From Frankiales bacterium (GTDB lineage: Bacteria; Actinomycetota; Actinomycetes; Mycobacteriales; SCTD01), in NCBI GenBank assembly GCA_025966135.1, contig JAOPVP010000035.1, positions 64,078 through 128,077 on the forward strand: DNA of 64,000 nucleotides, written 5' to 3'. Shown in pieces: positions 1 through 64,000 of the stretch. Made by a program: the position numbers and the translations under genes. Below the pieces are notes generated by a model that made no database searches, was not told the DNA's origin, and saw nothing but the letters and a program-made list of their open reading frames with translations. Position 1 is the first letter of the stretch. Each line of letters opens with the position of its first letter.

Positions 1-59
1 GCTTGGCCCTGGTGTCGGGCAGCCGCGGGGGCACCGCTGTGGGAGAAGCGAAAGGATCG

Positions 60-2156
60 CTACCAAGGCCAAATCGACTTGAGGATTGTCTCTAACGGGT
101 GCGGCACTGGCCCCTTCTGCGCGCTGCTGGCTGACCGGTCGTGCTTGTCCTCCTTTGGCTTGAGTTCCTCCAAGACGGCGTCGCGAGCCGGTCCCTCGGG
201 TATCAGATGGATCATTGCGGGGCGGGGTGCACGCTGTTTGCCGCCTATCGCGCGTGCTGTCACGCGGGCAAGTCGCCGGCAGCGGTCCCAGTCGTCATGC
301 TTGCTGGGCAGCAGCGGCTCGAGGAAATCCCAAGCATCGTCATCCGCGCCCACGGCAAAGGTCTCGTAGAGCACCTGGTAGGTACCGGCGAAGGTCGTGT
401 CGGCCAAATCGCCGCTGTCGGCAAGCGCGGCGGCGAACAACACTGCTGCACGCCGCGGCACCGACGACCACAGGGTTCGGCGGGCCGCAAGCGCCCGCCA
501 GGCAGTCATGCCCTGATCGCTTGCAAACTGGGCGTCTGGCGCAGCATCAGCGGCCACGGCGACCTCCTTGGCGGTCCGCGGCCCGGTCAGGGCCTTGGCG
601 AGCAGGTCGGGACGCTCGCTGATCGCGGCGGTCCATGCGGTGGTGGGTGCCTGGGCAGCCAGCGCGTGCAGCAGTTCTCGCACAGCCTCGGCACCGGAGA
701 CCTCGCGCACGGACCGCCACCGAGGCACGCCCTCCGGGACGCGAACCAAGGCCGCGGTCGCCGGGCGCAGCTCGGCTGCCGTCCGTGCCAACGAACCCTC
801 CACCAGGAGGGTTTCGAAGGAGACCTCGGGCAGGCGTGCCCATTCCGACCACCACGCGGGATCGCTCACGTGGTGGTGCAGCAGATCTACAGCAAGCGAG
901 ACGTTCCTCTCCGCAATGCGTCCGAGGTGGAGTGGCATGGCCTGCTGGGCGACGAGCTCGACCAACACGTTAGGGGCGACCTGGGCTACGGTCGGCTTGC
1001 CGGTGCCCACGCTGGCTAGTGCAGGCACGGCGGGGTCGGCGGTGGCCGTCAGAAGGGAAGTGAGCACGACTTCCGGATCTTCCTGCCAAGCGCGGGCCGC
1101 CCACCCGGCGAGCGCTGCGTCGACCGCCAGCACATGGCCGGCGACGGCGGGCGACAGCACGGAGCGCAGGACGGCCGTAGCCGGGGCAGCGGACAGCAGC
1201 CCGTCGGTTGGAGTGAGCAGGTGCCTCTTGAGTTGACGCATGCTGGTAGGTCGCGGGGCTCGCCGCGCTAGACGCTGGAGTGTCGCCGAGGCGTTCGGAG
1301 GGTTGTCTGCGACGGCCTGCAAGTAGGTCTCGACGAAGAGCGTCATGATGCGACGACGGGAACTGTCCGGACCCACGACGCGCAGGTACTCGCGCAATGG
1401 CCCAGGATCGATAAGGTCGGCGACCAGGACGCGGACAACCTCCGACGGAATTTCATCCTGCGAACTGTCGGGGCCGGCGGGTACGGCGGCACCGCCAGGT
1501 CCGCACAGCAGGTCGAAGGGCCGGTCGGCAAGTTGACGCGCTTCAAGGGCACCAGCGCAGAACGCGAACGCAGAGCGCAGGCGCGGCCACTGCTGATCCC
1601 AAAGCGCCAGACATAGGTCGTTGCGCCGATCCACAAGGTCTGCAGCGAACCAGACCTCCTTCGGCGATCTACCGTAGAGGCGAGCGATAACCGCCGCGAG
1701 GTCCGCGGCGAGATCTGGATCAGTGCCGATCGAGACCGGTGGCGGCGGCACCGCGAGCGGTGCGCGGAATTGCTCGCGATCGGTGTGGTCAGGGTGGCGA
1801 AGCAGCGCCGCAAGCCCCGCAAGCGATGGCCGCCGCATCATGACGGGCGGAACCAGCAGCGTGTGCGTCCACACCACGTTAGGACGCGGCGCGGCTCCCA
1901 TATACCAGGTACGGGCGAGCGCGTACGCCTCCCCAGACGGCAACGGGTATCCGGTGAGGTACCCGTCGTTGCCGGGCGACGGGCGCTGTCCGCTGGCGTC
2001 GCTTAACCGGTCAATCAGCCGTAGGTCTTCGTCGTGTAGGACGCGGCTGCCTGCCAGCATCCGATGCCCCTGGTCGTAGCCGTGCAGCACCTGGTGCACG
2101 ACCGGCTCGGGTTCGCTGGGCACACTCCTGCGCTGTCCGGCAGGCGGGCTGGTCAT
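60..2156 (-). CDS. Large (698 aa) mostly alpha-helical protein, GAP1-like partner of a double-GTPase conflict system
   Basis: Last gene of a 5-gene chain. The ATG at 2156 overlaps the stop of the upstream GTPase (ATGA at 2153-2156), so the track start at 2171 was rejected. N-terminus reads ...VHQVLHGYDQGHRMLAGS..., followed by an Ala/Leu-rich helical body. The family name is from memory of the Pfam GAP1 families and is unverified. Confidence 0.65.
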   Translation of the reverse strand: MTSPPAGQRRSVPSEPEPVVHQVLHGYDQGHRMLAGSRVLHDEDLRLIDRLSDASGQRPSPGNDGYLTGYPLPSGEAYALARTWYMGAAPRPNVVWTHTLLVPPVMMRRPSLAGLAALLRHPDHTDREQFRAPLAVPPPPVSIGTDPDLAADLAAVIARLYGRSPKEVWFAADLVDRRNDLCLALWDQQWPRLRSAFAFCAGALEARQLADRPFDLLCGPGGAAVPAGPDSSQDEIPSEVVRVLVADLIDPGPLREYLRVVGPDSSRRRIMTLFVETYLQAVADNPPNASATLQRLARRAPRPTSMRQLKRHLLTPTDGLLSAAPATAVLRSVLSPAVAGHVLAVDAALAGWAARAWQEDPEVVLTSLLTATADPAVPALASVGTGKPTVAQVAPNVLVELVAQQAMPLHLGRIAERNVSLAVDLLHHHVSDPAWWSEWARLPEVSFETLLVEGSLARTAAELRPATAALVRVPEGVPRWRSVREVSGAEAVRELLHALAAQAPTTAWTAAISERPDLLAKALTGPRTAKEVAVAADAAPDAQFASDQGMTAWRALAARRTLWSSVPRRAAVLFAAALADSGDLADTTFAGTYQVLYETFAVGADDDAWDFLEPLLPSKHDDWDRCRRLARVTARAIGGKQRAPRPAMIHLIPEGPARDAVLEELKPKEDKHDRSASSAQKGPVPHPLETILKSIWPW

Positions 2157-2983
2157 CCCAACGCAGCCCAACGCACCGGTTCGCTGAGGTCGCCGCTGCG
2201 GACGCCGTCGGAATCGACAATGTAGGCGCGGTCGTACGGACGCTTCGCGGCGAGGTCTTGGCTTCCGCCGTAGGCGCCCCCTTGCGCGCAGACCCCATAG
2301 ACGCGGAAGTTAAAGAGTTCGTCGTGGCCGTCGAGGTACTGCCGCAGCATGGGCATCTTGGCCGCCAGCCAGTCCGATGGGGTGATGTCGGGGCATCGGT
2401 CCCAGGCGCTAACCATGACCGCGAGCCGGCACGGTGCCTCGACCGCACGCGTTCGGACCACCCACTCCAGCAGGTCGACCAGGTGCACCTCGCCCGGAAC
2501 CCGCAACGGGTCGAAGTCCTTCTCTACCGCGCCTTCAAACTGCTCGCCGAGAACCTCCGCGAGCTTCCTGGCCTGCGAGATCAACACCCTTGGGCGCTGG
2601 TGATCGGGGTGGGTGAACAGTATGAGCCCGGCCGCCGATCGCACTAGGTCGACGATTCGGGCGTCGGCGTGGCGGTGCACGATGATGTCGCGGAAGCTCT
2701 CGCCCGCGATGTCGGGCAGGCTCAGTTGCACCTGCCGGCTGTCGAAGGCTACGTCCAGCTCGATCAGCTCGCCGTTGTCCTGCGAGGTGCGGCCCACCTG
2801 CTCGCCCGCCAGCCAAGCCATCCGCAACTGCTCCAGATAGCTGCGCTGTTCCGGCTGCCGAATCAGCCTGGTGGCGGTCCCGGTCAGCTGCTCGCTCAGC
2901 AGATGGTAGAGCGCGGCAAGGTAGGTGCTCTTGCCGGTCTCGGGCATACCGACCAGGGTGACCGCGGAGCCTGTATCGGTCAT
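2153..2983 (-). CDS. P-loop GTPase, paralog 1 of a double-GTPase pair
   Basis: G1 GMPETGKST, G3 LPDIAGE, degenerate G4 VSAWD. The ATG at 2983 overlaps the upstream stop (ATGA at 2980-2983). Confidence 0.8.
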   Translation of the reverse strand: MTDTGSAVTLVGMPETGKSTYLAALYHLLSEQLTGTATRLIRQPEQRSYLEQLRMAWLAGEQVGRTSQDNGELIELDVAFDSRQVQLSLPDIAGESFRDIIVHRHADARIVDLVRSAAGLILFTHPDHQRPRVLISQARKLAEVLGEQFEGAVEKDFDPLRVPGEVHLVDLLEWVVRTRAVEAPCRLAVMVSAWDRCPDITPSDWLAAKMPMLRQYLDGHDELFNFRVYGVCAQGGAYGGSQDLAAKRPYDRAYIVDSDGVRSGDLSEPVRWAALG

Positions 2984-4026
2984 GGCAACCTCCGTCCACC
3001 GCTGGCGACGAACCGGCCCGCGATGCCGCTGTGCGGCGCGAACCGGTGCAGCTCCCGGGTGAGTTGCGGGGCGGTCCAGGCCCGTGGGGGACGGGCGGCA
3101 CGAGGGGTGAGGAGCACGGCAAAGAGCTCGGGAACGCCCTCACCGGCCGGCCGTGCAGCCGTACGGTGCAAGGCGGTCGGCAACCACAGATACTGCGCGA
3201 ACGCAAGCAGCCGGTCCAGTTCGGGGGAGAGCCCTTCGGCTTGGCCGCACTTGTCCCACTTCGTGACCACGAGGTCCAGGGGAACTCCGGGCGGGATGTC
3301 GTCACCTTCGGCGAGGGCGCGGATCAGGGTGCGGGTTCGCGTCAGAGTGGCATTCTGCGCGGCCGGGGTTAGCAGCTTCTCGCCGTCGACGAGCACCAGC
3401 ACCCGTGTGGCCGATCGCAGCAGGGGCCGGTAGTCGACCGGGTCGTTGAACTCGATCAGCGTGCGCGCGTGCTCACCGGAAACGTCGCCAAACAGCAAAT
3501 GCCGCCGGTTGCAGTCCGCGTCGCGGACGGCCAGGTGCAGCGCGATGCGACGGGTGTTCTGGCTGGTGCGCTGCGTCTTCTCCTCGCCATGTCCCGACTC
3601 GTGTGTCGCGTCGAAGCTGCGGGCTTCGAACCCGAGCAAACTTAGCGAACTCTCGAACGCCCAGCCCGCGAGTGGGGCGCGGGCAATCTGTTCGTAGATC
3701 GAGGCGAACAGTGTGGTCTTGCCTGCCTCGGCTTCCGCGACGGCCACGATGAGGTCTACCGGATACTGGGCCATGACGGCACTGGCTTCGTCGGCGGTGA
3801 GGGCTTGGCCGGAGTGCGTGGAAACCGGTGCATGCGCGAGCTCCAGCCGCCGCCGTCCCCTGCCTGATGACGGCGCGGGATCGGTCTCGGCAGAACGCGA
3901 TGTCAGCGCCGGTGCGTCGTTGTCGGCGTCTTCGTCGACCAGGGTGTCGTCCCCGTGGTCGTCGTCGGGTTCGCCGGTCAAGGTGTCGTCGGTGTCGATG
4001 TCGTCGCCGGTAGGCGTGGTGGTCAT
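2980..4026 (-). CDS. P-loop GTPase, paralog 2 of a double-GTPase pair, with acidic disordered N-terminal tail
   Basis: G1 AEAEAGKTT, G3 FGDVSGE, G4 VVTKWDK. The true start is the ATG at 4026, which overlaps the upstream stop (ATGA at 4023-4026). The 592-aa track ORF (to 4758) runs through the upstream gene in another frame and is Arg-rich junk there. Confidence 0.8.
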   Translation of the reverse strand: MTTTPTGDDIDTDDTLTGEPDDDHGDDTLVDEDADNDAPALTSRSAETDPAPSSGRGRRRLELAHAPVSTHSGQALTADEASAVMAQYPVDLIVAVAEAEAGKTTLFASIYEQIARAPLAGWAFESSLSLLGFEARSFDATHESGHGEEKTQRTSQNTRRIALHLAVRDADCNRRHLLFGDVSGEHARTLIEFNDPVDYRPLLRSATRVLVLVDGEKLLTPAAQNATLTRTRTLIRALAEGDDIPPGVPLDLVVTKWDKCGQAEGLSPELDRLLAFAQYLWLPTALHRTAARPAGEGVPELFAVLLTPRAARPPRAWTAPQLTRELHRFAPHSGIAGRFVASGGRRLP

Positions 4027-5015
4027 GCCAGGGCTTCCCAGGCGCGCAGCATCATGGCCTGACGCAGGCTGTGTCGCGCCTGCCGTTGCGGGTCGTCGAC
4101 GCCGTTCGGGAGGGATGCGATGAGGAAGGAAACCGGCTCGGGAGCAATGAGCGGTTCGAGCGCGACGGCCTCCGGTTGGTCGCTGAAGGGTGTTGCGGCT
4201 AGTAGCTGGTCGAGGAAGGCGTCGGCGTGCATCGGTGCGGGTAGCAGGGTGGTGCAGGCGGCGAGCTCTCGGGCCGCCAGGACGGCGGTAATAGGCGCGG
4301 CGAGCGTGGCCCAGGGCCGGTCGAGCGTGTTGCTGGCACCCGATAACAGCCATCCGACGTAGTTGCCTTCTTCGGCGCAGATGTCGATGGCCCGCTCGGC
4401 CCATCTGCTGACCTCGTCGACCTGCTCGAGAGTCTTGTCGAAGCCCAACTGAACGTACGTTGCGAACTTGGCGAATGCCGTCGACACCGTCTCCAACGTG
4501 ATACCTGTCTCCGCAGGCATCGCCGCGGCGATCGCCGTCGCCGTCTGCTTGCTCCAGATCTGGATCTTGGGCGCTTCCGGTGGCAACGCGAGTGCTCGTC
4601 GTTGCTCGGCCAACGTGCTGAGCCGATGCTCCGCGTAGCTCGTCAGATCCGGGACGAGGGGTACCCAGCCCAAGAGTCCGGCGAGAGCGCAGCCGTACCC
4701 CGCCAGCGTGCTTAAGCGGTCCTCGTCCTGGTCTCCGTCGAGGATCTCCCACAGGCAAGCCCCGGCCAGGACAGCGGCTTCCCGGTCGTTGTCACGCATC
4801 CGGAAGGTGTTGTCCGCGGCCTTGATCGCGTCCCGGAACCAGATCCCCCGGTCGGCGGACTGTCCTTGTGGGTGGGCGATGGCGATGAGGTCGAGGACCT
4901 GGGCCCCGGTAAGCCCCCCGACGACGTCGTTAGCCCCGACCTCTCGGGCCTTGAGGACGTCTCCAGCGAGCGCGATGCCGACCTCGGCGTGCCAGTCAGC
5001 GAACAGCTTGTTCAT
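4023..5015 (-). CDS. All-helical 330-aa protein (GASH-like, GTPase-associated system helical protein)
   Basis: Clean ORF with normal amino-acid composition. ATGA overlaps at both ends (5012-5015 and 4023-4026). No catalytic motif is visible. The family name is from memory only. Confidence 0.55.
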   Translation of the reverse strand: MNKLFADWHAEVGIALAGDVLKAREVGANDVVGGLTGAQVLDLIAIAHPQGQSADRGIWFRDAIKAADNTFRMRDNDREAAVLAGACLWEILDGDQDEDRLSTLAGYGCALAGLLGWVPLVPDLTSYAEHRLSTLAEQRRALALPPEAPKIQIWSKQTATAIAAAMPAETGITLETVSTAFAKFATYVQLGFDKTLEQVDEVSRWAERAIDICAEEGNYVGWLLSGASNTLDRPWATLAAPITAVLAARELAACTTLLPAPMHADAFLDQLLAATPFSDQPEAVALEPLIAPEPVSFLIASLPNGVDDPQRQARHSLRQAMMLRAWEALA

Positions 5016-6361
5016 GTCGTCCTTTCCTGCCCGCGGAGGGTCGCCGCGGCGATCCGCGCAGCCAGAAGCTGCCGGGTTGCTTCGTCGTGCACGCGACTCA
5101 TTACGTCGAGAATCATCGTGACGTGGTCCTTAGTGCGGTCCTCAACTCTTAGGAGCCCGCAGTCGGTGAGCACTTGCTCCTGGTCCGGTACGGCCAGATC
5201 GAGTAGGTCCCTGTAGAGCCGTCGTTCAGCGTCCACGTTGCCCTCCTCGTCGACCAGCGGTGGCCGACTGTCCGCACCGGCTGACGCATCCTCGTCGACG
5301 TCGATGCGCTCAGTGCATAGTGCCGCAGGGTCGGCCGGCGGAGGGCAGTGCGGCACCGATACGTCAGAGGGCGCTGACGGTGCAGGTATTAGCGGTAGCG
5401 GCAGTTCTTCGTGGTGCGCCTGGCCCTCGCCGTGCCCGGATCGGAATTCGTTCCACTCCGGCCGCAGGACACGCTGATAGATGTCCAGTAGGAGAACGGC
5501 GTGGCCGTGGTCATCGCCGCGCACGTCGAAAGTGAGCCAGTTGTAGGTCGGGTGCCACCCAGGCGGGTCCTCCTCGGGGTGCACCGCGCCGGCGATGATT
5601 TCCAGGCAGTCGTTGACGCGCTGGATGCGCTGGTCGTGCCGGTGCCCGCACAGCAGAGCCCACGCCTTGCCCTTGATCCGGTCGCGAATCTCGACACGAT
5701 CACGGCAGTCTTCTGGGCCGTGGTGCGCCAGGAGGAGGTAGATCGCGCCGGGGGTGTCACGCGGGAGCACCGTCTGGGTCCGGCCGACGACAAGGCTGCC
5801 GTCGGTGTCGTCGCCATCACTGTTGAACACGGTGGTCAGCCCGCGTACGGCCAGGTGGTACCCGCGGGGCAGCCCGATCGTGGCCTGCCACGGCTGGCCG
5901 TTGGCGGCCACCTCGCACCGATACCCGAGGGCGAATTCGTTGTAATTGGCGAGGGGCGCGAGCAGCGGGGCGCCTGGATCCTCAAGGAGGGTGTCTACCA
6001 GCGCGGTGACGTCCGGTACCGGGCACGTCCGCAGGCCCTGGCGGGCGGTCCGCGCAGAGGGGGAGATCAGCGGCCAGTGCACATCGTGGTTGCCGGGCAC
6101 GGTGAGGACTTGGCAGTTCGCGGTGCCGACCAAGGCAGCGACCTCGTCCAGCCAGGTCTTGGCTCGACCGTACTCCGCCTCGTCCCCGCTGAAGGCGATG
6201 TCTCCAGTGACGACGAGTGCGGTTGCTGGGCCGAGTCTTGCTTTCATCCGCTCCAGGTCGCGCATCAGCTCAACCCGAACGCCACGGTTCCGTTCGGCCG
6301 CGGCGTTGGTCTTGCCGGTGAAGTGGATGTCGCTCAGGTGAACCAATACAGCAGGCTCCAC
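5012..6361 (-). CDS. Calcineurin-like metallophosphoesterase with C-terminal helical extension (candidate effector)
   Basis: Motifs VHLSDIHF, VVTGDIAFSG, PGNHD, LLAHH, LCGHRH. GTG start at 6361 is preceded by GGAAGGAG about 10 nt upstream. Confidence 0.85.
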   Translation of the reverse strand: MEPAVLVHLSDIHFTGKTNAAAERNRGVRVELMRDLERMKARLGPATALVVTGDIAFSGDEAEYGRAKTWLDEVAALVGTANCQVLTVPGNHDVHWPLISPSARTARQGLRTCPVPDVTALVDTLLEDPGAPLLAPLANYNEFALGYRCEVAANGQPWQATIGLPRGYHLAVRGLTTVFNSDGDDTDGSLVVGRTQTVLPRDTPGAIYLLLAHHGPEDCRDRVEIRDRIKGKAWALLCGHRHDQRIQRVNDCLEIIAGAVHPEEDPPGWHPTYNWLTFDVRGDDHGHAVLLLDIYQRVLRPEWNEFRSGHGEGQAHHEELPLPLIPAPSAPSDVSVPHCPPPADPAALCTERIDVDEDASAGADSRPPLVDEEGNVDAERRLYRDLLDLAVPDQEQVLTDCGLLRVEDRTKDHVTMILDVMSRVHDEATRQLLAARIAAATLRGQERTT

Positions 6362-7287
6362 TCCTACGCGCTCCTTCCGGCACTGACGCGGCGCCCGTCG
6401 ACGTCACATGTTCTGGACAGGCTGGCACTGTGCCACACCGCACCGACATCCAGCCCCCGTCTTGCCATACCGGGCAAGCTGCCCGGGTAGAGCTGGGAGA
6501 AGTACTGACCGTCGGGGGTCGTCGGCGCGCAACCGGGCGAGCACCAGTGGTCCAGCCCTGGCGTGAGCAGCGCCCAGGATCCTGGTACGACCGATCGAGC
6601 GGGGCGTGCCTCCTTGGGCCATGTCGTTCACCACCGAGTACTCCTGTGATGTCCCGCTCGGCAAAGGGCGGTCCGACCAGAGAGGTCTGCACCGAGGGGC
6701 GCCGCCGGGCGGCTCGCCCGGGGCGGGTAGCTGACCTTCGGTGTGGAGCTTGGAGAAGCTGCAACGTGACTGACAGTGACGCCCGTTCGTGCCAGCGCGG
6801 CGGTTGGAAAAGCTTGTCGGGGTGCAGGTAGCGCGGGGCCTCATGGACTAGGCGCAGGACGGTTGGGGGGTTCCTCCAGCGGGTCGACGATCTTGACCGG
6901 AAGTTCCTGGGGTCTGGCCACCGGTCAGCGTTGGTCGTGCAGCAGCTGCTCGAGGGTCGGGCCCGCGGAACCGGTCGCACAGGGGTAGTCGACGGACTGG
7001 CCTGAGCTCGAGGGGCCGTTTCCAGACGCTGGAGGGCGCTGGTTGGCAGTGGCGAACCCATGCCAACGAGGCCCTGAGAGCCGTGGCGGTCCCCCAGGGC
7101 GCGTGGATGAGCCCGGCGGCTGCGGGAGCGTGTCCTCACGCGCCCGGAGCCGCACTCGGGGATGATGGCAGGGCCTCGACGAGCGTTGTCGACGGCTGGT
7201 GTCCGAGGTGCCGTTGACTTGCCGAGTGGCTCGTCCGGGCACTGTGCGTCTCGGGCGCCTGAGGGGCGCCCACGGAGAAGAGGGATC

Positions 7288-8385
7288 GTGACGGAGTTCA
7301 GCGACAAGCAGGTGGTCTACTCGACCGCGCTGGGCAGTCAGGTCTGCGGTGACTCCCTGGAGTTGCTGGCACAGATGGCCGACGAGTCCGTCGACCTGAT
7401 CGTGACCAGCCCGCCCTTCGCCCTACTGCGGGCCAAGAAGTACGGCAACGAGGACCAGGCCGACTACATAGCATGGTTGGCGAAGTTCGGCGAGGCGGCT
7501 CACCGGGTGCTCAAGCCCACGGGCAGCCTGGTGATCGACCTCGGCGGTGCGTACGTCAAGGGCAGGCCGACACGGTCGCTCTACCAGTACCGGGTGCTGC
7601 TTAAATTCGTTGATGACCTCGGGTACCACCTGGCGGAGGAGTTCTTCTGGTACAACCCGTCCAAGCTGCCGAGCCCGATCGAGTGGGTGAACAAGCAGCG
7701 AATCCGTGTCAAGGACGCGGTCAACACCGTGTGGTGGCTGTCCAAGACGGAGCGGCCGAAGGCTGACGTCAACCAGGTACTGGTGCCGTACTCGGCGCGC
7801 ATGAACAAGCTCCTCGAGAACCCGGCGGCGTTCTACGATGCCAAGGCCCGGCCGAGCGAGCACGACATCAGCATGAAGTTCGGCCGCGACAACGGTGGGG
7901 CCATCCCGACGAACCTGCTGACGATTCCGAACACCGACTCGAACTCGGGCTATCTGCGGACGGCACGAGCGCTGGACATCCGGTCGCACCCGGCCCGCTT
8001 CCCTGAGGGGCTGCCGGAGTTCTTCATCAAGTTCTTGACCGAACCGGGCGACCTGGTGGTCGACATCTTCGCCGGGTCGAACACGACCGGCATGGTGGCC
8101 GAGCGGTTGGGCCGTCGCTGGCTCGGGTTCGAGCTTGACCGCGAGTACGCGGCCCTATCGATTCTGCGGTTCGTGTCCGACCGTCCGTTGGACGTCGTCC
8201 GGACGCTGTACGACCTCGCGCAAGAAAAGTGGATCGACCTAACTCCATCTCCGGCGCCGTCTGCGGCTGTCGCTGGGGCTAGGACGACGAGTGGTCGCAG
8301 ATCACGCACGAAGAAGGCCGTCGTCGAGGCGGCCGTCGAGGTTATGGCTGGTCTACCAGTCAAGAAGCGCGCACGTCGGACCTGA
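7288..8385 (+). CDS. Beta-class N4-cytosine/N6-adenine DNA methyltransferase (SPPF type, M.PvuII-like)
   Basis: Motif IV DLIVTSPPFAL lies N-terminal and motif I VVDIFAGSNTTG lies C-terminal. GTG at 7288 is preceded by GAGAAGAGGGA. The track start at 7162 adds an Arg/Gly-rich leader that is unlikely to be real. Confidence 0.9.
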   Translation: MTEFSDKQVVYSTALGSQVCGDSLELLAQMADESVDLIVTSPPFALLRAKKYGNEDQADYIAWLAKFGEAAHRVLKPTGSLVIDLGGAYVKGRPTRSLYQYRVLLKFVDDLGYHLAEEFFWYNPSKLPSPIEWVNKQRIRVKDAVNTVWWLSKTERPKADVNQVLVPYSARMNKLLENPAAFYDAKARPSEHDISMKFGRDNGGAIPTNLLTIPNTDSNSGYLRTARALDIRSHPARFPEGLPEFFIKFLTEPGDLVVDIFAGSNTTGMVAERLGRRWLGFELDREYAALSILRFVSDRPLDVVRTLYDLAQEKWIDLTPSPAPSAAVAGARTTSGRRSRTKKAVVEAAVEVMAGLPVKKRARRT

Positions 8386-8519
8386 CCGGGTCGCCGTTCG
8401 GCGGGCGGGCAGTCAGCCCGACGTAGTCAATGTCGTGCCCGCGCCCGTCTGAGTTCCTCATCGGAGAGCACAGGGAGGCTCCCTGGAAGCGTTGACCGGC
8501 CGGTACCTCATACACGTCT

Positions 8520-8915
8520 CTACAGCTGGGCTGCCGCTGGGGTGTACATGAGGTCGGCGAAGTGGGTGACTGCGCCGCTCTGCAGGTCCTCCCACAACTT
8601 CACGAGGCCCAGGCTCATCAGGGTCTCAGCGATGACGTACGGGTCGGCCGCGTCGGGGTACAGAGCCGCCATCAGAGAGCGGATGTCGCCCGTGGGGTCG
8701 AAGGACCCAACGTTCTGGTTCTGGCCGTCGCCGGCCTTACCGAAGCCTTGGCCCCGAACGGGCTGCAGCTCACAGCGGATGGCGTAAGCGAGGCCGACGC
8801 GGATGACCTGCTGGCCTTCCTCGAACGGGAACCTGTCGCGGATGGCGTCCTTGGCGATCTCTGCGGGTCCGGTCAGCGCAATGTTGACGCGCCCACCGCC
8901 TGTCGGCTCCGTCAC
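8520..8915 (-). CDS. Small DndE-like protein (uncertain)
   Basis: 131 aa. The GTG start overlaps the stop of the upstream ATPase (GTGA at 8912-8915). Size, position after a DndD-like gene and the sequence pattern (..VIRVGLAYAIR.. / ..ETLMSLGLVKLWEDL..) recall DndE. Not verified. Confidence 0.45.
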   Translation of the reverse strand: MTEPTGGGRVNIALTGPAEIAKDAIRDRFPFEEGQQVIRVGLAYAIRCELQPVRGQGFGKAGDGQNQNVGSFDPTGDIRSLMAALYPDAADPYVIAETLMSLGLVKLWEDLQSGAVTHFADLMYTPAAAQL

Positions 8916-10873
8916 GTGTTCCTCAGCTCGGTGATGGTGGTGTTGTTGGCGGTGACTCGCTTGAGCTCGTACTCCGCAAGGAGCCGGCCGTGCAGCTGCT
9001 TGCGTGCGGTCGCTCGGTCAAGCTCTCCTTCGTGGACGAGCAGGAAAACCTGCTTGGCCAGGACGGTGAGCTGCCCGACGACGGCCTCGACGTGCTCGGG
9101 ATCCAGTCGACCGAACGGGGAGTCCATGACGACGGGACCGGTGATCGGGGAGCACTCCTGGAGCGCGCCGATGAGGCTGAGGGCCACGAGGTGCTCGTAG
9201 CCGGCGGAACGGTCCTCGACGGTGTTGCCCTTGCTGTCCAGGATGCGGAGGCCGTACTGGTCGTTGATCGTGAGCTTGGCGAAGTCGACCTCTGCGCGCA
9301 TGTTGCGGAACAGCTTGGAGGCCGTCTCCTGCACGTCCTCCTTGAGCTTGTCGCGGTAGGCGACAACCGCCTGGTCGAACAGTGCCGCGAGCGCTGCGGT
9401 GACCTTCTCGCGGGCAAGGGTCGCGGGGTCGGCGGTGCCGGCGCCGGCGGCCTCGATGGAGGCGCGCAGCTTGTCGATCTGGCCGCCCATGTTGTTGTAG
9501 CTGTTGGTCTGCTCGAGGAAGACCTCCTGCGCCTTCTCGAGCCGAACGGCGAGTTCACTGCCGCGCTTGGCGAGCGCGTTGAGCTCCTCTGCTGGGGTGT
9601 CTCGGAGCTGGTCGTCGAGCTGCTCGAGATCGTCCTTGGTGTCGGCGACTTGAACGTCGAGCTCGCGGTAGGCCCTCTCGAGCGCACGCAGGTCAGCTCG
9701 GGCTTGCTCGTCGACGATGCGGCGGAGCGTCTTGACGCGGGCGGCCGCCGCGTGGACGTGGTCGTTCAGCTCGACCAGGGAGCTGCCGTTGGCCGGTGCC
9801 AGGACCTGCTCGAGGTGGTGACGGTGGGGTTCGTCCAACGGTGACGCGCACGCGGGGCACGCCTGCTCGCCGCTGCCGCGGAAGGTGGTGCTCAGGGCGA
9901 CCGCGACGGTGACCGTCGACAGCCGCTCACGGTCTTGCTCCAGCTCGGCCTCGAGCTCGTCGACGGCTGCAGTGAGGGGATCGACGAGGACGGCCCGCCA
10001 CGCGTTGGCGAGGCCGGCGGCAAACGCGGTCTTCGCCTCCTGATGCCTGTCCTGCAGCTCCTTGAGGCTCTCCCGCATCAGGTCACGACGTCCGAGCAGG
10101 TCCAGCTTGCTCTGCTGCTCTGCGAGCGCCTCTTCAACTTGGCGTGCCTCAACCTGGAGCGTCGCGATGTGCTCGCTCTCGGTGTCCTTGTTCGCCCGGT
10201 AGCTGCTGCGCATGGTCTGCGCCTGTTCCAGGGCTTGTCCGAGTTCGCGGGTACTGCGTTCGCGCTTGGCGGCCTCAGCGATCGCCTTTCCCGCTTCCTC
10301 CGCCAGGGTGCGCATATCTCGCGCCGCGTTAACTACGACCGGAACGCCGAGGACCTTCTCGATCGACTCGCGCAGCGGCGAGCCCGTAGGGGCTTCGTCG
10401 TCGACGAGCCGCTCGTACTGGTCGAGAAGCTCACCATCGAACAGAAAGAACTGCTCGATCTCAGGGGGCATCAGTTCCGCGAGCCGCTTGCTGGTGTCGG
10501 AGGCTGTGAGGGTGACGCCGTCCTTGACGAGCGTGACGTCCTCACTGAGGGCACCGCCCTCGTTCACGATGGAGCGGGTGAGGTCCCAGCGGGAACCCTC
10601 TGCGGTGAAGCCGAGCCGGACCCGGCACGTGACGGCTGCGCCGTCCGCTTCGGCGAGGGCGTCACGGTTTACGAGCCGGTCCGGGGTCACGGCGCGGCTG
10701 CCGCGGCTGCGGGCAGCGCCGGTCCACGCCCACCGGATGGCGTTGAGGAAGCTCGTCTTCCCCTTGCCGTTGCGGCCGTAGACGATGACGACGCCTTCCC
10801 CGTCCGGGAAGGTCATGGTCTGGGTGCCGGCGAAGACACGGAAGTTCGCGACCGTGAGCTCGTGGTACCTCAT
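8912..10873 (-). CDS. DndD/SMC/Rad50-like ABC ATPase with long coiled coil and central CxxC
   Basis: Walker A GRNGKGKTS, signature-like RSAGYEHLVALSL, Walker B/D-loop PVVMDSPFGRLD. Heptad-rich middle region with CPAC at its centre. ATGA overlap with the upstream small gene at 10870-10873. Confidence 0.85.
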   Translation of the reverse strand: MRYHELTVANFRVFAGTQTMTFPDGEGVVIVYGRNGKGKTSFLNAIRWAWTGAARSRGSRAVTPDRLVNRDALAEADGAAVTCRVRLGFTAEGSRWDLTRSIVNEGGALSEDVTLVKDGVTLTASDTSKRLAELMPPEIEQFFLFDGELLDQYERLVDDEAPTGSPLRESIEKVLGVPVVVNAARDMRTLAEEAGKAIAEAAKRERSTRELGQALEQAQTMRSSYRANKDTESEHIATLQVEARQVEEALAEQQSKLDLLGRRDLMRESLKELQDRHQEAKTAFAAGLANAWRAVLVDPLTAAVDELEAELEQDRERLSTVTVAVALSTTFRGSGEQACPACASPLDEPHRHHLEQVLAPANGSSLVELNDHVHAAAARVKTLRRIVDEQARADLRALERAYRELDVQVADTKDDLEQLDDQLRDTPAEELNALAKRGSELAVRLEKAQEVFLEQTNSYNNMGGQIDKLRASIEAAGAGTADPATLAREKVTAALAALFDQAVVAYRDKLKEDVQETASKLFRNMRAEVDFAKLTINDQYGLRILDSKGNTVEDRSAGYEHLVALSLIGALQECSPITGPVVMDSPFGRLDPEHVEAVVGQLTVLAKQVFLLVHEGELDRATARKQLHGRLLAEYELKRVTANNTTITELRNT

Positions 10874-11055
10874 GGTGCTGCCGGCTTGAGGTGCTCCGTG
10901 ATGGCCTGGGTGACTTGGTCCCGCGCGCGCAGACGGTCGTCGTGGCTGGAGGCCTCGATCTCGAGGATCCGGGCGACGAGCTCTGCTGGGAGCTCGGGGA
11001 AGGACCGGGCACGGACGGCTTCCACCGTCTCGCCAAGCGCTCCTAGGTCCCTCAT
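10870..11055 (-). CDS. Small (61 aa) helical protein of unknown function
   Basis: ATG at 11055 is preceded by GAGGAA. An alternative TTG at 11103 would overlap the helicase stop. Wedged between the helicase and the ATPase. Confidence 0.5.
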   Translation of the reverse strand: MRDLGALGETVEAVRARSFPELPAELVARILEIEASSHDDRLRARDQVTQAITEHLKPAAP

Positions 11056-11099
11056 GTGATTCCTCGTTCTCTCGGATGGTCCGCTTCTAGCTGCGGGTG

Positions 11100-13220
11100 T
11101 CAAGCTTCTGCCTCCTCGTCGTCTTCGATGCCGGAATCGAGTTCGGCGTAGAGGCCCGCCAGGTCGATGCCGACGTCGAGGCAGGCCTGTTCGAGCAATA
11201 GTCGGGAGTCCGTGTTCAGGGCGCTGCGGGCGAACTGGCCGGCGCGGGCGAGTTCCCCCCAGACCAGGGCGCGCGTGGTGTCGTCCACCTCGCCAGCCGG
11301 TAGCACGATCAGGTCATAGATGATGGCCAGCGTCTTCGTGCCCGAGGTGCGCAGGACGCGACCGCGCCGCTGGATGAACTCGCGAGGGTTGCGGGAGGAG
11401 GCGGCGATCATGGCGTGGCTGCATTCGGGGATGTCGACGCCCTCGTCAAGACACTTGATCGAGACGACGACCCCGCCGTTCACGCGGAAGTGACGAAGGG
11501 TGGCCTTCTTGTCGGCCTCCATGTCGGAGTGGTAGGTGAGCGTGTCGATGCCGGCGTCACGGAGCCCGGCGGCCACTAGGTCCATCTGGTCGATGTCGTC
11601 GCAGTAGACGAGCCAGTGGTCGCCCGTGGTGTAGTGCGTACACAGCGTTGCGATCACGGTCGGTGCCTTGGCGGCCGCCTTCTTGGCGATGCGTGCTCTC
11701 TGCATGATCATGACTTTGACGGCGGGTCTCTTGAGCGCGTCGGCTCCGCTGCCGCCGGCGGCAATGGCTCTGCCGATCTTGCGGGTCAGCTCCGCCCACT
11801 GCTGCTGCTCTTGGTCGTCGAGCCGGACGGTCTGCGGGTGGTATAGGTAGTTGCAAAGCACGCCGTCTCGCATTGCGTCCTCAAGCGAGTAGCGGTGGAC
11901 GATCCCGCCGAAGTAGTCGAACAGGCGCTCGGTGCCCTCGGGGTCACCGGCACGTTCGGGGGTGGCTGACAGCCCCAGCCGGTAGGGCGTGTCGAGCTGG
12001 AGCAGCCCTGCGTAGGACGGAGCTCCCAGTCGGTGGACCTCATCTCCGACGACCAGCAGCTCGCTCGCCGTCCGAACCTGGCTCAGGAACCGCTCGGAGG
12101 CCGCGGTGGGAGCGACTGCCACGATCACGCGCTGCGTTCGGGTATCGGTGACCCAGGTGCTGAGCTTGTCCTTCCAGTCCACGTTGCCGGCTCCGCACAG
12201 GTGGACCCGCCGGCCAGCCGGGCCGAGCTCTTCGCGCAGTTGCGCGAACCACTGGGTCGCGACGAGCTCGGTGGGGGCAATGACGATGGTGGGGCCGACG
12301 TGCTGGCCGATCACGGTGATGCCGGTGACGGTCTTGCCGGAGCCGGTCGCGTGAGCCAGGATGCCGCGCTTGCCGTTCGCTTCCCACGCGGCGATGCCGG
12401 TGACCTGCTGCTTGCGCAGTGGACGCCCGGTCGGGGTGACCTGGGTGGTGGCGACCCGGTCTTTCACGGCCGCGAGCTCATCGACGATCTCGCGCCAGTC
12501 CGTTCCTTCGGTTGCCTGCTGCAGAACGACCTGGAGGCCCGCGGGGAGGCTAAGAACCTCGATGCCGTGGGCCTGCCCTGCCCACAGGTGGTCGAACCGC
12601 CGTACGGCGTTGCTGACCCTCTTGGCGTCCCGGTCCCCCGCCCAGCTGGGCCAGGCGTCGATGGACTCGACGTTGCCTCGGGCGCTGGACAGTCCCAGGT
12701 AGCTCTCATTGGCCGAGCCCCGAAAGCCGATCGCGTTCCCGACCTTGTCGTGGAACAGACCGACCTTGTCGTGGAACATCCGGCGGTCGCCGGGGTCCTT
12801 CGCGTCTTCGAGCCTGGCCAACTTGACCTCGACGATGCCTGCGGCGACCAGACCGGCGAAGGCCAGGGCGGGCTTGCGGAGTTCGTAGCGACCCAGGAGC
12901 TCGTCGAGCTCGCCGGCGAGCGTGCTGGCGAGTTCAGCGTCGTCCCGGGCCGCGTAGCCGCGGCCGGCGTTTTCGGTGTCCACAGGACTCAATCGCGGGG
13001 AGCAGAGCAGCCGGATCTTTCCGTGACGTTCGACGAAGCCCCGCAAAGCTGGCCAGTACAGCAGGAAGGCTCCGCTGGAGAAGAAGCCGGTGATGCGGTC
13101 GTAGCGATCCGCCCCGCCCATCGCTGGTCCGTAGAAGTCGCTGGCTAAGTCCGAGGCGTCGCTGCTGTAGTCGGGCTCCGGAGTCCACAGGGTGCCGTTC
13201 CACCCCAGGGCCGCGGTCAC
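11100..13220 (-). CDS. PLD-family (HKD) nuclease domain fused to SF2 (ResIII/DEAH) helicase
   Basis: N-terminal FHDKVGLFHDKVGNAIGFRGSANES (HxK...GSxN). Helicase motif I AHATGSGKT and motif II VVGDEVH. C-terminal helicase motifs QRRGRVLR. Confidence 0.9.
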   Translation of the reverse strand: MTAALGWNGTLWTPEPDYSSDASDLASDFYGPAMGGADRYDRITGFFSSGAFLLYWPALRGFVERHGKIRLLCSPRLSPVDTENAGRGYAARDDAELASTLAGELDELLGRYELRKPALAFAGLVAAGIVEVKLARLEDAKDPGDRRMFHDKVGLFHDKVGNAIGFRGSANESYLGLSSARGNVESIDAWPSWAGDRDAKRVSNAVRRFDHLWAGQAHGIEVLSLPAGLQVVLQQATEGTDWREIVDELAAVKDRVATTQVTPTGRPLRKQQVTGIAAWEANGKRGILAHATGSGKTVTGITVIGQHVGPTIVIAPTELVATQWFAQLREELGPAGRRVHLCGAGNVDWKDKLSTWVTDTRTQRVIVAVAPTAASERFLSQVRTASELLVVGDEVHRLGAPSYAGLLQLDTPYRLGLSATPERAGDPEGTERLFDYFGGIVHRYSLEDAMRDGVLCNYLYHPQTVRLDDQEQQQWAELTRKIGRAIAAGGSGADALKRPAVKVMIMQRARIAKKAAAKAPTVIATLCTHYTTGDHWLVYCDDIDQMDLVAAGLRDAGIDTLTYHSDMEADKKATLRHFRVNGGVVVSIKCLDEGVDIPECSHAMIAASSRNPREFIQRRGRVLRTSGTKTLAIIYDLIVLPAGEVDDTTRALVWGELARAGQFARSALNTDSRLLLEQACLDVGIDLAGLYAELDSGIEDDEEAEA

Positions 13221-13227
13221 TGCGGCC

Positions 13228-13836
13228 TCACGTGGTCGTGTCCGCGATCAGTCGGTCTACGGTGCGCTGCCAGCGCAGCTCGAGGGCGCGCTCGAGGTTG
13301 CCCGCGGTAGCGGCGACGACGGTCTCTCGCAGGCCGGAGTTGCGCATCCGTCGCTCCTGCTCGGCCAGCCCCTTGGTCATGGCCGAGTACAGAGTGGAGT
13401 CCAGAACTTGGCAGCCTCGCGAGAAGGCTATGCCGTCGCCGATGTCGTAAACGCCCGCGTCCCAGAGGGCGTAGACCCCGAGGCTCTGCGAGTAGCCGGC
13501 GAGCACGACGAACGCGCCGTTCGACCAGTCGAAGTGCGCGGGCTGCTTGCCGCTGTTGAGCGTGATCTGGATGCGGAACGCGCCCATCTGCCTCTCGGAG
13601 GTGTGAGTCGTAAGGTTGAACAGGTACACGCGCAGGAGGGGCGGCAGCGAGTCCACGGCATGGAGCACGAGCGGCTTGTACAGCGCCGCGTTGGGCGTTG
13701 CTGGCGTGGCTGCGCCCTCGAGGTCGCGGATCATCTGCTGATGCGCCCGGGTCGTGCTCGCGGCAGCCCTGACCCGCGTGGCGCTCAGCTCGACCAGCGA
13801 CTCCATACCTGGCAGCTTCTCGCACTCTGCGCTCAT
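13228..13836 (-). CDS. Hypothetical protein, first gene of the helicase/ATPase operon (possible DNA-recognition module)
   Basis: Clean ORF ending 7 nt before the helicase start. The start is uncertain (TTG 13857, ATG 13836 or ATG 13806). No catalytic motif recognised. Confidence 0.6.
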   Translation of the reverse strand: MSAECEKLPGMESLVELSATRVRAAASTTRAHQQMIRDLEGAATPATPNAALYKPLVLHAVDSLPPLLRVYLFNLTTHTSERQMGAFRIQITLNSGKQPAHFDWSNGAFVVLAGYSQSLGVYALWDAGVYDIGDGIAFSRGCQVLDSTLYSAMTKGLAEQERRMRNSGLRETVVAATAGNLERALELRWQRTVDRLIADTTT

Positions 13837-14430
13837 TGGAAGCGACAACGCGCTCAACGATCAGGACTCGGGCATGCTCCCCAACGTCCCGACTCCAGCG
13901 CAGCGGGCAGGTGGGCCCGTCCCGCGCCTGCCGGGCGGCCTTCCAGCCCCCGTTGTGATCTGTGCCGCCCGGCAAAGACGTGTCAGAGTGCGGGCGGACC
14001 CGGCACAGTGGTCGGCATTACGAAGGACCGGCTCTCGGTGGGCAGCAAGGGCAGCCACCACCGAGGCTCGTCTGGGTACTACAGCAACCAACGTGGCCTC
14101 TTCGAGCTCCGCTCCCGCACGCACGACGCAGCCGCCTGCTTCGCAGCCGAGGAAGGCTGGTGGCTGCATTTGCTGGGACTGGGTGCCCTCGGACCACGAC
14201 GAGGTGGGGTCACGGTCGTCGGGAAGCCGAACCCGCCGTGGAGCGCTCGCTCCGATGAACGCGCCCGTGGTAGAGGCCGTGCGGCCCCAGCCCCTGATAT
14301 CCCAACCAGCCGAGTAGGCGACGGAACAAGACTGACACTGGCGCGATCAAGTTCATCTGACACTGTTCTCGTTACCACGACGTGAAACTTGCAAAGTCCC
14401 CCGACAGACTCACGAGCATGGAGGCGCGAC

Positions 14431-14964
14431 ATGCCGGCAGCGGACCCCCCACGGGTGCTCTGCGCCGTCCTCGCCAGTCCTCCGCTGACCAGCGGGGGAC
14501 GGACCCGCGGCGCGTTGGCGCTCGCAGCCGACCTGCTCGGCTGCGACATCGTCCGCATCGTCAACCTCCTGGCCCTGCCGACGCGCGACCTACCCGAGAT
14601 GTCGGAGGTGGGTGCCGAGGGCGGAGCCTGGGAGGCGGGGCGTCCGGAACTCCTGGCAGGGCTGCAGGCCGGCGATGCACTGTTGGCGGCCTGGGGGGTG
14701 TCGGCTCTGACCGGGGCGGCCCGAGTTCATCATCGGTCACAGGTGGCCTGGCTGGTGGACGCCGCAGCGGAAGTGGGCTGTGATCGGGTGTGGACCGTCG
14801 GACCGCAGCCCCGTCACCCTTCGAGATGGCACCAATACGTCAGTGACCGGCACCGTCGAACGAGCACCGCAGCGACCACGGCGGAACGCCTGGGCGAGGT
14901 ACTCCTGCAGCGCGAGTGGGCGTCGCTTCTGCCTACGGGACCTGCAGCGCACGCTCGAAGATGA
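14431..14964 (+). CDS. DUF1643-like protein
   Basis: ATG at 14431 is preceded by GGAGGCG. Pattern ..RIVNLLALP..ALLAAWG..PRHPSRW resembles DUF1643 as I remember it. Confidence 0.6.
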   Translation: MPAADPPRVLCAVLASPPLTSGGRTRGALALAADLLGCDIVRIVNLLALPTRDLPEMSEVGAEGGAWEAGRPELLAGLQAGDALLAAWGVSALTGAARVHHRSQVAWLVDAAAEVGCDRVWTVGPQPRHPSRWHQYVSDRHRRTSTAATTAERLGEVLLQREWASLLPTGPAAHARR

Positions 14965-15186
14965 GGTCCGTTGGCGCGAAAATCAGTTCGTCGCCGTCCT
15001 GCTTCGAACCTCTTGGTTATAAGCCGGGTGGAGTGCAGCCGCGAGCAGTCGGATGCCCCGGTCAAGTCACGGGCAGCGAGAGCCATCTCGGGTGGTTCGG
15101 CTCGGCGATTCTGTCTTACGAGCAGTCGTAACGTGCTGCGATGTCAAGCACGAGTCCGTCTCATCGCGGGATAGTGCCGGATCGGG

Positions 15187-16551
15187 TCAGCTCGATTCCT
15201 CCAGCAAATCCGCACGTGAGGGTTCCGAGTTCATCTTGGCGCGAGTGGCGATCCGTTCGGCCAGTTCAGCGAGCCGTCCGACGTCGCGTACGCCCTCAGT
15301 CATCTCCGCCTGGGCCGCCTCAAGCGCCGCACGATGCGTTGCAACGGAACCTTCAGGCGCCACAGAGCCAAAGCCGGTGGTTACTGAGACGTGGTCGGGC
15401 TCAACAGCGATGCGCAACGTGTAGCGACCTGGGTACTCCTGGCCCGGCACCTCCCTGGAGACCTGACACACCACTTCCACCAGCGGTCGCCTCTCCAGAC
15501 TCAGCAGTCGGCAGGCGACAAGCGAGTCAAGCAAGTGCGCGCCCTCGAATCGAACAGCGTGCAGAAGCGGACGTCGCGCGTCGGACTCGTCGTCGTCGCC
15601 GGCCTGCTCTCCGACCTTAAACTTGGCGACCGTCAAGTTGAAGTTCTTGAAGCCGCTGGCGGGGAGCCGCGTGTGCAGCAAGTCCAGCAGAAACAAACTC
15701 CCCGGGTTGAGCTGTGGAACGTTGCCCTGCACGTCTGCTGGGACCAAGGACAGCGCCGACGCTGTCGTTACGTCCGCTGCGGTTTCAAGTGCCCGAACCG
15801 CGGCACGAGCCACCAGCGAAGAAGCCCCGGAGACGACCAGCGGGGCCCCGGGGGCGATGCGCACCGATGCATGGTGATTGGTCGGAACCGCGCGGAGGGT
15901 CGGACGCGAGTTGATCTCGTCCAAGTCGGTTTGGTAAGCCTTATACGAACCCGCGAGATTGAATGCGCCTGCGGCGACGCGATCTACAGACTCGAAGACG
16001 AACCACCTGGCCACACCGATACGGATGTAGCGGCCCAGCACGTAGTCCAGTTTGCTAAGGACCTGCTTAGTGACGAGCGGATCGGCCAAAGGGAACAGAC
16101 GACCGACGTGGCCGCGCTCCGGAGGTGGGGCTTCTTCGTTCTGAAGTACGAGACGCGCTACCTCCTCTGAATCCCAGGAGTAGGCGCGTCCAATTCTTGT
16201 CGCCAACACTTCCGCCGAACCGACTGAACGCAATTCACGCTCTTCGGCCAAACGACGCAAGGTGCTGGCCTTGAGACCAATCAATGCCTTCTTGATGACC
16301 TCACGCTCAACCTCGTCAGCGTCGAGGCCGCCGGTGTCCGATTCGACAGCAGGGACCACCTCATCCTCGAGGGCCTCGCGAACGGCAATCGACAGGTAGT
16401 CACTTACATCCGCAGCCAAGCGGATGCTGTCGTCACGACCGCCTTTGGATCGCAGCTGCAGTCCGAAGTTTCGCGCCTCGCTCAGGAGGTCCGAAACCGC
16501 TCGGTCGAGATCCTCTGCATGAAGCACCATGCGGTTCGCCCTAGCCACCAT
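15187..16551 (-). CDS. Hypothetical 454-aa protein with an HeH/SAP/Rho_N-like motif
   Basis: Normal composition. LKASTLRRLAEERELRSVGSAEVLATRI resembles a SAP/Rho-N helix-extension-helix. The start overlaps the upstream gene end by 11 nt. Confidence 0.7.
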   Translation of the reverse strand: MVARANRMVLHAEDLDRAVSDLLSEARNFGLQLRSKGGRDDSIRLAADVSDYLSIAVREALEDEVVPAVESDTGGLDADEVEREVIKKALIGLKASTLRRLAEERELRSVGSAEVLATRIGRAYSWDSEEVARLVLQNEEAPPPERGHVGRLFPLADPLVTKQVLSKLDYVLGRYIRIGVARWFVFESVDRVAAGAFNLAGSYKAYQTDLDEINSRPTLRAVPTNHHASVRIAPGAPLVVSGASSLVARAAVRALETAADVTTASALSLVPADVQGNVPQLNPGSLFLLDLLHTRLPASGFKNFNLTVAKFKVGEQAGDDDESDARRPLLHAVRFEGAHLLDSLVACRLLSLERRPLVEVVCQVSREVPGQEYPGRYTLRIAVEPDHVSVTTGFGSVAPEGSVATHRAALEAAQAEMTEGVRDVGRLAELAERIATRAKMNSEPSRADLLEESS

Positions 16552-16882
16552 CTGTGACCTCCTCCCGCACGAACTGCTGCAGCACGACCCAGCCGGCAGC
16601 AGTGCAGATCTTCCACCATACGTCTGCGTCGGACACTTCCATCGATGCCGTCTTCAGGACGTGCTCCTCCAACTCACCCTCCACATCCAGAGTGGCGGCG
16701 ATGGCCTGAACCAATCCCTCATTGGGAACCTGTCCATCGGGTGAAAACGTCAGCAAGCGAGCTCTGAAGGCTTTGATCGCGGCCGCATAGTCGGCCTTCC
16801 GGAACTCCCGCCGGGCAACCCACTTTTTGAGTCCGAGAACCCGGGCCGTGTCCGCGCAGTGAACGGGGATCCGGACGCCCAC
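16541..16882 (-). CDS. Hypothetical 113-aa protein
   Basis: GTG at 16882 lies 1 nt after the TAA stop of the upstream membrane-protein gene. An alternative TTG is at 16912. Confidence 0.55.
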   Translation of the reverse strand: MGVRIPVHCADTARVLGLKKWVARREFRKADYAAAIKAFRARLLTFSPDGQVPNEGLVQAIAATLDVEGELEEHVLKTASMEVSDADVWWKICTAAGWVVLQQFVREEVTDGG

Positions 16883-16883
16883 G

Positions 16884-17204
16884 TTAGCTCTCGGTCCGGA
16901 GGCCGAGAGCAACCAGCAAGGCGAACACCGGCTGACTCACGATCGCAGCAAGCAGTGCGATCGCAACCAGCTCACTCGTGAAGTCCCCTGGCCAAGGGCA
17001 ATACAGCTGGGACCAAGCAGCTCCAGCGCCGACGGCTACCAACGAAAGAAGGGCCACCACGAGACCTGCAAGCCAACCTGCGGGGAGAGGCAGATTCGGC
17101 AAACGTCGTTGCTGGGAACCCAAGACGTTGAAGATCAGACCTAGCACGGCCAAGAGCAAACTCTCCGTGGAGAGCAACGCAGCGATGGCGTCCGAAGGCG
17201 TCAT
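16884..17204 (-). CDS. Small three-pass membrane protein
   Basis: Three hydrophobic segments (LLLAVLGLIFNVLG, WLAGLVVALLSLVAVGAGAAW, LVAIALLAAIVSQPVFALLVALGL). ATG at 17204 was chosen; the track start at 17303 adds a non-membrane leader. Confidence 0.55.
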   Translation of the reverse strand: MTPSDAIAALLSTESLLLAVLGLIFNVLGSQQRRLPNLPLPAGWLAGLVVALLSLVAVGAGAAWSQLYCPWPGDFTSELVAIALLAAIVSQPVFALLVALGLRTES

Positions 17205-17600
17205 CACTGCACTCGCCACCTGGTCCCCCTCGTCACCCACCCATGGCGAAATCTGCCGGGTGGCAGATCGTAACTTAGGTGGACACATCCATAGGTCCGG
17301 CACGGCTCATGCGTGTCGCGAAGGCGCTTGCTCACCCGCTCAGCCCGCCGAGTGGTGCTGCACCTCCCGACCGACTGGCCCTGGGAAGCGGACTGGACCC
17401 AGATGGCGAACGGCGCTCGGCACGGGCCTCCGGCCGCGGCCTGACCCATCCACCCAGTCCGACCAGGACCAACCGGAACACCACGTGGAGACCACCGGCC
17501 AGCCGGGCCGACAAGCACGCCCTCAACCGGTGAGTACCGCCGCACCTCGCTCAAGCCTCCAACAGATCGGCTGACGGTGGATCCAGGCTGAGGCGGGCGG

Positions 17601-17710
17601 CTGTGCCCGCACGGCCGTGGTCTGCCGACCGTCGGCTGGTCACCCGTGGTGACGCTGGAGGTATCCCCGCAGGGGGATCCATCTGTGTGAACGTCGGCTC
17701 GGCTGCTCGT
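17601..17710. repeat. Copy A of a ~110-nt duplicated structured element downstream of an rhs-tip/immunity cassette
   Basis: Aligns with 19341-19460. The 38-nt core GCCCGCnCGGnCGTGGTCTGCCGACCGnCGGCTGGTCAC has 3 mismatches. It is followed by a GC hairpin (17660-17680), CTGTGTG and CGGCTGCTCG. Confidence 0.7.
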
Positions 17711-17794
17711 CGTCGCTGCCACCACCGTGACGAGCACGCAGACGCACCTGAGCGGGCGATTCAGGCCGGGCACGGGGAGGGCAACGGCAGAGGC

Positions 17795-18103
17795 TCAGGC
17801 GAAATCGCGCCAGATTGCGCCACCCTCAGATGGCTCAAAGCCCGACTGTCCGGGCCATGGCACGGCACCGAACTCCCAACGGAAGAGCAAGTTGACGAGC
17901 ACCGCGATCAAGGCACCGTCTGCCCAGCGTATCCATCGTGGCAACCCCATAATGGGCCTCGTCACAAAGATCTGAATCGGCAAGAGGAGAAGCCAGGTCA
18001 CGATCGCCAACGGAACAACGATCCAAAGCAGGACCGCCCGCAGGAGATAAAGGCCCAGTCCCGCCAACACCATTCTCGCGATTCGCATGGTCGCCCCAAA
18101 CAC
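17795..18103 (-). CDS. Small membrane protein, candidate immunity for the orphan Rhs tip
   Basis: Hydrophobic 102-aa ORF starting 3 nt after the orphan tip stop (GTG 18103, or ATG 18088). Confidence 0.6.
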   Translation of the reverse strand: MFGATMRIARMVLAGLGLYLLRAVLLWIVVPLAIVTWLLLLPIQIFVTRPIMGLPRWIRWADGALIAVLVNLLFRWEFGAVPWPGQSGFEPSEGGAIWRDFA

Positions 18104-18105
18104 GT

Positions 18106-18655
18106 CTAGAAGCTAGATCGCTCATACCACGGGACTCGATGCAGCGGGTTTGGCAGCACGCCCTTCACTGCCCGCGTGAGGTTGCCTCTCACTCCACAAC
18201 GCGACGTGCAGCGTTGCATGCCGTGTCGAGTCTGATGATAGCCCCGCACGACCCGGGCAGAACCAGTGAACATCTGACTGCCGCCGTACCCCGCCCCAAG
18301 CGCTCCGAGAGGCGCCAAGGGCGATCCCATCACCGCTACACCGCCCACGAAGAGGCGTGCACCTGTGTAGACCTTGTAACTTCCGTAAGCGATGTTCACG
18401 GTTCCCGCGGCGAACGCCCCAATCGTGGCTGCCGAGATAGCGCTTGGCCTTGTTCCAACGGCAGCGTGGGCCGCACCAGCGTCCGTCGAGGTCGAAGTTG
18501 TTGATGGGGTCGGCGTTGATGTAGTCGTAGGCGTTCGCTGAGCCGCCGGGGATGGGGTCGACTTGCAGGAACCTTCCTAGGACTGGGCTGTAGAGGCGGA
18601 CGCCCATGAGCACGACGCCCCCGAGCGCGTCACCGGATCGTTGTTTGCCGCAACA
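18106..18655 (-). pseudogene. Orphan Rhs C-terminal core plus toxin tip, no N-terminus, frameshifted
   Basis: GKQRSGDALGGVVLMGVRLYSPVLGRFLQVDPIPGGSANAYDYINADPINNFDLDGRW parallels the end of the full-length Rhs. After ..WNKAK the reading frame must shift by 1 nt near 18441-18443 to continue as AISAATIGAFAAG... Confidence 0.7.
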
Positions 18656-19340
18656 CAGACGCCCACCACGACCTACCGCTGCGACACCGCCATTGACCGA
18701 CGCTGACCTGCAGCAATGCACCCCAGAACCCCGACCAGCACCTGGTCCGTGAGGGCCGGGAGCCCGACGCGAGTTCCGGCTGCAGGACCGGCCGTGCTCG
18801 ACGCCCTGACGGCCGCTCAGGCCGTCGACACCGACGGCCGCGCGCTGACCCTGGGCGGCTGAGGAAGGACCCGCCCACGCGCCCACGACAGCCCTCGGGG
18901 CGGCGGCGGGGTGGGCGGTCATGAGCGTCAGTCTGGCAGCCCCAGCGGGTTCGCGGCGGCAAGCTCGACCAGGACGTCCCGGCCGCGCCGAGCAGCGCCC
19001 TCGGGGGCGTGTGTGAGGACTTTCTTTACGACTATCAAGGCCGACGGCTCCGGGCGGCCGCTGCGCGGCCGTCCTCGCCCCCGGCAACGACCAGAGCAGG
19101 AGCCGGGGCGCCTCTACTCCCGGGACGTCCCGCATCCCGTCCCGCGTCACGTCCCGGAATCCGCCCGGATCACGTCCCGGATCGCCTCACTGGCAAGGAT
19201 CTTGGCAACCTGAGTGCCCTTCGCGCGGACCGCTGGCAAGCCCGCCGGCAACCCCCTCGTGGTAGCGGGCGCGACTCTTGCCCACAAGCGAGCGGGCAAG
19301 ACGATGGGCAAGACCAACCGCGTCGCTCAGGCGGCCGTCA

Positions 19341-19460
19341 CTGCCCGCGCGGTCGTGGTCTGCCGACCGCCGGCTGGTCACTGTCGGCGAGCACCAGGCC
19401 GGCACCCCCGAAGGGGGGCCAACTGTGTGGCATGTCCTCAGCTGTTGCCCGGCTGCTCGC
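19341..19460. repeat. Copy B of the duplicated structured element
   Basis: See copy A. The hairpin here (19401-19420) is GGCACCCCC-GAA-GGGGGGCC, against GGTATCCCC-GCAG-GGGGATCC in copy A. Confidence 0.7.
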
Positions 19461-19551
19461 TCACGGTGAGCGCGGGACACGCGCCGGCCGGGTACTCGCG
19501 AAGCGATAACACCTGTGTGCCTGGGCAACCGGCCCGGAGGGCAGGCGGGCA

Positions 19552-19977
19552 TCAAACGAGGAGCCGGGCCAGAACGACGCCAATTATCGTCGCGGCCGTT
19601 ACTGCAAGTTCGAACTGCACCGAGATGGCCGATTCAACGTCCTCTCTCGCGGTCGCCGCGGCCGAGATGACGCTCAATGCGAGTAGAGCAACAGGCAGCG
19701 CAACGAGCACCAAGAAGGCGGTGTCGCCCGAACCTGGGCCGATGCCCAGACCCTCAAGGGAAGCACGCACCAGAGCGGCGACGAAGATGAACGGCACCAC
19801 GAGCGCTGCCCAGACGAAGGCCGCGTCTGCGAAGGGACAACTCGGCTCAATTGACCGACGCGTCTCGCGCCCATTCGATGATTCGAAGAGGGCCCGAAAC
19901 CTGTCGTTGATCAACCAGGTGAGCCCGTTGTCGACGGGATGAACCGAGTAGGGCTGCTGCCCCCCTCGCCTAGTCAT
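19552..19977 (-). CDS. Three-pass membrane protein, candidate Rhs immunity
   Basis: ATG at 19977 overlaps the rhs stop by 8 nt (ATGACTAG). Three hydrophobic helices. Confidence 0.65.
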   Translation of the reverse strand: MTRRGGQQPYSVHPVDNGLTWLINDRFRALFESSNGRETRRSIEPSCPFADAAFVWAALVVPFIFVAALVRASLEGLGIGPGSGDTAFLVLVALPVALLALSVISAAATAREDVESAISVQFELAVTAATIIGVVLARLLV

Positions 19978-22900
19978 CCCAGCCGTGCATCTCGTGAACG
20001 GTTTGGAAACCGTAGACAGCGCTGCCGGCCTTGCGCCAGGAATTCGAGTGGTAGCGGCCCTGCCAAACGGCCCGTGAGCGTCGGGCCTCGCTGGCGGCTT
20101 GATGCAGGTTGAGTCTGCGCAGCTTGTTCGCCTTGCTCGCGTACCTGGCGGCCTTTAGGCCTGCGAAAGCTCGGCCCGCACCGGGCGCGAAATCAAGGAG
20201 ATCTCCACCCATACGGCCCCAGCGATGGTGGTAGGCGTCTCGACCTGTGTCGTACGCCGACCAAGCGCCAGCGATGATGCCAGCGGCCAAGCAGATGCCC
20301 CCACAGGCTGCGAGCGCAACCGCGCCAATGGCGAACTTGGCCAATGCCTTCCAGTGGTGGAAGTGGGGCCAGCGGCCGTCGAGATCGAGCTGGTTGATTG
20401 GGTCCTGGTTCGCGTAGTCGTAGTTGTTGGCGCTTCCGCCGGGCACGGGGTCGGTTTGGAGGAACCTCCCAAGAACTGGGCTGTAGAGCCGGACGCCCAT
20501 GAGGACGATGCCGCCGAGGTCGTCGCTGCTGCGTTGTTTGCCGCCGAGCCATCCGTAGCGTGCGGTGGTGCCGCGGGGGGTTCCGTACTCGTCGGCTTCG
20601 AGGCTTGCGCCGAGGGTGTTGGTGCCGGCTGTGGTGGTGACGGCGATGTCTCCGTGCAGGTTGCTGAGCTGGTAGGTCGTGCTGGTTCCGGTCGTGCTGG
20701 CGGCGAGGTTTCCGGCGAGCCCGCTGGTGTAGATGGTGTTGCTGCCGCCGGGCTCCTTGATCCAAGCCGGGTTGTCGTCACCGCTGCCGTAGTGGCTGAC
20801 TGTGGTTGCTGCGGCCTGGTCGGTCATGGTCCGGCGCCGTCCTGCGGCGTCGAGGTTCCAGGAGCGGGTGCTGCCGTTCTGGCTCATGTTCGCGACCAGG
20901 TCGGTGCTGTAGTAGCCGATCGTGGTCGGGGTGGCCTGGCCGCTGCTGGCCGCGGGCAGGGTGGTGGTGCGTCCCCAATTATCGTAGACCAGGCCGGTGT
21001 CGGTGCCGCTGGCCAGCAGCCGGTCCGCCGCGTCATAGGTGTGGCTTGGTGGGGGGGTGCCAGCGGTGCCGGTGCAGTCGGTCGTGCCGGCAGGGGCTGG
21101 GGTGCTGATGCTGCTGGTGCGGTTGCTGTTCAGGTCGAACGCGTAGCTGCGCCTGGTGCAGGCGTTCCCGCTGACGTTGCCGACGATGTCGTCGGTTTGG
21201 GTGAGGCGGCCGAGGTTGTCGTAGCTGTAGGTCTGGCCGCTGGCGTACCCGCCGTGCGTGCGCCACTGGCCGTGGATGTCGCTGGACTGGGTGTCGCGCA
21301 TCAGCTCGACGCTGCTGCGGGTCCAGGACAACTTGGTCGCATCCCCGGTGGGGTCATACGTCCAGGTACTCGTGAGGCCGTCGGGGGCGGTCTGGCTGGT
21401 GATGCTGCCGTCCGCGTCATACGCCGCAGTGAACGAGCTGCTCGTGCTGATCACGCTACTCATCAGGCTCGTGGGCAGGCCTCGATGCTCGGTGCCGGCG
21501 TTGTACCCGTACGTCAGAGTCGTCTTCGTTCCGGTGACCTGGTAGACCCGCCCGGTGTTCGGGTCGTAACTGGTGATGGTGGTGTCGCTATCGGCGTCGG
21601 TGTAGCTGGTGACGCGCCCGAAGTCGTCGTACCCGGTGGTGATGGTGCTGCCGTTTGCCTGGGTGAGCGGCAATCCGGTGCTGCTGTCGTAGGCCGTGGT
21701 GACATCCGGAACGGCAGTGCCCTGGCCGCCGGTGACGGCGACCTTCGTGACCCGAGGCCCGAGGTTGCTGGTCCCCTCATACGTTGTGGTGGTGACCCGG
21801 GCCGGGAAGCTGCTGCCCGTGACGGTCTCGGTGACCTGCGTCGGGCGGAGCAGGGCGTCGTAGTTCGTGACCTGCTTGACCGGCAGGTTCGGCAAGCCAC
21901 TGGTGCCGGGCTGCGCGGCGGGGCTGGTCTTGCACGGCAGGTTCACCCAGGCGTTGTTGACGCAACCAGCGATATTCTGGGTGCCGGTCGTGTAGTAGCT
22001 GGTCACGGTCACCCCGGCGGTGCTCGCGAGGGGGGTGTTGGCCATAGGTTGCTGAACCTTTGTGACGGCACCGGTGGTCCGGTCATACCGGGTGATCCGC
22101 GAGACCAAGCTGCTGTCGGCCATCACGGTGCTGATCTTCACGGGAGTGTGGAAGATCCAGCCCTCGTCATAGCTGCCACTGTTGTCGTCCAGCGCATACG
22201 CCATCTTGGTGACACGCGCGTCAGTCTCATTGGTCGGGGAGGCCTGCCCGGACCGGCTGGCGCTGACCGTCACCGTCAGGGGGCTGTGCAGCGGACCACC
22301 CGTGGACAGGGCGCCACCGCCGGTGCCGTAGGTCGTGCTGGTGTGCCCCCGCGCGGCCGCAGTCGAGCCGTCGGGGAGCGTGACCAGGTGCAGCGGCCCG
22401 TAGGTGTCGAGCAGGTCCGTACCGTCACTGGAGTACAGGTTGGTGGTCTCGAGCATCCCCGCCCGAGCGGCCATGCTCACGCTGTCGGTGCCCAGCGGCA
22501 AGGACAGCTGCTCGGTGGTGGTGCTGTCCGGCCACAACGCCACGTCACGCTGCCGGGCGGACAGGCTGCGGATGCTGTTACCGAGGCTGTCGAAGGAGGT
22601 GCCGCTGATCCGCCAGCCCCGCTGCCCCGTTCCGGAGAACGACGCAGTGTTGATCGCGCGCCCCTGGGCGTCCATCGCAGTGATGTCGGCGTTGCGGAGG
22701 TCGGTGTTGCCATCGCCCGGCCCGTAGACGGCCGTGGCCGTGACGGGCGGGGCGGTCTGACCCCAACGGGCGACCGACAGGGTGGACAGGTCGGGCTTGG
22801 TCTCGTCGGTGTCGGCGAGCAGACTGCTCCCACCAGCATTCACGTCGACGTTGTACACGACGGTAGTGACCTCCGACCCGCCACCAGCGTGGGCGCGGGT

Positions 22901-25900
22901 CACCGTCCTCAACCGGGCGAGAGTGCTGGTGTCGTAGCCGAACGTCCACCCCGCCAGCCCCGCCGGAGTGACGGTGGCGAGCCGGCCACCGACGTCATAG
23001 GTGTACGCGGTCGGCAGGACCGCGCCCGCGGCGCAGGTCCCGGTCGCCCCGACCCGCGGGTCCCACTGCTGGGACAGCCGGCCGTTGCCGTCGTAGCTGT
23101 AACAGGCCGTCTCGATCTGGGTCGGCGCGCCCCCGGTCCCGACCGTGACCTTCACACTCGTCAAACGGTTGCTGCCGTCGTAGCTCAGGCTCATCCCCCG
23201 ACACCCGAGGTTCCACGTCGCGCCCGGTACCGTCGGGGACGGGCAGCTCACCCCCGCGGGCACCGGCGCGTAGACCGTACTGACCCGCCCCGTAGTGGCG
23301 TCGTAGCCGACCTGGGTGGTCTGGCTGCTGCCCGGCGTCGTGACGCCACTGACCCGGTACAGGTGCGGCACGCTGGTACTCGACACCGCCGCGAACGCCG
23401 TCGCGGGGGCGAAGACCGTGAGCGTGCCGTCCTCAGTCGTCAGGGTAAAGCTCGTCGGTCCGTACGTCCCGGCAGTGCCCTCGGTCAGGGCGCTGCCGTC
23501 CGTCGCGGCGTCCCCCGTCCCGACCCAGAGGCTGCCGGTCTTCACGTAGCTCGTCAGGCCGCCGGCATCGTCGACCAGGGTGACGGCGCCGCCGAGGTGC
23601 CGCAGCTCCCGGACCCCGCTGTTGTCCCCGCCAGGAAGGCTCGAAACCCATCCCGGGCCGAACACGTCCGTGCCCGTGGCCCCGGGTGCGGTGCCCGCGC
23701 CCGGGGCGAGGGAGTGGAACGTCCGGCCAACCGACAGGGACGTCCCGTACGCCGCGACCGACGCGTCCGACGCGCCCACAGTCAGATCACCCGTGAGGAG
23801 GTTGACGCTACCCGGCCCGGCGCCGGTGCTCTCCGCGTTACTGCCGAGTGGGTCGACCGTCAGGGTGCTGGTCGGAGTGGTCGCGACTGTCCCACCGCCG
23901 TTGCTGAAGACCGCCTGCACGGCGATGGGGCCCTTGCCACCGGCCGCCCCCAGGCGGGTCAACGTCGTGGCCGCGTCCCAGACCAGGTTCGCCGGCCCGC
24001 TCGCCCTGCCGCCGGACGCGCTCGCAACGACGGGCATGCCGGTGGCGACACCACTGAGCGTGACCTCGCTGTTCGGCAGGTCGGTGAAGGTGGTGGTGCC
24101 GGCGGCTGCGACCTGGAAGCTCACGCTCGTCGCGCTCGAGGGACCGTCGGCGGTGAGGGTGACGTACCTGTCGGTCTGCGACCCACCAGCCGGGCCGGTC
24201 AGGCCGGCCTGCTGCCCGAACGAGAACGTGCTCGCCGGGCTCAGGTTCCCGGCACGATCAACCGCCTGCACCGTCAGGGTGTGCCAACCCGGCCCCGGCG
24301 TGATGTTGCTGATCGTGCCGCTCCCGGACGTCGCGGGCACACTCAGCCGAGCACCGCCGTCGAGGCGGTACGCGAAAGCGTTGATGTCCCCGGCGGTGTT
24401 GCTCACCGCGAACCCACCCGTCAGCAAACTGCTCGTCCAAGCGTTCTGCGTCCACGTCCCCGACGTGATCGTCGACCCGCTCGGCGGCGCCGTCGTGTCG
24501 ACCGTAAAGCTCAACCCTGTCGTCGGCGGCACCAAGGCGGTGTAGTCCAGGCCGTCCTCGCCGCGCATCTGCCAGGTGTAGGTCTGCCCGTCCGTGAGCT
24601 TCCCGGCCTCCACGGTGTAGGCGACCCGGCTGCTGTTCGGCGCAAACGGCCCGAGGAACCCGTTCGTGACATAGGAGCCACCAGAGTTCTTGACGTAGAA
24701 CCGACCCGCGACCTGCTGCCCATCCGGATCCGTCACGATCCCCGACAACGTCGGGGTCAGCGTGTTCACCCACCCGCCCTGAGCCGGGGTCAGGCTGTAA
24801 GGGGTACTGGGCGGCCGGTTGTAGTTGACCGTCAGCTGCGGCAAGTGCACATCGGTACTGCTGCCACCCCAGAAGCGCCAGAACGCCACCGTCTGCGCCT
24901 CATCCCCCGAGCGCAGCAGCATCCCGTAGTTCGGCTGCGACCCCGCCGCCCACTTCTTCACCAAGCCCGTGACGTCATAGTGGTACCAGGCGTTCTGCGC
25001 GCAACTAAGGTTCGAGGCCTCCAACGTCGGATACACCGTCGGACCCGGCCAGGTCGTCGCGTCGGTGTAGGACTGCGCCAACCCGTACACCCGCGTCCCC
25101 GCAGTCGGGCAGGTCCCGCTGATCGCGTTCCACTGGTACATCGCCAGATCGGCACTGTTGATGTACTGCCCCGCCACCGACGAGGTGTCGAACGTGATGT
25201 ACCCGCGGTGCTTGGTCGTGCCCCCGGCGTAGTACCCGGCGCGCACCTCCGTCGGACTCGCGCTGCTGTTCGCAACCGCCGCACCGGTGGTGTAGTTCGC
25301 GCTCACCCAGTGATCGTTCACCCACCCCACATGCGAACTCGGATCAATCGTCACCGGATACTGCGTCGCTGGGCTGGTGAGCCAGCCCGCCTCCGGCGTC
25401 AGCTGCAGCTCCTGCCCCCCACCCGCAACCGTGACCAGCTTGGTCGTGATCGCACCGAACCGGACCGGATCCCCCGTGCCCGGATCGCGCTGGGCGTCCC
25501 ACATCACCGCCGGGGCCGTCACGATCACCGCCTTGCCCTGAACGTCCGTGAACCTCAACGTGCCGTCTGGGGCCTGAGAGGGCGTCAATCCCACCGTCTT
25601 CAGAGGCAGTCGCCACACCGGCGTCCTGGACGCGACCACCGGATCCCGGACGACGATCGAGTCCTTATAGCCGTCCCGCAGCGCGGTCACCGACAAGTCC
25701 ACCCCCGCCACCACGTCCCGGTAAAGCGCGGTGTCACCAGTAACGTCAGGCGCAGGTAGCCGACCCGGCCACTTCACCGCCACCAACGCCGACCCACCCA
25801 CCGGATCCGTCAAGCTCGCCACCACCGGCGGCGCACTCGCGGTACCGCCCCCGGCCGACAGCACCAACCCGCCCACCGCCGCCACCGGCGTGATCCCCGT

Positions 25901-26290
25901 CGGTCCGGACCGCAAGGTCGTGTCCACATCCACCCAGCCGTCACCCCGCCGCACCCGCACCGGCCCCGCGACCTGCACCCGCGACAACGACCCGTCCGGA
26001 TTCACCAACGTCTGCGAATCCTCCGTCGTCTCACTCGACACCACGATCTTGTGACCGAGTTCTCGCGCCGCCACCTGCGCCGACTGCACATCCGCACGCT
26101 CAAACGACTCCACCGGCACTGTCGCAGCCGGCACCACCGCCGACGCCACCGCAGGCACCGCCAACACGTACGTCGACGCCAACACCGAACCCGCCACAAC
26201 CCACGTCACGGCCCGCAAGCGCGAATCGGTCCGGCCCACAACATGACGGCGCGCACGAGCTTGCGACACAACAAATCCCCCCACCGGCAT
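19970..26290 (-). CDS. Rhs/YD-repeat polymorphic toxin (2106 aa) with signal peptide and variable C-terminal tip
   Basis: N-terminal signal-like VLASTYVLAVPAVASA. Many YD repeats (YSYDGNGRL, YTYDVGGRL, YDDFGRV, YSYDNLGRL, YDNWGRT). Rhs core end is GVRLYSPVLGRFLQTDPVPGGSANNYDYANQDPINQLDLDGR, followed by a 133-aa tip. Confidence 0.95.
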   Translation of the reverse strand: MPVGGFVVSQARARRHVVGRTDSRLRAVTWVVAGSVLASTYVLAVPAVASAVVPAATVPVESFERADVQSAQVAARELGHKIVVSSETTEDSQTLVNPDGSLSRVQVAGPVRVRRGDGWVDVDTTLRSGPTGITPVAAVGGLVLSAGGGTASAPPVVASLTDPVGGSALVAVKWPGRLPAPDVTGDTALYRDVVAGVDLSVTALRDGYKDSIVVRDPVVASRTPVWRLPLKTVGLTPSQAPDGTLRFTDVQGKAVIVTAPAVMWDAQRDPGTGDPVRFGAITTKLVTVAGGGQELQLTPEAGWLTSPATQYPVTIDPSSHVGWVNDHWVSANYTTGAAVANSSASPTEVRAGYYAGGTTKHRGYITFDTSSVAGQYINSADLAMYQWNAISGTCPTAGTRVYGLAQSYTDATTWPGPTVYPTLEASNLSCAQNAWYHYDVTGLVKKWAAGSQPNYGMLLRSGDEAQTVAFWRFWGGSSTDVHLPQLTVNYNRPPSTPYSLTPAQGGWVNTLTPTLSGIVTDPDGQQVAGRFYVKNSGGSYVTNGFLGPFAPNSSRVAYTVEAGKLTDGQTYTWQMRGEDGLDYTALVPPTTGLSFTVDTTAPPSGSTITSGTWTQNAWTSSLLTGGFAVSNTAGDINAFAYRLDGGARLSVPATSGSGTISNITPGPGWHTLTVQAVDRAGNLSPASTFSFGQQAGLTGPAGGSQTDRYVTLTADGPSSATSVSFQVAAAGTTTFTDLPNSEVTLSGVATGMPVVASASGGRASGPANLVWDAATTLTRLGAAGGKGPIAVQAVFSNGGGTVATTPTSTLTVDPLGSNAESTGAGPGSVNLLTGDLTVGASDASVAAYGTSLSVGRTFHSLAPGAGTAPGATGTDVFGPGWVSSLPGGDNSGVRELRHLGGAVTLVDDAGGLTSYVKTGSLWVGTGDAATDGSALTEGTAGTYGPTSFTLTTEDGTLTVFAPATAFAAVSSTSVPHLYRVSGVTTPGSSQTTQVGYDATTGRVSTVYAPVPAGVSCPSPTVPGATWNLGCRGMSLSYDGSNRLTSVKVTVGTGGAPTQIETACYSYDGNGRLSQQWDPRVGATGTCAAGAVLPTAYTYDVGGRLATVTPAGLAGWTFGYDTSTLARLRTVTRAHAGGGSEVTTVVYNVDVNAGGSSLLADTDETKPDLSTLSVARWGQTAPPVTATAVYGPGDGNTDLRNADITAMDAQGRAINTASFSGTGQRGWRISGTSFDSLGNSIRSLSARQRDVALWPDSTTTEQLSLPLGTDSVSMAARAGMLETTNLYSSDGTDLLDTYGPLHLVTLPDGSTAAARGHTSTTYGTGGGALSTGGPLHSPLTVTVSASRSGQASPTNETDARVTKMAYALDDNSGSYDEGWIFHTPVKISTVMADSSLVSRITRYDRTTGAVTKVQQPMANTPLASTAGVTVTSYYTTGTQNIAGCVNNAWVNLPCKTSPAAQPGTSGLPNLPVKQVTNYDALLRPTQVTETVTGSSFPARVTTTTYEGTSNLGPRVTKVAVTGGQGTAVPDVTTAYDSSTGLPLTQANGSTITTGYDDFGRVTSYTDADSDTTITSYDPNTGRVYQVTGTKTTLTYGYNAGTEHRGLPTSLMSSVISTSSSFTAAYDADGSITSQTAPDGLTSTWTYDPTGDATKLSWTRSSVELMRDTQSSDIHGQWRTHGGYASGQTYSYDNLGRLTQTDDIVGNVSGNACTRRSYAFDLNSNRTSSISTPAPAGTTDCTGTAGTPPPSHTYDAADRLLASGTDTGLVYDNWGRTTTLPAASSGQATPTTIGYYSTDLVANMSQNGSTRSWNLDAAGRRRTMTDQAAATTVSHYGSGDDNPAWIKEPGGSNTIYTSGLAGNLAASTTGTSTTYQLSNLHGDIAVTTTAGTNTLGASLEADEYGTPRGTTARYGWLGGKQRSSDDLGGIVLMGVRLYSPVLGRFLQTDPVPGGSANNYDYANQDPINQLDLDGRWPHFHHWKALAKFAIGAVALAACGGICLAAGIIAGAWSAYDTGRDAYHHRWGRMGGDLLDFAPGAGRAFAGLKAARYASKANKLRRLNLHQAASEARRSRAVWQGRYHSNSWRKAGSAVYGFQTVHEMHGWDD

Positions 26291-26849
26291 CAGCCCCCGT
26301 GATGACCGACCGCCTTTCTAACAGACCCAGGACAGCATCCACAAACGATCAGACGCGACCCCCAGCCACCTTCTCTGGGATGCCACCTGGTTTTCCACAC
26401 AGCACACGCCGCTGGCACCGCCAGACGGGCGCCGGCGTACAGGAACCGCGAGACGCCGCACCCGGAAGGCGGACGCCTCGCCGACGCCTGACTCGATGCT
26501 GCACATGCATGACGCGTTGACGGCGATGCGTCGAACCGAGGCTCAGCTTGCCTGGGTGGAGGTCAACACGCTGCCTCTCGCGCAGGTCACCCAAGAGCAG
26601 ATCGCCCTGGCAAAGGCCAACCATGCGCGAAGCGTGGCCGGTCTCATCGAGATGCTCAACATGGATGGCTGTCCCGGGTCTCGTGGAACTTGAGGTCCTG
26701 CCTCGCGGTAGGAGTTGGGCGTCGACCAAGACACCATTTCAACAAGGGGACCACCCTGAGTAAGCACGGAAACACCGCCAGCTGATCTGAGGGCGGCTTG
26801 AGCTCGGCGAGACGGCCGCTGCTGAGTTGAGGCGCGGCTGCGGGCCCGC

Positions 26850-27234
26850 CCCAGGGCAGCGCACCGAGCGTCAGGCCGAGCGCGCCGACCGCCCCGGCAG
26901 CCGCTGCACAGGCCCGCAGGGCTGGCGGCAAGGAGCTGAGCGCGAGGGGCTTGCTGGAGGCGCTGGCGTGCTTGGACAACCTGGCTCTCCTAGCTCGAGG
27001 TCGGGTCCGTACGGCGGTGGCCCCACCGGCGAGCAGGGTGAACGCGAGCAGGCCCAGCGCGGTGGGGCTGGTGAAACGGTGCAGCCACAGCCCACCGCGA
27101 GCTTGGGGTTTGACGGCTCGGCCGGCTTGCTGCTCCTGGGTCGGGGGGTTCGGGTCGATCGACTGGTTGTTGTCACCCTTGAACACGTAGCCAGCTGGGC
27201 CGCCGCCGATGATCCTGTGCAGAACGACGTCCGA
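26850..27234 (-). pseudogene. C-terminal fragment of an S26/SipW-type signal peptidase
   Basis: ..VVLHRIIGGGPAGYVFKGDNNQSIDPNPP..GRAV resembles the C-terminal half of archaeal-type signal peptidase I. The catalytic N-terminal half is absent. Boundaries are approximate. Confidence 0.45.
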
Positions 27235-27294
27235 GCGCCCGGCCCGGTCCGCTGGGCCGCCGTCGAGGCCGTCCAGAAGCCCTGCGAACCCGTA

Positions 27295-27442
27295 GTCCAG
27301 AAGGTCAAGACCGACATCCTCGCCCACCGCGGCAGGGAGGCCCGCTACATCGCCAAGGTCGCCGCCGGCCGCAAGATTCTCGAGGTCGTCTTCTACATAC
27401 TCCACGACGGCCAAGGCCCGCTGCCTGACCGCCGCGCCGCGG
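27295..27442 (+). mobile_element. IS110-family transposase C-terminal remnant
   Basis: ..RGREARYIAKVAAGRKILEVVFYILHDGQ.. resembles the conserved C-terminal tail of IS110-family transposases. No intact transposase ORF is present. Confidence 0.45.
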
Positions 27443-27735
27443 ATCTGTGCCGGGCGCGGGACACCGCCACAGGTGAGGGTGTGGACCTGGCTCTGCTCTC
27501 CGCTGCCCACATCTCCGTCGCGCCGATGGGGGTCCGGTCTTGCCGCGCTTCCGCCGGCTTTGGCTTAGTAGTCTCAGCCGAGTCTTTAGACCCAGCCCGA
27601 CAGACCCACGAAACAGACCCATAAAGGCCTGGGACGATCCGGCACGGCCCAACCCCCAGCAGGCCAGAATGGCTGCCTCTGAGCGTGGACCCGAGTTCGT
27701 GGCTGATCCGCGAACGTCCTGCAGACCGAGATTGC

Positions 27736-27909
27736 CACGTGGCACCAGTGGCACGCCGCGTAGCCGATGCTCAGCAGGATCGGTACATCGCGTCTTTGAG
27801 CTTCGACGAAGGCCTCGGGTCCCCACTCGTACCAGTCGACGGGATTCTCCTTGTGCTGCAGGAGATATGGGCTCGTCGAAGCTGCCAAGCGATTCGTCAC
27901 GTCGGCCAC
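27736..27909 (-). pseudogene. 5' fragment of a DUF255 thioredoxin-domain protein gene
   Basis: [53 protein letters not shown] is the canonical N-terminus of this roughly 650-aa family. Similarity stops after CHWCHV. Confidence 0.65.
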
Positions 27910-28069
27910 GCTAGGGCATGGCCGACGACGGCAAATTCGTCACGACCGTGCCGGAAGACAGGCCGGACAGGCCACCCGAGCGAGCGAGGGGAATGGCTGC
28001 GTAGAGCCCGGTCTCCCGGGCCGGCGTGAGCGCCGCGGGGCCGAAGGTCCCGTCGGTGAACCGGGCCGA

Positions 28070-28405
28070 TCAGGGGGGGTCGGCCAGGAAGGCCGACAAC
28101 CGGTCGAGCGAGCCGTCCCAGTCGGCGGCGAGCGCTGCCAGGTAGGACTGCGCGACCTTGATGGGCTCCGACCGGTGCCGGTAGAGCACCCGTCGCCCGC
28201 CGCCGGCGTCGCTGGTCACCAGGCCCGCGTCGGCGAGCAGCGCGAGGTGCTTGGCGATGCCCTGCCGGGTGATCGACAACCGACCGGACAGGTCGGTAGC
28301 GGTGCTCGGTCCGCGCTCGGCCAGCGAGGCGAGGATCGCCCGACGGTTGGGGTCGGCCAGCGCCGCGAAGACGCCGGCCGACACCTCCTCGGGATCAGGC
28401 GGCAT
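28070..28405 (-). CDS. ArsR/SmtB-family HTH transcriptional regulator
   Basis: FAALADPNRRAILASLAERGPSTATDLSGRLSITRQGIAKHLALLADAGLV. Internal ATG at 28405 chosen; the track ORF has an Arg/Ser-rich false extension. Confidence 0.9.
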   Translation of the reverse strand: MPPDPEEVSAGVFAALADPNRRAILASLAERGPSTATDLSGRLSITRQGIAKHLALLADAGLVTSDAGGGRRVLYRHRSEPIKVAQSYLAALAADWDGSLDRLSAFLADPP

Positions 28406-28832
28406 CGAGGTACGACGCGAGCTCGTCCAGCTCCGAGCGCCAGCCCTCGGTGTTGCCCTGGTAGCTGGGCTCCAACCACTCGTCCGGGAGCTGGGCGAAG
28501 CCGCTCTCCGTGACGGTGAGCCGGGTGCCGGACGCGGTCGGCTCGAGCGCGAACTCGACGTAGGTCTGCCGCGGGTCGCCCTCGGGGGCACCGGAGATCC
28601 CCCAGCAGAAGGCGAACACCGACATCGGGTCGAGCACCTTGATCGCGAGGGTTCGCTTCCCGTCGTCGTACTGCTCCCAGCGCATGTGCACGTCGTGGCC
28701 GGGAGTCATCTCCCCGTCGGCGTGGCTGCCAAACCAGCTGGTGATGCCATCGAGGGTGGTGAGGGCGCCCCAGACCTTCGCCTGCGGGTGCGCGAGGTCG
28801 AGGGTGCGGGTGATCGTGTTCGGGATGGGCAT
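28395..28832 (-). CDS. SRPBCC/AHSA1-like domain protein
   Basis: 145 aa with a typical START-like pattern (..KVWGALTTLDGITSWF..). It overlaps the arsR start by 11 nt, the classic ArsR-SRPBCC pair. Confidence 0.8.
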   Translation of the reverse strand: MPIPNTITRTLDLAHPQAKVWGALTTLDGITSWFGSHADGEMTPGHDVHMRWEQYDDGKRTLAIKVLDPMSVFAFCWGISGAPEGDPRQTYVEFALEPTASGTRLTVTESGFAQLPDEWLEPSYQGNTEGWRSELDELASYLDAA

Positions 28833-28843
28833 GGTCCGCTCCT

Positions 28844-28890
28844 ATCGCAACTGTTAGGTTGCGATCAACCTATGGCAACTCTTTGGTTGC
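28844..28890. promoter_or_regulatory. Two operator-like inverted repeats upstream of the SRPBCC-ArsR operon
   Basis: ATCGCAAC-TGTTAG-GTTGCGAT (28844-28865, perfect 8-bp arms) and GCAAC-TCTTTG-GTTGC (28875-28890). Both sit 12-58 nt upstream of the ATG at 28832. Confidence 0.5.
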
Positions 28891-28911
28891 GTCAACCCTG
28901 AGGGCATCAGC

Positions 28912-28928
28912 GCGGGCAGGCAGCCCGC
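28912..28928 (-). terminator. Weak GC hairpin downstream of the substrate-binding protein gene
   Basis: GCGGGC-AGGCA-GCCCGC, with no U-tract. Confidence 0.25.
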
Positions 28929-28934
28929 CCAACC

Positions 28935-29909
28935 TCAGAGGGTGCCGAGCGACCCGTCGCTGGAGAAGACCAGTCCGACCTGGATCTTGCCGGTCTTCAG
29001 AGCGGTCTTGGTCAGCGGGCCGCCGGTGTCCAGCGACACGAACGAGGAGAAGGTCAGGCCGTACTTCTGCTGCAGTCCCAGCTGGCAGAACGGGCGAGTC
29101 GGGCACTCGGGCGGGCCGCCGAGGATGAGCTGCGTCTTGACGTTCTTGAGGTCGCTGAGCTTGGTGAGGTTGTTGGCCGTCGCGAAGTTCTTCGTCACGG
29201 CGAAGGCGTTCTGGTCAGCTGCCGCCGCGGGCGTGAGCACCGACAGGCCCTTCGGCGTCGCCAGGGTCTTCAGCGCGGCGACGGTCGCCGCGAGGTCACC
29301 GCTGGCCTTGGCCGGGGCAGTGGGGCCGTTGGCCTTCTTGTTGAGGAACTCCGTCAGCGTCCCGACGTACTCCGGGAAGGCGTCGAGCTGACCGTGCTCG
29401 AGCGCAGGCTCGTAGACCTCGCGGTTGGTGACCGGCTTGACCGAGGCGTCGAAGCCCGCCGCCTTCAGAGCCAGCACGTAGAGGTTGGCAAGGATCTGGC
29501 TCTCGCCGAAGTTGGCTGCTCCCACCACGATCTTCCCCGAGCCACCCGAGACACCGGTCGCGAGCGACTTCGACGTCGCGTAGTCCGAGGCCACCTGCGC
29601 GGGGGCCTTCCGGTCCACGTCCACCAGCTTGTTGAGGCCGATCAGGTCGGCGGTGGTCAGCGCCGCGGAGACCTTGTCGAGCGCCTGCGTCAGCGCCGGC
29701 GAGACCTTGCTGGTCCGGACCACCGGCACCACGTTGTCGACGGTCTGGAGCTTGAGGTCGTCCGGGAGCACGACAAGGACGTCACCCGCCGAGTTGGAGG
29801 GCTTGCCGCTGGAGCTGCTCGTGACCGTGGCTTTACCGGAGTCGCTGCAACCCGCAAGCAGCAAGGGGATCGCCGCCGCCAGGGCGACGAGGGAAGAGCG
29901 AGCGCGCAT
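28935..29909 (-). CDS. Glycine betaine/choline-type ABC transporter substrate-binding lipoprotein
   Basis: Lipobox LLAGC. OpuAC-like body (..GAANFGESQILANLY..DAFPEYVGT..). ATG at 29909 follows AGGAGG. Confidence 0.85.
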   Translation of the reverse strand: MRARSSLVALAAAIPLLLAGCSDSGKATVTSSSSGKPSNSAGDVLVVLPDDLKLQTVDNVVPVVRTSKVSPALTQALDKVSAALTTADLIGLNKLVDVDRKAPAQVASDYATSKSLATGVSGGSGKIVVGAANFGESQILANLYVLALKAAGFDASVKPVTNREVYEPALEHGQLDAFPEYVGTLTEFLNKKANGPTAPAKASGDLAATVAALKTLATPKGLSVLTPAAAADQNAFAVTKNFATANNLTKLSDLKNVKTQLILGGPPECPTRPFCQLGLQQKYGLTFSSFVSLDTGGPLTKTALKTGKIQVGLVFSSDGSLGTL

Positions 29910-30031
29910 GAAAAACCGCCTCCTGTGTCCCGGCTGTAGGTACAGCCGCGTGTCCGGCGGGTTGGCCCGCTTTCCCTGGACCCTAACCAGGCCTGTGACG
30001 ACGCACCAACCACTGAAACGTTGCGGTCCCG

Positions 30032-30706
30032 TCACACCTCGCGCGGGCCCTTGGTGAGTGAGTGCTGGACTACGGCCAGTGATACCTCCACGAGCACAGC
30101 AAGCGCCGCCACCAGCACACCTCCGGCAGCGGTCTGCGCCGGATCGGCCCGCCCGAAGCCGTCGGCGATGAACCGCCCCAGCCCGCCACCGCCGACGTAC
30201 GCCGCCAGCGTGGCGGTCGCGACGACCTGCACCGCAGCTGTGCGGAACCCGGCAGCGACCAGCGGCAGGGCAAGCGGCAGCTCCACCCGGCGCAGCACCT
30301 GCGCCCCCGACATGCCGTTGCCGCGGGCGGCCTCCACCACGTCCGCGTCCACTCCCCTGACCCCCACGAAGGAGTTGGTCAACAACGGCGGTACGGCGAA
30401 CAAGGTGAGCGCGAACACGGTGGCCCTGTTGCCGAAGCCGATAGGAGTGGCGGCGAACAGGACGAGCACCGCGAAGACCGGCACTGCGCGGGAGGCGTTG
30501 GACAGCGAGATGACCGCGTTGCCGAGCCGCGCGAACCGGCGCGTGTGCCCGAGCCACACTGCCAGCGGGAGGGCCACGACAGCCGCGAGACCCACGGCGG
30601 CACCAGAGATCCAGAGGTGCTCGAACAGGCGGTGCGGGACACCATCCACGCCTCGGTAGTGCGCCCGGTCCCCGAGCCACACAAGGGTGTCCTCGATCAG
30701 GCTCAT
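30032..30706 (-). CDS. ABC transporter permease (osmoprotectant type)
   Basis: Polytopic protein with EAA-like loop VDADVVEAARGNGMSGAQVLRRVELPLALP. ATGA overlap with the upstream permease at 30703-30706. Confidence 0.9.
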   Translation of the reverse strand: MSLIEDTLVWLGDRAHYRGVDGVPHRLFEHLWISGAAVGLAAVVALPLAVWLGHTRRFARLGNAVISLSNASRAVPVFAVLVLFAATPIGFGNRATVFALTLFAVPPLLTNSFVGVRGVDADVVEAARGNGMSGAQVLRRVELPLALPLVAAGFRTAAVQVVATATLAAYVGGGGLGRFIADGFGRADPAQTAAGGVLVAALAVLVEVSLAVVQHSLTKGPREV

Positions 30707-31371
30707 CGGCGCGTCCAGGGCGTGAGGAGGCGCTCCAGCCCCAGCAGCAGCAGATCCGCGACGCCGGCCACCAGCACGCACAGAACCGTGGCGGTGAAGA
30801 TCTCCGCCCGGTACAGGTTGCGGTTGAGGCCCTCGAAGATCAGCTGGCCCAGACCCCCGTTGGAGACGACCACCCCGACCGTGGCGAGCGCGACCGTCGA
30901 CACGGTGGCGACGCGCACGCCGGCCAGCACGGTGGGCAGAGCCAGCGGCAGCTCGACGCGCACCAGCATCCGCAGCCGGCCCATGCCCATGCCACGGGCC
31001 GCCTCCCTCACGTCCTCCGGCACTCCCGCCAGTCCCGCCAGGATGTTGCGGACCAGGACGAGCAGCGTGTAGCCGGTCAGCCCGATCACCACGGTCTTGA
31101 CCGTCAGCCCGGTGATCGGCGCCAGCACCGCGAACAGCGCCAGCGACGGGATCGTGTAGATCACCCCTGTCGCACCGAGCAGCAGCGACTCGGCCCGCGG
31201 GTGCCCCCGCACCAGGAGGGCCAGGGGGATCGCGATGAGCAGGCCGAACCCGACGCCGAGGGCCACCAGCTCGACGTGCTGGCGCGTCGCGGCGACCAGC
31301 ACGTCGGCGTTCTGGCGGACGTAGTCGACACTGATCCACGGATTGGGCGGCGAACCGGAGGCGACCAGCAC
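30703..31371 (-). CDS. ABC transporter permease (osmoprotectant type)
   Basis: EAA-like loop VPEDVREAARGMGMGRLRMLVRVELPLALP. The start is uncertain; GTG at 31371 was chosen. Confidence 0.8.
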   Translation of the reverse strand: MLVASGSPPNPWISVDYVRQNADVLVAATRQHVELVALGVGFGLLIAIPLALLVRGHPRAESLLLGATGVIYTIPSLALFAVLAPITGLTVKTVVIGLTGYTLLVLVRNILAGLAGVPEDVREAARGMGMGRLRMLVRVELPLALPTVLAGVRVATVSTVALATVGVVVSNGGLGQLIFEGLNRNLYRAEIFTATVLCVLVAGVADLLLLGLERLLTPWTRR

Positions 31372-31386
31372 ATGCCAGACGATCCC

Positions 31387-32334
31387 ATGATCTCCCTCGT
31401 CGGCGTCAGCAAGACCTACGCCGACGGCACGGCGGCGGTCAACGAGCTGTCCCTGGACGTGCGTCGTGGCGAGCTCTGCGTGCTCGTCGGCCCGTCGGGC
31501 TGCGGCAAGACGACGACCATGAAGATGATCAACCGGCTCATCGAACCGACCACCGGCCAGGTGCTGCTCGACGGCGAGGACGTCGCCCATACCGATCCCG
31601 TCCAGCTGCGCCGCCGCATCGGCTACGTCATCCAGAACGTCGGCCTGTTCCCCCACCTGCGGGTGCGCGACAACGTCGCGACCGTCCCGACCTTGCTGGG
31701 CTGGGACAGGAAGCGGACGCGTTCGCGCGTCAACGAGCTCCTCGACCTGGTCGGGCTGGCTCCGGACACATACGGCGACCGCTACCCCGCCCAGCTGTCC
31801 GGCGGCCAGCGCCAACGGGTCGGTGTTGCCCGCGCTCTCGCCGCCGATCCCCTGGTACTGCTGATGGACGAGCCGTTCAGCGCCGTCGACCCGGTCGCCC
31901 GCGAGCACCTTCAGACCGAGTTCCTGCGCGTCCAACAAGAGCTCGGTACGACGGTCGTCCTGGTCACCCATGACATCGACGAGGCGGTGCGTCTCGGGGA
32001 CCGGGTCGCGATCCTGCGCCAGGGGGGCCACCTGGAGCAGTACGACGAGCCGGCCACGCTGCTGGTCAGGCCCGCCTCCGACTTCGTCGCCGACTTCGTC
32101 GGTGCCGACCGCGCCGTCAAAGCGCTCTCGGTCACACCGCTGGACCTGACAGGCCTCGAGCCGCCCAACGGCGCGGTCCACGCCTCCGTGCCCTCCAACG
32201 CGGACCTCGGCCAGGTCCTCGCCGCCCTGCTGCTGAGTGACGGCCGGGTGGAGGTCCGCGACGGGGAACGCAGCCTCGGCACCGTCACGGCGGAGACCCT
32301 GCTCAGGCAGGCCCAGCAGGCCCGAGCCCTGTGA
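31387..32334 (+). CDS. ABC transporter ATP-binding protein (osmoprotectant type)
   Basis: Walker A GPSGCGKTT, signature LSGGQRQRV, Walker B LLMDEPFSAVD. Starts MISLVGVSKTY. Confidence 0.9.
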   Translation: MISLVGVSKTYADGTAAVNELSLDVRRGELCVLVGPSGCGKTTTMKMINRLIEPTTGQVLLDGEDVAHTDPVQLRRRIGYVIQNVGLFPHLRVRDNVATVPTLLGWDRKRTRSRVNELLDLVGLAPDTYGDRYPAQLSGGQRQRVGVARALAADPLVLLMDEPFSAVDPVAREHLQTEFLRVQQELGTTVVLVTHDIDEAVRLGDRVAILRQGGHLEQYDEPATLLVRPASDFVADFVGADRAVKALSVTPLDLTGLEPPNGAVHASVPSNADLGQVLAALLLSDGRVEVRDGERSLGTVTAETLLRQAQQARAL

Positions 32335-32340
32335 GGGCGG

Positions 32341-35061
32341 TCAAGGCATGACGTCCCGGCGCGGCTGCTCGGGCACCCACAGAGGGCTGCCCGCAACCGG
32401 CAGCCAGCAGCGCACGGTGGTTCCCACGGCTGCGGGGTCGAGCTCCAGACCCGAGCTGAGCTTGCGCACCAGGAACAGCCCGCGATTGCCCTCCGCATCC
32501 ACGGACGGCAAGCCGCAGTCCGGGAGCTCGTCCAGACCCGGGCCGTCATCGCTGACGGCGATGTTGACCCGGTCCTGCGTCACGGAGACCTCGAGCACCA
32601 CTACGCCGCGCGCAGCCCGCAAAGCATTGGCGAGCAGCTCGGCGATGATCAAGGCGGCATCGCCGGCCTGCAGGCCGCGGTCGTCGAGCCAGCGCACTGC
32701 ATCGCGCCTGGCCTGGTGCACGGCGTGCCGGTCCGGCCGGAGCTGCCACCGACACGAGGCCGGAGACTGCTGCGGAAGCGCAGTCACAAGGGTGGTCCGC
32801 CGGACGACCAGGGCGAGCGTGTCATCGCGCCGGTCGGCGCCGGCCAGGGCGCGGGCGACGAGCTCATCGGTCATCTCCGCGACCGGGAGGTGCACCACCG
32901 AGGCGGCTTCCCGGCACAGGCTCTCCAACCCCTCGATGATGTCCTTGCGAGCCTCGACGAGGCCGTCGGTGTAGAGCAGCAACGCGTCGCCGGACTCGAG
33001 CACCACCTCCTCGACGCCGTCGCTTCCGGCTCCTGGCCAACCGATCGCACCCCCGGTCGCCGTGATCTGCCGGACCCGGCCGTCGGCCGACACCACGAGG
33101 GCAGGGGGATGACCTCCTGAGGCGACGCGCAGCAGACCCGTACGCGGGTCAAGCCGGGCCAGCACCACGGTCGCCACCAGCTCGGGATCCTGCCGCTCGA
33201 GCAGCGTCGAGGCCCGCTCGACCATCGCCTCGAGCGGCGTGCCGTCCAGCGCGACGGCGCGCAGGGTGTGCACGACGGACAGCGCCGACTTCGTCGCGGC
33301 GACCCCATGCCCGAGCACGTCGACCACGACGATGTGCAGCTCGCCGCTGGGCATCACCTGCCAGTCCCACAAGTCGCCACCGGTCGGCTCCTTCGGGTCG
33401 GAGGCGACATACGCAACCGCGAGATCCAGACCCTCGACCACCGGGGTCTCGGGCACGACGGCCGCCTGCAGCTGCTCGACGACGAGACGGCGCGCCGCCT
33501 CCTGCTCGACGAGCCGGTGGAACTCCGCGCGCAGTGCCTCGAACTCCTGCACCGGTGTCACGTCACGCGCGACGACGACGAGGCTGCGTCCCGTCTCGTC
33601 GTCGGCATGGCTGTACGAGCAGGCCAGACGCCGTCGTCCGCCGACCCGACTGCGCACTGACAGCTCCTGCGGGAGCGGCACTCCCGCAGCCCAGTCGGCG
33701 AGGTCCACGGGCTCGCCGGTCGGCGTGCGTGCATCCAGCCTCGCCAGGGCGTCGAGACGGCCGACGACCAACCGCTCGGGCAGGCCGGTGATGGCCGTCA
33801 GGGCCGGGTTCCACGACCTCACGGTGCCGTCCTCGCCGAGCGAGGCGATGCCGTCCGAGGTCGCGCTGACGACCGTCGACAGCTTCCGCCGCTCCTCCAG
33901 GACCGAGTCGAGCAGCCGCCCCTTCGCGAAGGCACCGGCGGCCTCGCGCGCCAACGCCTCCAGCACGCTCAGCTGTCCCTCCGGCGCCCCTTCGATGCCC
34001 GCCTGGTCAAGCAGGAGCAGGGCGCCGAGCACCTTGCCGGCGTCGAGCATCGGTGCCGCGAGGCAGTCGTGACGACCGGCCTGCCGCAGCGCCGACGAGA
34101 GCGGGTCCGCACCGGCCGCAGTCAGGCGGAGCGGACCCAGCTGGGCGGCCAGAGCCGCCTCCAGCGTCGCTGCATCCTCCGCCTCCATGTGCACCTCATG
34201 ACCCTCCGCGTCGAGGTCGACGCGGTGCACCTCACGACCGCCTTCGACCTTCAGCACGAGGGTCGCGGCGCGCGTCTCGAAGACCTCCGCGGCGGCCCGC
34301 AGGAAGTCCGGGATCACCGTGCGTGGGTCGAGCGGCTCAGCAAGCACCTGGGCTGCCCGGTGCATGCCGGCAAGGCGCGCCCGGTCTGCGCGCGCTGCGG
34401 CGTACCCGCGGTAGGCCAGGTGCAGGACGACGAGCGGAACCGGTGCCAGGAGAAGGGCGAACGCAGCCGCCTGGTGCGCCAGCGCGAACAGCAACCCCAG
34501 CAGCGCGTTGACCCCAAGACCGATCGCCCAGGCCGTCCCGACGACCGGCCGCAGGCCGCGGAGATCGGCGCCGAGGACGAGCAGCACGCCGCTGAACGCG
34601 GCGATATTGACCAGCCCGACGACCAGGACGGCGGCGACCAGCAGGGCTGCGCCCCTCCAGGTGGCCGGATCCGCCTTGTGCATGGACGTCCACACCGCGG
34701 CACCGACCGCCGTCGCCAGTGACCACTGCGTCACGTTGAACACGGCCTTCACCGGTGCGTTGCGACGGACGGCGGCGGCGATGGCCTGACCCGCCGCCAC
34801 CGCGAGCACACCACCGATCGTCGGTGCTATGACGAGCAGCGGGGCGATCGCTGCCTCGACGAGGTTGCTTCCGTCGACCTGCCGTCCCAGTCGGAAGCGG
34901 ACCTGCAGGAACTCTGCCGCAGCGACCAGCAGGGCGAGCAGCGGCAGCAAGACGGTGTCCTGGTCGGTGAGGTGCCTGACCGGCAGCTGGGCAGACACAG
35001 CGACGCCGGCCGCCACCAGGAGCAGGACGAGAACCCACACCGCACGACGACGGGCAGCCAC
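32341..35061 (-). CDS. Membrane-anchored GAF/PAS sensor fused to a SpoIIE/PP2C phosphatase and an RsbW-like ATPase domain
   Basis: N-terminal multi-TM region, PP2C block (GGDLWDW..VVDVLGHG..LLLYTDGL) and a C-terminal HATPase-like tail. GTG at 35061 chosen because the track start overlaps the S8 peptidase gene. Confidence 0.8.
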   Translation of the reverse strand: MAARRRAVWVLVLLLVAAGVAVSAQLPVRHLTDQDTVLLPLLALLVAAAEFLQVRFRLGRQVDGSNLVEAAIAPLLVIAPTIGGVLAVAAGQAIAAAVRRNAPVKAVFNVTQWSLATAVGAAVWTSMHKADPATWRGAALLVAAVLVVGLVNIAAFSGVLLVLGADLRGLRPVVGTAWAIGLGVNALLGLLFALAHQAAAFALLLAPVPLVVLHLAYRGYAAARADRARLAGMHRAAQVLAEPLDPRTVIPDFLRAAAEVFETRAATLVLKVEGGREVHRVDLDAEGHEVHMEAEDAATLEAALAAQLGPLRLTAAGADPLSSALRQAGRHDCLAAPMLDAGKVLGALLLLDQAGIEGAPEGQLSVLEALAREAAGAFAKGRLLDSVLEERRKLSTVVSATSDGIASLGEDGTVRSWNPALTAITGLPERLVVGRLDALARLDARTPTGEPVDLADWAAGVPLPQELSVRSRVGGRRRLACSYSHADDETGRSLVVVARDVTPVQEFEALRAEFHRLVEQEAARRLVVEQLQAAVVPETPVVEGLDLAVAYVASDPKEPTGGDLWDWQVMPSGELHIVVVDVLGHGVAATKSALSVVHTLRAVALDGTPLEAMVERASTLLERQDPELVATVVLARLDPRTGLLRVASGGHPPALVVSADGRVRQITATGGAIGWPGAGSDGVEEVVLESGDALLLYTDGLVEARKDIIEGLESLCREAASVVHLPVAEMTDELVARALAGADRRDDTLALVVRRTTLVTALPQQSPASCRWQLRPDRHAVHQARRDAVRWLDDRGLQAGDAALIIAELLANALRAARGVVVLEVSVTQDRVNIAVSDDGPGLDELPDCGLPSVDAEGNRGLFLVRKLSSGLELDPAAVGTTVRCWLPVAGSPLWVPEQPRRDVMP

Positions 35062-35072
35062 GGCAGGTGAAC

Positions 35073-36755
35073 CTAGTTCCAGACGCCGTACCAGGCGGAG
35101 CCTGGCAGGACGGTCCCGAAGTCGGTCGCGGTCCCCTCGTCCGGTGCCTGCGAGGGTTGGGCCGTGTCCTGCTCGTACCAGCTCTGGCCGTACCACGACT
35201 GCCCGTACCAGCTCTGGCCGTACCAGGACTGACCCTGCGCCCACTGGCTGGCGTACCAGCTCTGGCCCGTCCACTCCCCCCCGGCGTAGCCGGACGCGTC
35301 GAAGGGCTGCAGCTGCGGCTGCGCGAACGGGCCGGTGATCGTGGCCAGGGCCGTCAGCTGACCGCTGACCACGCCACAGCCGGCACCATTAACAGTCTGG
35401 CGGAGCACGTCGCACGAGAAGCTGGTCACCTGTACGGCTGCGCGGCTCAGGTCGAGGCCCTCGAAGGCGTCCTGCCTCGGGTCGGCCTGGTGGAACCCGC
35501 TGACGTCGGCCTCGAGCGACTGCTCCACGTCGATCAGGCCGGCGCCGGCAACCTTGAAGGGAAGGTCGGAGATGCGGTGCGCACCGGCGTACAGGGCTGC
35601 CTTCACCTCGTCGGGTGTCCATGCCCTGCGCTCGAGCAACAGGGCCACCGCCCCGGACACGACGGCAGTGGCCTGCGAGGTGCCGCTTCCGCGCCGGTAG
35701 CCCGGGATGTTGCTCGGCGGTGCCGTCTGCTCGATGTGGCTGCCCGGAACCGCCAACGAGACCAGCCCCACACCGGGAGCCACCACGTCCGGCTTGAAGA
35801 CCGTCGTCGTGTCGCTGCCGGTGCCCTCGACAACCGGCCCCCGACCGCTGAACGACGGCACGGTGTCGTCCTCCCGCGAGGTGGTCCCGTGGTCGTCGAC
35901 GGCCCCGACGGTGACGACGAGCGGGTCATCCGCGGGCTTGCTCGTCGTCCCGTCTCCCGGCCCGCGGTTGCTGGCCGCCACGACCACCACCAGCCCGGCG
36001 CGCCAGGCCTTCTCGACCGCGCGGTTCAACGGGTCCTTGCGGTAGTCGTGCGTGCTGTCGCTGCCGAGCGAGAGGTTGAGGACCTTGATCCCGAGCTGGT
36101 CCTTGAAGGAGACGGCGTACTGGATGGCCGCCAGCACCTGGCTGGTGTCGGCGGCGCCGTCACGTCCGGCCACCTTGATGCTGACGAGCCGGGCCGCAGG
36201 GTCCATGCCCGGGTAGGCGCCGTCGCCCGCGATCAGGCCTGCCAGGAACGTGCCGTGGCCGTAGTTGTCGGCGCAGTCCCCCTTCTCGGACGAGAAGTTC
36301 GCGCAGGCAGCCGGCTGCCCGGTCATCGGGTCCGGCACGGACAGGGTCTTGGCGCCCAGGCCCCCGACCGGGCTGATGCCGGTGTCGATCAGCGCGACGG
36401 TGACCGGACTGCGGGCCGGGCCCACATCGGTTGCGCGGGTCGCATGGCGGTAGACGTTCGGCGCCGTGGTCGAGGTCGTGGTGTCGATGGAGGCCGGACG
36501 CAACGGCGCGTCAGGGCTGACCACGGCTCCCCGCAAGGCGGCGCCGGCCGGAAGCACGGCAACCACGCCGTCCGCGATGGGGAGCTGCTGCACGACCCTG
36601 CCCCCAGCGGTCCGCACGGCCTCAGCCGCCGCGGCCGCAGACGTCGCCTGTACGACGACGCGGCGCCCCTGGCTGTGCGCGGTGGGGAGCGAGCCTGGCC
36701 CTGCCGCGACGGCGAGCACCACTCCCGCCAGCAGAAGCATCCCTGCACGACGCAT
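35073..36755 (-). CDS. Secreted S8 (subtilisin-like) serine peptidase with C-terminal GQSWY repeats
   Basis: Catalytic residues ALIDTGI (Asp), NYGHGTFLAG (His), GSGTSQATA (Ser). Signal peptide MRRAGMLLLAGVVLAVAAG. ATG at 36755 follows AAGGGGGG. Confidence 0.9.
   Translation of the reverse strand: MRRAGMLLLAGVVLAVAAGPGSLPTAHSQGRRVVVQATSAAAAAEAVRTAGGRVVQQLPIADGVVAVLPAGAALRGAVVSPDAPLRPASIDTTTSTTAPNVYRHATRATDVGPARSPVTVALIDTGISPVGGLGAKTLSVPDPMTGQPAACANFSSEKGDCADNYGHGTFLAGLIAGDGAYPGMDPAARLVSIKVAGRDGAADTSQVLAAIQYAVSFKDQLGIKVLNLSLGSDSTHDYRKDPLNRAVEKAWRAGLVVVVAASNRGPGDGTTSKPADDPLVVTVGAVDDHGTTSREDDTVPSFSGRGPVVEGTGSDTTTVFKPDVVAPGVGLVSLAVPGSHIEQTAPPSNIPGYRRGSGTSQATAVVSGAVALLLERRAWTPDEVKAALYAGAHRISDLPFKVAGAGLIDVEQSLEADVSGFHQADPRQDAFEGLDLSRAAVQVTSFSCDVLRQTVNGAGCGVVSGQLTALATITGPFAQPQLQPFDASGYAGGEWTGQSWYASQWAQGQSWYGQSWYGQSWYGQSWYEQDTAQPSQAPDEGTATDFGTVLPGSAWYGVWN
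35175..35270. repeat. 15-nt periodic coding repeat (GQSWY units) at the 3' end of the S8 peptidase gene
   Basis: GTACCAGCTCTGGCC-like units repeated about 6 times on the + strand. Confidence 0.8.
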
Positions 36756-36882
36756 CGAGCGCCCCCCCTTCGCGTGCGTGCTTGCCCGGCGATCGCAAAT
36801 GATCACCAGTCGCGCGTGTGCCCCCGCCGCAAACGCGCCAAACCCAGATGGTTCTGCTCCGAACGGGTGAAAGACTGACGCC

Positions 36883-37311
36883 ATGGCCGGTCCACTGCAA
36901 GTGATGCCGGGCCTCGTGCTGCCGGAAGCCGAGCTGTCGTGGCGTTTCTCGCGATCCTCAGGACCGGGCGGTCAGCACGTGAACACCACCGACAGCCGGG
37001 CGGAGCTGAGCATCGACCTGGCCCGCTCCGCTGCGCTTCCCGAGCACCTGCGCGCCCGGGCGCTCGAGCACCTCGCGGGCCGCCTCGTCGACGGGGTCTT
37101 GACCGTCGCCGCCAGCGAGCAGCGCAGCCAGCTGCAGAACCGCGAGGCCGCGGCCGAGCGGATGGCCCAGCTGCTACGGGAGGCGGTGCGGCCTCCTCCG
37201 CCGCCACGGCGGCCGACCCGGCCGACCAAGGGCAGCAAGGAACGCCGTTTGCAGGTCAAGCGCCAGCGGTCGGACCTGAAGCGCTCTCGTCGGGGCCCTC
37301 ATCCGGAGTAG
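36883..37311 (+). CDS. arfB: Alternative ribosome-rescue factor ArfB (peptidyl-tRNA hydrolase, GGQ)
   Basis: SSGPGGQHVNTTDS motif, basic C-terminal tail, about 140 aa. Confidence 0.9.
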   Translation: MAGPLQVMPGLVLPEAELSWRFSRSSGPGGQHVNTTDSRAELSIDLARSAALPEHLRARALEHLAGRLVDGVLTVAASEQRSQLQNREAAAERMAQLLREAVRPPPPPRRPTRPTKGSKERRLQVKRQRSDLKRSRRGPHPE

Positions 37312-37474
37312 GAACATCCGGAGGAGCGGCCGGCGGCGGGGTGTCGAAGTTCTTCGGCAGCCGCCGGAGCCGGGCGTTCATGTTGCGGATCAGCAGCACG
37401 GTCGCGACGCCGAGCAGCAAGATGATCAGCAGCCCCAGGGGACCCGCTGAGCTGCCACCCGCGGCGAGGTTCAC
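37256..37474 (-). CDS. Small single-pass membrane protein
   Basis: GTG at 37474 overlaps the mca stop (GTGA). One TM helix (GLLIILLLGVATVLLI) and a Pro-rich tail. It overlaps the arfB 3' end convergently. Confidence 0.4.
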   Translation of the reverse strand: MNLAAGGSSAGPLGLLIILLLGVATVLLIRNMNARLRRLPKNFDTPPPAAPPDVPTPDEGPDESASGPTAGA

Positions 37475-38334
37475 CGGATCCCGGCAAACAGGTCGGTCTC
37501 GGGGAGCTCCGAGCTGACGTGGCTGCGGGCCAGCTGGAAGTCCTCGGTCGGCCAGGCCTCCTGCTGCAGCGAGATCGGGCAGGCGAACCACCGACCGGTC
37601 GGGTCCACCTGGGTGGCGTGCGCGATCAGCGCCTGGTCGCGGGTCGCGAAGAACTCCGCGCACTCGATGCTGGTGGTGACGCGGTCCTCGTCGCCGGGCT
37701 TGTCGACCCACTGGGCCAGCCATTCGCCGTACGGCGACTCGATGCCGTGCTCGACCATCATCGTGTGCAGGGCCACGAGTCGGCGCTTGTGGAACGAGTG
37801 GTTGTAGTAGAGCTTCAGCGGCTGCCAGGGGTCACCAGCCTCCGGGAAGCGGTCGGGGTCTCCGCTGGCCTCGAAGGCCGCCATCGTCACGTCGTGGCAG
37901 CGGATGTGGTCGGGGTGTGGGTATCCGCCCTGCTCGTCGTACGTCGTGACGACGTGCGGACGTTCCTTGCGGATCAGCTCCACGAGCACCCGGGTCTGCT
38001 CCTCGAGGTTGCCCAGGGCAAACGAGCCCTCGGGCAGCGGCGGCAGCGGGTCCCCCTCGGGCAAGCCGCTGTCCACCCAGCCCATGAAGATCTGGCGGAC
38101 ACCGAGGATCTCCCGGGCCTTGTCCATCTCAGCGGCCCGGACCTCGGTGATGTTGGCCTGTACGTCGGGCGTGTCCATGGCCGGGTTGAGCACCGATCCG
38201 CGCGAGCCGTCGGTCAGCGTGACGACGAGGACGTCGACGCCCTCGCGAACGTACTTGACCATCGTCGCCGCACCCTTGCTCGACTCGTCGTCCGGGTGCG
38301 CGTGCACACACATCAGCCGCAACTGCTCCGCCAC
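37471..38334 (-). CDS. mca: Mycothiol S-conjugate amidase (LmbE/PIG-L family)
   Basis: LRLMCVHAHPDDESSKGAATM... GTG at 38334 follows GGAAAGGAG. At 287 aa it matches the known Mca size. Confidence 0.9.
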   Translation of the reverse strand: MAEQLRLMCVHAHPDDESSKGAATMVKYVREGVDVLVVTLTDGSRGSVLNPAMDTPDVQANITEVRAAEMDKAREILGVRQIFMGWVDSGLPEGDPLPPLPEGSFALGNLEEQTRVLVELIRKERPHVVTTYDEQGGYPHPDHIRCHDVTMAAFEASGDPDRFPEAGDPWQPLKLYYNHSFHKRRLVALHTMMVEHGIESPYGEWLAQWVDKPGDEDRVTTSIECAEFFATRDQALIAHATQVDPTGRWFACPISLQQEAWPTEDFQLARSHVSSELPETDLFAGIR

Positions 38335-38340
38335 GCCCTC

Positions 38341-38376
38341 GGTCTCCTTTCCATGGGCCCCCGCCCATAGGAGACC
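38341..38376. promoter_or_regulatory. 36-nt palindrome filling the mca / DUF4307 divergent intergenic region and containing both SD sequences
   Basis: GGTCTCCT tTCC ATGGGC CCCC GCCCAT AGGAGACC. The outer 8-bp arms are the SDs of the two divergent genes. There is an inner 6-bp stem. Confidence 0.5.
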
Positions 38377-38386
38377 ATCATCGTTG

Positions 38387-38818
38387 ATGACGACTCGACA
38401 CCTCCCCGCCGACCCCCCGAGGCGCCCGCCCGGCCGGTACGACGCACCGCGCACCTTGCCGCGGCCGCTGCTGATCACCGGAGCCGTCCTGCTCGGCGTG
38501 CTCCTGCTGGTGTCGACCTATCTGGCCTACAACCGCTTCACCACCGCCCAGACAGCGTTCGGCGTGGTCGGTTTCAGAGTGCTCAGTGACCACGCGGTGG
38601 AGGTGCAGTTCGACGTCCACAAGGACCTGAAGGCCAGCGTGCTCTGCCTGGTCAGCGCCCGCGACAAGGACAACGTGCAGGTCGGGAGCGCGACGGTGAC
38701 GGTCGGGCCGTCGAGCACGGACCCGGTACGGACGGTGCACACCCTCACGACCACCCACCGGGCGACCACGGGTGAGGTCACCGGCTGCTCGGCACCGCAA
38801 CCGTCGGTATCGCCGTAG
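38387..38818 (+). CDS. DUF4307-like membrane protein (conserved between mca and greA in actinobacteria)
   Basis: One TM helix (LLITGAVLLGVLLLVSTYLAY) followed by a beta-rich domain. Synteny with Mycobacterium tuberculosis Rv1081c, from memory. Confidence 0.7.
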   Translation: MTTRHLPADPPRRPPGRYDAPRTLPRPLLITGAVLLGVLLLVSTYLAYNRFTTAQTAFGVVGFRVLSDHAVEVQFDVHKDLKASVLCLVSARDKDNVQVGSATVTVGPSSTDPVRTVHTLTTTHRATTGEVTGCSAPQPSVSP

Positions 38819-38853
38819 CATCGAAAGACCCGTACCTCCGAGGAGACGACGCC

Positions 38854-39354
38854 GTGACGACCGACAGCACCACCGCGACCACCTGGCTGACGCCGGAGGC
38901 GCATGCCCGTCTGCAGGCGCACCTCGATGACCTCAGCGGCCCCGTGCGGGCCGACATCGTGAGGAAGATCGAGGCAGCCCGCGACGAGGGCGACCTCAAG
39001 GAGAACGGCGGCTACCACGCCGCCAAGGAGGAGCAGGGCAAGCTCGAGGCCCGCATCCGCCAGCTCACGCAGCTGCTGCGCGACGTCCGCGTCGGAGAGA
39101 AGCCGGCCGGCGACGTGGTCGAGGAGGGCTGTCTCGTGAGCGTCGACTACGGCGACAACGACGTGGAGACGTTCCTGTTCGCCAACCGCGAGAACGCCAC
39201 GGACGAAGGCGGCAAGATCGGCTCGCTCGACGTCTACTCGCCGGAGTCCCCCATCGGCCAGGCGCTCGCCGGCCACAAGAAGGGCGACGAGGTGGTCTTC
39301 GGACCGCGGTCGATCAAGGTCACGGTCAAGGACATCCAGGCCTACGTCGCCTGA
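38854..39354 (+). CDS. greA: Transcription elongation factor GreA
   Basis: ..DLKENGGYHAAKEEQGKLEARIRQL.. and a C-terminal FKBP-like domain. GTG start. Confidence 0.95.
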   Translation: MTTDSTTATTWLTPEAHARLQAHLDDLSGPVRADIVRKIEAARDEGDLKENGGYHAAKEEQGKLEARIRQLTQLLRDVRVGEKPAGDVVEEGCLVSVDYGDNDVETFLFANRENATDEGGKIGSLDVYSPESPIGQALAGHKKGDEVVFGPRSIKVTVKDIQAYVA

Positions 39355-39358
39355 CACC

Positions 39359-40582
39359 TCACCCGGGCGAGAAGGCGTACGACGCCGCCCTGAGGGCTGC
39401 CGTCACGACGTCGGAGTGCTCCCCGCCGCGGGTCTCGACCTGCAGCTCGACCTCGACCTCGTCGAGGTGCAGGTTTCGTCCGGTGCGCTGATGCTCGACG
39501 TCGAGGATGTTCGCGCCTGAGATCGCGAGGACTCCCAGCAGGCGGGCGAGCTCGCCGGGGCGGTCCGGGATGCGTACCCGCAACGACAGGAACCGGCCGG
39601 CCGCGATCAGCCCGTGGCGGATCACCTTCGACAGCAGCAACGGGTCGATGTTGCCGCCCGAGAGCACCACGACGACGGGCGGTGCGAACGCCGTCGGGTC
39701 CTCCATGACGGCCGCGAGCCCGGCAGCACCGGCCGGCTCGACGACGAGCTTGGCGCGCTCCAAAGACAGCAGCAGCGCCCGCGACAGGTCGTCGTCGTCG
39801 ACGGTGACGACCCGGTCCACGAGGTCCCGCACGTGCCGGAACGTGACGTTGCCGGGCCGACCGACGGCGATCCCGTCGGCCATCGTCGCCATCGACGACA
39901 ACGACACCGGCTCACCGGCCTCGAGCGAGGGCGGGAAGGCTGCAGCCCCCCGGGCCTGGGCGGCCACGACCTCGACGTCGGGCCGCAGCGCCTGGACCAC
40001 CGCAGCGATACCCGAGACGAGGCCCCCGCCGCCGGTGCCGACCACGATCGTCTTCACGTCGGGGCACTGCTCGAGGATCTCCAGCCCCACGGTGCCCTGG
40101 CCGGCGATCACATCGACGTGGTCGAACGGGTGGATGAGGACGGCTCCGGTCTCCTCGGCGAACCGGCCGGCCGCCATCAGGGCCTCATCCACCGTCGCCC
40201 CCTCGAGCCGGACGGCAGCGCCGTACGCCTTGGTGGCCTCGACCTTGGGCAGCGGCGCGGCACTGGGCATGAAGACCGTGGCGGTGCAGCCGAGGAGGGT
40301 GGCGGCCAGCGCGACGCCCTGGGCGTGGTTGCCGGCGCTCGCAGCCACGACCCCGCGGGAACGCTCCTGCGCGGTGAGACGGGCGATGCGGACGTAGGCC
40401 CCGCGGATCTTGAACGAACCGGTGCGCTGGAGGTTCTCGCACTTGAGCCAGACAGGCCCGCCGACCTGCTCGGTCAGCGCCCGGCTGCCCTCGAGCGGGG
40501 TGGTGCGGGAGATGCCTTCGAGCAGCACCCGAGCTGCCTGGACGTCGGCCAACCCGACGAGCGGCACCTCCAGAGCGGTCAC
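39359..40582 (-). CDS. ilvA: Threonine ammonia-lyase (threonine dehydratase)
   Basis: PLP-lysine motif TGSFKIRGA, GGGGLVSG loop, C-terminal ACT-like domain. GTG at 40582 chosen; the long track extension overlaps the ROK gene. Confidence 0.9.
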   Translation of the reverse strand: MTALEVPLVGLADVQAARVLLEGISRTTPLEGSRALTEQVGGPVWLKCENLQRTGSFKIRGAYVRIARLTAQERSRGVVAASAGNHAQGVALAATLLGCTATVFMPSAAPLPKVEATKAYGAAVRLEGATVDEALMAAGRFAEETGAVLIHPFDHVDVIAGQGTVGLEILEQCPDVKTIVVGTGGGGLVSGIAAVVQALRPDVEVVAAQARGAAAFPPSLEAGEPVSLSSMATMADGIAVGRPGNVTFRHVRDLVDRVVTVDDDDLSRALLLSLERAKLVVEPAGAAGLAAVMEDPTAFAPPVVVVLSGGNIDPLLLSKVIRHGLIAAGRFLSLRVRIPDRPGELARLLGVLAISGANILDVEHQRTGRNLHLDEVEVELQVETRGGEHSDVVTAALRAASYAFSPG

Positions 40583-40601
40583 GGCAGCAAGTGTTCCACC
40601 G

Positions 40602-41480
40602 TCAGTCGGCGGACCAGTAGTGGTCCTCCGCGGCGAACAGGGCCGCCGCGCCGACGAGACCGGCGGTCTGGCCGAGGGTGGCCTGCTCGACCCGGACGCC
40701 GTCGAGGTACGACAGCCCGACATGCTCGGCGAGCGACCGGCGCAACGTCGGCCACAGGGAGGGGACCTGGGAGATCCCGCCGCCGAGGACCGCGACCCGC
40801 ACGTCGAGCAACGCGACGATCGAGGCGATGGCCATGCCCAGCGCACGACCGGCGCGCGCGAAGGCCTGCAGCGCCAGCACATCGCCTTGAGCGGCGAGTG
40901 CAGCGAGCTCCACCCCGGTGCGGGCCGTGCAGCCCTGCGCCGCAGCCCAGGCGACCAGGGCCGGGCCCCGGGCGACCGCCTCGAGGCAACCGCGGACCCC
41001 GCAGCCGCACATCGGGCCGTCCGGTTCGACGACCACGTGTCCGACGTGGCCGGCGTTGCCGCCCGCCCCGTCGAGCAGCCGGCCACCGCTGATCAGGCCA
41101 CCGCCCACACCTGTCGAGACCACCATGCCGAGCAGGTCGTCCGTCCCCCAGCCGCCCTTCCAGTGCTCGCCGGCGGCCATGCAGACCGCGTCGTTGTGGA
41201 CCCGGACGGGGACGCGGTACCGGCGCGCGAGCTCCTGCCGGAGCGGGAAGCCGCGCCAGGCCGGGATGTTCAGCGGCGAGACGTGACCTTGCGGCCATTC
41301 CATCGGCCCACCGCAGCCGACCCCGATGCCCTCCATGCCGTCGGCAAGGGGGTCGAGCAAGGCGGTCAGGACGGGCCACGGGTCATCGCCGGTCGGACTG
41401 CGGTGCATCTCACCGAGAGACCCGTCCCAGCGAGCGGCGGCAAGCTTGGTGCCTCCGATGTCGACAGCCAGATAGGTCAC
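40602..41480 (-). CDS. ROK-family sugar kinase/regulator
   Basis: N-terminal LAVDIGGTK and ROK zinc motif GHVVVEPDGPMCGCGVRGCLE. GTGA overlap with the upstream FIST gene. Confidence 0.85.
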   Translation of the reverse strand: MTYLAVDIGGTKLAAARWDGSLGEMHRSPTGDDPWPVLTALLDPLADGMEGIGVGCGGPMEWPQGHVSPLNIPAWRGFPLRQELARRYRVPVRVHNDAVCMAAGEHWKGGWGTDDLLGMVVSTGVGGGLISGGRLLDGAGGNAGHVGHVVVEPDGPMCGCGVRGCLEAVARGPALVAWAAAQGCTARTGVELAALAAQGDVLALQAFARAGRALGMAIASIVALLDVRVAVLGGGISQVPSLWPTLRRSLAEHVGLSYLDGVRVEQATLGQTAGLVGAAALFAAEDHYWSAD

Positions 41481-42661
41481 GGGAAGACGACCACGGAGGC
41501 GGTGAAGCCGTGCAGGTAAGAGCGCCCGCCGACCGGGCCGATCTCACCGCCGGCGAAGAAGCCGCCCACGGCATCGGCCGCGAGGACCTCACGGACGAGG
41601 GCGCCATCATGCCCGGCCCCGCCGTACGACGGTCCGAACAGCTGAGAACCCCTGCCGTTGCAGGAGAACAGCAGTGCGCCGGAGCCTGGCCGACCCGGGC
41701 AGCGACCCAGCACGGCACGCAGCTCCTGGTCGGCCGCATCTGCGTCACGGACCTGCAGGCGCACGGTCTGGCCGACCTGCACCAGGTCACCGACGAGCAG
41801 TCCGTCATCCTCGGTGCCCAGGATGCTGCGCACCACGAAGTCGTGGTCCTCGGTGTACTCGTCGGCGGCGATCCCCACGTGCAGCCCTGCTGAGGCCAAC
41901 GCCTGCTCCGGCGGCGTCAGCCCGGCCAGGACGGCACCGATCTTGTCGACAGCCGGCAGGCCGGCCAGCCCCCGGATCACGTTGCCGTGCGCCTCGGTGA
42001 CGGTCATCGCCGGACCCACGGGTCGGCAGCCCTGCGAGACCATGGTCCGCGCCGAGGCCCCGTCGATGACGACCCCGACCGCTCCGCGGTCGACCGTGCG
42101 CCCATCGACCCAGAGGCGGGTCGACCCCGGCCCAGTCGGGCCGTGTGCCAGGCCTCCGACGATGGGCAGCCCGCTCAGCACGCTCCCCGCGCGGGACACG
42201 AAGCCGTCGACCGGAAAGCTGTGAGGGTCGGCCAGCAGCACAGCGACCTCGTCGGCGGTCAGCTCGCACTCGGGCAGCCCGATGACGGCGGCACCCTCCT
42301 CGGTCGGCATCACCTCCAGGTGGAAGGTCCGCAGCGTCGCCCCCGGAAGGACGCCCACCCAGACGCTCACCGCAGAGACGTTCTCGACCCCTCGCCCCCC
42401 TCCGATCACGCCGCCGGCACTGCAGCCGAGCGTCGCGGCGGCCCCGGCCAACTCGCGGCCCCGTTCGCCGGCCTCCGCGAGGAGCTCCGGGTCGGCACCC
42501 GAGGCGAAGACCAGGGCCAGGTCGGGAGGGCGACCGCCGAGCGGCTCCAGGGCAGCCCGCACCGCCTGCTCGGCCGCCAGCACAAGGTCGGACGACAGGC
42601 CCATCCCGTCCCCGAAGCGGCCCACCTTCTCCACTATGCCTCCTCCGGCGCCTCCTCCCAT
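41477..42661 (-). CDS. FIST N/C domain sensory protein
   Basis: Typical FIST pattern (..PDLALVFAS.. / ..LLFSCNGRG..). Start is ATG at 42661 or 42604. The rest of the 839-aa track ORF is antisense to the AAA gene. Confidence 0.75.
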   Translation of the reverse strand: MGGGAGGGIVEKVGRFGDGMGLSSDLVLAAEQAVRAALEPLGGRPPDLALVFASGADPELLAEAGERGRELAGAAATLGCSAGGVIGGGRGVENVSAVSVWVGVLPGATLRTFHLEVMPTEEGAAVIGLPECELTADEVAVLLADPHSFPVDGFVSRAGSVLSGLPIVGGLAHGPTGPGSTRLWVDGRTVDRGAVGVVIDGASARTMVSQGCRPVGPAMTVTEAHGNVIRGLAGLPAVDKIGAVLAGLTPPEQALASAGLHVGIAADEYTEDHDFVVRSILGTEDDGLLVGDLVQVGQTVRLQVRDADAADQELRAVLGRCPGRPGSGALLFSCNGRGSQLFGPSYGGAGHDGALVREVLAADAVGGFFAGGEIGPVGGRSYLHGFTASVVVFP

Positions 42662-42712
42662 GACCCACGGGCTGGCGTGCGAGATCCGGGACCTCGACGT
42701 AGCGTGGGCGGA

Positions 42713-44134
42713 GTGACTGCCCCAGACCAGACCCTCCGCACGCCTCCCCCGACAACCTTGGGGGCCCTCCGCGACAGCGGCCACCGGCAACGGACCGTCA
42801 AGCAGGAGGTCCGGGAGAACCTGCTCGTACGCCTCGCCTCGGGCGAGCCGACCTTCCCCGGCATCCTCGGCTACGACGAGACGGTCCTGCCCGAGGTCGA
42901 GCGCGCCCTGCTCGCCGGCCACGACATCGTCCTGCTGGGCGAGCGAGGCCAGGGCAAGACCCGCCTGATCCGGACCCTCAGCGGGCTGCTCGACGAGTGG
43001 ACGCCGGTCATCGCCGGCTGCGAGATCAACGACCACCCCTACTCCCCCGCCTGCGTCCGCTGCCAGCACCTGCTCGCCTCCGAGGGCGACAGCACCCCCG
43101 TCGCCTGGAAGCACCGCAGCACCCGGTACGGCGAGAAGCTCGCCACCCCGGACACCTCGGTCGGGGACCTCATCGGTGACGTCGACCCCATCAAGGTCGC
43201 CGAGGGCCGCACCCTCGGCGACCCCGAGACCGTGCACTACGGGCTGGTGCCCCGGACGAACCGGGGCATCTTCAGCGTCAACGAGCTGCCGGACCTGGCT
43301 GAGCGGATCCAGGTCGCGTTGCTCAACGTCCTGGAGGAGCGCGACATCCAGGTCCGCGGCTACACCCTGCGCCTGCCGCTGGATCTGCTGCTCATCGCCT
43401 CGGCGAACCCGGAGGACTACACGAACCGGGGACGCATCATCACCCCTCTCAAGGACCGTTTCGGGGCCGAGGTCCGCACCCACTACCCGATCGACCTCGA
43501 GAACGAGCTGGAGCTCATCGGTCAGGAGGCACAGCTCACCTGGCCGGGCACTGCCGTCACGGTGCCCGCACACCTGCTCGAGGTGGTGGCCAGGTGGACG
43601 CGACTGGTGCGCGAGTCGCCCCAGGTCGACCAGCGCTCCGGCGTCTCCGCCCGCTTCGCCGTCGCGGCGGCGGAGACCATCGCCGCCTCGGCGGTCCGCC
43701 GCGCCGCAGTGACCGGCGAGGTCGAGGCGGTGGCGCGGGTCTGTGACCTGCCGTCGGTCGTGCCCGCCTCGCGCGGGAAGGTCGAGTTCGAGGCCGCCGA
43801 GGAGGGCCGCGAGCTCGAGGTGCTGGCCCACCTGCTGCGCAAGGCCACCGCCGACGCCTTCCGTGCCCAGCTCGCCGGTCTCGACCTGTCCGGCCTGCAG
43901 AGCCGGTTCGACGACGGGGGCGTCCTCGAGACCGGCGACCTCGTGCCTGCCACCCAGCTGCTCGCCGACCTCGGCACCGTGCCCGGCCTGGCGCACCTGC
44001 TTGGCCGGCTCGGGATCGAGGAGGAGTCACCCGGCCTGGCCGCCGCAGCCCTGGAGTTCGCCATGGAGGGGCTGCACCTCAACCGCCGACTCGCCAAGGA
44101 GTCCGTCGGCCATCGGACGGTCTACGGCCGATGA
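42713..44134 (+). CDS. AAA+ ATPase (MoxR/ChlI-like) partner of a vWA protein
   Basis: Walker A LLGERGQGKTRL and Walker B IFSVNELPD. GTG at 42713 follows GGGCGGAG. Confidence 0.85.
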   Translation: MTAPDQTLRTPPPTTLGALRDSGHRQRTVKQEVRENLLVRLASGEPTFPGILGYDETVLPEVERALLAGHDIVLLGERGQGKTRLIRTLSGLLDEWTPVIAGCEINDHPYSPACVRCQHLLASEGDSTPVAWKHRSTRYGEKLATPDTSVGDLIGDVDPIKVAEGRTLGDPETVHYGLVPRTNRGIFSVNELPDLAERIQVALLNVLEERDIQVRGYTLRLPLDLLLIASANPEDYTNRGRIITPLKDRFGAEVRTHYPIDLENELELIGQEAQLTWPGTAVTVPAHLLEVVARWTRLVRESPQVDQRSGVSARFAVAAAETIAASAVRRAAVTGEVEAVARVCDLPSVVPASRGKVEFEAAEEGRELEVLAHLLRKATADAFRAQLAGLDLSGLQSRFDDGGVLETGDLVPATQLLADLGTVPGLAHLLGRLGIEEESPGLAAAALEFAMEGLHLNRRLAKESVGHRTVYGR

Positions 44135-44412
44135 ACATTCTGCCGCCGTTCCAGGTCCCCGACACCTACGCCCTGCGTCGCCGGGTCCTGCTCGTCGGCG
44201 TGCTCGTCATCCCGCTCTACCTCCTGTCCGCCTACGTCGTCTACCTGCTCGGCGTCTCCGACGCCTGGCTGCTCATCGCGCTGGCGCTCATCTACCTGCT
44301 GGTCGTCCGTCCCCTCATGCGACCGGTCCGCGAGGCCATCAAGCTCCGCCGCCGGCTCGCCTACGACAACTGGCTTGCCGAACGTGGACCCGAGGGCGGC
44401 GATCCGCCGTGA
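44131..44412 (+). CDS. Small two-pass membrane protein between the AAA and vWA genes
   Basis: ATGA overlap upstream and GTGA overlap downstream. Two hydrophobic helices. Confidence 0.6.
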   Translation: MNILPPFQVPDTYALRRRVLLVGVLVIPLYLLSAYVVYLLGVSDAWLLIALALIYLLVVRPLMRPVREAIKLRRRLAYDNWLAERGPEGGDPP

Positions 44413-46364
44413 GTCCCTCGGCCTTCCAGTACGGCGCCTGGGCAGGCGGCCGGGATCCGCTCGAGCCGCCGTTCGACGTGGCGCAGGCGGTCGACGAGAT
44501 CGGCGAGCGGGTCCTCAACGGGGACTCGCCGCGACAAGCGCTGCGGGACCTGCTGCGTCGCGGCACGGACGGCCTGCGCGGGCTGGACGACGTGCGCCGC
44601 AAGGTCGCCAAGCGGCAGCGAGAGGCTCGGCGGAAGGGCCAGCTCGACGGCACGCTGCAGGAGGTGCGCGAGCTGCTGGACAAGGCGGTCGAGCTCGAGA
44701 AGCAGGCCCTGTTCCCCGACCCCTCGGACGCCGCGCGGATGGCCGAGATGGAGCTCGACACCCTGCCGTCCGACACGGCCCGCGCGGTCCAGCAACTCGG
44801 GTCCTACGACTGGCAGAGCCCCGAGGCCCGCCAGACCTACGAGCAGATCCAGGACCTGTTGCGCCGGGAGGTCCTCGACAGCCAGTTCAAGGGCATGAAG
44901 CAGGCCCTGGAGAACGCCTCCCCTGAGGACATGCAGCGCGTCGAGGACATGCTCGCCGACCTCAACCAGATGCTCGAGGCCGATGCCCGTGGCGAGCACA
45001 CGCAGGAGCACTTCGAGCAGTTCATGGACAAGCACGGGGAGTTCTTCCCGTCTCAGCCAGGCACTCTCGAGGAGCTCGTCGACGACCTGGCCCGCCGCGC
45101 CGCCGCCGCCCAGCGGCTCATGGACTCGCTCACCCCTCAGCAGCGGCAGGAGCTCGGCGAGCTGATGCAGGGCGCCATGGACATGGACATGCAGGCGCAG
45201 ATGGCGCAGCTCGGCGACGCCCTCCGCAATGCCCGTCCCGACTTGCCCTGGGGCGGGCGGGAACGGATGTCCGGCGAGCAGGGCATGGGGATGGGTGAGG
45301 CCACCACGGCGCTCGAGGAGCTCGCCGACCTCGACGACCTCGAGGGCAGCCTCGGCCAGGACTACCCCGGCGCATCGTTGGACGACATCGACGAGGAGGC
45401 CGTACAGCGGGCTCTTGGCCGAGGCGCTCTGGACGACGTGCGTGCGCTGCAACGGATCGAGCGGGAGCTGCAGCTCCAGGGCTACCTGGTCCGCGACAGC
45501 AACGGCCGCCTCGAGCTCTCACCCCGGGCGGTACGGCGGCTCGGTGCGACCGCCCTGCGGAAGGTGTTCACGCAGCTGGACGCCAAGGGGCGCGGCGGTC
45601 ATGACGTGCGGGACGCCGGCGCGGCGGGGGACATCACCGGCAGCAGCCGCAGCTGGCAATTCGGCGACGAGCAGCCGCTGGACGTGGTCCGCACCGTGCG
45701 CAACGCCGTACTCCGCAGTGGTGTCGGGCCGGTGCATCTCCAGGTCGATGACTTCGAGGTGGTGGAGACCGAGCGCCGCACCACTGCGGCCGTCGCGCTG
45801 CTCGTCGACCTGTCGTTCTCGATGGAGCTGCGCGGGACCTGGGCCGCCGCCAAGCAGACCTCGCTCGCGTTGCACTCGCTGGTCACCACGCAGTTCCCGC
45901 AGGACGCGATCGAGATCATCGGTTTCAGCGACTACGCCCAGGTGCTCAAGGCCGAGCAGCTCGCCGGCCTCGACCCGCAACGGGTCCAGGGCACCAACCT
46001 GCAGCACGCCTTGATGCTCGCCGGCCGCTTCCTCGGCAAGCACCCGCAGGCCGAGCCGGTGGTACTGGTCGTCACCGACGGTGAGCCCACCGCTCACCTC
46101 ACCCGCGACGGGTACGCCGACTTCTGCTGGCCACCGATGCCGGAGACCCTCGAGCTGACGATGGCCGAGGTCGAGCGGATCACGCGGCGCGGCGCCACCA
46201 TCAACGTGTTCATGCTCGACGACGAGCCACGGCTGGTCTCGTTCGTCGAGCACCTCGCGGAGCGCAACGGTGGCCGGGTGTTCGCCGCCGACCCGGACCG
46301 GCTCGGGGAGTACGTCGTGAGCGACTACCTCCGCGCCCGCCGCGGGCGACACAGTGCCCACTGA
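44409..46364 (+). CDS. vWA-domain protein
   Basis: C-terminal MIDAS motif LLVDLSFSM...VVTDGEPT. Long acidic helical N-terminal region. Confidence 0.85.
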   Translation: MSPSAFQYGAWAGGRDPLEPPFDVAQAVDEIGERVLNGDSPRQALRDLLRRGTDGLRGLDDVRRKVAKRQREARRKGQLDGTLQEVRELLDKAVELEKQALFPDPSDAARMAEMELDTLPSDTARAVQQLGSYDWQSPEARQTYEQIQDLLRREVLDSQFKGMKQALENASPEDMQRVEDMLADLNQMLEADARGEHTQEHFEQFMDKHGEFFPSQPGTLEELVDDLARRAAAAQRLMDSLTPQQRQELGELMQGAMDMDMQAQMAQLGDALRNARPDLPWGGRERMSGEQGMGMGEATTALEELADLDDLEGSLGQDYPGASLDDIDEEAVQRALGRGALDDVRALQRIERELQLQGYLVRDSNGRLELSPRAVRRLGATALRKVFTQLDAKGRGGHDVRDAGAAGDITGSSRSWQFGDEQPLDVVRTVRNAVLRSGVGPVHLQVDDFEVVETERRTTAAVALLVDLSFSMELRGTWAAAKQTSLALHSLVTTQFPQDAIEIIGFSDYAQVLKAEQLAGLDPQRVQGTNLQHALMLAGRFLGKHPQAEPVVLVVTDGEPTAHLTRDGYADFCWPPMPETLELTMAEVERITRRGATINVFMLDDEPRLVSFVEHLAERNGGRVFAADPDRLGEYVVSDYLRARRGRHSAH

Positions 46365-46405
46365 CCAGACGCCCACTGACCAGACGCCCACTGACCAGAC
46401 GCCCA
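46356..46405. repeat. Perfect 15-nt tandem repeat, 3.3 copies (GCCCACTGACCAGAC)
   Basis: Read directly. It starts 6 nt before the vWA stop codon (TGA at 46362-46364, inside copy 1). Confidence 0.95.
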
Positions 46406-46479
46406 TGAGCGGCCCGGCAGGAGTTCCAGCGCGGGCGGCGAACCCTGCGGAGACGTCCGCTACGGCAGGAAGGTCTTCG

Positions 46480-46953
46480 ATGAACCCGCAGCTCGGCCGC
46501 TTCGGCGGCAAGGCAGGGCTCGCGCTGGTCGCCCTCGGTCTCGTCACCATCAGCGTCGCCTACAACGCCGTGGCCAGCCAGACCGCCCTGCTCGCTCAGA
46601 TGCCCTACGTCGTCTCCGGCGGCCTCGTCGGCGTCTGCCTGGTCATCGTCGGCGCGGCGGTGCTCGTGGTCCACAGTGCCCGAGAGGACCGCTCGCTGCT
46701 CGAAGTCAAGCTCGAGCAGCTCATCGATGCGGTGCTGACCGCAGGCGCCGGGGCTCGCCCGACGGCAATGCCGAGCGACGCCTCCGGCCTGGTCGTCGCC
46801 GGTAGGGCGAGCTTCCACGCGCCCAGTTGCCGGCTCGTCGATGGACGCGAGGCGACCCACGTCCTCACCGCCGACGAGGCCGGAGCGAGCGGCCTGAAGG
46901 CCTGCCGGATCTGCAAGCCGACGACCGCGCCGACCGACGTCTCCCTTGGCTAG
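46480..46953 (+). CDS. Membrane protein with C-terminal Ada-type Zn-binding-like motif
   Basis: ATG at 46480 follows GGAAGG. Two TM helices. C-terminus FHAPSCRLV...GLKACRICKP. Confidence 0.6.
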   Translation: MNPQLGRFGGKAGLALVALGLVTISVAYNAVASQTALLAQMPYVVSGGLVGVCLVIVGAAVLVVHSAREDRSLLEVKLEQLIDAVLTAGAGARPTAMPSDASGLVVAGRASFHAPSCRLVDGREATHVLTADEAGASGLKACRICKPTTAPTDVSLG

Positions 46954-47669
46954 GAGGCAACGGCCTCGCCGAGGTAGGTGCGGCGGAGTTCGCCGCTGCG
47001 CTCCAGCTCGCTGCCGCTGCCGTCGTAGGTCAACGTGCCCTTCTCCATGATGAGCGCCTGGTCGGCGTAGGGCAACACGCCGACGTTCTGCTCCACGATG
47101 ATGACCGTGGTGCCGTTGTCGTTGATCTTCGAGACGACCTCGAACACCGTCTGGGCCAGCTTCGGTGACAGGCCCAGCGAGGCCTCGTCGATCATGAGCA
47201 GCCGCGGACGGCTCATGATGGCCCGGCCGATGGCGAGCATCTGCTGCTCTCCCCCGGAGAGCGTCCCGGCCAGCTGATCCTTGCGCTCCTCGAGCCGCGG
47301 GAAGTACCCGAAGACCTGCTGCATGGTCTCCTCCGTACCGCGCCGGTCCTTCCGGCTCCAGGCGCCCAGCTCGAGGTTCTTGAGCACAGACAGGCCCGCC
47401 CACACCCGACGGCCTTCCGGCGCCAGGGACAGGCCGGCCTCCACGATCGCCTTGGCGCTCCTGCCCGACAGCCGTTGCCCGTCGAAGCGGACCTCCCCGC
47501 CCCACACAGGCAGCAGCCCTGCGAGGCAGTTGATGGTGGTCGTCTTCCCGGCGCCGTTGAGACCGAACACGACCGCCGTGGTGCCCTCCTCCACGGCGAA
47601 GGAGATGCCTTGCAGTACAGGCAATGCGCCGTACCCGGTGCGCAGCTCCTCGACCTCGAGCAGGCTCAT
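46950..47669 (-). CDS. livF: Branched-chain amino acid ABC transporter ATP-binding protein
   Basis: GLNGAGKTT, LSGGEQQML, LLMIDEASLGL. Confidence 0.85.
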   Translation of the reverse strand: MSLLEVEELRTGYGALPVLQGISFAVEEGTTAVVFGLNGAGKTTTINCLAGLLPVWGGEVRFDGQRLSGRSAKAIVEAGLSLAPEGRRVWAGLSVLKNLELGAWSRKDRRGTEETMQQVFGYFPRLEERKDQLAGTLSGGEQQMLAIGRAIMSRPRLLMIDEASLGLSPKLAQTVFEVVSKINDNGTTVIIVEQNVGVLPYADQALIMEKGTLTYDGSGSELERSGELRRTYLGEAVAS

Positions 47670-48487
47670 GCCGACCGCTCCCTGTCGTCACGCCTCTCGG
47701 CGGAGGCTGCCGCCAGCGCCTCGGGGGCTTCGCCCCCGAGGTAAGCCGCGATCACGTCGGGATGGCTCTGCACCTCGAGTGGCGTGCCCTGGGCGAGCAT
47801 CCGTCCGAAGTTGAGGACGTAGACGTGGTCGCAGACACGAAGCACCAGCGGCACGTGGTGCTCGATGACGAGCATCGTGAGGCCGAACTCCCGCCGCAGC
47901 ACGAGCAGCCGATCGCCGAGCTCGTCGCTCTCCTCGGGACCCATGCCCGAGGTCGGTTCGTCCAGCAGCAGGATGTCCGGGTCGGTGGCCAGCGCGCAGC
48001 CGAGCTCGAGCAGCTTGAGGGTGCCGTAGGACAGGCCGCCGACCCGCTTGTCACGCAGCTGCGCGAGGCCGAGCAGATCCAAGATCGCCTCGGCTCTGAC
48101 GGTCATCTCCCGCTCGCCCCGCCGGGTCTTGCCGACACCCAGCAGGCCGGACATCACGTCGTACCCGGCCTTGGCGTGCTGCGCGGTCTTGAGGTTCTCC
48201 AAGGCGGTCGCGCCCTTCACCATGCCGACGTTCTGGAAGGTCCTGCCGAAGCCCATCCGTGCCTTCACGTGCGGTGCCGTCTTGGTGACGTCCTTGCCGC
48301 GGTACGTGACGGCGCCGTCATGTGGCGTGTAGAAGCCGGTGATGCAGTTGAAGGCGGTGGTCTTGCCGGCGCCGTTGGGGCCGATCAGGCCGACGATCTC
48401 GAACTCGTTGACCTCGAGCGAGACCGCCTGCAGCGCCTGCAGCCCCCCGAAGCGGATGGACAGATCGCGCACCTCAAGCACGGACAT
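47666..48487 (-). CDS. livG: Branched-chain amino acid ABC transporter ATP-binding protein
   Basis: GPNGAGKTT and LSYGTLKLLEL. Starts MSVLEVRDLSIRFGG. ATGA overlap with livF. Confidence 0.85.
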   Translation of the reverse strand: MSVLEVRDLSIRFGGLQALQAVSLEVNEFEIVGLIGPNGAGKTTAFNCITGFYTPHDGAVTYRGKDVTKTAPHVKARMGFGRTFQNVGMVKGATALENLKTAQHAKAGYDVMSGLLGVGKTRRGEREMTVRAEAILDLLGLAQLRDKRVGGLSYGTLKLLELGCALATDPDILLLDEPTSGMGPEESDELGDRLLVLRREFGLTMLVIEHHVPLVLRVCDHVYVLNFGRMLAQGTPLEVQSHPDVIAAYLGGEAPEALAAASAERRDDRERSA

Positions 48488-49568
48488 TGGAGCCCTCCAC
48501 CGCGGCCGGGCCGCCGTCGTCGGCGTGCAGGGAGCGCTGCCCGCCCACGAGCAGGCGGGTGAGAGGTCGGATCTGCTGCCCGATGCCACCGGGGTAGCGC
48601 ACGATCGTGAGAATCAGGCCCAGCGCCCCGATGAAGCCCACGGCGAACTGCGGGGCGTTCTGGAAGGCGAACACGAAGTCGTTCACGTTGTGGACCCAGG
48701 TGTCGTGGAGCACGAAGTCGAGCGAGGCGAACAGCAGGCCGCCGAGCACGACACCGAGCCGAGAGCCAAGACCGCCCACCACGGTCAGCAGCACGAACGT
48801 CAGCGCCAGGTTGAACCCGAGCCCGGAGGCCGTGACAATGCCGATCCGGTAGGCGTACAACGCCCCCGCCACCCCGGCGAGCGTGCCCGAGAGCACGAAC
48901 GCGAACAGCTTGAACGCGGTGACGTTGATGCCGAACGCCTCCGCGACCCGCTCGTTCTCCTTGAGCGCCAGCAGGGCTCGGCCTGTCTTGGTGCGCAGCA
49001 GCACGAAGTCGAGGTAGACCGCGACCACCAGGAAGGCCAGGCAGAAGTAGAAGAAGCGGGTCTCGGAGAACAGCCACTCGGGGCGGTTCGCCGGCTGCCC
49101 CGCCCCGGCGTTGGTCAGCCAGGAGACCTCGAACAGCGAGTCCTCGAGCGTCAGGCCGAACACCAGCGTGATGAGAGCGAGGTAGAGGCCGGTGATGCGC
49201 AGGGCCACCATGCCCATGACCAGTGCGAACACCGCGCCCGACAGGCCGGCGAGGACGAACGTGACCGCGAACGGCACGTGCTGCACCGTCAGGGAGTACG
49301 CCGCCGCGAAGGCGCCGATGCCGAAGAAACCGTTGTGCCCAAGGGAGAGTTGCCCGGTGTAGCCGGTCACGATGTTGAGCGACAGGCCGACGATGGCGTA
49401 GATCGCCGCATCGGCGTAGATGGGGGCGTACTTCTCATCGGCTGGCATCCGGACCAGGAGCAGGTAGCCCAGGAGGCCGAGGACGGCCAGGCGCGGCACC
49501 CACCGCAGTGCCAGGTCAACCGCATGCGGACGGGCGACGGGTGTCGCCGCGGTGTCGACGGCCACCAT
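48474..49568 (-). CDS. livM: Branched-chain amino acid ABC transporter permease
   Basis: Polytopic, ..NIVTGYTGQLSLGHNGFFGIGA.. motif. Confidence 0.85.
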   Translation of the reverse strand: MVAVDTAATPVARPHAVDLALRWVPRLAVLGLLGYLLLVRMPADEKYAPIYADAAIYAIVGLSLNIVTGYTGQLSLGHNGFFGIGAFAAAYSLTVQHVPFAVTFVLAGLSGAVFALVMGMVALRITGLYLALITLVFGLTLEDSLFEVSWLTNAGAGQPANRPEWLFSETRFFYFCLAFLVVAVYLDFVLLRTKTGRALLALKENERVAEAFGINVTAFKLFAFVLSGTLAGVAGALYAYRIGIVTASGLGFNLALTFVLLTVVGGLGSRLGVVLGGLLFASLDFVLHDTWVHNVNDFVFAFQNAPQFAVGFIGALGLILTIVRYPGGIGQQIRPLTRLLVGGQRSLHADDGGPAAVEGSNVRA

Positions 49569-50479
49569 CAGGTCTCCTTGCCGAGCAGGCCAGCGGGACG
49601 GACCAGCAGCACCAGCAGCAGGGCCACGAACAGCGCGACCTTGCCGGCGCCCGGCAGGTTCTCCTTCGGGATGAGCGCCTGCGCCTCGGACTCGATGATG
49701 CCGATGACGATGCCGCCGACCAGCGCTCCAGGCAGGCTCGTGACGCCGCCGAAGACGGCCGCGGTGAAGGCCGGCACCAAGGCCAGCCCGGTGAGACTGC
49801 CCGGCGCGGCGAGGCCGATGGTGCCGGCGAGCAGGATGCCTGCGACCCCGGCCAGGAAGCCCGCGATCCCCCACGTGAGCGCGGAGATGCGCTCGACGCT
49901 GATGCCCACCAGACGGGCGGCCGTGGCCTCCTGTGACACCGCCAGGATCGCTGTGCCGAACGGGGACCGGCTGAAGAACAACGCCGCCAGGATCGACAGC
50001 ACGGCCAGGACGACGACGATCGCGACCCCCTGGTTCGTCACCCGGATGGCGCCGCTGTTGACCGCGTCACCGCTGAAGATGGCGGGGAAGCTGCCTGCCT
50101 CACCGCCGTACAGGAAGCCCTCGACAGCGATGAGCAGCAGGAGCACCCCGGCGGTCGCCACCACGACGGTGATCTTCGGGGCGTTGAACAGCGGCCGGAC
50201 GACCAGCCGTTCGGTGAGGAGCGCGACGAGGACCGCTGCGAGGATCCCGAGGAGCACGGCCACGGGGGTCGGCAGGTTGGGCAGGACGCCCCTGCCGGTG
50301 TCGAAGAAGATCCACACGAAGGCAGCCACGCCACCGAACTCCGCCTGCGCGAAGTTGAAGATGCGGTTGCTCTTGTAGAGCAGGACCAGTCCCAGGCCGA
50401 GGAGGCCGTAGACGGAGCCTTGGATGAAGCCTGAGACCGCAGGCGCGACGACGTCGAGTGCGAGCACCTCAGCGCTCAT
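49568..50479 (-). CDS. livH: Branched-chain amino acid ABC transporter permease
   Basis: Polytopic, ..GLVLLYKSNRIFNFAQAEF.. motif. Confidence 0.85.
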   Translation of the reverse strand: MSAEVLALDVVAPAVSGFIQGSVYGLLGLGLVLLYKSNRIFNFAQAEFGGVAAFVWIFFDTGRGVLPNLPTPVAVLLGILAAVLVALLTERLVVRPLFNAPKITVVVATAGVLLLLIAVEGFLYGGEAGSFPAIFSGDAVNSGAIRVTNQGVAIVVVLAVLSILAALFFSRSPFGTAILAVSQEATAARLVGISVERISALTWGIAGFLAGVAGILLAGTIGLAAPGSLTGLALVPAFTAAVFGGVTSLPGALVGGIVIGIIESEAQALIPKENLPGAGKVALFVALLLVLLVRPAGLLGKET

Positions 50480-51906
50480 CGGCGGTAGACACCGACGGTG
50501 TTGGACAGCCGCTGGGAGCAGTCCGCCGCGTTGGCGTACGCCGCCGAGCCGCCGAAGCGGGAGCCGCCGGCATAGCTGACCGGGCTGAACACGCCGCCGC
50601 GAAGGGTCGCCTGGGCCAGAGCTGCCGTGAACGACTCACGCGACAGCGGGCCCTTCACGAGGTCGAAGGCCTCGTTGAGCTGCTGCATCGCGCCCCAGAT
50701 GCCCAGCTCGATGTCGTCCGTGAGGTCGGCGGGGGCCCCGTACTTCGCTCGCTGGTTCCAGCTCGGCGACGGGTGCAGATAGAAGCCCTGGTAGCTGCTG
50801 TTGGCAGCGCAGGCCAGCGTGATGACGCTGCTGATGCCGAACGACGGACCGGGACCGGTGTAGACGGGGTTGATGGGGATGTTCCCGATCGAGCCGACGC
50901 ACTGGGCGAAGAAGGACGGCTGCCCGAGGAAGTAGATGACTTCGTAGCCACCCCCGCGGATCTGGGTCGCGAGGGTGCTGCAGTTGCTCGGCGCCTTGTC
51001 CGTCAGGTAGACGTCGTTTCCGGCGTTGAACGCACCGCTCTTGCCCTTGGCACCGTTTCGCTGCAGCTCCGAGACCATCGCCTCGCGAGCATCCTTGAAG
51101 TTCGGTGTGCCGGTGATGACCACGGCCCACTTCTTGCCGAAGTACCCCCGGTCCTTCGCGAGTCTGACGAGGAGCGGGGCCTGCTGCTTGTAGGTCAACG
51201 AGCTGGCGAAGTACGTGCTGATGTTGCCGAGCCCGGCTTCGGTGACGCCGGCCGAGAGGTACGGCACGTGCAGGCGTCGGAGCTTGGGGCTCTGGGCGCA
51301 GGCACTGATCTGGTCGGTGCCGGCTCCGCCGACGATGAGGAACTTGTCGTCGGCGGCGGCGTTGCAGGCACGGAGAGCATCGGCCGCGTTGTACTTGTCG
51401 TCGATGGCGACCGCGTCGATCTTGAAGCCGTTGGCGAGCGTGTGGTTCTTCCAGTACTTCGGGGTGCCCGAGGTGAAGCTGCTCTGCGGTACCCCCGCGC
51501 CGGTGAGCGGGCCGTGCAGAGCGATGTGGATGACCTTGTTCTTGAAGTCGATGCCGGTGGTCGTGCCCGCGCCGGGTTGAGGCGCACCGGGCACGCCGGA
51601 GGTGCCGGAGGTGCCCGAGGTGCCGGAGGTCCCGGACGTACCCGTGGTCCCCGAGGTGCCTGAGCTGCCGGAGGTGCCGGAGGTGCCCGACGTGCCAGAG
51701 GTCCCCGACGTCCCAGTGGTGCCGGACGACGTGCCGGTCGTGCCGGTTCCCGTGCTGTCGCCGCCGGTGGTACCGCCCAGGGCGCCGGCGCCGTTGAGGT
51801 TGCCTTGGGCGAGCTGGTCCTTGACCTCGGGCTTGAGGCCGCACGCCGCGAGGGCGGTGACCGCGATGAGGCTGAGCGCCAGGACGCGAGCGGGACTGCG
51901 GGGCAT
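50476..51906 (-). CDS. ABC transporter substrate-binding lipoprotein (LivJ-like) with long GTS-rich linker
   Basis: Lipobox LAAC. About 55 aa of (GTS)n low-complexity sequence precede a periplasmic-binding fold. Confidence 0.8.
   Translation of the reverse strand: MPRSPARVLALSLIAVTALAACGLKPEVKDQLAQGNLNGAGALGGTTGGDSTGTGTTGTSSGTTGTSGTSGTSGTSGTSGSSGTSGTTGTSGTSGTSGTSGTSGVPGAPQPGAGTTTGIDFKNKVIHIALHGPLTGAGVPQSSFTSGTPKYWKNHTLANGFKIDAVAIDDKYNAADALRACNAAADDKFLIVGGAGTDQISACAQSPKLRRLHVPYLSAGVTEAGLGNISTYFASSLTYKQQAPLLVRLAKDRGYFGKKWAVVITGTPNFKDAREAMVSELQRNGAKGKSGAFNAGNDVYLTDKAPSNCSTLATQIRGGGYEVIYFLGQPSFFAQCVGSIGNIPINPVYTGPGPSFGISSVITLACAANSSYQGFYLHPSPSWNQRAKYGAPADLTDDIELGIWGAMQQLNEAFDLVKGPLSRESFTAALAQATLRGGVFSPVSYAGGSRFGGSAAYANAADCSQRLSNTVGVYRR
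51595..51765. repeat. Imperfect 9-nt coding repeat encoding the (GTS)n linker
   Basis: Repeated GGAGGTGCC / GGAGGTCCC units on the + strand. Confidence 0.7.
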
Positions 51907-51935
51907 GAGGGGGCTCCTGGAAGAGGGGGCGGAGG

Positions 51936-53000
51936 TCAGAGGGAACGCAGGGCCTGGCTGGTCCCGCGGCGCTGCTGGGCAGCCAGGGCCTGCGACAGAC
52001 GGCTGTTGGACGCCGCCGCCGCCGGGACACGTGAGTCACCGAGGACGAGGCTCAGCAGCCCGAGGGCCGCGGCAACCGCGAAGGCGGCCAGCCAGAAGCC
52101 GGCGGTCGGGCGCAGCGAGGTCGACACGGCCGCGACCTTGCGGATGCTCGGGAGGGCTCGGCTCGCCACGCCCGGCCTGGGTACCTGGTTGACCGTCGGG
52201 TTCGGGACGACGGGTTGACCTGCATCTGGTGCGGGCGCGAGGCCGGTGTCCAGCGCTGGGGCAAGCCCACCGCCCGTGCCGGGGACGACGCCCGTGCCCA
52301 AAGGTGGCGAGGTGACAGCCGGCGTCGTGGCCTGCGGCTGCCGGGTCACCGTGTAGGCGACCGTCAGCGTGGCCGTGGACGCCTGGTCGAAGACGACCTG
52401 GAAGCTGCTGTTGGGCGACTCGTCGGCACGGGTGAACGCCACCCCGTCGTTCGCGCCGGTGACCCAGGTGCTCGCGAGGCCGGTGATGTCCCACTGGTAG
52501 GCCAAGCCATCGGCTGTCGCGGAGCCCTTCGCCGAGAACGCCTTGCACAGTCGGTCCGGGGCGTTCTGGGCCAGGCCCGCGCCGTCGTCGCCGCTGAAGC
52601 CCTTGTCGCCGGCCTTGCAGGCCGCGACCTTGTCGGGGGCGGCCTGGGCTGACACGTCCTCGGGCCCGAGCGGAACGAGCCGCATCGTCACGACAGCCTT
52701 GTCGACCCTGGCGCCCGTCGGCAGGCTGAACAGGTCGAAGTACAAGAAGCTGACCTTGTCCTCCTGACCGGCCTTGGCGGCCACGGCGAGGTGGCCCGCA
52801 GCGACGCCGTCCGCATCCCCGGTGAGGTTCGGCGGCGCCGCCGGCGACTGGTCCGGCTTGTCGAGACCCTGCGCGTAGAAGTACGCCGAGTTGGCGGGTG
52901 TCAGCGAGCCTGACTCGGCCTGGGCCGCACCCGCGCCGAACATGGGGACGCTCGCGCACGCGAGAGCCACCGCACCGAGAAGCCGTACCGCTCGAGACAT
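51936..53000 (-). CDS. Secreted protein with C-terminal TM anchor, function unknown
   Basis: Signal peptide ..GAGAAQA. Beta-rich domain, Pro-rich linker, C-terminal helix FWLAAFAVAAALGLLSLVL. Confidence 0.7.
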   Translation of the reverse strand: MSRAVRLLGAVALACASVPMFGAGAAQAESGSLTPANSAYFYAQGLDKPDQSPAAPPNLTGDADGVAAGHLAVAAKAGQEDKVSFLYFDLFSLPTGARVDKAVVTMRLVPLGPEDVSAQAAPDKVAACKAGDKGFSGDDGAGLAQNAPDRLCKAFSAKGSATADGLAYQWDITGLASTWVTGANDGVAFTRADESPNSSFQVVFDQASTATLTVAYTVTRQPQATTPAVTSPPLGTGVVPGTGGGLAPALDTGLAPAPDAGQPVVPNPTVNQVPRPGVASRALPSIRKVAAVSTSLRPTAGFWLAAFAVAAALGLLSLVLGDSRVPAAAASNSRLSQALAAQQRRGTSQALRSL

Positions 53001-53149
53001 CCCGACCTCCGCCGGACGTGACCCGCGTCACGTTCCGTCACCCAGGGTTCGGCGTGCTCGCCCACATTCCTGCCGCGCGACGACACCCGAGTGCCACGGA
53101 GCGGAAACGCCCCTGATCGGATCGCCCGGTCACCCACTAGCGTTTCTGT

Positions 53150-53614
53150 GTGCCGCCAGCGAACCCTGTGCCCGCCGCCAACCGACCCGTCGTCCGTATG
53201 GTCACCGCCGCCGACACCGCCGACCTGCGACGCACGGTGCTCCGCGGCGGACGTCCAGTTGCCCTCGACGGTGACGACCAACCCGCCTTCCACATCGGCG
53301 TGTACGACGGCGACGTCCTCCTCGCGACCGGCAACGTCCGCGTCTCCCCCGCCCCCTGGGCACCCGCCGAGCCCGCCTGGCGGCTGCGTGGGATGGCCAC
53401 AGCCGAAGGGCAGCGTGGCCGCGGCGTCGGTGCGCAGGTGCTGGACGCGCTGGTCGACCACTGCCGCGCCGAGGGCGGCGGGGTGCTGTGGTGCCACGCC
53501 CGTACGCCGGCGCAGCGCTTCTACGAGCGCGCCGGGCTGGTCACCAGGGGCGAGCCCTGGGACGACGGCGACCCCGTGATGGGGCCGCACGTCGTGATGT
53601 GGCGCCGGCTCTGA
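53150..53614 (+). CDS. GNAT-family N-acetyltransferase
   Basis: RGRGVGAQVLDALV acetyl-CoA loop. The start is uncertain (GTG 53150 or ATG 53198). Confidence 0.8.
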   Translation: MPPANPVPAANRPVVRMVTAADTADLRRTVLRGGRPVALDGDDQPAFHIGVYDGDVLLATGNVRVSPAPWAPAEPAWRLRGMATAEGQRGRGVGAQVLDALVDHCRAEGGGVLWCHARTPAQRFYERAGLVTRGEPWDDGDPVMGPHVVMWRRL

Positions 53615-53635
53615 ACCCCTGGGCGACCCGCTGGG

Positions 53636-54622
53636 CTAGGCAGGAGGGCTGTCGAGGGTCCAGCCACGGACCGCGTCGCCGTACACCTGCGGGCTCTGCC
53701 GGCCGTAGGGCCGCTGCCGCAGGGTGATGGCCTGCGCGTAGTAGGCGGAGTACCGCAGGGCCTCGCCGACGGTCGTCGTGCCGTTGCGGTCGGCGTCGGC
53801 CTGGCCCTGCCCGAGGCTCACGTCGAACAGCAGCCCGGCCCACACCGACTCACCCCACTGCGGGTACTCATAGGACTTCTGCCAGACCTTCGAGCTGGTG
53901 GACACGAGCACCCGCGGGGACGGGAGGTTCTCGACGAACCCAGCAGACTCGCAGCCGGCCACGTCCACCCACAGCTTGCCTCGGCCGCGGTTCAAGACCG
54001 TCGCCATGTCGGTGTCAGGCACGAAGTCGCCGTCGTACGGCCAGAGCTTCTCGTGACCTCCCTCCTGCCGCACGTGCCCGGAGAAGTGGAACAGCGTGAA
54101 CGTGCCGGGGACGCTCTTGGCAGCCAGCCAGCTCAGTCCCTGCCGCACCGCGCCGCCGGTGGCCTGCTCGTTGGTGACCACCCGGATGTTCTGCGGCAGC
54201 CAGCCATGGGCGAGCAGCATGGACCGGATGAAGGCCACGTCGGCCGCGCCCGCGATGGTGTCGTGGGTGGGCTTGCGGTACCGGGTGACCCCCGCCAGGA
54301 AGGCGTAGCGCCGGGCCGGACCCGCGAAGGCCGACGGGACCAGGTCCTTCTGCGGGCCTGGCGGCGGACCGAGCGAAGCCTCGACCGGCAGCCCTGTCAG
54401 GGCGCGGGAGGCGACAGCCGGCTTGCTGGTCGGGCGCCTCACCACAGGCCTCGGCGAGGCGGTCACCGTCGGGACCGTCGTCACGACGGGCGTCTCGGCG
54501 TACGACGTGGTGGTCCGCGTGTCGATCACCCCCGTCACGACGACCGCGACACCCGCGACCATCACCAGCGAGGCGCACCAGGCGACGCCTTCGACCGCCC
54601 ACCCGGGCGTGCGACGCCTCAC
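53636..54622 (-). CDS. Membrane-anchored caspase-like (C13/C14) peptidase-fold protein
   Basis: N-terminal TM helix. Candidate catalytic His in FHFSGHV and candidate catalytic Cys in VDVAGCESAG. Confidence 0.6.
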   Translation of the reverse strand: MRRRTPGWAVEGVAWCASLVMVAGVAVVVTGVIDTRTTTSYAETPVVTTVPTVTASPRPVVRRPTSKPAVASRALTGLPVEASLGPPPGPQKDLVPSAFAGPARRYAFLAGVTRYRKPTHDTIAGAADVAFIRSMLLAHGWLPQNIRVVTNEQATGGAVRQGLSWLAAKSVPGTFTLFHFSGHVRQEGGHEKLWPYDGDFVPDTDMATVLNRGRGKLWVDVAGCESAGFVENLPSPRVLVSTSSKVWQKSYEYPQWGESVWAGLLFDVSLGQGQADADRNGTTTVGEALRYSAYYAQAITLRQRPYGRQSPQVYGDAVRGWTLDSPPA

Positions 54623-55791
54623 GCCCCGGGCGCCCGCGCGAGGGCACGTTCGAGGTCGGCCAGCAGGTCGTCGGCGCTCTCGATACCCACGCTCAGACGG
54701 ACCAGGTCGTCCGGCACCTCCAGCTGCGACCCCGCGACGCTGGCGTGCGTCATCCGGCCCGGGTGCTCGATGAGCGACTCGACCCCGCCGAGCGACTCGC
54801 CAAGGGTGAACACCTTCGTCCGACGGCAGACCTCGAGCGCCGCGGCCTCGCCGCCGACCAGCCGGAAGCTGACCATCCCCCCGTAGGCCTTCATCTGCTT
54901 GGTGGCGATGTCGTGCCCCGGATGGTCGGGCAGACCCGGGTACAGCACCTGGCTCACCTCCGCGCTCCTGCTCAACAGCTCCACGACGCGACCGGCGTTC
55001 TCGCAGTGCCGGTCCATCCGGACGCCGAGCGTCTTGATGCCGCGCAGCACCAGCCAGGAGTCAAAGGCGCCGGGGACGGAGCCCATGGCGTTTTGGTGGT
55101 AAGCCAGCTCCTCACCGAGGGCCGCGTCGGCGGTGACGAGGCCGCCACCCACGACGTCGCTGTGCCCACCGAGGTACTTCGTCGTGGAGTGCACCACCAC
55201 GTCCGCGCCGAGGGCCAACGGCTGCTGCAGGTACGGCGACGCGAACGTGTTGTCCACCACCAGCAGTGCCCCCGCATCGTGGGCGATCGTGGCCAGGGCT
55301 GCGATGTCAGCGATACCGAGCAGCGGGTTGGTGGGCGTCTCGCACCAGATCAGCCGCGTCTCTGGACGCACAGCAGCCCGTACGGCGTCCGGGTCGCCGA
55401 GCGCGACCGCCGTGTGTTCGACCCCCCATCGGCTAGCCACCCTGGCGAACAGCCGGTACGTCCCGCCGTAGGCATCCCCCGGCACGATCACGTGCGCCCC
55501 GGGTTGGAGGACCGTGCGCAGCAAGGTGTCCTCGGCCGCCAGACCGCTCGCGAACGCCAGGCCGGTCGCCCCTCCCTCGAGGGTGGCAAGGCACGTCTCG
55601 AGCGCAGTCCGGGTCGGGTTGCCGGAACGGCTGTACTCGTACCCCTTGTGCTGCCCGACCTCTTCCTGCACGTACGTCGACGTCTGGTAGATGGGCACCA
55701 CCACCGCCCCGGTCGTCGGGTCCGGGTCCTGACCCGCATGGATCGCCAGGGTGTCGAAGCCGTACTCGCCGGGGGTCCAATCACCGCTCAT
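54619..55791 (-). CDS. metB: Cystathionine gamma-synthase/gamma-lyase (PLP)
   Basis: ..YSRSGNPTR.. and PLP lysine in STTKYLGGHSD. The ATG at 55791 overlaps the upstream stop (ATGA). Confidence 0.9.
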   Translation of the reverse strand: MSGDWTPGEYGFDTLAIHAGQDPDPTTGAVVVPIYQTSTYVQEEVGQHKGYEYSRSGNPTRTALETCLATLEGGATGLAFASGLAAEDTLLRTVLQPGAHVIVPGDAYGGTYRLFARVASRWGVEHTAVALGDPDAVRAAVRPETRLIWCETPTNPLLGIADIAALATIAHDAGALLVVDNTFASPYLQQPLALGADVVVHSTTKYLGGHSDVVGGGLVTADAALGEELAYHQNAMGSVPGAFDSWLVLRGIKTLGVRMDRHCENAGRVVELLSRSAEVSQVLYPGLPDHPGHDIATKQMKAYGGMVSFRLVGGEAAALEVCRRTKVFTLGESLGGVESLIEHPGRMTHASVAGSQLEVPDDLVRLSVGIESADDLLADLERALARAPGA

Positions 55792-56606
55792 GCACCCACC
55801 GTACGGCGCTGCCTCCACCGGGCGAGGACTTCCGCGTGCACCGGATGGCAGCGCTCGACGTCATCGACGGTCACGACAGGCACCGCCTGCTCGAGGCCCG
55901 GGGGCACGACCTGGATGATGGCCGGCAGCTGCTCGACGACCCTGATCTGCACCGGGCCGAGCAGGCAGAAGCTCCAGTCCCGAAGGGCGGCCTGCAGCGT
56001 CTCCAGGTCCGCGTCCAGCCAGCCCATGAACACATCACCGCGCGGTGTCTGACCACGCACCTGCACCGCTCTGAGCCAGAACCGCAACGCCTCGTCCAGG
56101 ACGACCACGAGGCCGATGCCGAAGCCGCTGTCCACTGCCAACCCGTGCAGGCCCAACGCCGTAGCACCGTCGAAGGCCCACGTCACCGGTCCACGGCGCG
56201 GCGGCGGTCCTCCCAACCCCGGCCGCTGCGCGTCGGGGGCGTCGTCCAACGACGCCGCCAAAGCACGCAACCCGGTCAGGTCGAGCTCCGGGACTCCCGT
56301 GACCATCGCGTCGACCCTGGCGTCCACCTCGGCCATCAGCGGTTCCAGCACTGCCCGCAGCTGCACCCCACAGGCCGCCAGCAGCCGGTTCAGCGTCCTG
56401 ACGGTCGGGCTGGTGCGCCCACTCTCGTATGCGCTCAGGCTCCCCTGCGAGGTGCCTGCCTGGCGCGCGAGCTCTGTCTGGTTGAGCGCCGCCCGCTCGC
56501 GGGCCTGACGGAGAAGGTCACCTACGTCTACGCCGTCAGGGTGCCGCCTTCGACCACCGCCGCGGGCGAGCGCTGCAAGGCCTGTGGACGGGCCCTCCCA
56601 GCCCAC
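55788..56606 (-). CDS. XRE-family HTH protein with uncharacterised C-terminal domain
   Basis: LNQTELARQAGTSQGSLSAYESGRTSPTVRTLNRLLAACG. GTG at 56606; the start is uncertain. Confidence 0.7.
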   Translation of the reverse strand: MGWEGPSTGLAALARGGGRRRHPDGVDVGDLLRQARERAALNQTELARQAGTSQGSLSAYESGRTSPTVRTLNRLLAACGVQLRAVLEPLMAEVDARVDAMVTGVPELDLTGLRALAASLDDAPDAQRPGLGGPPPRRGPVTWAFDGATALGLHGLAVDSGFGIGLVVVLDEALRFWLRAVQVRGQTPRGDVFMGWLDADLETLQAALRDWSFCLLGPVQIRVVEQLPAIIQVVPPGLEQAVPVVTVDDVERCHPVHAEVLARWRQRRTVGA

Positions 56607-56634
56607 CGCGGGCGACTGCCCTCGCGCCCCCGCG

Positions 56635-56674
56635 CCATATCGGATTGCGGATAGTCATTCGCGATCCGATATGG
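56635..56674. promoter_or_regulatory. Long perfect inverted repeat between cbs and the XRE gene
   Basis: CCATATCGGAT-(18 nt)-ATCCGATATGG, with 11-bp perfect arms, in an AT-richer patch 29 nt upstream of the XRE start. Confidence 0.55.
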
Positions 56675-56786
56675 AGCCGTGCGGCAGAGACACCGCAGCG
56701 GGCAGCGGGACGCGTCCGTTGCGGGGAAAGGCCAGCGCTGCTGGAAGCCGTCCCGTGTGGATGGCGCGTGAGGTGCGGGAGATGCC

Positions 56787-58169
56787 TCAGTTGTGGGAGA
56801 GGAAGGCCAGCACGTCCTGGCGGGTGATGACCCCGGTGGGGCGGCCCTCGGCGACGACCACAGCAGCGTCGGCCTTCTCGAGCGCCACCATCGCAGCATG
56901 GACGGGCTCACCGGCACCCACCATCGGGAGCGGCGGGCCCATGTGCTGCGCGAGCGGGTCGGCGAGCTCCGCGCGACCGTTGAACAGCGCGTCGAGCAGG
57001 TCCCGGTCGTGGACCGCGCCGACGATCTCAGCCGTCATGACCGGTGGTTCCGCTCGGACCACCGGCATCTGGGAGACGCCGTACTCACGCAGGATGTCGA
57101 TGGCCTCGCGCACCGTCTCGTTCGGGTGCGTGTGGACGAACTCAGGAACGTCGCCGACCCCGCTGCCGGCCTTGCCACGCATCACGTCGCCGACCGTCTT
57201 CTCGCCGTCATCGGACGACAGGAAGCCGTAGTCGGCCATCCAGTCGTCGTTGAAGATCTTCGACAGGTAGCCCTTGCCGCTGTCGGGCAGCAGAACGACC
57301 ACGACATCGTCCGGCCCGGCAGCGCGCGCCACCTCGAGGGCGGCGACCACGGCCATGCCGCAGGAGCCGCCGACCAACAAGCCCTCCTCGCGGGCCAGTC
57401 GGCGGGTCATCGCGAAGGAGTCCCGATCCGACACCGCGATGACCTCGTCTGGCACGGCGGGGTCGTAGGTCACGGGCCAGAAGTCCTCACCGACACCCTC
57501 GACGAGGTAGGGCCGTCCGCTGCCGCCGGAGTAGACCGACCCGACCGGGTCGGCGCCGACGACGCGGACCCGTCCGGAGGAGACTTCCTTGAGATAGCGG
57601 CCGGTGCCACCGATCGTGCCGCCGGTACCCATGCCGGCCACGAAGTGCGTGATCCGCCCGTCGGTCTGGGTCCACAGCTCCGGGCCCGTGGTCTCGTAGT
57701 GGGACCGCGGGTTGGCGGGGTTGGAGTACTGGTCGGGCTTCCAGGCACCGGGGATCTCCTTGGAGAGCCGGTCGGACACTGAGTAGTAGGAGCGCGGGTC
57801 CTCAGGGTCCACGGCGGTGGGGCAGACCTCGACGCGAGCGCCGTACGCCCTGAGGACGTCAATCTTGTCGCGGGCCACCTTGTCAGGGCAGACGAACACA
57901 CACTGGTAGCCACGGCTCTGGGCCACGATCGCCAGTCCGACACCGGTGTTGCCGCTCGTGGGCTCGACGATGGTGCCGCCGGGCTTGAGGGCGCCGGAGG
58001 CCTCGGCATCCTCGATCATCCGCAGGGCGATCCGGTCCTTCACCGACCCGCCGGGATTGAAGTACTCGACCTTCGCCAGCACGGTGGCGGCGATGCCGCG
58101 TGTGACGCTGTTGAGGCGGACGAGGGGCGTGTTGCCCACCAGGTCGATGAGCGAGTTGGCGACCTGCAC
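56787..58169 (-). CDS. cbs: Cystathionine beta-synthase (PLP domain plus CBS pair)
   Basis: ..NPGGSVKDR.., TSGNTGVGLA and a C-terminal CBS pair. GTG at 58169 follows GGAGGGA. Confidence 0.9.
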   Translation of the reverse strand: MQVANSLIDLVGNTPLVRLNSVTRGIAATVLAKVEYFNPGGSVKDRIALRMIEDAEASGALKPGGTIVEPTSGNTGVGLAIVAQSRGYQCVFVCPDKVARDKIDVLRAYGARVEVCPTAVDPEDPRSYYSVSDRLSKEIPGAWKPDQYSNPANPRSHYETTGPELWTQTDGRITHFVAGMGTGGTIGGTGRYLKEVSSGRVRVVGADPVGSVYSGGSGRPYLVEGVGEDFWPVTYDPAVPDEVIAVSDRDSFAMTRRLAREEGLLVGGSCGMAVVAALEVARAAGPDDVVVVLLPDSGKGYLSKIFNDDWMADYGFLSSDDGEKTVGDVMRGKAGSGVGDVPEFVHTHPNETVREAIDILREYGVSQMPVVRAEPPVMTAEIVGAVHDRDLLDALFNGRAELADPLAQHMGPPLPMVGAGEPVHAAMVALEKADAAVVVAEGRPTGVITRQDVLAFLSHN

Positions 58170-58289
58170 CGGGGGTCCCTCCGACGGCAAGTCCGGCAGG
58201 GGTGGGCCGGACCGGGCCAGCGTATGCCGGGTTAGTGTCACCTACCGAGCGGTAACAGCCCGGTGCGCTTTCGAGGGAAGGAGGGAACC

Positions 58290-58988
58290 GTGGCAGCGAT
58301 CGAGCTGGCAACCGGAGTGTGGCGGATCCCGACGGCGCCGTTCGACCTGGTGAACTCCTTCCTGTTCACCAACAGCGACGGCTCCTTGACGCTCGTCGAT
58401 GCTGGGCTCAAGAACGCGCACAAGAAGGTTCTGGGGGCCCTCGAGGGGCTCCGCCGTGCCCCGCAGGACGTCACCCGGATCGTCATGACGCACTCCCACA
58501 GCGACCACGCCGGCGGACTGGCGGGCACGGTGGCAGCCACCGGCGCCACGGTGGCCGCCCACGACCGCGACGTGGTGTACCTGCGCGAGGGACGGCTGCC
58601 CGCGACCGACCCCTCCCGCTGGCAGGGCCGCGTGTTCGGCAGGCTGCCGTTCCGCGGGTTTGCCAAGGTCGAGGTCGCCGAGAGTTTCATGGACGGCGCC
58701 CTGCTCGAAGGCGGCATCCGGGTCGTTCACACACCAGGGCACTCTCCGGGCCACTGCTCGCTACTGCACGAGCAGTCGGGCGTGCTCATCACGGGGGACG
58801 CCCTCTTCAACGTCCGCGGACTGCGGTACTCCCCCAAGACCTTCTGCACGGACGTCCGCCTGTCCCGTGAGACGGCGCAGGTGCTGGGCGAGCTCGACTA
58901 CGAGACCGCCGCTTTCACGCATGGCGCACACGTCAGCCGGGGAGCCCGCGACGCGGTGCGCGCCTTCCTGGCGGGGAGGCCGTCGTGA
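58290..58988 (+). CDS. MBL-fold metallo-hydrolase
   Basis: THSHSDHAGG motif. GTG at 58290 follows GGAAGGAGGGAA. Confidence 0.85.
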   Translation: MAAIELATGVWRIPTAPFDLVNSFLFTNSDGSLTLVDAGLKNAHKKVLGALEGLRRAPQDVTRIVMTHSHSDHAGGLAGTVAATGATVAAHDRDVVYLREGRLPATDPSRWQGRVFGRLPFRGFAKVEVAESFMDGALLEGGIRVVHTPGHSPGHCSLLHEQSGVLITGDALFNVRGLRYSPKTFCTDVRLSRETAQVLGELDYETAAFTHGAHVSRGARDAVRAFLAGRPS

Positions 58989-60031
58989 GGGTGCAACGGC
59001 CCGGTCGACGGGCCGCCTGGGTCGCCATCAAGAGCGCGTACGGCGGCGGCATGATCGGGGCTCTCGGGGCGCTCGGGTACGGCCTCATCCGCGCCGAGGC
59101 TGGCATGGCTCGAAGAACCATCGGCGAGCCGAACGAGACCCCTCCCGACCCCACGGGTGTCTACGGCCGTTACCTCGGGCCGTCCCTACGGTTGGTGATG
59201 ATCGGCGACTCGAGTTCCGTCGGCCTGGGCTGCGACACCCCGGACCAGACTCCGGGGGCGCTGCTCGCCGGTGGTGTCGCCCGTGACCTCAAGCGCCGGG
59301 TGCGCCTTGACGTGGTGGGGGCCGTCGGGGGGCGCTCCGCCGACCTCGACGTCCAAGTCGCCAAAGCCCTGCAGAACAGGGTCGACCTCGCCGTCATCAT
59401 GATCGGCGCCAACGACGTGACCCACCGCGTTCTGCCTGGCGACGCCGCGCGGGACCTCGGCCGGGCCGTCCGGACCCTCCGGGCCGCCGGCGCGATCGTG
59501 GTCGTGGGCACCTGTCCTGACCTCGGCACCGTCCAGCCACTGCTCGAGCCGCTTCGGTCCGTGGCCGCGTTCTGGAGCCGCCGTCTCGCGGCTGCCCAAG
59601 CGGTGTCGGTGGTGGAGCACGACGGCATCGCCGTGACCCTGAGCAGCCTGCTGGCGCAGGAGTTCGCCGAGCACCCGCACCTGTGGAGCGCCGACCGCTT
59701 CCACCCCTCACCGATGGGGTACCGGCGAGTGGCCGACGCCCTGCTGCCGAGCCTGCTCGAGGCCAGCGGGGTCGAGATCCCGGTCAGCGTGCCCGTCAGC
59801 AGCAGCGTGCAGGACGTCAAGATCGCCGCTGCTGTCGCCGCCCGCGAGCCGGGTGTCGCCGTGGAGACGCTCCCCGGCGAGGAGGGCATCGCCGCCGCCG
59901 GCCCGGGACGCCTCGCGCGCCTCGTGCGCCGGCTCCCGCTGGTCGGTCGCGGGGAGCCCGACCGTCGCGAGAGCGACGAGGACCGCGGTCCCCAGGAGGG
60001 CGCCGTACAGGAAGAGTTACCGTCGAGTTAG
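58985..60031 (+). CDS. SGNH/GDSL hydrolase with N-terminal membrane anchor
   Basis: VMIGDSSSVG (block I) and IGANDV (block III). GTGA overlap with the MBL gene. Confidence 0.8.
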   Translation: MRVQRPGRRAAWVAIKSAYGGGMIGALGALGYGLIRAEAGMARRTIGEPNETPPDPTGVYGRYLGPSLRLVMIGDSSSVGLGCDTPDQTPGALLAGGVARDLKRRVRLDVVGAVGGRSADLDVQVAKALQNRVDLAVIMIGANDVTHRVLPGDAARDLGRAVRTLRAAGAIVVVGTCPDLGTVQPLLEPLRSVAAFWSRRLAAAQAVSVVEHDGIAVTLSSLLAQEFAEHPHLWSADRFHPSPMGYRRVADALLPSLLEASGVEIPVSVPVSSSVQDVKIAAAVAAREPGVAVETLPGEEGIAAAGPGRLARLVRRLPLVGRGEPDRRESDEDRGPQEGAVQEELPSS

Positions 60032-60069
60032 CGTTGAACTGAATCTCATTCTAATTTCGAGGAGCACGC

Positions 60070-61287
60070 ATGCCAGAGGCAGTGATCGTCTCTACCGCTC
60101 GTACGCCCATCGGGCGCGCCTTCAAGGGTTCGATGACCGGCTTCCGACCGGACGAGCTGGCGGCCACCGCCGTACAAGCTGCGCTGGACAAGGTGCCGGC
60201 GCTGTCGGTCACAGACATCGACGACCTGATGGTGGGCTGCGGGCAGCCCGCCGGCGAGGCCGGCTTCAACATCGGTCGCGCGGTCGCCGTGCGGCTCGGC
60301 TACGACAGCCTGCCGGGCACGACGGTCAACCGGTACTGCTCCTCGTCGCTGCAGACCACCCGGATGGCCTTCCACGCCATCAGGTCCGGTGAGGGCACGG
60401 CGTTCATCTCGGCCGGCGTCGAGGCCGTCTCCCGGTTCGGCAACGGCATGAGCGACGTGGGCGATGCCAAGAACCCGTTCTTCGACGAGGCCGGGGTGCG
60501 CTCGGCGCAGGCCGCCGCCGGCGGCGTCACGACGTGGAGCGATCCCCGCGAGAGCGGCCTGATCCCCGACGTCTACATCGCCATGGGCGAGACGGCCGAG
60601 AACGTCGCCCGCTGGAAGAACGTCTCGCGCGCGGAGATGGACGAGTTCGCGACCCGCTCGCAGAACCTCGCCGAGAAGGCCATCGCCAACGGCTTCTGGG
60701 AGCGCGAGATCACTTCGATCACGGCGGCGGACGGCACCGTCATCAGCGCCGACGACTGCCCCCGCCCGGGCGTCACGGTCGAGGGCATGTCCGGCCTCAA
60801 GCCCGTGTTCCGCCCGGACGGCCTGGTCACCGCCGGCAACGCCTGCCCGCTCAACGACGGCGCCGCGGCGGTCGTCATCATGAGCGACGCCAAGGCCCGG
60901 GAGCTCGGCCTGACTCCGCTCGCCCGCATCGTCTCCACCGCGGTCACCGGCCTCTCGCCGGAGATCATGGGCTACGGCCCGGCCGAGGCCATCAAGCTGG
61001 CCCTCAAGCGAGCCGGCAAGACGGTGGACGACATCGACCTGTACGAGATCAACGAGGCCTTCGCGGCCCAGGTCATCCCGTCGTACAAGGACGTGGGCAT
61101 CGACCTCGACAAGCTGAACGTGCACGGTGGCGCCATCGCCGTCGGCCACCCGTTCGGCATGACCGGCGCGCGCATCACCGGCACGCTGATCAACGGCCTG
61201 CAGTCCCTCGACAAGCAGTTCGGGGTCGAGTCCATGTGCGTCGGCGGCGGCATGGGCATGGCGATGGTCATCGAGCGCCTGAGCTAA
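60070..61287 (+). CDS. Acetyl-CoA C-acyltransferase (thiolase)
   Basis: NRYCSSSLQ (active-site Cys), GHPFGMTG and CVGGGMG. RBS GAGGAG. Confidence 0.95.
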   Translation: MPEAVIVSTARTPIGRAFKGSMTGFRPDELAATAVQAALDKVPALSVTDIDDLMVGCGQPAGEAGFNIGRAVAVRLGYDSLPGTTVNRYCSSSLQTTRMAFHAIRSGEGTAFISAGVEAVSRFGNGMSDVGDAKNPFFDEAGVRSAQAAAGGVTTWSDPRESGLIPDVYIAMGETAENVARWKNVSRAEMDEFATRSQNLAEKAIANGFWEREITSITAADGTVISADDCPRPGVTVEGMSGLKPVFRPDGLVTAGNACPLNDGAAAVVIMSDAKARELGLTPLARIVSTAVTGLSPEIMGYGPAEAIKLALKRAGKTVDDIDLYEINEAFAAQVIPSYKDVGIDLDKLNVHGGAIAVGHPFGMTGARITGTLINGLQSLDKQFGVESMCVGGGMGMAMVIERLS

Positions 61288-61303
61288 GCGCACCTGTACG
61301 ACG

Positions 61304-61332
61304 ACGGCCGGCCTCCCTGTGAGGCCGGCCGT
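61304..61332. terminator. Bidirectional intrinsic-terminator-like hairpin between thiolase and a convergent gene
   Basis: ACGGCCGGCCTC-CCTGT-GAGGCCGGCCGT, a perfect 12-bp stem, followed by TCGCTTTGG. Confidence 0.7.
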
Positions 61333-61342
61333 TCGCTTTGGA

Positions 61343-61753
61343 TCAGCGGTCAGGCAGCGGAGTGCAGACCGCGCGGCCGTGAACGAGCGCCTGGAAGCCG
61401 CCCAGGCTGACCGGCGGCACGTCGCCGAGCAGGTCGTGGCGGTGCGCCAGCAGGTGGTCCACGGCGTCGCGGCAGACCTCGTCTGCAGGCGAGCAGCGGA
61501 CCAGGTCGTCGCCGGTGACGGCGAGCTGGTCGGCGACGAGCAGGTCGGGCTGCAGGACGGGGAGCGGCCGGCGCGGCCGGCCCTCGAGATCTGCGGCCGT
61601 GTCGGCCCATCGCTGTGCGAGGTGCCGGCCGAGGTCGGCACGGGTACCCCAGGGGTCCGCGGCAGCGGCCCAGCGCGCGGGGGTCCAGAGCCGCAGCCGC
61701 TGGACGAACGCACCGACCTCCTTCGCCAGCAGCTGCTGCGTATCCGAAGGCAC
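61343..61753 (-). CDS. Hypothetical protein (136 aa)
   Basis: ORF with plausible composition, ending at the shared terminator. No motif recognised. Confidence 0.5.
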   Translation of the reverse strand: MPSDTQQLLAKEVGAFVQRLRLWTPARWAAAADPWGTRADLGRHLAQRWADTAADLEGRPRRPLPVLQPDLLVADQLAVTGDDLVRCSPADEVCRDAVDHLLAHRHDLLGDVPPVSLGGFQALVHGRAVCTPLPDR

Positions 61754-61796
61754 CGGCGAAGGTTAGCGTCGGCCCGTGGCACGAAGGAGCGCGCTC

Positions 61797-63170
61797 ATGA
61801 GCTGCCTGCTGATGGTCGCTGCCTGCAGCTCACCAGCCGCGCCGCTGAGCCTTCCGGCAAGCCCGTCGTCGGGCACTCCCACGAGCAGCACCGCTGCCCC
61901 GCAGCCGGGAACCGCCACCCGCGCGCCGGTCGTCTCGGCCGACTGCTCGTCGTACCGGGCTCCGGACCCGCACCGACCGGTGCTCACCGCCGACGTGACC
62001 GTCACCGGTCGGAGCGTGACCGGGACCGAGCGGGTCGTGTTCACCCCGGACAGGACGGTGACCGAGCTGGTGTTCCGGCTGTGGGCCTCCTCGCCTCGAC
62101 CGCGCGCGGCCGGTGGCTCGAGCACCCTGACCTCGGTGGCCGTCGACGGCGCCACGCGAACGTTCAGTCGGCCCGTGCCGACGCTGGTCCGGATCCCCTG
62201 GCGTGGCGTGATTGGTCGGCCGGTCACCATCGACCTGGGCTTCGGGCTGGTGCTGCCGCGAGGTGCCGACGATCGCTTCGGCAACCGCGGGACGACGTCG
62301 TGGTTCGCCAGCGGGATGCCGCTGCTGGCCTGGGAGCGCGGCCGCGGGTGGGCCACCGAGCCGGCGACCTCGGCGTTCGCCGAGGCCAGCACCAGCGAGG
62401 AGATGCGCCTCGCGAGGCTCACCATCCATCACGCCGCCGGCCTGACGGCGGTCGCCACCGGGAGCGTGGTGTCGGAGGACGCGACGACGACGGTCACGTC
62501 GGCACCCACGATCCGTGACGTGGCCGTGGCCGTGGGGGCGTTCCGGACGGTCACGTTGCCCGGCCCGGTGCCGGTCCTGGTGGCCGTGGCCCCGCAGGTC
62601 AAGGACGACCCGAAGGTCGTGGCCCGTGAGGTGGTGCGCGCGACGCGGGTTCACGTGGCCCGCTTCGGGCCGTTCCCCTACGGCCGCCTGGTGGTGGCGG
62701 TGCTTCCTGATATCCACGGCGGGATCGAGTACCCCGGCGCGATCCTGCTCGGAACCGGGCAGGACAAGGACGCCACCGTGAGCCACGAGGTGGCCCACCA
62801 GTGGTTCTACGGGCTGGTCGGTGATGACCAGGCCCGCGACCCCTGGTTGGACGAGGCGTTCGCGACCTACGCGGAGGCACTGGACCGTGGGACCGGCGAC
62901 CGTTATCGGTCGGCCGTCGTCCCCGTCGACGGAGTGGGTCGTGCCGGGCGGCCGATGACCTACTGGGAGGGGCGACGGTCGTACTTCCGGTCCGTCTACG
63001 TCCAGGGCGCCGCAGCCCTCCTGCGGGCGCGGGCCGCCGCGCCAGCAGCGTTCGACAGCCAGGTGCGCTGCTACGTGGCCCGCAGCGCGCACCGGATCGC
63101 GACGCCCGCGGACGTGGCCTCCGCGATGCCGTTGGCCGTTCCGGCGCTGCGGCGTGCCGGGGCCCTCTGA
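61797..63170 (+). CDS. M1-type (gluzincin) metallopeptidase lipoprotein
   Basis: HEVAHQWFYGLVGDDQARDPWLDEAFATY (HExxH-18-E). Lipobox MVAAC. ATG at 61797 follows GAAGGAG. Confidence 0.8.
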   Translation: MSCLLMVAACSSPAAPLSLPASPSSGTPTSSTAAPQPGTATRAPVVSADCSSYRAPDPHRPVLTADVTVTGRSVTGTERVVFTPDRTVTELVFRLWASSPRPRAAGGSSTLTSVAVDGATRTFSRPVPTLVRIPWRGVIGRPVTIDLGFGLVLPRGADDRFGNRGTTSWFASGMPLLAWERGRGWATEPATSAFAEASTSEEMRLARLTIHHAAGLTAVATGSVVSEDATTTVTSAPTIRDVAVAVGAFRTVTLPGPVPVLVAVAPQVKDDPKVVAREVVRATRVHVARFGPFPYGRLVVAVLPDIHGGIEYPGAILLGTGQDKDATVSHEVAHQWFYGLVGDDQARDPWLDEAFATYAEALDRGTGDRYRSAVVPVDGVGRAGRPMTYWEGRRSYFRSVYVQGAAALLRARAAAPAAFDSQVRCYVARSAHRIATPADVASAMPLAVPALRRAGAL

Positions 63171-63176
63171 CGAGTC

Positions 63177-64000
63177 CTAGCCCGGCACGAGCCGCCACAG
63201 CTTGTCGGAGGAAAGGACGAGCAGGTCGCCGTTCGTGTCGTGGCCGAAGGCCTGCAGACCGTCGACGCCGACGCCCAGCTCGTAGGACGGCGCTACTCCG
63301 GCGGCGGTCCGCCTGGTCGCGAGCAGCCTGCCCACGCAGTAGTCACCGAACACGTAGGACCCGTCGAGCGACGGCAGCTGCTTGCCGCGGTAGACCTCGC
63401 CTCCTGTGATCGAGCAACCGCCGTCGGCATGCAGGTAGGTCAGTGCCGGGACGATCAGCGGACCGCCCGGGGTGAACATCTCATCCTGCTTGAAGCGCAG
63501 ATCGCCTTCGTAGACCGACCAGCCGTAGTTCGCACCCCGCTGGTAGACCGGAGGCACCACGTCGAGCTCCTCGACCTTGTTCTGGCCGATGTCACCCAGG
63601 TAGAGGTCTCCGTTGGTGTCGAAGGAGAAGCGCCAGGGGTTGCGCAGCCCGAGCGCCCACACCTTCGGGTTCTGCCGGTAGGGGTTGCCCGGTGCGGCCG
63701 CCCCGGTCCGCGGGTCCAGCCGCAGGATCTTGCCCAGGTCGCTGCTCAGGTTCTGCGCTCGGTTGCCCGGGTCGCCGGCGCTCCCGCCGTCACCGAGACC
63801 GACGAGCAGCATGCCCGTGCGGTCGAACAGGAGCTGCCCGCCGTTGTGGTTGCCGAACGGCTGAGCGACTGTCAGCAGCACCTGACCCACACCAGCAGTA
63901 CCGGCCGTGACCCTGTAGGCGACGACGTTGATGCTGCCGGTCTTGTCGGTGAAGTCGGCGTACATCCGGTGGTTGGTGGCGTAGCCGGGGTCGAAGGCGA
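63177..64000 (-). CDS. PQQ-dependent sugar dehydrogenase-like beta-propeller protein (5' end outside the window)
   Basis: ..GNHNGGQLLFD.., ..GLRNPWRFSFD.., ..GANYGWS... The frame stays open to the window edge. Confidence 0.75.
   Translation of the reverse strand, partial: AFDPGYATNHRMYADFTDKTGSINVVAYRVTAGTAGVGQVLLTVAQPFGNHNGGQLLFDRTGMLLVGLGDGGSAGDPGNRAQNLSSDLGKILRLDPRTGAAAPGNPYRQNPKVWALGLRNPWRFSFDTNGDLYLGDIGQNKVEELDVVPPVYQRGANYGWSVYEGDLRFKQDEMFTPGGPLIVPALTYLHADGGCSITGGEVYRGKQLPSLDGSYVFGDYCVGRLLATRRTAAGVAPSYELGVGVDGLQAFGHDTNGDLLVLSSDKLWRLVPG

Follow-up and report, generated by a model that had tools for sequence, protein, structure and literature searches.

This analysis concerns a window of 64,000 nucleotides of DNA from a Frankiales bacterium, at whose start an operon brings together two paralogous GTPases, a metallophosphoesterase and two further proteins, and the question raised by the locus is what such a combination might do. 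The original prediction, made from the letters of the DNA alone, interpreted the operon as a GTPase-centred conflict system. This interpretation is supported by the families of the products, by their architecture, by the conservation of the genes as a unit and by the mobile and defence genes around them, and we consider the operon to be probably a DO-GTPase conflict system of the GAP1-N1 type, carried as cargo by an integrative or conjugative Frankiales island.

The five-gene operon is real and intact. All of its genes lie on the minus strand (Table 1) and, as had been read from the DNA, they are joined by four ATGA junctions, which in minus-strand reading fall at 5015-5012, 4026-4023, 2983-2980 and 2156-2153; at each of them the TGA of the upstream gene is overlapped by the ATG of the downstream gene. 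The first gene, which encodes the effector, starts with a GTG at 6361. From these overlaps obligate co-translation and fixed stoichiometry had been concluded for all five genes, but this was an over-reading, because the overlap between GTPase2 and GTPase1 is the only one that is widely conserved: a 4-nt overlap is found at this junction in 52 of 80 related loci, and at the other three junctions in 13-15 of 69-79.

Table 1. Features of the operon, with positions in the window
Feature	Position	Strand	Basis or remark
Effector gene (449 aa)	5012-6361	minus	ORF, minus-strand reading
GASH gene (330 aa)	4023-5015	minus	ORF, Pfam GASH
DO-GTPase2 gene (348 aa)	2980-4026	minus	ORF, Pfam DO-GTPase2
DO-GTPase1 gene (276 aa)	2153-2983	minus	ORF, Pfam DO-GTPase1
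GAP1 gene (698 aa)	60-2156	minus	ORF, Pfam GAP1-N1
Shine-Dalgarno-like GGAAGGAG	6371-6378	minus	read from sequence; 9 nt upstream of the GTG start
GTPase2/GTPase1 ATGA overlap	2980-2983	minus	sole junction with a widely conserved 4-nt overlap
Putative divergent GAAD (GTPase-associated adaptor domain), effector residues ~376-442	5036-5236	minus	profile-profile match

With the curated gathering cut-offs of Pfam as the threshold of membership, all five products could be assigned to families, namely DO-GTPase1 (203.8 bits, E = 4e-60), DO-GTPase2 (104.6 bits, E = 7.9e-30), GASH (39.7 bits, cut-off 27, E = 4.7e-10), GAP1-N1 (89.1 bits, E = 2.5e-25, residues 20-107 of GAP1) and, for the effector, Metallophos (27.6 bits, E = 4.6e-06). 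These significant matches bear out the families that the original prediction had named; their source, which it dated to 2021, is the computational description of the GAP1-N1 DO-GTPase system by Kaur, Burroughs, Iyer and Aravind (eLife 2020, section 28). The type of system is already published and has its own Pfam models (PF19975, PF19993, PF19994, PF20012 and PF19976), and this operon is one more member. Here as in the published system, two paralogous TRAFAC GTPases have DxxGE in Walker B, a GAP1 with N1 is encoded downstream, GASH is present, and the effector is a calcineurin-like phosphoesterase that bears a GAAD, such a phosphoesterase being the commonest effector of GAP1-N1 systems (Kaur et al. 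eLife 2020). The operon departs from that system in having ATGA at four of four junctions and in its host, which is an actinobacterium (a Frankiales MAG), whereas GAP1-N1 systems were reported mostly from Proteobacteria, Bacteroidetes and Spirochaetes (Kaur et al. eLife 2020). None of the four core proteins was matched by the defence models of PADLOC (2023) or NCBIfam (2026), no PDB relatives of these proteins were found by sequence or profile search, and a search of the literature yielded no experiments on DO-GTPase, GAP1 or GASH proteins. The earlier statement that experimental evidence is lacking is thus correct for the core proteins but not for the effector domain, whose family has been validated in DS-8 and DS-9.

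The proposed paralogy of the two GTPases was recovered by hhalign of their family alignments (probability 98.7%, E = 2.8e-16), and common to both are the P-loop GK[ST], the switch-I Thr, DxxGE and the G4 Asp. All the motifs originally quoted are present: the P-loop GMPETGKST, switch II DIAGE and SAWD in GTPase1, and the P-loop AEAEAGKTT, switch II DVSGE and G4 TKWD in GTPase2, with G102, K103, T154, G184, E185 and D258 invariant in the GTPase2 family alignment. SAWD had been regarded as decay of the GTPase1 copy; it is instead invariant across the DO-GTPase1 family, where it stands in place of NKxD. The altered first P-loop Gly of GTPase2 was correctly noticed, and the Ala in its stead is shared only by the two nearest relatives of the window (L081 and L082), this position being Gly in at least 90% of the DO-GTPase2 family. 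In addition, the N-terminal tail of GTPase2, which is followed by the G domain, is acidic, with 22 D/E and zero Cys in the first 95 aa, whereas the corresponding region of most relatives holds a Cys-rich zinc-ribbon motif. Both features are further departures from the system of Kaur et al., and because of them the activity or regulation of this GTPase2 may differ from that of a typical system. The two GTPases also occur as a natural fusion (P0137, 660 aa) with the order ZnR-GTPase2-GTPase1.

The AlphaFold2 model of GTPase1 (pLDDT 88.9) predicts the fold of a small-GTPase G domain, its best PDB fold matches being the G domains of Arl/Arf, Rag/Gtr, GIMAP7 and EF-Tu (E ~1e-5); these include RagD (2q3f) and Gtr (8fw5_D), with TM-scores of ~0.4-0.57. 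The eukaryotic Rag/Gtr proteins offer an analogy only, as paralogous small GTPases that form an obligate pair on a helical scaffold; unlike them, the window pair comes without a roadblock domain, Arl/Arf, GIMAP7 and EF-Tu match GTPase1 equally well, and no specific sequence relationship of the GTPases to Rag/Gtr was found. The resemblance is best viewed as one of mode of action, not of family membership.

The 698-aa GAP1 protein had been described as helical, but in its AlphaFold2 model (pLDDT 90.8) it is not all-helical: strands and helices occupy residues 19-219 and helices only residues 238-665, indicating an N-terminal alpha/beta domain of ~200 aa, within which GAP1-N1 sits, followed by an alpha-solenoid of ~430 aa. 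The model gave no significant match to the PDB or to viral folds. GASH, a helical accessory protein, is peculiar to GAP1-N1 systems and occupies the same position in related loci; a profile search of the PDB found no relative of it.

In the effector, a linker of poor conservation connects the metallophosphoesterase domain to a GAAD-like adaptor domain at the C-terminus. Its motifs D11-x-H13, G53-D54, G90-N91-H92-D93, H213-H214 and G239-H240-x-H242 show little or no variation among 26 homologues and, as judged from sequence, the catalytic motifs of both GTPases and of the phosphoesterase are intact. The adaptor domain is too divergent for Pfam, again unlike the published system: the Pfam GAAD model did not detect it on the single effector sequence, and local GAAD HMMs scored 6-8 bits only. 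A profile of the C-terminus built from the close clade, however, aligned with a GAAD profile over 67 columns (hhalign probability 95.6%, E = 1.3e-8), which supports, at the profile level, the assignment of this region as a divergent GAAD.

The metallophosphatase domain of the effector is homologous to that of two defence systems from DefensePredictor, DS-8 (metallophosphatase-NACHT) and DS-9 (metallophosphatase and HAD), in which the catalytic residues of the metallophosphatase are needed for phage defence (PMC13092281); the NCBIfam models DS8_antiphage and DS9_1 matched it with E = 1.3e-20 (72.8 bits, residues 8-280) and E = 1.3e-14, respectively. In DS-8 the domain is fused to a NACHT STAND NTPase within one protein, whereas the window effector is a separate protein, probably tethered by its GAAD to the GTPase/GAP1 core. 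It was rejected as a DS-8 orthologue because an equivalog match would need 790 bits, far more than the 72.8 obtained.

The same matches bear on what the effector hydrolyses. With the system otherwise unchanged, it might be a Mre11/SbcD-like nuclease that cuts invading DNA directly, rather than a phosphodiesterase of nucleotides or second messengers, and it is to a model labelled 'Effector: Endonuclease' that PADLOC matched it best (3.3e-8), with weak NCBIfam matches to SbcD (3.3e-4) and PdeM (3.4e-4) and PDB profile matches to SbcD and Mre11 (2e-4 to 1e-3). Better matches were nevertheless obtained with the DS-8 metallophosphatase and with the nearest solved relatives by sequence profile, the phosphodiesterases GpdQ (7e-10) and Rv0805/Icc (2e-7); moreover, DS-8 was related by its authors to the nucleotide phosphodiesterase SMPDL3A (PMC13092281), and TIR and PNP, which are swapped into the effector slot elsewhere, act on nucleotides. 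We therefore regard a nuclease as unlikely, though deserving some weight; the subfamily assignment of the effector is weak, because the matches cover mainly its N-terminal ~100 residues.

We thus favour a model whereby the two TRAFAC-class GTPases would form a heterodimeric nucleotide switch, with the alpha/beta domain and alpha-solenoid of GAP1 as a dedicated partner and scaffold. The GAAD adaptor would dock on GAP1 and tether the metallophosphoesterase to the complex, and GASH would be a further helical partner, possibly for sensing or regulation. The five-gene operon encodes no signal-generating enzyme or obvious sensor domain; a cue derived from the invader would change the nucleotide state of the GTPase pair, in a direction that we infer to release or activate the phosphoesterase. 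The latter may then hydrolyse a phosphodiester, its substrate being most likely a nucleotide or a metabolite derived from one, and this hydrolysis would arrest the infected cell or the invading element. STAND/NLR-like defence systems such as Avs and NACHT follow a similar logic, in which an NTPase serves as the switch beside a module of repeats or a solenoid and the effector (TIR, nuclease or phosphoesterase) can be exchanged, and the system in the window likewise has an NTPase switch, a solenoid and an exchangeable effector. In contrast to their STAND ATPase, the switch here would be a TRAFAC GTPase pair, with separate polypeptides joined via an adaptor domain.

The five genes form a conserved unit: the order effector>GASH>GTPase2>GTPase1>GAP1 was found in at least 63 of 80 unrelated loci, which span Planctomycetota, Verrucomicrobiota, Acidobacteriota, Chloroflexota, Pseudomonadota, Myxococcota, Bacteroidota, Spirochaetota, Actinomycetota and CPR. 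The effector slot is the sole position that varies, with a phosphoesterase and GAAD in 48 loci and another N-terminal domain and GAAD in 20. Nine of the non-phosphoesterase effectors were scanned by Pfam, giving TIR with EAD11 in one, PNP_UDP_1 in one, a weak sub-threshold GNAT in five and nothing beyond GAAD in two; the published effector repertoire overlaps those of iSTAND and VMAP systems (Kaur et al. eLife 2020). Such variation argues against a housekeeping signalling or cytoskeletal GTPase module (cf. MglA/MglB or Rag-type), present on the island by chance, whose phosphoesterase tunes a cellular nucleotide signal. That reading would agree with the regulatory small GTPases (Arl, Rag, Ras) among the fold matches of GTPase1 and with the absence of an association between GAP1-N1 systems and a multicellular habit (Kaur et al. 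eLife 2020). The family, however, is rare, with 1,009 clusters (50% identity, E <= 1e-30) among 1.84 billion, and its distribution is patchy and scattered over unrelated phyla; the closest relatives of the window show only 63% identity, and carriage on plasmids and on a phage and a local GC atypical for the host also speak against a housekeeping role, which we consider very improbable.

The placement of the operon on an island was confirmed by a type II methylase, a Pbe system and an RHS protein in the window and by a TrwC relaxase just beyond its start; a DnaB-N protein also lies just outside. The GC content is 0.63-0.69 across the first 28 kb versus 0.70-0.73 beyond, and the local GC is atypical for the host. 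The neighbourhoods of related operons agree with the expected setting, as they contain integrases, relaxases, transposases, conjugation and defence genes or belong to conjugative plasmids or a temperate phage. Close relatives adjoin integrases, TrwC or transposases, and homologues are found on 22 plasmids, 15 of them conjugative, one plasmid-borne relative adjoining ccdAB. The relaxase on the island, the conjugative plasmids, the ccdAB neighbour and the integrases would also suit an addiction or stabilisation module of toxin-antitoxin-like kind, in which GTPase, GAP1 and GASH restrain a phosphoesterase toxin that is freed by loss of the element and not by phage. Mobile elements, however, typically carry defence systems as cargo; Pbe, PglZ/BrxL and Abi are among the neighbouring defence genes, the exchange of effectors such as TIR and PNP is a hallmark of immunity, and known addiction modules are far simpler than a set of five genes with two NTPases, so that this explanation appears improbable to us. 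By a rough tally of family counts, made without a genomic background control, about one-fifth of 131 flanking ORFs belong to mobile elements or defence, and one homologue resides on a temperate Leptospira phage.

Five consecutive genes on the minus strand, encoding an effector, GASH, GTPase2, GTPase1 and GAP1, make up the cassette at the start of the window, as read from the ORF list and the strand sequence of window 1-6600 (see the table). The original prediction had linked these genes by ATGA overlaps at all four junctions, and each overlap lies exactly at the coordinates that it gave; likewise, every motif string that it quoted is found in the GTPases. All five products score above the curated Pfam cut-off, each in the family that had been named for it. 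The Metallophos match of the effector (E = 4.6e-6) reaches 27.6 bits, where the cut-off is 21.5, and GASH scores 39.7 bits (cut-off 27), its gene occupying the conserved position between those for the effector and GTPase2. In section 28 of Kaur et al. (eLife 2020; PMC7159879), the GAP1-N1 systems are described as GAP1 and GASH together with two DO-GTPases, one of which has a zinc ribbon. The source is a computational prediction of the Aravind group, dating from 2020 (eLife) and not from 2021. Because the system type has been published and Pfam models exist, the locus is a further member of a known predicted system, which it re-identifies, and not a new one. Judged from its sequence, it is a complete example of a DO-GTPase system with all catalytic motifs intact, and the exact proteins are recorded from a Frankiales MAG (locus tags JWM02_1314 and JWM02_1315). 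None of the five proteins contains a hydrophobic segment that could form a membrane helix, and the cassette is predicted to be cytoplasmic. In addition, a promoter and terminator scan of window 1-7400 returned no promoter-like site, and terminator-like sites did not exceed shuffle expectation.

Features of the cassette and its surroundings in the window
Feature	Coordinates	Strand	Product	Start	Matches and remarks
Effector gene	5012-6361	minus	449 aa	GTG	GGAAGGAG 9 nt upstream
GASH gene	4023-5015	minus	330 aa	ATG	Pfam GASH 4.7e-10
GTPase2 gene	2980-4026	minus	348 aa	ATG	Pfam DO-GTPase2 7.9e-30
GTPase1 gene	2153-2983	minus	276 aa	ATG	Pfam DO-GTPase1 4e-60
GAP1 gene	60-2156	minus	698 aa	ATG	Pfam GAP1-N1 2.5e-25, residues 20-107
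Type II N4/N6 DNA methyltransferase	7162-8385	plus			Pfam 4.9e-42; PADLOC MTase_II 7.9e-146
Pbe-type defence system, four genes	8520-13857	minus
ORF, no family match	8520-8915	minus	131 aa		ATGA overlap with PbeC gene at 8912-8915
PbeC/DndD-like	8912-10873	minus			PADLOC 1.1e-151
PbeA helicase	11100-13220	minus			2.1e-184
MTaX1 'methylase-associated X1' protein	13228-13857	minus
ORF inside the island	15187-16551	minus	454 aa
ORF inside the island	18122-19150	minus	342 aa
RHS-repeat protein with CBM96-like module	19970-26290	minus	2,106 aa
OpuAC-type ABC transporter	28935-32181
GAF/PAS/SpoIIE phosphatase with HATPase domain	32341-35274

To determine how far the cassette is kept as a unit, we ran a GTPase1 alignment against the species-representative genomes of GTDB, obtained 80 loci from many phyla, and read their gene order with HMMs seeded from the five window proteins. 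The order effector, GASH, GTPase2, GTPase1, GAP1 was found outright in 63 of the 80 loci, bearing out the expectation of a conserved five-gene unit; the loci without the full order were mostly contig-end fragments or frameshifted copies. The cassette is also kept in four closer metagenomic relatives at 45-60% identity. The GAP1 gene, which in the window directly follows the GTPase1 gene with an ATGA overlap, lies downstream of GTPase1 in 79/80 loci. A 4-nt overlap at the GTPase2/GTPase1 junction recurs in 52/80 loci, as against 13-15 of 69-79 at the other junctions, so that the set of four ATGA overlaps was ruled out as a conserved feature of the system and only the GTPase2/GTPase1 overlap is conserved. 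The family itself is rare, with 1,009 clusters (50% identity, E <= 1e-30) among 1.84 billion representatives. The effector slot is the sole varying position of the cassette. A constant core combined with an exchangeable effector is a signature of conflict systems, and the alternative that the cassette is a housekeeping GTPase module is less well supported than a conflict system.

The two GTPases were proposed to be divergent paralogs, and their family alignments do match each other from the P-loop to G4 (hhalign probability 98.7%, E = 2.8e-16), each protein also matching the other's Pfam model. The Walker B glutamate (DxxGE) expected of DO-GTPases of the TRAFAC class is present in both, as DIAGE in GTPase1 and DVSGE in GTPase2, with G and E conserved family-wide. 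In GTPase1, G17, K18, D91, G94, S192, A193, W194 and D195 are invariant columns, and T66 and E95 are nearly so; the invariant columns of GTPase2 are G102, K103, T154, G184, E185 and D258. Compared with the [NT]KxD consensus of G4, the SAWD motif of GTPase1 keeps the aspartate and loses N/T-K, and it had been taken for a degenerate guanine-specificity motif of this copy. SAWD is invariant across the DO-GTPase1 family; it is therefore a family trait, and its use as the mark of a decayed copy was ruled out. GTPase2 has TKWD at G4, with K256 and D258 conserved. The altered first P-loop glycine noted for GTPase2 is real: it is alanine in the window and in its two closest relatives (L081 and L082), at a position where glycine is at least 90% conserved in the family. 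The typical N-terminal zinc ribbon, seen as a Cys-rich C..C..C..CP motif in most GTPase2 relatives, is absent from the window protein, whose first 95 residues contain no cysteine and 22 D/E. In the window and the close relatives L081-L083, a tail that is acidic and Cys-free precedes RGRRRL, and L084 retains the zinc ribbon. According to Kaur et al. (PMC7159879), the zinc ribbon is typical and not universal, occurring in 60% of DO-GTPases.

Structural comparison placed GTPase1 among small GTPases: its AlphaFold2 model (pLDDT 88.9) shows the G domain of a small GTPase, interrupted by insertions, and its best PDB fold matches, at E ~1e-5, are Arl1/Arl6/Arf, RagD/Gtr, GIMAP7 and EF-Tu. At the level of sequence profiles, GTPase1 matched nothing in the PDB at E <= 0.01, with similarity to the P-loop region only, and the top match of GTPase2 was 6c2u, a 115-residue 'phosphate-loop protein' (E = 1.3e-6), followed by unrelated P-loop NTPases (SRP54, RecA, ABC transporters) matched mainly around the P-loop. 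A library protein of 660 aa (P0137) is a natural fusion of a ZnR-DO-GTPase2 (residues 6-344) with a DO-GTPase1 (residues 374-659), and would serve as a 'Rosetta stone' for an interaction between GTPase2 and GTPase1. We offer this fusion and the conserved junction overlap as evidence that the two GTPases may act as a pair.

GAP1 had been described as a helical protein. This holds for residues 238-665, an all-helical solenoid in the AlphaFold2 model (pLDDT 90.8), and does not hold for the N-terminal domain, which is alpha/beta, with its elements running through residues 19-219. Invariant residues of the N-terminal domain are G69, W84, R91, T97, W190, F199 and R207. Among Pfam models at E <= 0.1, GAP1-N1 alone matched, and GAP1-M and GAP1-C did not; the full 698 aa can be aligned with 46 homologues, and the matches in related loci span about 650-718 aa. 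No fold in PDB or BFVD matched the GAP1 model at E <= 0.001, and only generic alpha-solenoids came up; likeness to Ric-8A and importin was dropped because the fold matches were weak. The sequence profiles of GAP1 and GASH recovered just designed helical proteins from the PDB, with insignificant E-values. A speculative scheme, to which we give only a slim chance, is that the two DO-GTPases would pair as an obligate heterodimer, asymmetric and Rag-like. In it, GTPase1, with its family-invariant SAWD motif, would differ in nucleotide specificity or have a nucleotide state that is purely regulatory, Arg91, invariant in the N-terminal domain of GAP1, would be an arginine finger, and the acidic tail and RGRRRL of GTPase2, replacing the zinc ribbon in this actinobacterial clade, could be an autoinhibitory or nucleic-acid-mimicking sensor element. 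If true, this scheme would represent a way of sensing and switching in immunity without a characterised bacterial counterpart.

The effector contains all the metallophosphoesterase motifs (DxH, GD, GNH[DE], H and GHxH, for two metal ions), and the corresponding residues D11/H13, G53/D54, G90-N91-H92-D93, H213/H214 and G239-H240-x-H242 are invariant or nearly so among 26 homologues. Its best NCBIfam match is the DS-8 metallophosphatase domain (1.3e-20), followed by DS-9A (1.3e-14). DS-8 and DS-9 are validated anti-phage systems of E. coli in which the catalytic residues of the metallophosphatase are essential (PMC13092281). Against the DS-8 equivalog NF053861, the window effector scores 72.8 bits with a cut-off of 790, over model positions 1-269 of 994, and Pfam detected no NACHT domain in it; only the effector domain is common to the two, and the full metallophosphatase-NACHT architecture is that of DS-8. 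GpdQ, Rv0805 and Icc, all phosphodiesterases, come nearest in PDB sequence-profile comparisons, and SbcD and Mre11 rank lower. Because these matches lie mainly over the N-terminal third, they speak weakly to the subfamily of the effector. In other loci the effector slot contains TIR or PNP domains, and TIR and PNP effectors act on nucleotides. On the basis of such slot neighbours and the PDB ranking, we tentatively read the effector as a phosphodiesterase directed at nucleotides; a DNA nuclease, which would fit the lower-ranking SbcD and Mre11 matches, is less well supported.

In Kaur et al. [quoted passage not shown] Pfam GAAD did not match the C-terminus of the window effector, and local GAAD HMMs gave 6-8 bits in two tests; on the phosphoesterases of other loci, GAAD reached 1e-7 to 1e-26. 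A C-terminal profile built from the window and four close relatives, however, aligned with a 29-sequence GAAD profile over 67 columns (hhalign probability 95.6%, E = 1.3e-8), and only this profile-profile match resolved the region, at residues ~376-442, as a divergent GAAD. It is one of three clade-level peculiarities, the others being the acidic tail in place of the zinc ribbon and the alanine at the first P-loop glycine of GTPase2. Among related loci, 48 have a phosphoesterase with the C-terminal domain in the effector slot, and in 20 just the C-terminal ~75-110 residues are common. Pfam found GAAD in all nine of those 20 effectors that were scanned, together with TIR and EAD11 in one, PNP_UDP_1 in one and weak, sub-threshold GNAT in five, and as the sole match in two. 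A GAAD-fused effector of ~320-350 aa recurs in L002, L003, L005, L010, L036 and L040 (slot ~7000-8000), mainly loci of Verrucomicrobiota and Acidobacteriota. GNAT similarity is weak and sub-threshold (E 0.012-0.084) in 5/6 of these effectors, and that of L003 has GAAD only; we found no mention of this possible-GNAT type in the portion of Kaur et al. available to us.

The cassette was also predicted to head an island of other conflict systems, and a methylase, a Pbe-type system and an RHS-repeat protein, located on both strands, do adjoin it. The methyltransferase gene and the cassette are read in divergent directions. Pfam and PADLOC showed no cognate restriction enzyme for the methyltransferase, which may be part of the MTaX1/Pbe genes rather than an orphan. 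The RHS-repeat protein looks like a polymorphic toxin in its sequence. The first 28 kb of the window have a GC content of 0.63-0.69, and the DNA beyond has 0.70-0.73; the minimum, 0.632, falls at 16-18 kb, around the two island ORFs of 454 and 342 aa, which have no Pfam or PADLOC match. The GC rise and the onset of housekeeping genes from ~28.9 kb place the likely island boundary at window ~28000-30000. In a second assembly (L085), the locus reaches past the window start and, at 8269-10317, encodes a DnaB-N-domain protein and a TrwC relaxase directly after GAP1. An integrative conjugative element is the probable nature of the island. A tRNA scan found no tRNA gene in the whole window, and thus no tRNA integration site is visible there.

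For the predicted anti-phage or anti-mobile-element function the support is contextual: the island and its defence neighbours, the variable effector slot and an effector domain homologous to that of DS-8. The analysis shows family membership, intact motifs, a conserved unit and a setting among mobile or defence genes. For the component interactions, trigger, substrate and outcome, we infer a mechanism, the best supported of those considered, that follows the proposal of Kaur et al. (PMC7159879) and is sharpened by the present results: the GTPase heterodimer would be the switch and GAP1 the scaffold, the effector would be tethered through GAAD, and upon activation by an invader cue the phosphoesterase would attack a nucleotide-type substrate. 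A literature search for experiments on the core proteins found none, the 2020 eLife paper being the one relevant match; PADLOC and NCBIfam defence models gave no meaningful match on the four core proteins, and in the DefensePredictor supplements DO-GTPase2 appears solely through a P-loop match, 22 residues long, of LeoA2, an Eleos protein (PMC13092281). Among published predictions of bacterial immunity, DO-GTPase systems are one of the larger groups for which the literature search found no experimental data, whether on phenotype, structure, trigger or substrate. The locus is well suited for opening functional work on this class. A small-GTPase pair gating an exchangeable effector, if demonstrated, would add a GTPase-switch paradigm beside the STAND and CBASS logics, and the same demonstration would help to identify the substrate of DS-8-type metallophosphatases.

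Mobile elements also surround the relatives of the cassette: close relatives adjoin phage-type integrases, a TrwC-primase or transposases, and GTPase1 homologues occur on 22 plasmids, 15 of them conjugative. In a raw listing, without background control, of 131 ORFs around 36 distant loci, integrases, resolvases, DDE transposases, Trb/T4SS, PglZ, BrxL, PLD and PD-T4-6-like kinases recur, and no single neighbour is conserved. The possibility that the cassette is an addiction module of a mobile element would fit this setting, yet it is less well supported than a defence function, for which the same flanks include PglZ and BrxL. Orthologues that are tractable for experiments include one on an IncF plasmid of Klebsiella pneumoniae, others on plasmids of Pantoea and Aeromonas, and one in a Leptospira temperate phage. 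The first of these, a conjugative clinical plasmid (L086, NZ_CP060051.1), bears the complete five-gene cassette at 17733-23853 of the record, with ccdAB, an integrase, an Abi-family protein and a TrlF AAA-like ATPase in its flanks; of the five products, only the phosphoesterase and GASH have a name in RefSeq, the other three being 'hypothetical', and megablast of this cassette against complete E. coli genomes gave no match. In the LE1-like phage (L087, KF114878.1, record 13374-19959), an integrase is adjacent to the DO-GTPase cassette, and the effector, a phosphorylase-family protein, is encoded downstream of an 845-aa GAP1-like protein and not upstream.

Follow-up and report, generated by a model that had tools for sequence, protein, structure and literature searches.

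A methylase-coupled CxC ABC-ATPase–DndE (PbeABCD-type) anti-phage cluster in a Frankiales genome

Comparative genomics by Rakesh et al. (NAR 2024, Fig. 4A iv; PMC10853773) predicted systems that combine a CxC ABC ATPase and a DndE cognate with a cytosine methylase and an MTaX1 protein; the paper also points to earlier work of the same authors for CxC ABC-ATPase–DndE systems (its ref. 24). As defined in PMC10853773, the ATPase of these systems has a coiled coil of ~400 residues that bears a cysteine zinc hook at its apex, and the methylase is either a C5 or a permuted N4 enzyme. A subset linked to phosphorothioate (PT) modification was named PbeABCD by Xiong et al. (2019; PMC6459918), who placed 155 of 320 "solitary" pbeAC pairs near methyltransferase genes. 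In the archaeal system of that study, the only Pbe system tested by experiment, PT together with PbeABCD cuts virus plating about 10^4-fold, with all four pbe genes needed, and viral DNA is left without visible cleavage. Defense required the host modification, loss of the modification was not toxic, and deletion of PbeB led to loss of defense without toxicity (PMC6459918). For methylase-coupled Pbe systems, no experimental test was found in the literature searched.

The locus considered here lies in a window of 64,000 nucleotides (the whole stretch of DNA that was analyzed) from a Frankiales bacterium, and it is an intact anti-phage cluster of the methylase-coupled CxC ABC-ATPase–DndE (PbeABCD-type) family. 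An earlier note on this DNA had entertained a novel system, a reading that is not supported because the architecture is described in PMC10853773 and the link to methylases in PMC6459918. All six open reading frames claimed in that note are present and intact (Table 1), and their GC3 of 0.84–0.89 indicates that they are genuine coding frames. The note had missed a seventh conserved gene, which belongs to the DUF1643 family.

Table 1. Genes of the cluster, in window coordinates
Feature	Position	Strand	Basis
N4-cytosine DNA methyltransferase gene (M module; predicted)	7288-8385	+	PADLOC, Pfam, PDB 1boo
pbeD-type gene, 131 aa	8520-8915	-	DndE-like fold (model)
pbeC-type gene, 653 aa	8912-10873	-	PADLOC PbeC
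pbeB-type small protein gene (SP), 61 aa	10870-11055	-	position, tblastn
pbeA-type gene, 706 aa	11100-13220	-	PADLOC PbeA
MTaX1-domain gene, first in R operon	13228-13857 (maximal ORF)	-	Pfam PF20296
DUF1643-family gene, 177 aa (NCBI call)	14431-14964	+	homology; beyond the interval of the earlier note

The operon junctions that had been claimed can all be read from the sequence: 7 nt separate the stop of the MTaX1 gene from the pbeA start, a 44-nt gap follows pbeA, pbeB overlaps pbeC by ATGA, and pbeC and pbeD meet in a GTGA overlap. An RBS-like GAGGA motif stands 5' of the pbeB ATG. Three starts deserve comment. The maximal reading frame of the methylase begins at 7162, with homology and GC3 coding signal both starting near the position in Table 1; the NCBI call for a protein identical to the MTaX1 protein is 192 aa, which places its start at 13806; and the maximal frame of the DUF1643 gene starts at 14389. 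Promoter and terminator scans of the locus, which is high-GC DNA, gave nothing useful, and no convincing inverted repeats were found that would account for the orientation of the block relative to the Streptomyces loci described below. The convergent junction of methylase and PbeD genes is likewise present on a 1.4-kb contig that matches the window's own PbeD.

The domain calls of the earlier note (an M.PvuII-like SPPF methyltransferase, an HKD nuclease with an SF2 helicase, a DndD/Rad50-like ATPase, and a DndE-like fold) proved right, and the protein that it had listed as a "200-aa unknown" carries an MTaX1 domain by Pfam. The methylase matches PADLOC MTase_II (8e-146), Pfam N6_N4_Mtase (4.9e-42), and the structure of M.PvuII (PDB 1boo; E 6.9e-122), the last in a gapless alignment of 293 aa at about 58% identity. 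Its SPPF motif is N-terminal and its FxGxG motif C-terminal, and a basic tail of roughly 65 aa ends the protein. Judged from these matches, it is an M.PvuII homolog with predicted N4-cytosine specificity, of the beta class. The methylated site is possibly CAGCTG. We considered avoidance of this site as a PvuII-like restriction footprint and rejected the idea, as CAGCTG is over-represented in the window (41 sites observed versus 26.6 expected); there is thus no genomic restriction footprint, although none need be expected in a host that methylates its own sites. The 900 bp upstream of the methylase show no coding signal, and PADLOC and Pfam identify no Type II restriction endonuclease among the neighboring proteins.

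The PbeA-type protein matches the PADLOC PbeA model over residues 16–671 (2.1e-184), Pfam ResIII and Helicase_C, and PDB XPB (3e-23); its score against TIGR04095 is 323 bits, under the cut-off of 600. The GSGKT, DEVH, and QRRGR motifs are intact, and the HKD motif, FHDKVGLFxDxxGxxIGFRGSxNE, is kept in relatives. A 7-aa tandem duplication (FHDKVGL/FHDKVGN) looked at one point like an insertion in this motif, an interpretation that was dropped because the protein aligns column for column with its relatives. PbeA is, by its domain matches, a predicted fusion of a single-HKD (PLD-superfamily) nuclease domain with an XPB/Rad25-like SF2 helicase.

The ATPase encoded downstream fits PADLOC PbeC (1.1e-151) far better than PADLOC DndD (3e-52). 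It matches Pfam AAA_23 and SMC_N and has a coiled coil, in the center of which, about residue 340 of 653, lies a CPAC sequence; CPxC is kept in relatives and is a predicted zinc hook. We assign PbeC on this basis to the probable CxC clade of Rad50/DndD-like ABC ATPases. PbeD has no match in sequence-family searches of Pfam, PADLOC, and NCBIfam. Its AlphaFold2 model (pLDDT 83.8) shows a beta-alpha-alpha topology repeated twice, and the top 17 Foldseek matches in the PDB are all DndE (4lrv, 7x4e, 5wtu), with probabilities of 0.90–1.00 and target TM scores of 0.60–0.72. The model thus identifies PbeD as a DndE cognate and a predicted tandem ribbon-helix-helix (RHH) DNA-binding protein.

PbeB has no HMM match in PADLOC, Pfam, or NCBIfam; more broadly, the three small proteins of the locus match nothing in these collections even at E 10, and searching PDB sequences with profiles built from the PbeD and DUF1643 alignments gave no matches. 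A PbeB-type protein is nevertheless detected by tblastn at the equivalent position in 10 of 11 related loci, at 37–49% identity, and locus L009 has a gene call of 67 aa there. PbeB is also weakly similar (E 0.008) to a small protein of L018 that RefSeq names "DNA modification system-associated small protein."

The MTaX1 protein matches Pfam PF20296 (2.4e-18), and each of the 11 related loci encodes a relative. Its AlphaFold2 model is confident (pLDDT 90.5), and a fold search of the PDB and BFVD returned no significant neighbor, only weak and scattered hints of a restriction-endonuclease fold on which we do not rely. Elsewhere in the family, MTaX1 is fused to HNH_2, NOV_C, N6_N4_Mtase, and HTH domains and occurs in a giant protein containing DUF3427; fusions to HNH and NOV_C nuclease domains adjoin related methylases. 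In L014, a methylase of 57% identity is followed after 3 nt by an MTaX1-HNH fusion, a pair that looks like a two-gene restriction-modification (R-M) system.

To place the locus among its relatives, we compared it with 11 other independent loci, from Streptomyces (five), Kocuria, Microbacterium, and four metagenome contigs. The methylase and the MTaX1-PbeABCD block occur together in all 12, so that the coupling of a DndD/DndE-like pair and a PLD(HKD)-helicase to a methylase, as put forward in the earlier note, is borne out by recurrence of the gene set. A methylase homolog is found in each related locus (11/11), and its identity, 61–78%, tracks that of the R genes. Six gene arrangements are seen, and in none is the five-gene MTaX1-PbeABCD block broken; the methylase and DUF1643 genes vary in position and strand. 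This pattern, which would be expected of two separate modules (R and M), suggests that the system is built in that way. Judging by start/stop overlaps, pbeC and pbeD are transcribed together with pbeA in every locus, with the methylase often on the opposite strand. On an alphaproteobacterial plasmid, an M.PvuII-family methylase (42% identity) lies directly upstream of PbeA, SP, ATPase, and PbeD genes. The sigma-like protein that ends this plasmid operon was considered as a carrier of MTaX1 and found not to be one.

The DUF1643-family gene is conserved as an accessory to the system and occurs in 11 of the 12 loci (10 of the 11 relatives and the window). Its relatives match PF07799 (6.7e-5) with a score that exceeds the gathering threshold, and the annotation DUF1643 is attached to many database homologs. 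In L010 the gene overlaps that of the methylase, and in L017 the two are immediate neighbors. The idea that DUF1643 is UDG-like was dropped, as hhalign comparisons with E. coli Mug and Ung gave no support.

No genes for PT modification were found in the window. Scanning of ~45 GC3-supported reading frames across the 64 kb confirmed the earlier statement that neither a DndA cysteine desulfurase nor a DndC PAPS-reductase-like gene is present, and DndB had no match either; the sole Aminotran_5-like match in the window is a Cys_Met_Meta_PP housekeeping enzyme. The flanks of L009, L010, L016, and L017, annotated with Pfam, and ten GC3-supported flanking reading frames scanned in L001 likewise yielded no dnd genes.

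We favor, with a probability of roughly 0.6, a reading in which the locus is a two-module, methylation-based, ATP-dependent, R-M-like defense system with MTaX1 as its reader. The M module would consist of an autonomous M.PvuII-family N4-cytosine methylase that marks host DNA, with the DUF1643 protein as its usual companion, and the R module of the invariant operon MTaX1-PbeA-PbeB-PbeC-PbeD. MTaX1 would tell unmethylated from methylated cognate sites, and a Rad50-like PbeC dimer, with its zinc hook, and tandem-RHH PbeD would clamp and scan the DNA. PbeA would then translocate by its XPB-like motor, and two PbeA molecules would form one HKD active site that nicks or cleaves DNA or otherwise blocks DNA replication, the whole complex being modulated by PbeB. 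The analysis establishes the gene set, the domain identities, the intact catalytic motifs, a conserved association that survives changes of gene order, and a neighborhood in which no PT genes were found; how the steps follow one another, what MTaX1 does, which site is recognized, and whether DNA is cleaved or its replication arrested are inferred. The fusions of MTaX1 to other domains and the methylase/MTaX1-HNH pair of L014 speak for MTaX1 as the reader, and its lack of a significant structural relative speaks against. R-M-like logic of this kind was proposed for the matching architecture in PMC10853773. The archaeal PT-Pbe results (PMC6459918) fit poorly with simple cutting of unmodified DNA and, by analogy, suggest that deletion of the methylase here may abolish defense rather than kill the cell.

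A more specific version of this mechanism is speculative and, taken as a whole, rather doubtful: MTaX1 might be a new-fold reader that senses N4-methylation of an M.PvuII-type site and licenses the Rad50-like clamp and HKD-helicase, and DUF1643 might be a DNA-processing or repair enzyme dedicated to the N4mC mark. For DUF1643 as the repair partner of a methylase, the comparison is Vsr beside Dcm. If MTaX1 does read the mark in this way, the specificity of a Type II methylase would have been plugged into an SMC-style restriction motor.

A different account, offered as an alternative for these systems in PMC10853773, is abortive infection. PbeB would hold the R operon inactive until a phage trigger removes or modifies it, PbeA would then degrade host and phage DNA, and methylation would be secondary or a matter of addiction. 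Such a switch would suit a small, fast-evolving protein that always lies between PbeA and PbeC and is less conserved than PbeA (about 55% identity), and it would suit the lack of viral DNA cleavage under PT-PbeABCD. We nevertheless regard it as unlikely. In the tested system a PT-modified virus escaped defense (PMC6459918), which points to self/non-self discrimination on DNA and not to a protein trigger. In addition, PbeB here aligns well and looks helical, not disordered, and the methylase is retained in 12 of 12 loci. It has also been proposed that the DndD/CxC-DndE pair is the DNA-scanning core of the modification module, able to recruit other nucleobase modifications (PMC10853773), and that the variable DndE cognates set target specificity. 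Applied to this locus, PbeC and PbeD would scan DNA and recruit the methylase to selected sites, leaving PbeA and MTaX1 as the restriction component. This assignment seems to us distinctly unlikely, given that the methylase aligns end to end with M.PvuII, which stands alone, and so should need no targeting partner. Moreover, pbeC and pbeD share a transcription unit with pbeA in every locus, the methylase often lies on the other strand, and the archaeal pbeC and pbeD are needed for defense in addition to that system's own dndD and dndE (PMC6459918).

Finally, the adjacency of the two modules could be a coincidence, with the Pbe operon dependent on PT and on dnd genes elsewhere and the methylase an orphan or a Type II remnant. 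The PT-gene search at this genome covered the 64-kb window, and the noncoding stretch upstream of the methylase would be compatible with a remnant; with no R.PvuII or C.PvuII recognized among its neighbors, the methylase does look "orphan" in Type II terms. We consider coincidence highly improbable all the same, as methylase and R operon stay together in every locus, across no fewer than four genera and several metagenomes and in spite of their rearrangements; the inspected flanks lack dnd genes; and the identities of methylase and R genes run in parallel.

The locus represents the methylase-coupled Pbe/CxC-DndE family in an actinobacterium, in a clean, compact, and apparently intact form. What is new is the DUF1643 association, the shuffling of the methylase and DUF1643 genes around an unbroken R block, a confident MTaX1 model without a solved structural relative, and the nuclease fusions. 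Because the partner methylase is close to the well-studied M.PvuII, the self mark should lend itself readily to mapping and manipulation. The subfamily therefore offers a practical entry to a question raised by the archaeal PT-Pbe work, namely by what means the trio of Rad50-like ATPase, DndE-like protein, and HKD-helicase halts phage replication, given that the block apparently involves no visible cleavage of DNA and depends on the host modification. Concrete hypotheses for experiments come from the modular behavior of M and R, from the fusions of MTaX1 to nucleases, and from the recurrence of the DUF1643 gene.

Overall, the cluster shares parts with several known systems. The DndCDEA-PbeABCD system of Haloterrigena/Natrinema jeotgali A29 (PMC6459918) has a homologous cassette with the same order of PbeA, PbeB, PbeC, and PbeD, but its partner modification is PT made by DndCDEA, whereas here the partners are genes for an M.PvuII-family N4C methylase, MTaX1, and DUF1643, with no adjacent dndCDEA in the window. 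The locus does not belong to canonical DndABCDE either, as PbeC scores 135.3 bits against TIGR03185 (DndD), under the 245.85 cut-off, and the window has no DndA, DndB, or DndC. With PvuII Type II R-M it shares the methylase, but PvuII uses a homodimeric Type II endonuclease, for which PADLOC and Pfam find no counterpart among the neighbors, and here an ATP-dependent multi-protein module would take over restriction.

Likeness to Hma and to MADS had also been suggested, and neither comparison holds. Hma (Payne et al. 2021; PMC8565338) likewise unites helicase, methylase, and ATPase in one candidate defense operon, but it consists of three genes, HmaA (helicase), HmaB (m5C methyltransferase), and HmaC (ATPase), whereas this locus has six or seven; its methylase is a beta-class N4C enzyme, its helicase is of PbeA type with an HKD domain, and a small protein, MTaX1, and a DndE-like protein complete the set. 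Of the 20 PADLOC families that match the helicase, none is an Hma model. MADS of P. aeruginosa (bioRxiv 10.1101/2023.03.30.534895) is also a multi-gene defense that uses methylation for self/non-self discrimination, but its eight genes include a kinase and a specificity subunit, and PADLOC and Pfam find neither domain in the locus. A fusion of an HKD/PLD nuclease to an SF2 translocase also occurs in SauUSI-type PLD-helicase Type IV enzymes and in Type I/III motors, and PbeA matches PDB 7clg (E 3e-8) and PADLOC mREase_IV (6e-9). SauUSI, however, consists of one polypeptide, uses DUF3427 as its reader, and attacks modified DNA, whereas the nuclease-helicase here lacks a reader domain and has four partner proteins and a protective methylase.

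The closest fit is the CxC ABC-ATPase–DndE system of PMC10853773. Two details depart from that account: the DUF1643 gene does not appear in its main text, and the small protein, "mostly disordered" there, is helical-looking and alignable here. Every listed component is present in this locus, namely the HKD endoDNase-SF2 helicase, the small protein, the zinc-hook CxC ATPase, the two-RHH DndE cognate, the circularly permuted N4-cytosine methylase, and the MTaX1 gene, with PT genes absent, and the two systems show no difference in kind.

The genes of the methylase and of the minus-strand operon listed in the earlier note are all supported by the ORF listing and by third-position G+C (GC3), which is 0.84–0.89 for the system genes in a window of ~67% G+C. 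Read from the sequence itself, the operon junctions also agree, with gaps of 7 and 44 nt followed by ATGA and GTGA overlaps, and a GAGGA motif precedes the ATG (11055) of the small ORF. A seventh gene, of the DUF1643 family, was not in that list. An identical PbeD protein is in NCBI under locus tag JWM02_1320, from a MAG of a Frankiales bacterium. Two unusually long stretches, 6362–7287 (~900 bp, upstream of the methylase) and 13858–14430 (~570 bp, between MTaX1 and DUF1643), give no sign of coding in the GC3 frame plot and may be regulatory regions or rearrangement scars; the latter contains an imperfect 32-nt inverted repeat (14043–14074/14144–14175).

Features of the defence locus and its surroundings (window coordinates)
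Feature	Position	Strand	Basis or remark
GAP1-N1	60-2171	-	second conflict system, immediately upstream
DO-GTPase1	2153-2983	-	second conflict system
DO-GTPase2	2980-about 4068	-	second conflict system
GASH helical domain	4023-5015	-	second conflict system
Calcineurin-like metallophosphoesterase	5012-6361	-	second conflict system
Methylase	7288-8385	+	ORF listing, GC3
PbeD, 131 aa	8520-8915	-	ORF listing, GC3
PbeC, 653 aa	8912-10873	-	ORF listing, GC3
Small protein PbeB	10870-11055	-	ORF listing, GC3
PbeA, 706 aa	11100-13220	-	ORF listing, GC3
MTaX1 protein	13228-13857	-	first gene of packed operon; ORF listing, GC3
DUF1643-family gene	14389/14431-14964	+	homologues in related loci
454-aa ORF	15187-16551	-	within low-G+C stretch
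RHS-repeat protein, 2106 aa	19970-26290	-	Pfam RHS_repeat, CBM96

We assign this locus, with a probability of about 0.9, to the PbeABCD (CxC ABC-ATPase–DndE) family. The helicase matches PADLOC PbeA over nearly its full length (2.1e-184) and contains Pfam ResIII and Helicase_C; a search of PDB sequences matches it to XPB/Rad25-type helicases (3e-23) and weakly to SauUSI. A single HKD motif, FHDKVGLFxDxxGxxIGFRGSxNE, is conserved in the alignment with its relatives. The ATPase matches PbeC (1.1e-151) far better than DndD (3e-52) and scores 135 bits against the NCBIfam DndD equivalog, for which the cut-off is 246; the CPAC motif in the middle of its coiled coil, kept as CPxC in relatives, is by sequence a "CxC" zinc-hook feature. 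PbeD has no sequence-family match in PADLOC, Pfam, or NCBIfam. Its AlphaFold model (32 homologues as input, pLDDT 83.8) has two beta-alpha-alpha units, and every one of its best 17 Foldseek matches in the PDB is a DndE structure (probability 0.90–1.00, target TM 0.60–0.72), confirming at the level of fold that this protein is DndE-like. The methylase and the N4-cytosine methyltransferase M.PvuII (PDB 1boo) share a gapless alignment of 293 residues (E 6.9e-122, ~58% identity), in keeping with the methylase's earlier description as M.PvuII-like. PADLOC, Pfam, and PDB searches together with AlphaFold/Foldseek found the domain calls of the earlier note accurate. The lack of sulfur-transfer genes stated in that note also holds for the 64-kb window, where a scan of GC3-supported ORFs found no DndA, DndB, or DndC.

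The 200-aa protein called unknown is a genuine ORF but not an unknown one, as it matches Pfam MTaX1 ("methylase-associated X1") at 2.4e-18. This family is small: at 50% identity, a set of 1.84 billion proteins contains 489 representatives of it, and its members are mostly stand-alone proteins of ~170–200 aa. Fusions join MTaX1 to HNH_2, NOV_C (a restriction-endonuclease-fold domain), N6_N4_Mtase, HTH_17, or Sigma70_r4, and one 1862-aa protein contains it together with DUF3427. On a JGI metagenome contig (L014, 2758–5252), a methylase 57% identical to that of the window is followed after 3 nt by an MTaX1-HNH_2 fusion; this pair seems to form a minimal two-gene R-M system with MTaX1 in place of a conventional recognition domain. 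The AlphaFold model of MTaX1 is confident (pLDDT 90.5) and has no significant structural neighbour in the PDB or BFVD. From context, we infer that MTaX1 is the part of the restriction side that reads or discriminates DNA, in agreement with a suggestion in PMC10853773.

Seven actinobacterial loci (five from Streptomyces and one each from Kocuria and Microbacterium) came from a scan in which each species was represented by one genome, and look-up of small-protein homologues added four metagenome loci (L009, L010, L016, and L017). All 11 carry the methylase (61–78% identical to the window's copy), MTaX1, PbeA, PbeC, and PbeD. The small protein was found by tblastn in 10 of them, and in L009 its position is occupied by a called gene of 67 aa. 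With the window, these loci display six arrangements of one gene set. The seven genes are all co-directional in Streptomyces; the methylase and operon converge in the window and in L009, L016, and L017 and diverge in L010. Despite these differences in gene order, the block MTaX1-PbeA-small protein-PbeC-PbeD is uninterrupted in every locus compared, which speaks strongly for functional linkage. The pattern suggests that the system is built of two modules, one the R operon and the other an M unit that consists of the methylase with or without DUF1643. Relative to the co-directional Streptomyces layout, the R block of the window is inverted with respect to the flanking methylase and DUF1643 gene; no inverted repeats were found at its boundaries there. 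A separately assembled 1.4-kb read-archive contig has the same convergent PbeD/methylase junction. On a mobilizable alphaproteobacterial plasmid, a 42%-identical M.PvuII-family methylase lies directly upstream of PbeA-small protein-ATPase-PbeD, so the association of methylase and Pbe genes spans phyla. In Streptomyces sp. NPDC050315 (L001, 8055–15191), the seven system genes fall under the GC3 threshold and the flanking genes pass it, and an FtsK/SpoIIIE-family gene lies ~5 kb downstream; these features would fit a recent horizontal acquisition, perhaps by way of an actinomycete integrative element.

Counting the window, the DUF1643-family gene accompanies the system in 11 of 12 loci (10 of the 11 related ones), and in L016 it is not found within 10 kb. 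It follows PbeD, overlaps the methylase gene (L010), directly adjoins it (L017), or, in the window, lies upstream of MTaX1 on the opposite strand. The window's protein has relatives that score high enough to pass the Pfam gathering threshold for DUF1643, and this annotation is also attached to many homologues in databases. A lone relative sits beside an unrelated three-gene HATPase_c_3 cluster (L012). The idea that DUF1643 is UDG-like received no support from hhalign against E. coli Mug and Ung sequences.

The second conflict system (60–6361, minus strand) is of a GTPase-centred kind catalogued in eLife 2020 (PMC7159879), and with the Pbe system beside it, the left 27 kb of the window is recognizable as a defence island; the right-hand 37 kb holds housekeeping genes. 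The stretch 15000–18500 has a lower G+C (0.61–0.65 versus ~0.68) and is probably separately acquired DNA; its 454-aa ORF and several smaller ORFs match nothing in Pfam, PADLOC, or NCBIfam and lack counterparts in the related loci. Downstream of the RHS-repeat protein, an ORF at 18122–19150 (minus strand) repeats the RHS C-terminal core motif GG[IV]VLMGVRLYSPVLGRFLQ.DP.PGGSAN.YDY before a different tail, and it looks like an orphan toxin tip or a displaced toxin cassette.

The domains are identifiable, their motifs intact, and their genes linked, and we infer an order of events whose general logic, a methylase that marks host DNA and an R operon that acts on unmarked DNA, is the best supported of the readings considered, with moderate confidence. 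The M.PvuII-type enzyme would place N4mC on host DNA, and the R operon would target DNA without this mark, with MTaX1 as the probable reader, PbeC and PbeD as a Rad50-like clamp with its DNA-binding partner, and PbeA as a putative translocase-nuclease. As PbeA has a single HKD motif, two molecules would have to meet to form one active site. By analogy with archaeal data, the outcome may be replication arrest instead of visible cleavage, and the host mark may license the system; deletion of the methylase may abolish defence instead of killing the cell, unlike the self-toxicity expected in the earlier note.

Both R-M-like discrimination and a suicide response are proposed in PMC10853773, and the latter, gated by PbeB, is a rival reading here. 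That PbeC and PbeD serve to target the methylase is unlikely, as the methylase is collinear with stand-alone M.PvuII and is often transcribed apart from them. It is also unlikely that the genes are adjacent by coincidence and phosphorothioate (PT) genes lie elsewhere in the genome: the methylase and R operon co-occur in 12 of 12 loci. No dnd modification genes were found in any inspectable flank of the related loci (L001, L009, L010, L016, and L017).

The PT-linked form of the Pbe family is already tested. Xiong et al. (PMC6459918) described a haloarchaeon in which dndCDEA has a partner cassette that they named pbeABCD; protection there is ~10^4-fold and needs all four pbe genes. A PT-modified virus escapes, cleavage of viral DNA was not detected, the modification must be present for defence, and its loss is non-toxic. 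The same study reports methyltransferase genes near 155 of 320 pbeAC pairs without dnd. Experimental work on a methylase-coupled Pbe system was not found in the literature searched, and the main value of this locus is as a tractable model for that branch. Added here are fold-level support for the DndE cognate, the M.PvuII kinship of the methylase, modular M/R shuffling, the recurrent DUF1643 gene, which the main text of PMC10853773 does not mention, and MTaX1, with its nuclease fusions and without a solved structural relative.

The locus had been proposed to be Hma/MADS-like or novel, and neither description fits. The Hma operon has three genes, among them one for an m5C methylase (PMC8565338), and the MADS operon has eight, which include those for a kinase and a specificity subunit (bioRxiv 10.1101/2023.03.30.534895), whereas this locus combines an N4-cytosine M.PvuII homologue with Pbe genes. 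The family itself was already defined by comparative genomics: Rakesh et al. (PMC10853773) equate PbeABCD with their earlier-described CxC ABC-ATPase–DndE systems, and the components that they list, an HKD + SF2 helicase, a small protein, a CxC ATPase, a DndE cognate, MTaX1, and C5 or permuted N4 cytosine methylases, are exactly those of this locus.

Follow-up and report, generated by a model that had tools for sequence, protein, structure and literature searches.

Three tightly packed genes on the minus strand of a Frankiales bacterium genome (GCA_025966135.1 JAOPVP010000035.1:64078-128077) raise the question of what a small membrane protein, a small soluble protein and a larger protein with a putative nucleic-acid-binding motif might do together. 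They occupy positions 15187–17204 of the 64,000-nucleotide stretch of DNA that was analysed, referred to here as the window, and had been singled out in an initial annotation as a candidate membrane-coupled defence or abortive-infection module. The question has three parts: whether the genes form a genuine unit, what folds their products adopt, and which known system they most resemble.

Organisation of the cassette

Three minus-strand open reading frames (ORFs), A, B and C, were verified in this interval. Gene A (16884–17204) runs from an ATG at 17204 to a TAA at 16884 and encodes a protein of 106 residues with three transmembrane (TM) segments. Gene B (16541–16882) runs from a GTG at 16882 to a TAG at 16541 and encodes 113 residues; the same 113-residue call was obtained in an independent Logan assembly. 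Gene C (15187–16551) runs from an ATG at 16551 to a stop at 15187 and encodes 454 residues. Both junctions described earlier could be read directly from the sequence: A and B are separated by a single nucleotide (TAA-C-GTG), while B and C overlap by 11 nt (16541–16551). A Shine-Dalgarno sequence for gene C, GGAGGAGG (16558–16565, minus strand), likewise read from the sequence, lies within the 3′ end of gene B, 6 nt ahead of the C start codon; its presence and the overlap imply that translation of B and C is coupled.

A longer form of gene A starting at a GTG at 17303 (139 residues) is unsupported, since homologue alignments begin at or near the ATG at 17204. An antisense ORF on the plus strand (15391–16170, 259 residues) was rejected as a high-GC artefact because C, in the minus frame, has at least 51 full-length homologues and a confident predicted fold. 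The cassette has a GC3 of 0.67–0.74, compared with 0.84–0.89 for its neighbours, and its overall GC content is also below theirs.

Conservation and distribution

Of 30 distinct loci whose upstream DNA extends far enough, 28 keep the order, strand and coupling of the three genes, so the co-occurrence that the initial annotation had proposed as a check is found elsewhere. Across these 28 loci the gap between A and B ranges from −1 to +13 nt, with one of 35 nt. B and C overlap by 4–19 nt, mostly 4–11 nt, in 25 of the 28; the others are one locus with a gene fusion (L008) and two with small positive gaps. This arrangement is far beyond chance, and A–B–C is a real conserved three-gene unit. No fourth gene is conserved on either side: the candidates were rejected as low-scoring, frame-inconsistent tblastx noise.

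The synteny spans Arthrobacter, Kineococcus, Acidimicrobiales, Solirubrobacterales and Frankiales, and the named sources of the family, among them the cultured Kineococcus rubinsiae B12 and Arthrobacter sp. Soil763, are all Actinomycetota. The family is rare within the collections searched: clustering at 50% identity gives C 199 clusters in a set of 1.84 billion proteins, and a pattern scan found the cassette family in 8 of 185,579 species-representative genomes. A tblastn search of 50,697 phage records and searches of IMG/VR and of the 72,556 plasmids of PLSDB turned up no relative. A word-indexed homologue search for A and B returned the source protein and one match only; as this was too little, the A and B families were built from the related loci with iterated HMMs.

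The statement that A, B and C fall in no known sequence family held in family-level scans of Pfam, PADLOC, NCBIfam and PHROGs, which covered 29 members of the A family, 30 of the B family and at least 49 of the C family besides the window proteins, and in profile searches of all three against all PDB sequences, which gave nothing under E 0.1. For A, including its 29 family members, no relative was seen in Pfam, PADLOC or the PDB sequences, its only PADLOC match (0.021) being at chance level. B, with its 30 members, had no family or PDB match in any of these collections, and C with 48 homologues had no match in Pfam (SAP aside), NCBIfam or PHROGs. A PADLOC search had been suggested as a means of recognising a defence system; it returned no match at E ≤ 1 for B or C, and the best value among 79 family members was E 0.004.

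The membrane protein A and the small protein B

Hydropathy confirms A as a 3-TM protein, with hydrophobic spans at residues 7–25, 45–63 and 80–98. From the positive-inside rule it is predicted to adopt an N-out/C-in topology with a basic cytoplasmic loop, QQRRLPNLP, within a protein that is acidic overall. With a profile HMM, A was found immediately ahead of B in each of 28 distinct loci. E14, W64 and P92 are conserved in a 29-member alignment, and the family motifs comprise a nearly invariant intramembrane Glu in TM1 (LLTxES), an invariant Trp at the end of TM2 and a (Q/E)-P in TM3. The intramembrane Glu and the (Q/E)-P suggest a role in an ion path or its gating, and not that of a mere anchor.

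B is a soluble, acidic protein (pI 5.7) of 113 residues. Its conserved features in a 30-member alignment are W21, W89 and a C-terminal G(E/K)WP motif, and on sequence criteria it is a member of a new family. B is encoded by its own gene in most lineages and forms the N-terminal domain of C in others: in L008 the two reading frames are joined, with B at the N-terminal end of C, and in about 20 C-family clusters of 520–600 residues the N-terminal ~110 residues match the B HMM with E-values down to 4e-15. B is proposed to act as an adaptor between A and C.

The SAP motif and RdgC-like fold of C

C is predicted to be cytoplasmic and has 51 homologues at 33–47% identity. The chain begins with a strand and helices, carries a SAP insert and continues into an RdgC-like alpha/beta body that ends in two long helices. 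The SAP, or helix-extended-helix, motif is formed by LKASTLRRLAEERELRSVGSAEVLATRI (16192–16275, minus strand; residues 93–120), a region modelled by AF2 as helices at 95–104 and 113–123. It is preceded by an invariant helix, E84-x2-K87-K-A-L, and contains invariant A102 and G111. The initial annotation had ascribed such a motif to the window protein. The claim stands at the level of the family, seven of 49 homologues matching Pfam SAP (PF02037; best E 2.1e-5) and four matching SAP_new25, whereas the window protein itself is below the PF02037 threshold; it aligns column for column with the SAP-bearing homologues.

The body of C (15232–16119, minus strand) extends over approximately residues 145–440. 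Its conserved motifs are RYIRIGVARWFVF, NLTVA(R/K)F, RPxLxAVRFEGxHLLDSxxAC and TGFG. In its first half the body is basic (pI 9.9), and many Arg residues of C are invariant, which hints indirectly at a ring-shaped dimer that would bind DNA non-specifically. Cys347 is also invariant, while His387 and Asp342 are nearly so; these residues may confer an as yet unrecognised enzymatic activity on C.

This long beta-rich region had been described as lacking any recognisable family, a view that is corrected by Foldseek, whose matches point to the fold of RdgC and CENP-N, which RexA is described as sharing. The AF2 model of C has a pLDDT of 87.2 and a pTM of 0.82, and that of a homologue a pLDDT of 88.2. 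In a search of the PDB with the homologue model, E. coli RdgC (2OWL_A) was matched with probability 1.00 and E 3.6e-4. The alignment comprises 350 columns covering almost all of RdgC, with a TM-score of 0.44 (normalised to RdgC) and an rmsd of 8.7 Å, values that compare a predicted model with a crystal structure and include hinge differences. RdgC was seen with the homologue model only and was not among the top 50 PDB matches of the window model. The best BFVD matches of the window model are phage proteins of RdgC type: three had probability 1.00, with E-values between 8e-6 and 6e-5, and two of these carry the RdgC-type names recombination-associated or exonuclease. CENP-N was matched by the C models with probability 0.85–0.94, and RexA was not among their top 50 PDB matches. 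The TM-scores of the C models are modest throughout, at 0.3–0.5, and at 0.32–0.44 against RdgC. Both PDB searches had DynU16 as their top-ranked match, at a low TM-score.

On the basis of these models, C is predicted to have the RdgC fold, which is also the fold of RexA and CENP-N. The N-terminal strand and helices (residues 8–70) may form part of it. Structural homology of lambda RexA with RdgC, and with the yeast CENP-L/N proteins IML3/CHL4, has been published (PMC11077077). C does not belong to the RdgC sequence family (PF04381): it has no Pfam match to it, and hhalign against a seven-member RdgC alignment gave a probability of 0.3 and E 0.18. In this non-significant match, strand-strand-helix-'LG(S/Y)(L/V)P' segments are in register. 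RdgC is the best match of the C-family model, at a meaningful probability, among solved structures. It differs from C in being a stand-alone protein of ~300 residues, proteobacterial or phage-encoded, without a SAP motif, an adaptor or a membrane partner.

Comparison with Rex and Kiwa systems

RexAB is the oldest known phage-exclusion system. Because of the predicted RdgC/RexA/CENP-N fold of C, the closest functional analogues of the cassette are considered to be lambda RexAB and the Rex-like systems of actinophages, and not Kiwa. As is predicted for the cassette, RexAB comprises a soluble DNA-binding protein of RdgC fold encoded beside a small polytopic inner-membrane protein by tightly linked genes, the two proteins being proposed to act together; RdgC and CENP-N, which the C models match, are also the reported structural neighbours of RexA. 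The proposed effect of RexAB is that the membrane potential is lost and the infection aborted (PMC11077077).

The actinophage pairs—Mycobacterium phage Sbash gp30/gp31, Gordonia phage CarolAnn gp44/gp43, Toast gp42 and Sejanus gp46/45—come from the same host phylum as the cassette. Their RexA-like proteins, of ~340–370 residues, dimerise and bind DNA non-specifically, and the partner is a small protein with three or four TM segments (PMC6426596, PMC11077077). Anti-phage defence by these pairs has been shown experimentally; activation of an ion channel via a cytoplasmic loop, followed by depolarisation, has been proposed (PMC6426596, PMC11077077). Unlike the cassette, they are prophage-borne and consist of two genes in the order sensor-then-membrane protein, without a SAP motif or a B-like component.

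Profile comparisons did not connect the cassette with these systems. C has no match to the RexA family PF15969 (the PF15969/DUF4747 motif), which the lambda RexA control matches at 1e-97, and the C family aligned with actinophage gp44/gp30/gp46 in hhalign at a probability of 0.1. A has no match to PF15968 and gave probabilities of 0.2–0.4 against RexB or gp31/gp43/gp45, the value for the actinophage proteins being 0.2. The actinophage RexA-like proteins are themselves, like C, invisible to the Pfam RexA model and to hhalign against RdgC; since this control is equally undetectable, the negative profile tests are compatible with a structural relationship. By sequence, then, the cassette is not a member of RexAB, and A is to be regarded as analogous, not homologous, to RexB.

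Several further features set the two apart. RexAB has two genes, whereas the cassette has three, with the extra B in all 28 distinct loci, and A is encoded first, unlike the membrane protein in the Rex order. RexB is a basic protein of 144 residues with 4 TM segments, in contrast to the acidic, 106-residue, 3-TM A; RexA has 279 residues, and C 454 with its SAP insert. Finally, RexAB is located in a prophage immunity region, while the cassette is found in chromosomal islands and integrative elements of Actinomycetota.

The initial annotation had instead drawn a parallel with Kiwa-like logic, and a corresponding alternative deserves to be weighed. It holds that the system is defensive and non-abortive, A sensing phage attachment, DNA injection or conjugation and B–C acting as the effector: once released or activated at the membrane, B–C would coat the incoming DNA by means of the SAP motif and an RdgC-like ring and block its replication or RecA/recombinase-dependent steps, with no killing of the cell. 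The anatomy that it calls for is the same as for a Rex-like system, and Kiwa provides a precedent, in which a small multi-TM membrane sensor is operonic with a membrane-held, non-specifically DNA-binding cytoplasmic effector (PMC11785009). RdgC binds DNA non-specifically and inhibits RecA functions (PMC11077077). A, with only 106 residues and little cytoplasmic mass, would be no less suited to anchoring or sensing than to forming a pore, and the defence and mobile-element neighbourhoods fit this alternative too. The conserved Glu and (Q/E)-P of A point, however, to an ion path or gating. Membership of Kiwa itself was rejected: A, B, C and their homologues had no match to a PADLOC Kiwa model, KwaA and KwaB included, Pfam gave no DUF4868 match, and no Kiwa structure was seen among the PDB Foldseek matches. 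Kiwa has two genes and KwaA has 4 TM segments, while KwaB, which combines a Rossmann-like domain with DUF4868 (PMC11785009), has a fold other than that of C. The Kiwa parallel was accordingly replaced by the Rex-like one, and the non-abortive alternative is considered unlikely.

Proposed function

The preferred reading, which is offered with somewhat less than even confidence, is that the cassette is a horizontally mobile operon of Actinomycetota that may provide Rex-like, membrane-coupled exclusion, of the abortive-infection type, against phages or invading DNA. This function is inferred from fold, architecture and neighbourhood. C would bind DNA non-specifically through its SAP motif and the basic first half of its RdgC-like body, probably as a dimer, as RdgC and RexA do. 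B would tether C to a short cytoplasmic loop or tail of A. When a phage infects, C would change conformation in response to its DNA, to intermediates of replication or recombination, or to one of its proteins, and the signal would pass through B to an oligomer of A; the A oligomer would then dissipate the membrane potential, aborting the infection. The parallel is with RexA activating RexB in lambda, and with gp30/gp31 in mycobacteriophage Sbash. The cassette may tentatively be viewed as an undescribed three-component anti-phage system, so far confined to Actinomycetota, with C as the sensor, B as the adaptor and A as a minimal 3-TM effector. Either it would share a very remote ancestry with lambda RexAB, or it would have arrived at the same principle independently.

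If this reading is correct, the pairing of an RdgC-fold DNA binder with a small membrane protein would be a general immune design that exists outside prophages, and a working Rex-like system of this kind would extend the design well beyond E. coli prophages and a few actinophages. The chromosomal, three-part version would make the step that couples sensor to channel genetically separable; B, as a separate coupling element that has repeatedly been fused to the sensor, would offer a handle on the sensor–effector interface. Three unannotated families would also join the defence catalogue of soil Actinomycetota, whose repertoires are poorly charted.

Genomic neighbourhood

The placement of the cassette in a defence or conflict island is upheld both in the window and at other loci. 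Its window neighbours include a GTPase conflict system, a set consisting of a methyltransferase (MTase), PbeC, PbeA and MTaX1, and an Rhs gene. The site had been described as lying between a DUF1643 gene and an Rhs locus; the Rhs assignment stands, with an RHS_repeat match, while the DUF1643 label was not reproduced, 14389–14964 having no DUF1643 match in Pfam, NCBIfam or the precomputed Pfam matches.

Integrases, restriction-modification, toxin-antitoxin, DarT, GmrSD or Pbe-type genes are nearby in 10 of 11 Pfam-annotated contexts, the association with defence islands being a qualitative judgement made without a background rate. Individual neighbours at other loci include PIN toxin-antitoxin and VapBC genes, an M78 regulator, a Trypsin-CHAT-TPR set, MTase with SNF2, a type III-like restriction-modification set, GmrSD with HsdR, DarT and an integrative conjugative element (AICE). 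Among 117 flanking ORFs pooled from 12 further loci were PbeA, mad2/3/8, DrmA/D, BrxH, an integrase, TrwC and ResIII. The cassette thus sits in defence islands or at the integrase-proximal ends of integrated elements.

Alternatively, the cassette might serve the mobile element itself and not anti-phage immunity: as an addiction or stabilisation module in which B/C curb A as a membrane toxin, in entry exclusion, or in DNA processing and recombination control of integrative (conjugative) elements by an RdgC-like RecA modulator at the membrane. An integrase directly adjoins the cassette in three loci (L036, L037 and L039), HTH_17 excisionase-like genes lie near it in L013, L037 and L039, and a relaxase/NikA gene (L012) or the FtsK/RepSA genes of an AICE (L011) are found close by in others; TrwC and integrase in the pooled flanks, the atypical GC3 and the biology of RdgC, which is one of recombination control, are in keeping with this. 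The type of element varies, however, between AICE, relaxase plasmid-like elements, tyrosine-integrase islands, transposons and none; conjugation and replication genes do not accompany the cassette consistently, the plasmid search was negative, and a conserved DNA-binding protein of 450 residues with an adaptor is atypical of toxin-antitoxin systems. Since defence cargo also clusters beside integrases, location does not discriminate here, and a role for the element is judged rather improbable. If the function is not defensive, the cassette would still be a clean case of a conserved, putatively mobile membrane/DNA-binding module.

Within the window, the cassette lies on the same strand as, and directly downstream of, the Rhs gene, small membrane ORFs resembling immunity genes and an orphan Rhs C-terminal fragment. 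It might be an accessory of a neighbour, as extra immunity or orphan genes of the Rhs locus upstream or as a sensor/effector add-on to the methylation-associated PbeA/PbeC/MTaX1 system on its downstream side. One other locus (L026, whose C is 31% identical) has an MTase-x-PbeA-PbeC set about 2 kb downstream of C, and L012 has a DndB-like gene just upstream of the cassette. Apart from L026, no Rhs homologue or other window neighbour is found beside the cassette in other loci, and membership of the Rhs locus was rejected, as no Rhs or immunity homologues flank it there. Pbe-type genes are limited to 2 of about 30 distinct loci, and the tight three-gene structure is kept on its own everywhere, which makes an accessory role very improbable.

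The exclusion function preferred here also has to be set against a housekeeping one, in which the cassette would tether the nucleoid to the membrane or help to organise the chromosome in Actinomycetota and would play no part in conflict. RdgC is annotated as nucleoid-associated in E. coli, SAP domains bind chromosomal DNA, and in L009 the cassette lies among ordinary genes with no obvious defence or mobile genes around it. A housekeeping role is nevertheless highly unlikely, given the rare and patchy distribution of the family, its variable insertion sites, neighbours that are mostly mobile-element or defence genes, and an atypical codon composition; the cassette is moreover truncated in one locus (L035), and C is fragmentary in another (L007).

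Gene organisation of the cassette

The cassette comprises three genes on the minus strand: gene A, from ATG at 17204 to TAA at 16884 (106 aa); gene B, from GTG at 16882 to TAG at 16541 (113 aa); and gene C, from ATG at 16551 to 15187 (454 aa). A single base separates the stop codon of A from the start codon of B, B and C overlap by 11 nt, and the Shine-Dalgarno sequence of C (GGAGGAGG) lies inside B, 6 nt before the C start. Our reading of the ORFs agrees with the initial annotation on these positions and junctions, and hydropathy likewise gave the three transmembrane (TM) segments that it had assigned to A. Proteins of 113 aa (B) and 454 aa (C) are also called in an independent public (Logan) assembly of the same organism.

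A 139-aa form of A starting from GTG at 17303 lacks support, as alignments with homologs begin only near the ATG. The antisense ORF 15391–16170 (plus strand, 259 aa), which lies within gene C, was rejected as a high-GC artefact; a naive GC3 gene caller ranked it above C, and ORF length alone misleads here. Convergent with gene C is ORF 14389–14964 (plus strand, 177 aa in the Logan assembly), for which the earlier label 'DUF1643' was not recovered: it has no Pfam or NCBIfam match at E≤1 and no precomputed Pfam match in Logan.

Conservation and distribution

Fifty-one full-length homologs of C were found, sharing 33–47% identity and all annotated 'hypothetical'. An exhaustive profile search recovered only 199 clusters of the family among 1.84 billion cluster representatives; the family is real but rare. 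Loci around C homologs were sampled from species-representative genomes (8 loci) and metagenomes (21 loci), with further ones added by exact look-up, and A and B were detected in them by BLAST and then by HMMs built iteratively from the loci themselves. The three genes recur together: of the 30 distinct loci with sufficient upstream sequence, 28 carry A and B directly before C in the same orientation, as does the window. Across the 28 loci, the A–B spacing is -1 to +13 nt except at one locus, where it is 35 nt, and B and C overlap by 4–19 nt (mostly 4–11 nt) in 25. Of the three remaining B–C junctions, two are gapped, by +3 and +12 nt, and one (L008) is an in-frame fusion. No conserved fourth gene was found on either flank across the compared loci. 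The two exceptions to the A-B-C order are decayed copies: L007:2490-3203 holds only a fragment of C, and L035:5668-7238 retains an intact C but lacks A and has only 57 aa of B left. The latter copy adjoins a truncated guanylate-cyclase/AAA_16 gene.

In the fusion locus (L008:5396-7162) B and C occupy one reading frame, with gene A still upstream. About 20 representative clusters are likewise longer forms (520–600 aa), in which an additional N-terminal stretch of ~110 residues is matched by the HMM of B at E-values as low as 4e-15; these natural fusions include the cluster proteins P0099, P0101, P0102, P0105 and P0106, among others. Since fusions of this kind are classic evidence for association, B and C probably act as one physical unit. 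All named hosts belong to the Actinomycetota (Arthrobacter, Kineococcus, Modestobacter, Frankiales, Acidimicrobiia/Acidimicrobiales and Solirubrobacterales).

Protein families and the fold of C

A, B and C gave no matches to Pfam, PADLOC, NCBIfam or PHROG models, and their profiles matched nothing among all PDB sequences. When 79 family members were scanned one by one against family models, the sole exception was SAP in C homologs: Pfam SAP (PF02037) is matched by 7 of 49 (best E 2.1e-5) and SAP_new25 by 4, which backs at family level the helix-extension-helix motif noticed earlier, which is residues 93–120 of C. The view that no protein of the cassette has a recognisable family stands for sequence, SAP excepted, but probably not for the fold of C.

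An AlphaFold2 model of C, built from a 49-sequence alignment (pLDDT 87.2, pTM 0.82), has four parts: an N-terminal strand with long helices, the SAP helix-extended-helix, two alpha/beta sheet domains, and two long C-terminal helices. Foldseek, which the initial annotation had suggested as a check, returned nothing convincing for this model in the PDB, where CENP-N (probability 0.93–0.94) and DynU16 recur, RdgC lies outside the top 50 and TM-scores are modest overall. Against BFVD, the best three matches have probability 1.00 (E 8e-6 to 6e-5), and two of them are labelled 'recombination-associated protein' and 'exonuclease', labels that phage RdgC homologs usually bear, as shown by a tblastn search of phage records with E. 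coli RdgC. An independently modelled Kineococcus homolog (pLDDT 88.2) placed E. coli RdgC (2OWL_A) second in the PDB, with probability 1.00, E 3.6e-4, 350 columns and a TM-score of 0.44; CENP-N was again among the matches, and DynU16 stood above RdgC by E-value, yet with a low TM-score. Together, the results for the two models make an RdgC-type fold probable. Profile–profile comparison (hhalign) of the C family with RdgC revealed no sequence-level relationship (probability 0.3), and the experimentally studied RexA-like proteins of actinophages are equally undetectable against RdgC (probability 0.2).

The first half of the RdgC-like body is basic (pI 9.9), the remainder of C is acidic, and arginine is frequent among the invariant residues. 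In the second alpha/beta domain (window about 15391–15528), Ser343 and Cys347 are invariant and Asp342 and His387 nearly so; these residues, held in the motifs HLLDSxxAC and DHV, may form a catalytic or metal-binding site.

Conserved features of A and B

Over 29 sequences, A keeps a Glu within TM1 (LLTxES), an invariant Trp closing TM2 and a (Q/E)-P pair within TM3, and because these features are conserved A appears to be more than a hydrophobic anchor. Its first loop, which is basic and conserved, is presumably cytoplasmic. The soluble, acidic protein B conserves two Trp residues and carries a G(E/K)WP motif at its C-terminal end.

Comparison with Rex and Kiwa

By its crystal structure, lambda RexA is a structural homolog of RdgC and of yeast IML3/CHL4 (CENP-L/N); together with RexB, RexA excludes T4 rII and can bring energetic defects to the host (PMC11077077). 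The actinophage pairs Sbash gp30/gp31 and CarolAnn gp44/gp43 protect their hosts, and the soluble protein has been proposed to activate the membrane protein as an ion channel via a cytoplasmic loop (PMC6426596). Both functional classes recur in the cassette, as C, a candidate DNA binder with a probable RdgC fold, and A, a small polytopic membrane protein whose polar residues within the membrane are conserved; we therefore tentatively read the cassette as a Rex-like exclusion module. It adds to these a candidate adaptor (B) and the SAP DNA-binding module of C. In this reading, C would detect invading DNA, a phage protein, or intermediates of replication or recombination, B would link C to A, and A would collapse the membrane potential. 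The analysis shows the anatomy, synteny, fusions, probable fold and neighbourhood of the cassette; DNA binding, the contacts among A, B and C, the trigger and the output are inferred. The cassette likely resembles RexAB in mode of action, but it is not a RexAB system: its proteins have no sequence relationship with RexA or RexB, it has three genes rather than two and in the reverse order, A has three TM helices where RexB has four, and RexAB is phage-borne whereas the cassette is not. It may possibly represent an immune system of Rex type with three components, independent and belonging to Actinomycetota.

The main rival draws on the same components with the signalling reversed, in the manner of Kiwa: A would sense, and B–C would act on DNA. 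We consider this unlikely. As to the Kiwa-like logic of the initial annotation, identity with Kiwa itself was ruled out, since the cassette matches no PADLOC v2 system or candidate and the described KwaB differs.

A full-text literature search found no paper that connects a SAP domain to RdgC, and Rex was the only defence system found to be built on an RdgC-like protein. The architecture is Rex-like and composed of three unannotated protein families. The cassette is real and of more interest than a generic 'hypothetical operon', with a putative exclusion function.

Genomic setting in the window

The cassette lies within a large conflict island. The island begins with a GTPase-centred conflict system on the minus strand (60–6361), comprising GAP1-N1 (60–2171), DO-GTPase1 (2153–2983), DO-GTPase2 (2980–4758) and GASH (4023–5015), followed by a metallophosphoesterase (5012–6361) with weak similarity to DS8/DS9 anti-phage proteins and PADLOC PDC-S60. 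ORFs 2980–4758 and 4023–5015 overlap, and gene boundaries in this system are provisional. Next comes the Pbe set (7162–13857), consisting of a type II-like methyltransferase (PADLOC MTase_II, E 8e-146), a PbeC/DndD-like ATPase, PbeA (E 2e-184) and MTaX1; no dnd/ssp sulfur-modification genes accompany it, and it resembles a Pbe-type restriction system associated with methylation. Beyond the cassette lie small membrane ORFs and an orphan C-terminal Rhs fragment, then a Rhs protein of 2106 aa, which confirms the Rhs neighbour that had been reported earlier.

The small membrane ORFs (19552–19977 and 17795–18103, minus strand), between the cassette and the Rhs gene, are likely immunity proteins. 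The orphan fragment (18122–19150, minus strand) repeats the core-end motif of the main Rhs, GG(V/I)VLMGVRLYSPVLGRFLQ(V/T)DP(I/V)PGGSAN, and diverges beyond it; the layout of 17795–19977 appears typical of a displaced toxin-tip array.

GC content is 0.61–0.63 at 15000–17300; the adjoining kilobases have 0.66–0.69, and values reach 0.74 elsewhere. GC3 is 0.67–0.74 in A, B and C compared with 0.84–0.89 in the neighbouring Pbe genes. These values indicate that the cassette was acquired separately, probably recently, and suggest a donor of lower GC.

Genomic setting elsewhere

An MTase-x-PbeA-PbeC set as in the window recurs in the metagenome locus L026 (6574-13492), ~2 kb downstream of C. Because the Pbe set is present at only 2 of about 30 loci, this is an association and not a dependency. 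A role of the cassette as an accessory to the Pbe locus, or to its Rhs neighbour, is very improbable.

Precomputed Pfam annotation was available for 11 contexts, the window among them, and 10 of these, all but L009, have mobile-element or defence genes within 10 kb. An integrase lies directly beside the cassette in L036, L037 and L039, the last also carrying GmrSD and HsdR, and YagJ, ResIII and two methyltransferases do so in L038. The other contexts hold a PIN toxin-antitoxin, Trypsin-CHAT-TPR/Trypco1 and FtsK/RepSA (L011); a relaxase, NikA, a ligase, DndB and transposases (L012); an AAA_25/HTH_17 element (L013); VapBC, an M78 regulator and a methyltransferase with SNF2 (L035); and DarT, a glycohydrolase, a transposase and an integrase (L040). 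With such neighbours, the cassette could instead serve the maintenance or transfer of mobile elements, a reading that we find rather doubtful. No relatives of C were found in 50,697 phage records, IMG/VR or 72,556 plasmids.

In a pooled scan of 117 flanking ORFs from 12 further loci, defence and mobile genes (PbeA, mad2/3/8, DrmA/D, BrxH, DpdE, HmaA, integrases, TrwC, ResIII and SNF2) were found together with housekeeping genes (ABC transporters, a tRNA synthetase and FtsW). Such a mix is as expected at island borders. A housekeeping role for the cassette itself is hardly plausible. In L012 (7857-9331), a DndB-like gene (PF14072) and a 70-aa ORF lie directly upstream of A and, because the gaps and overlaps are only a few nucleotides, the three may share a transcript.
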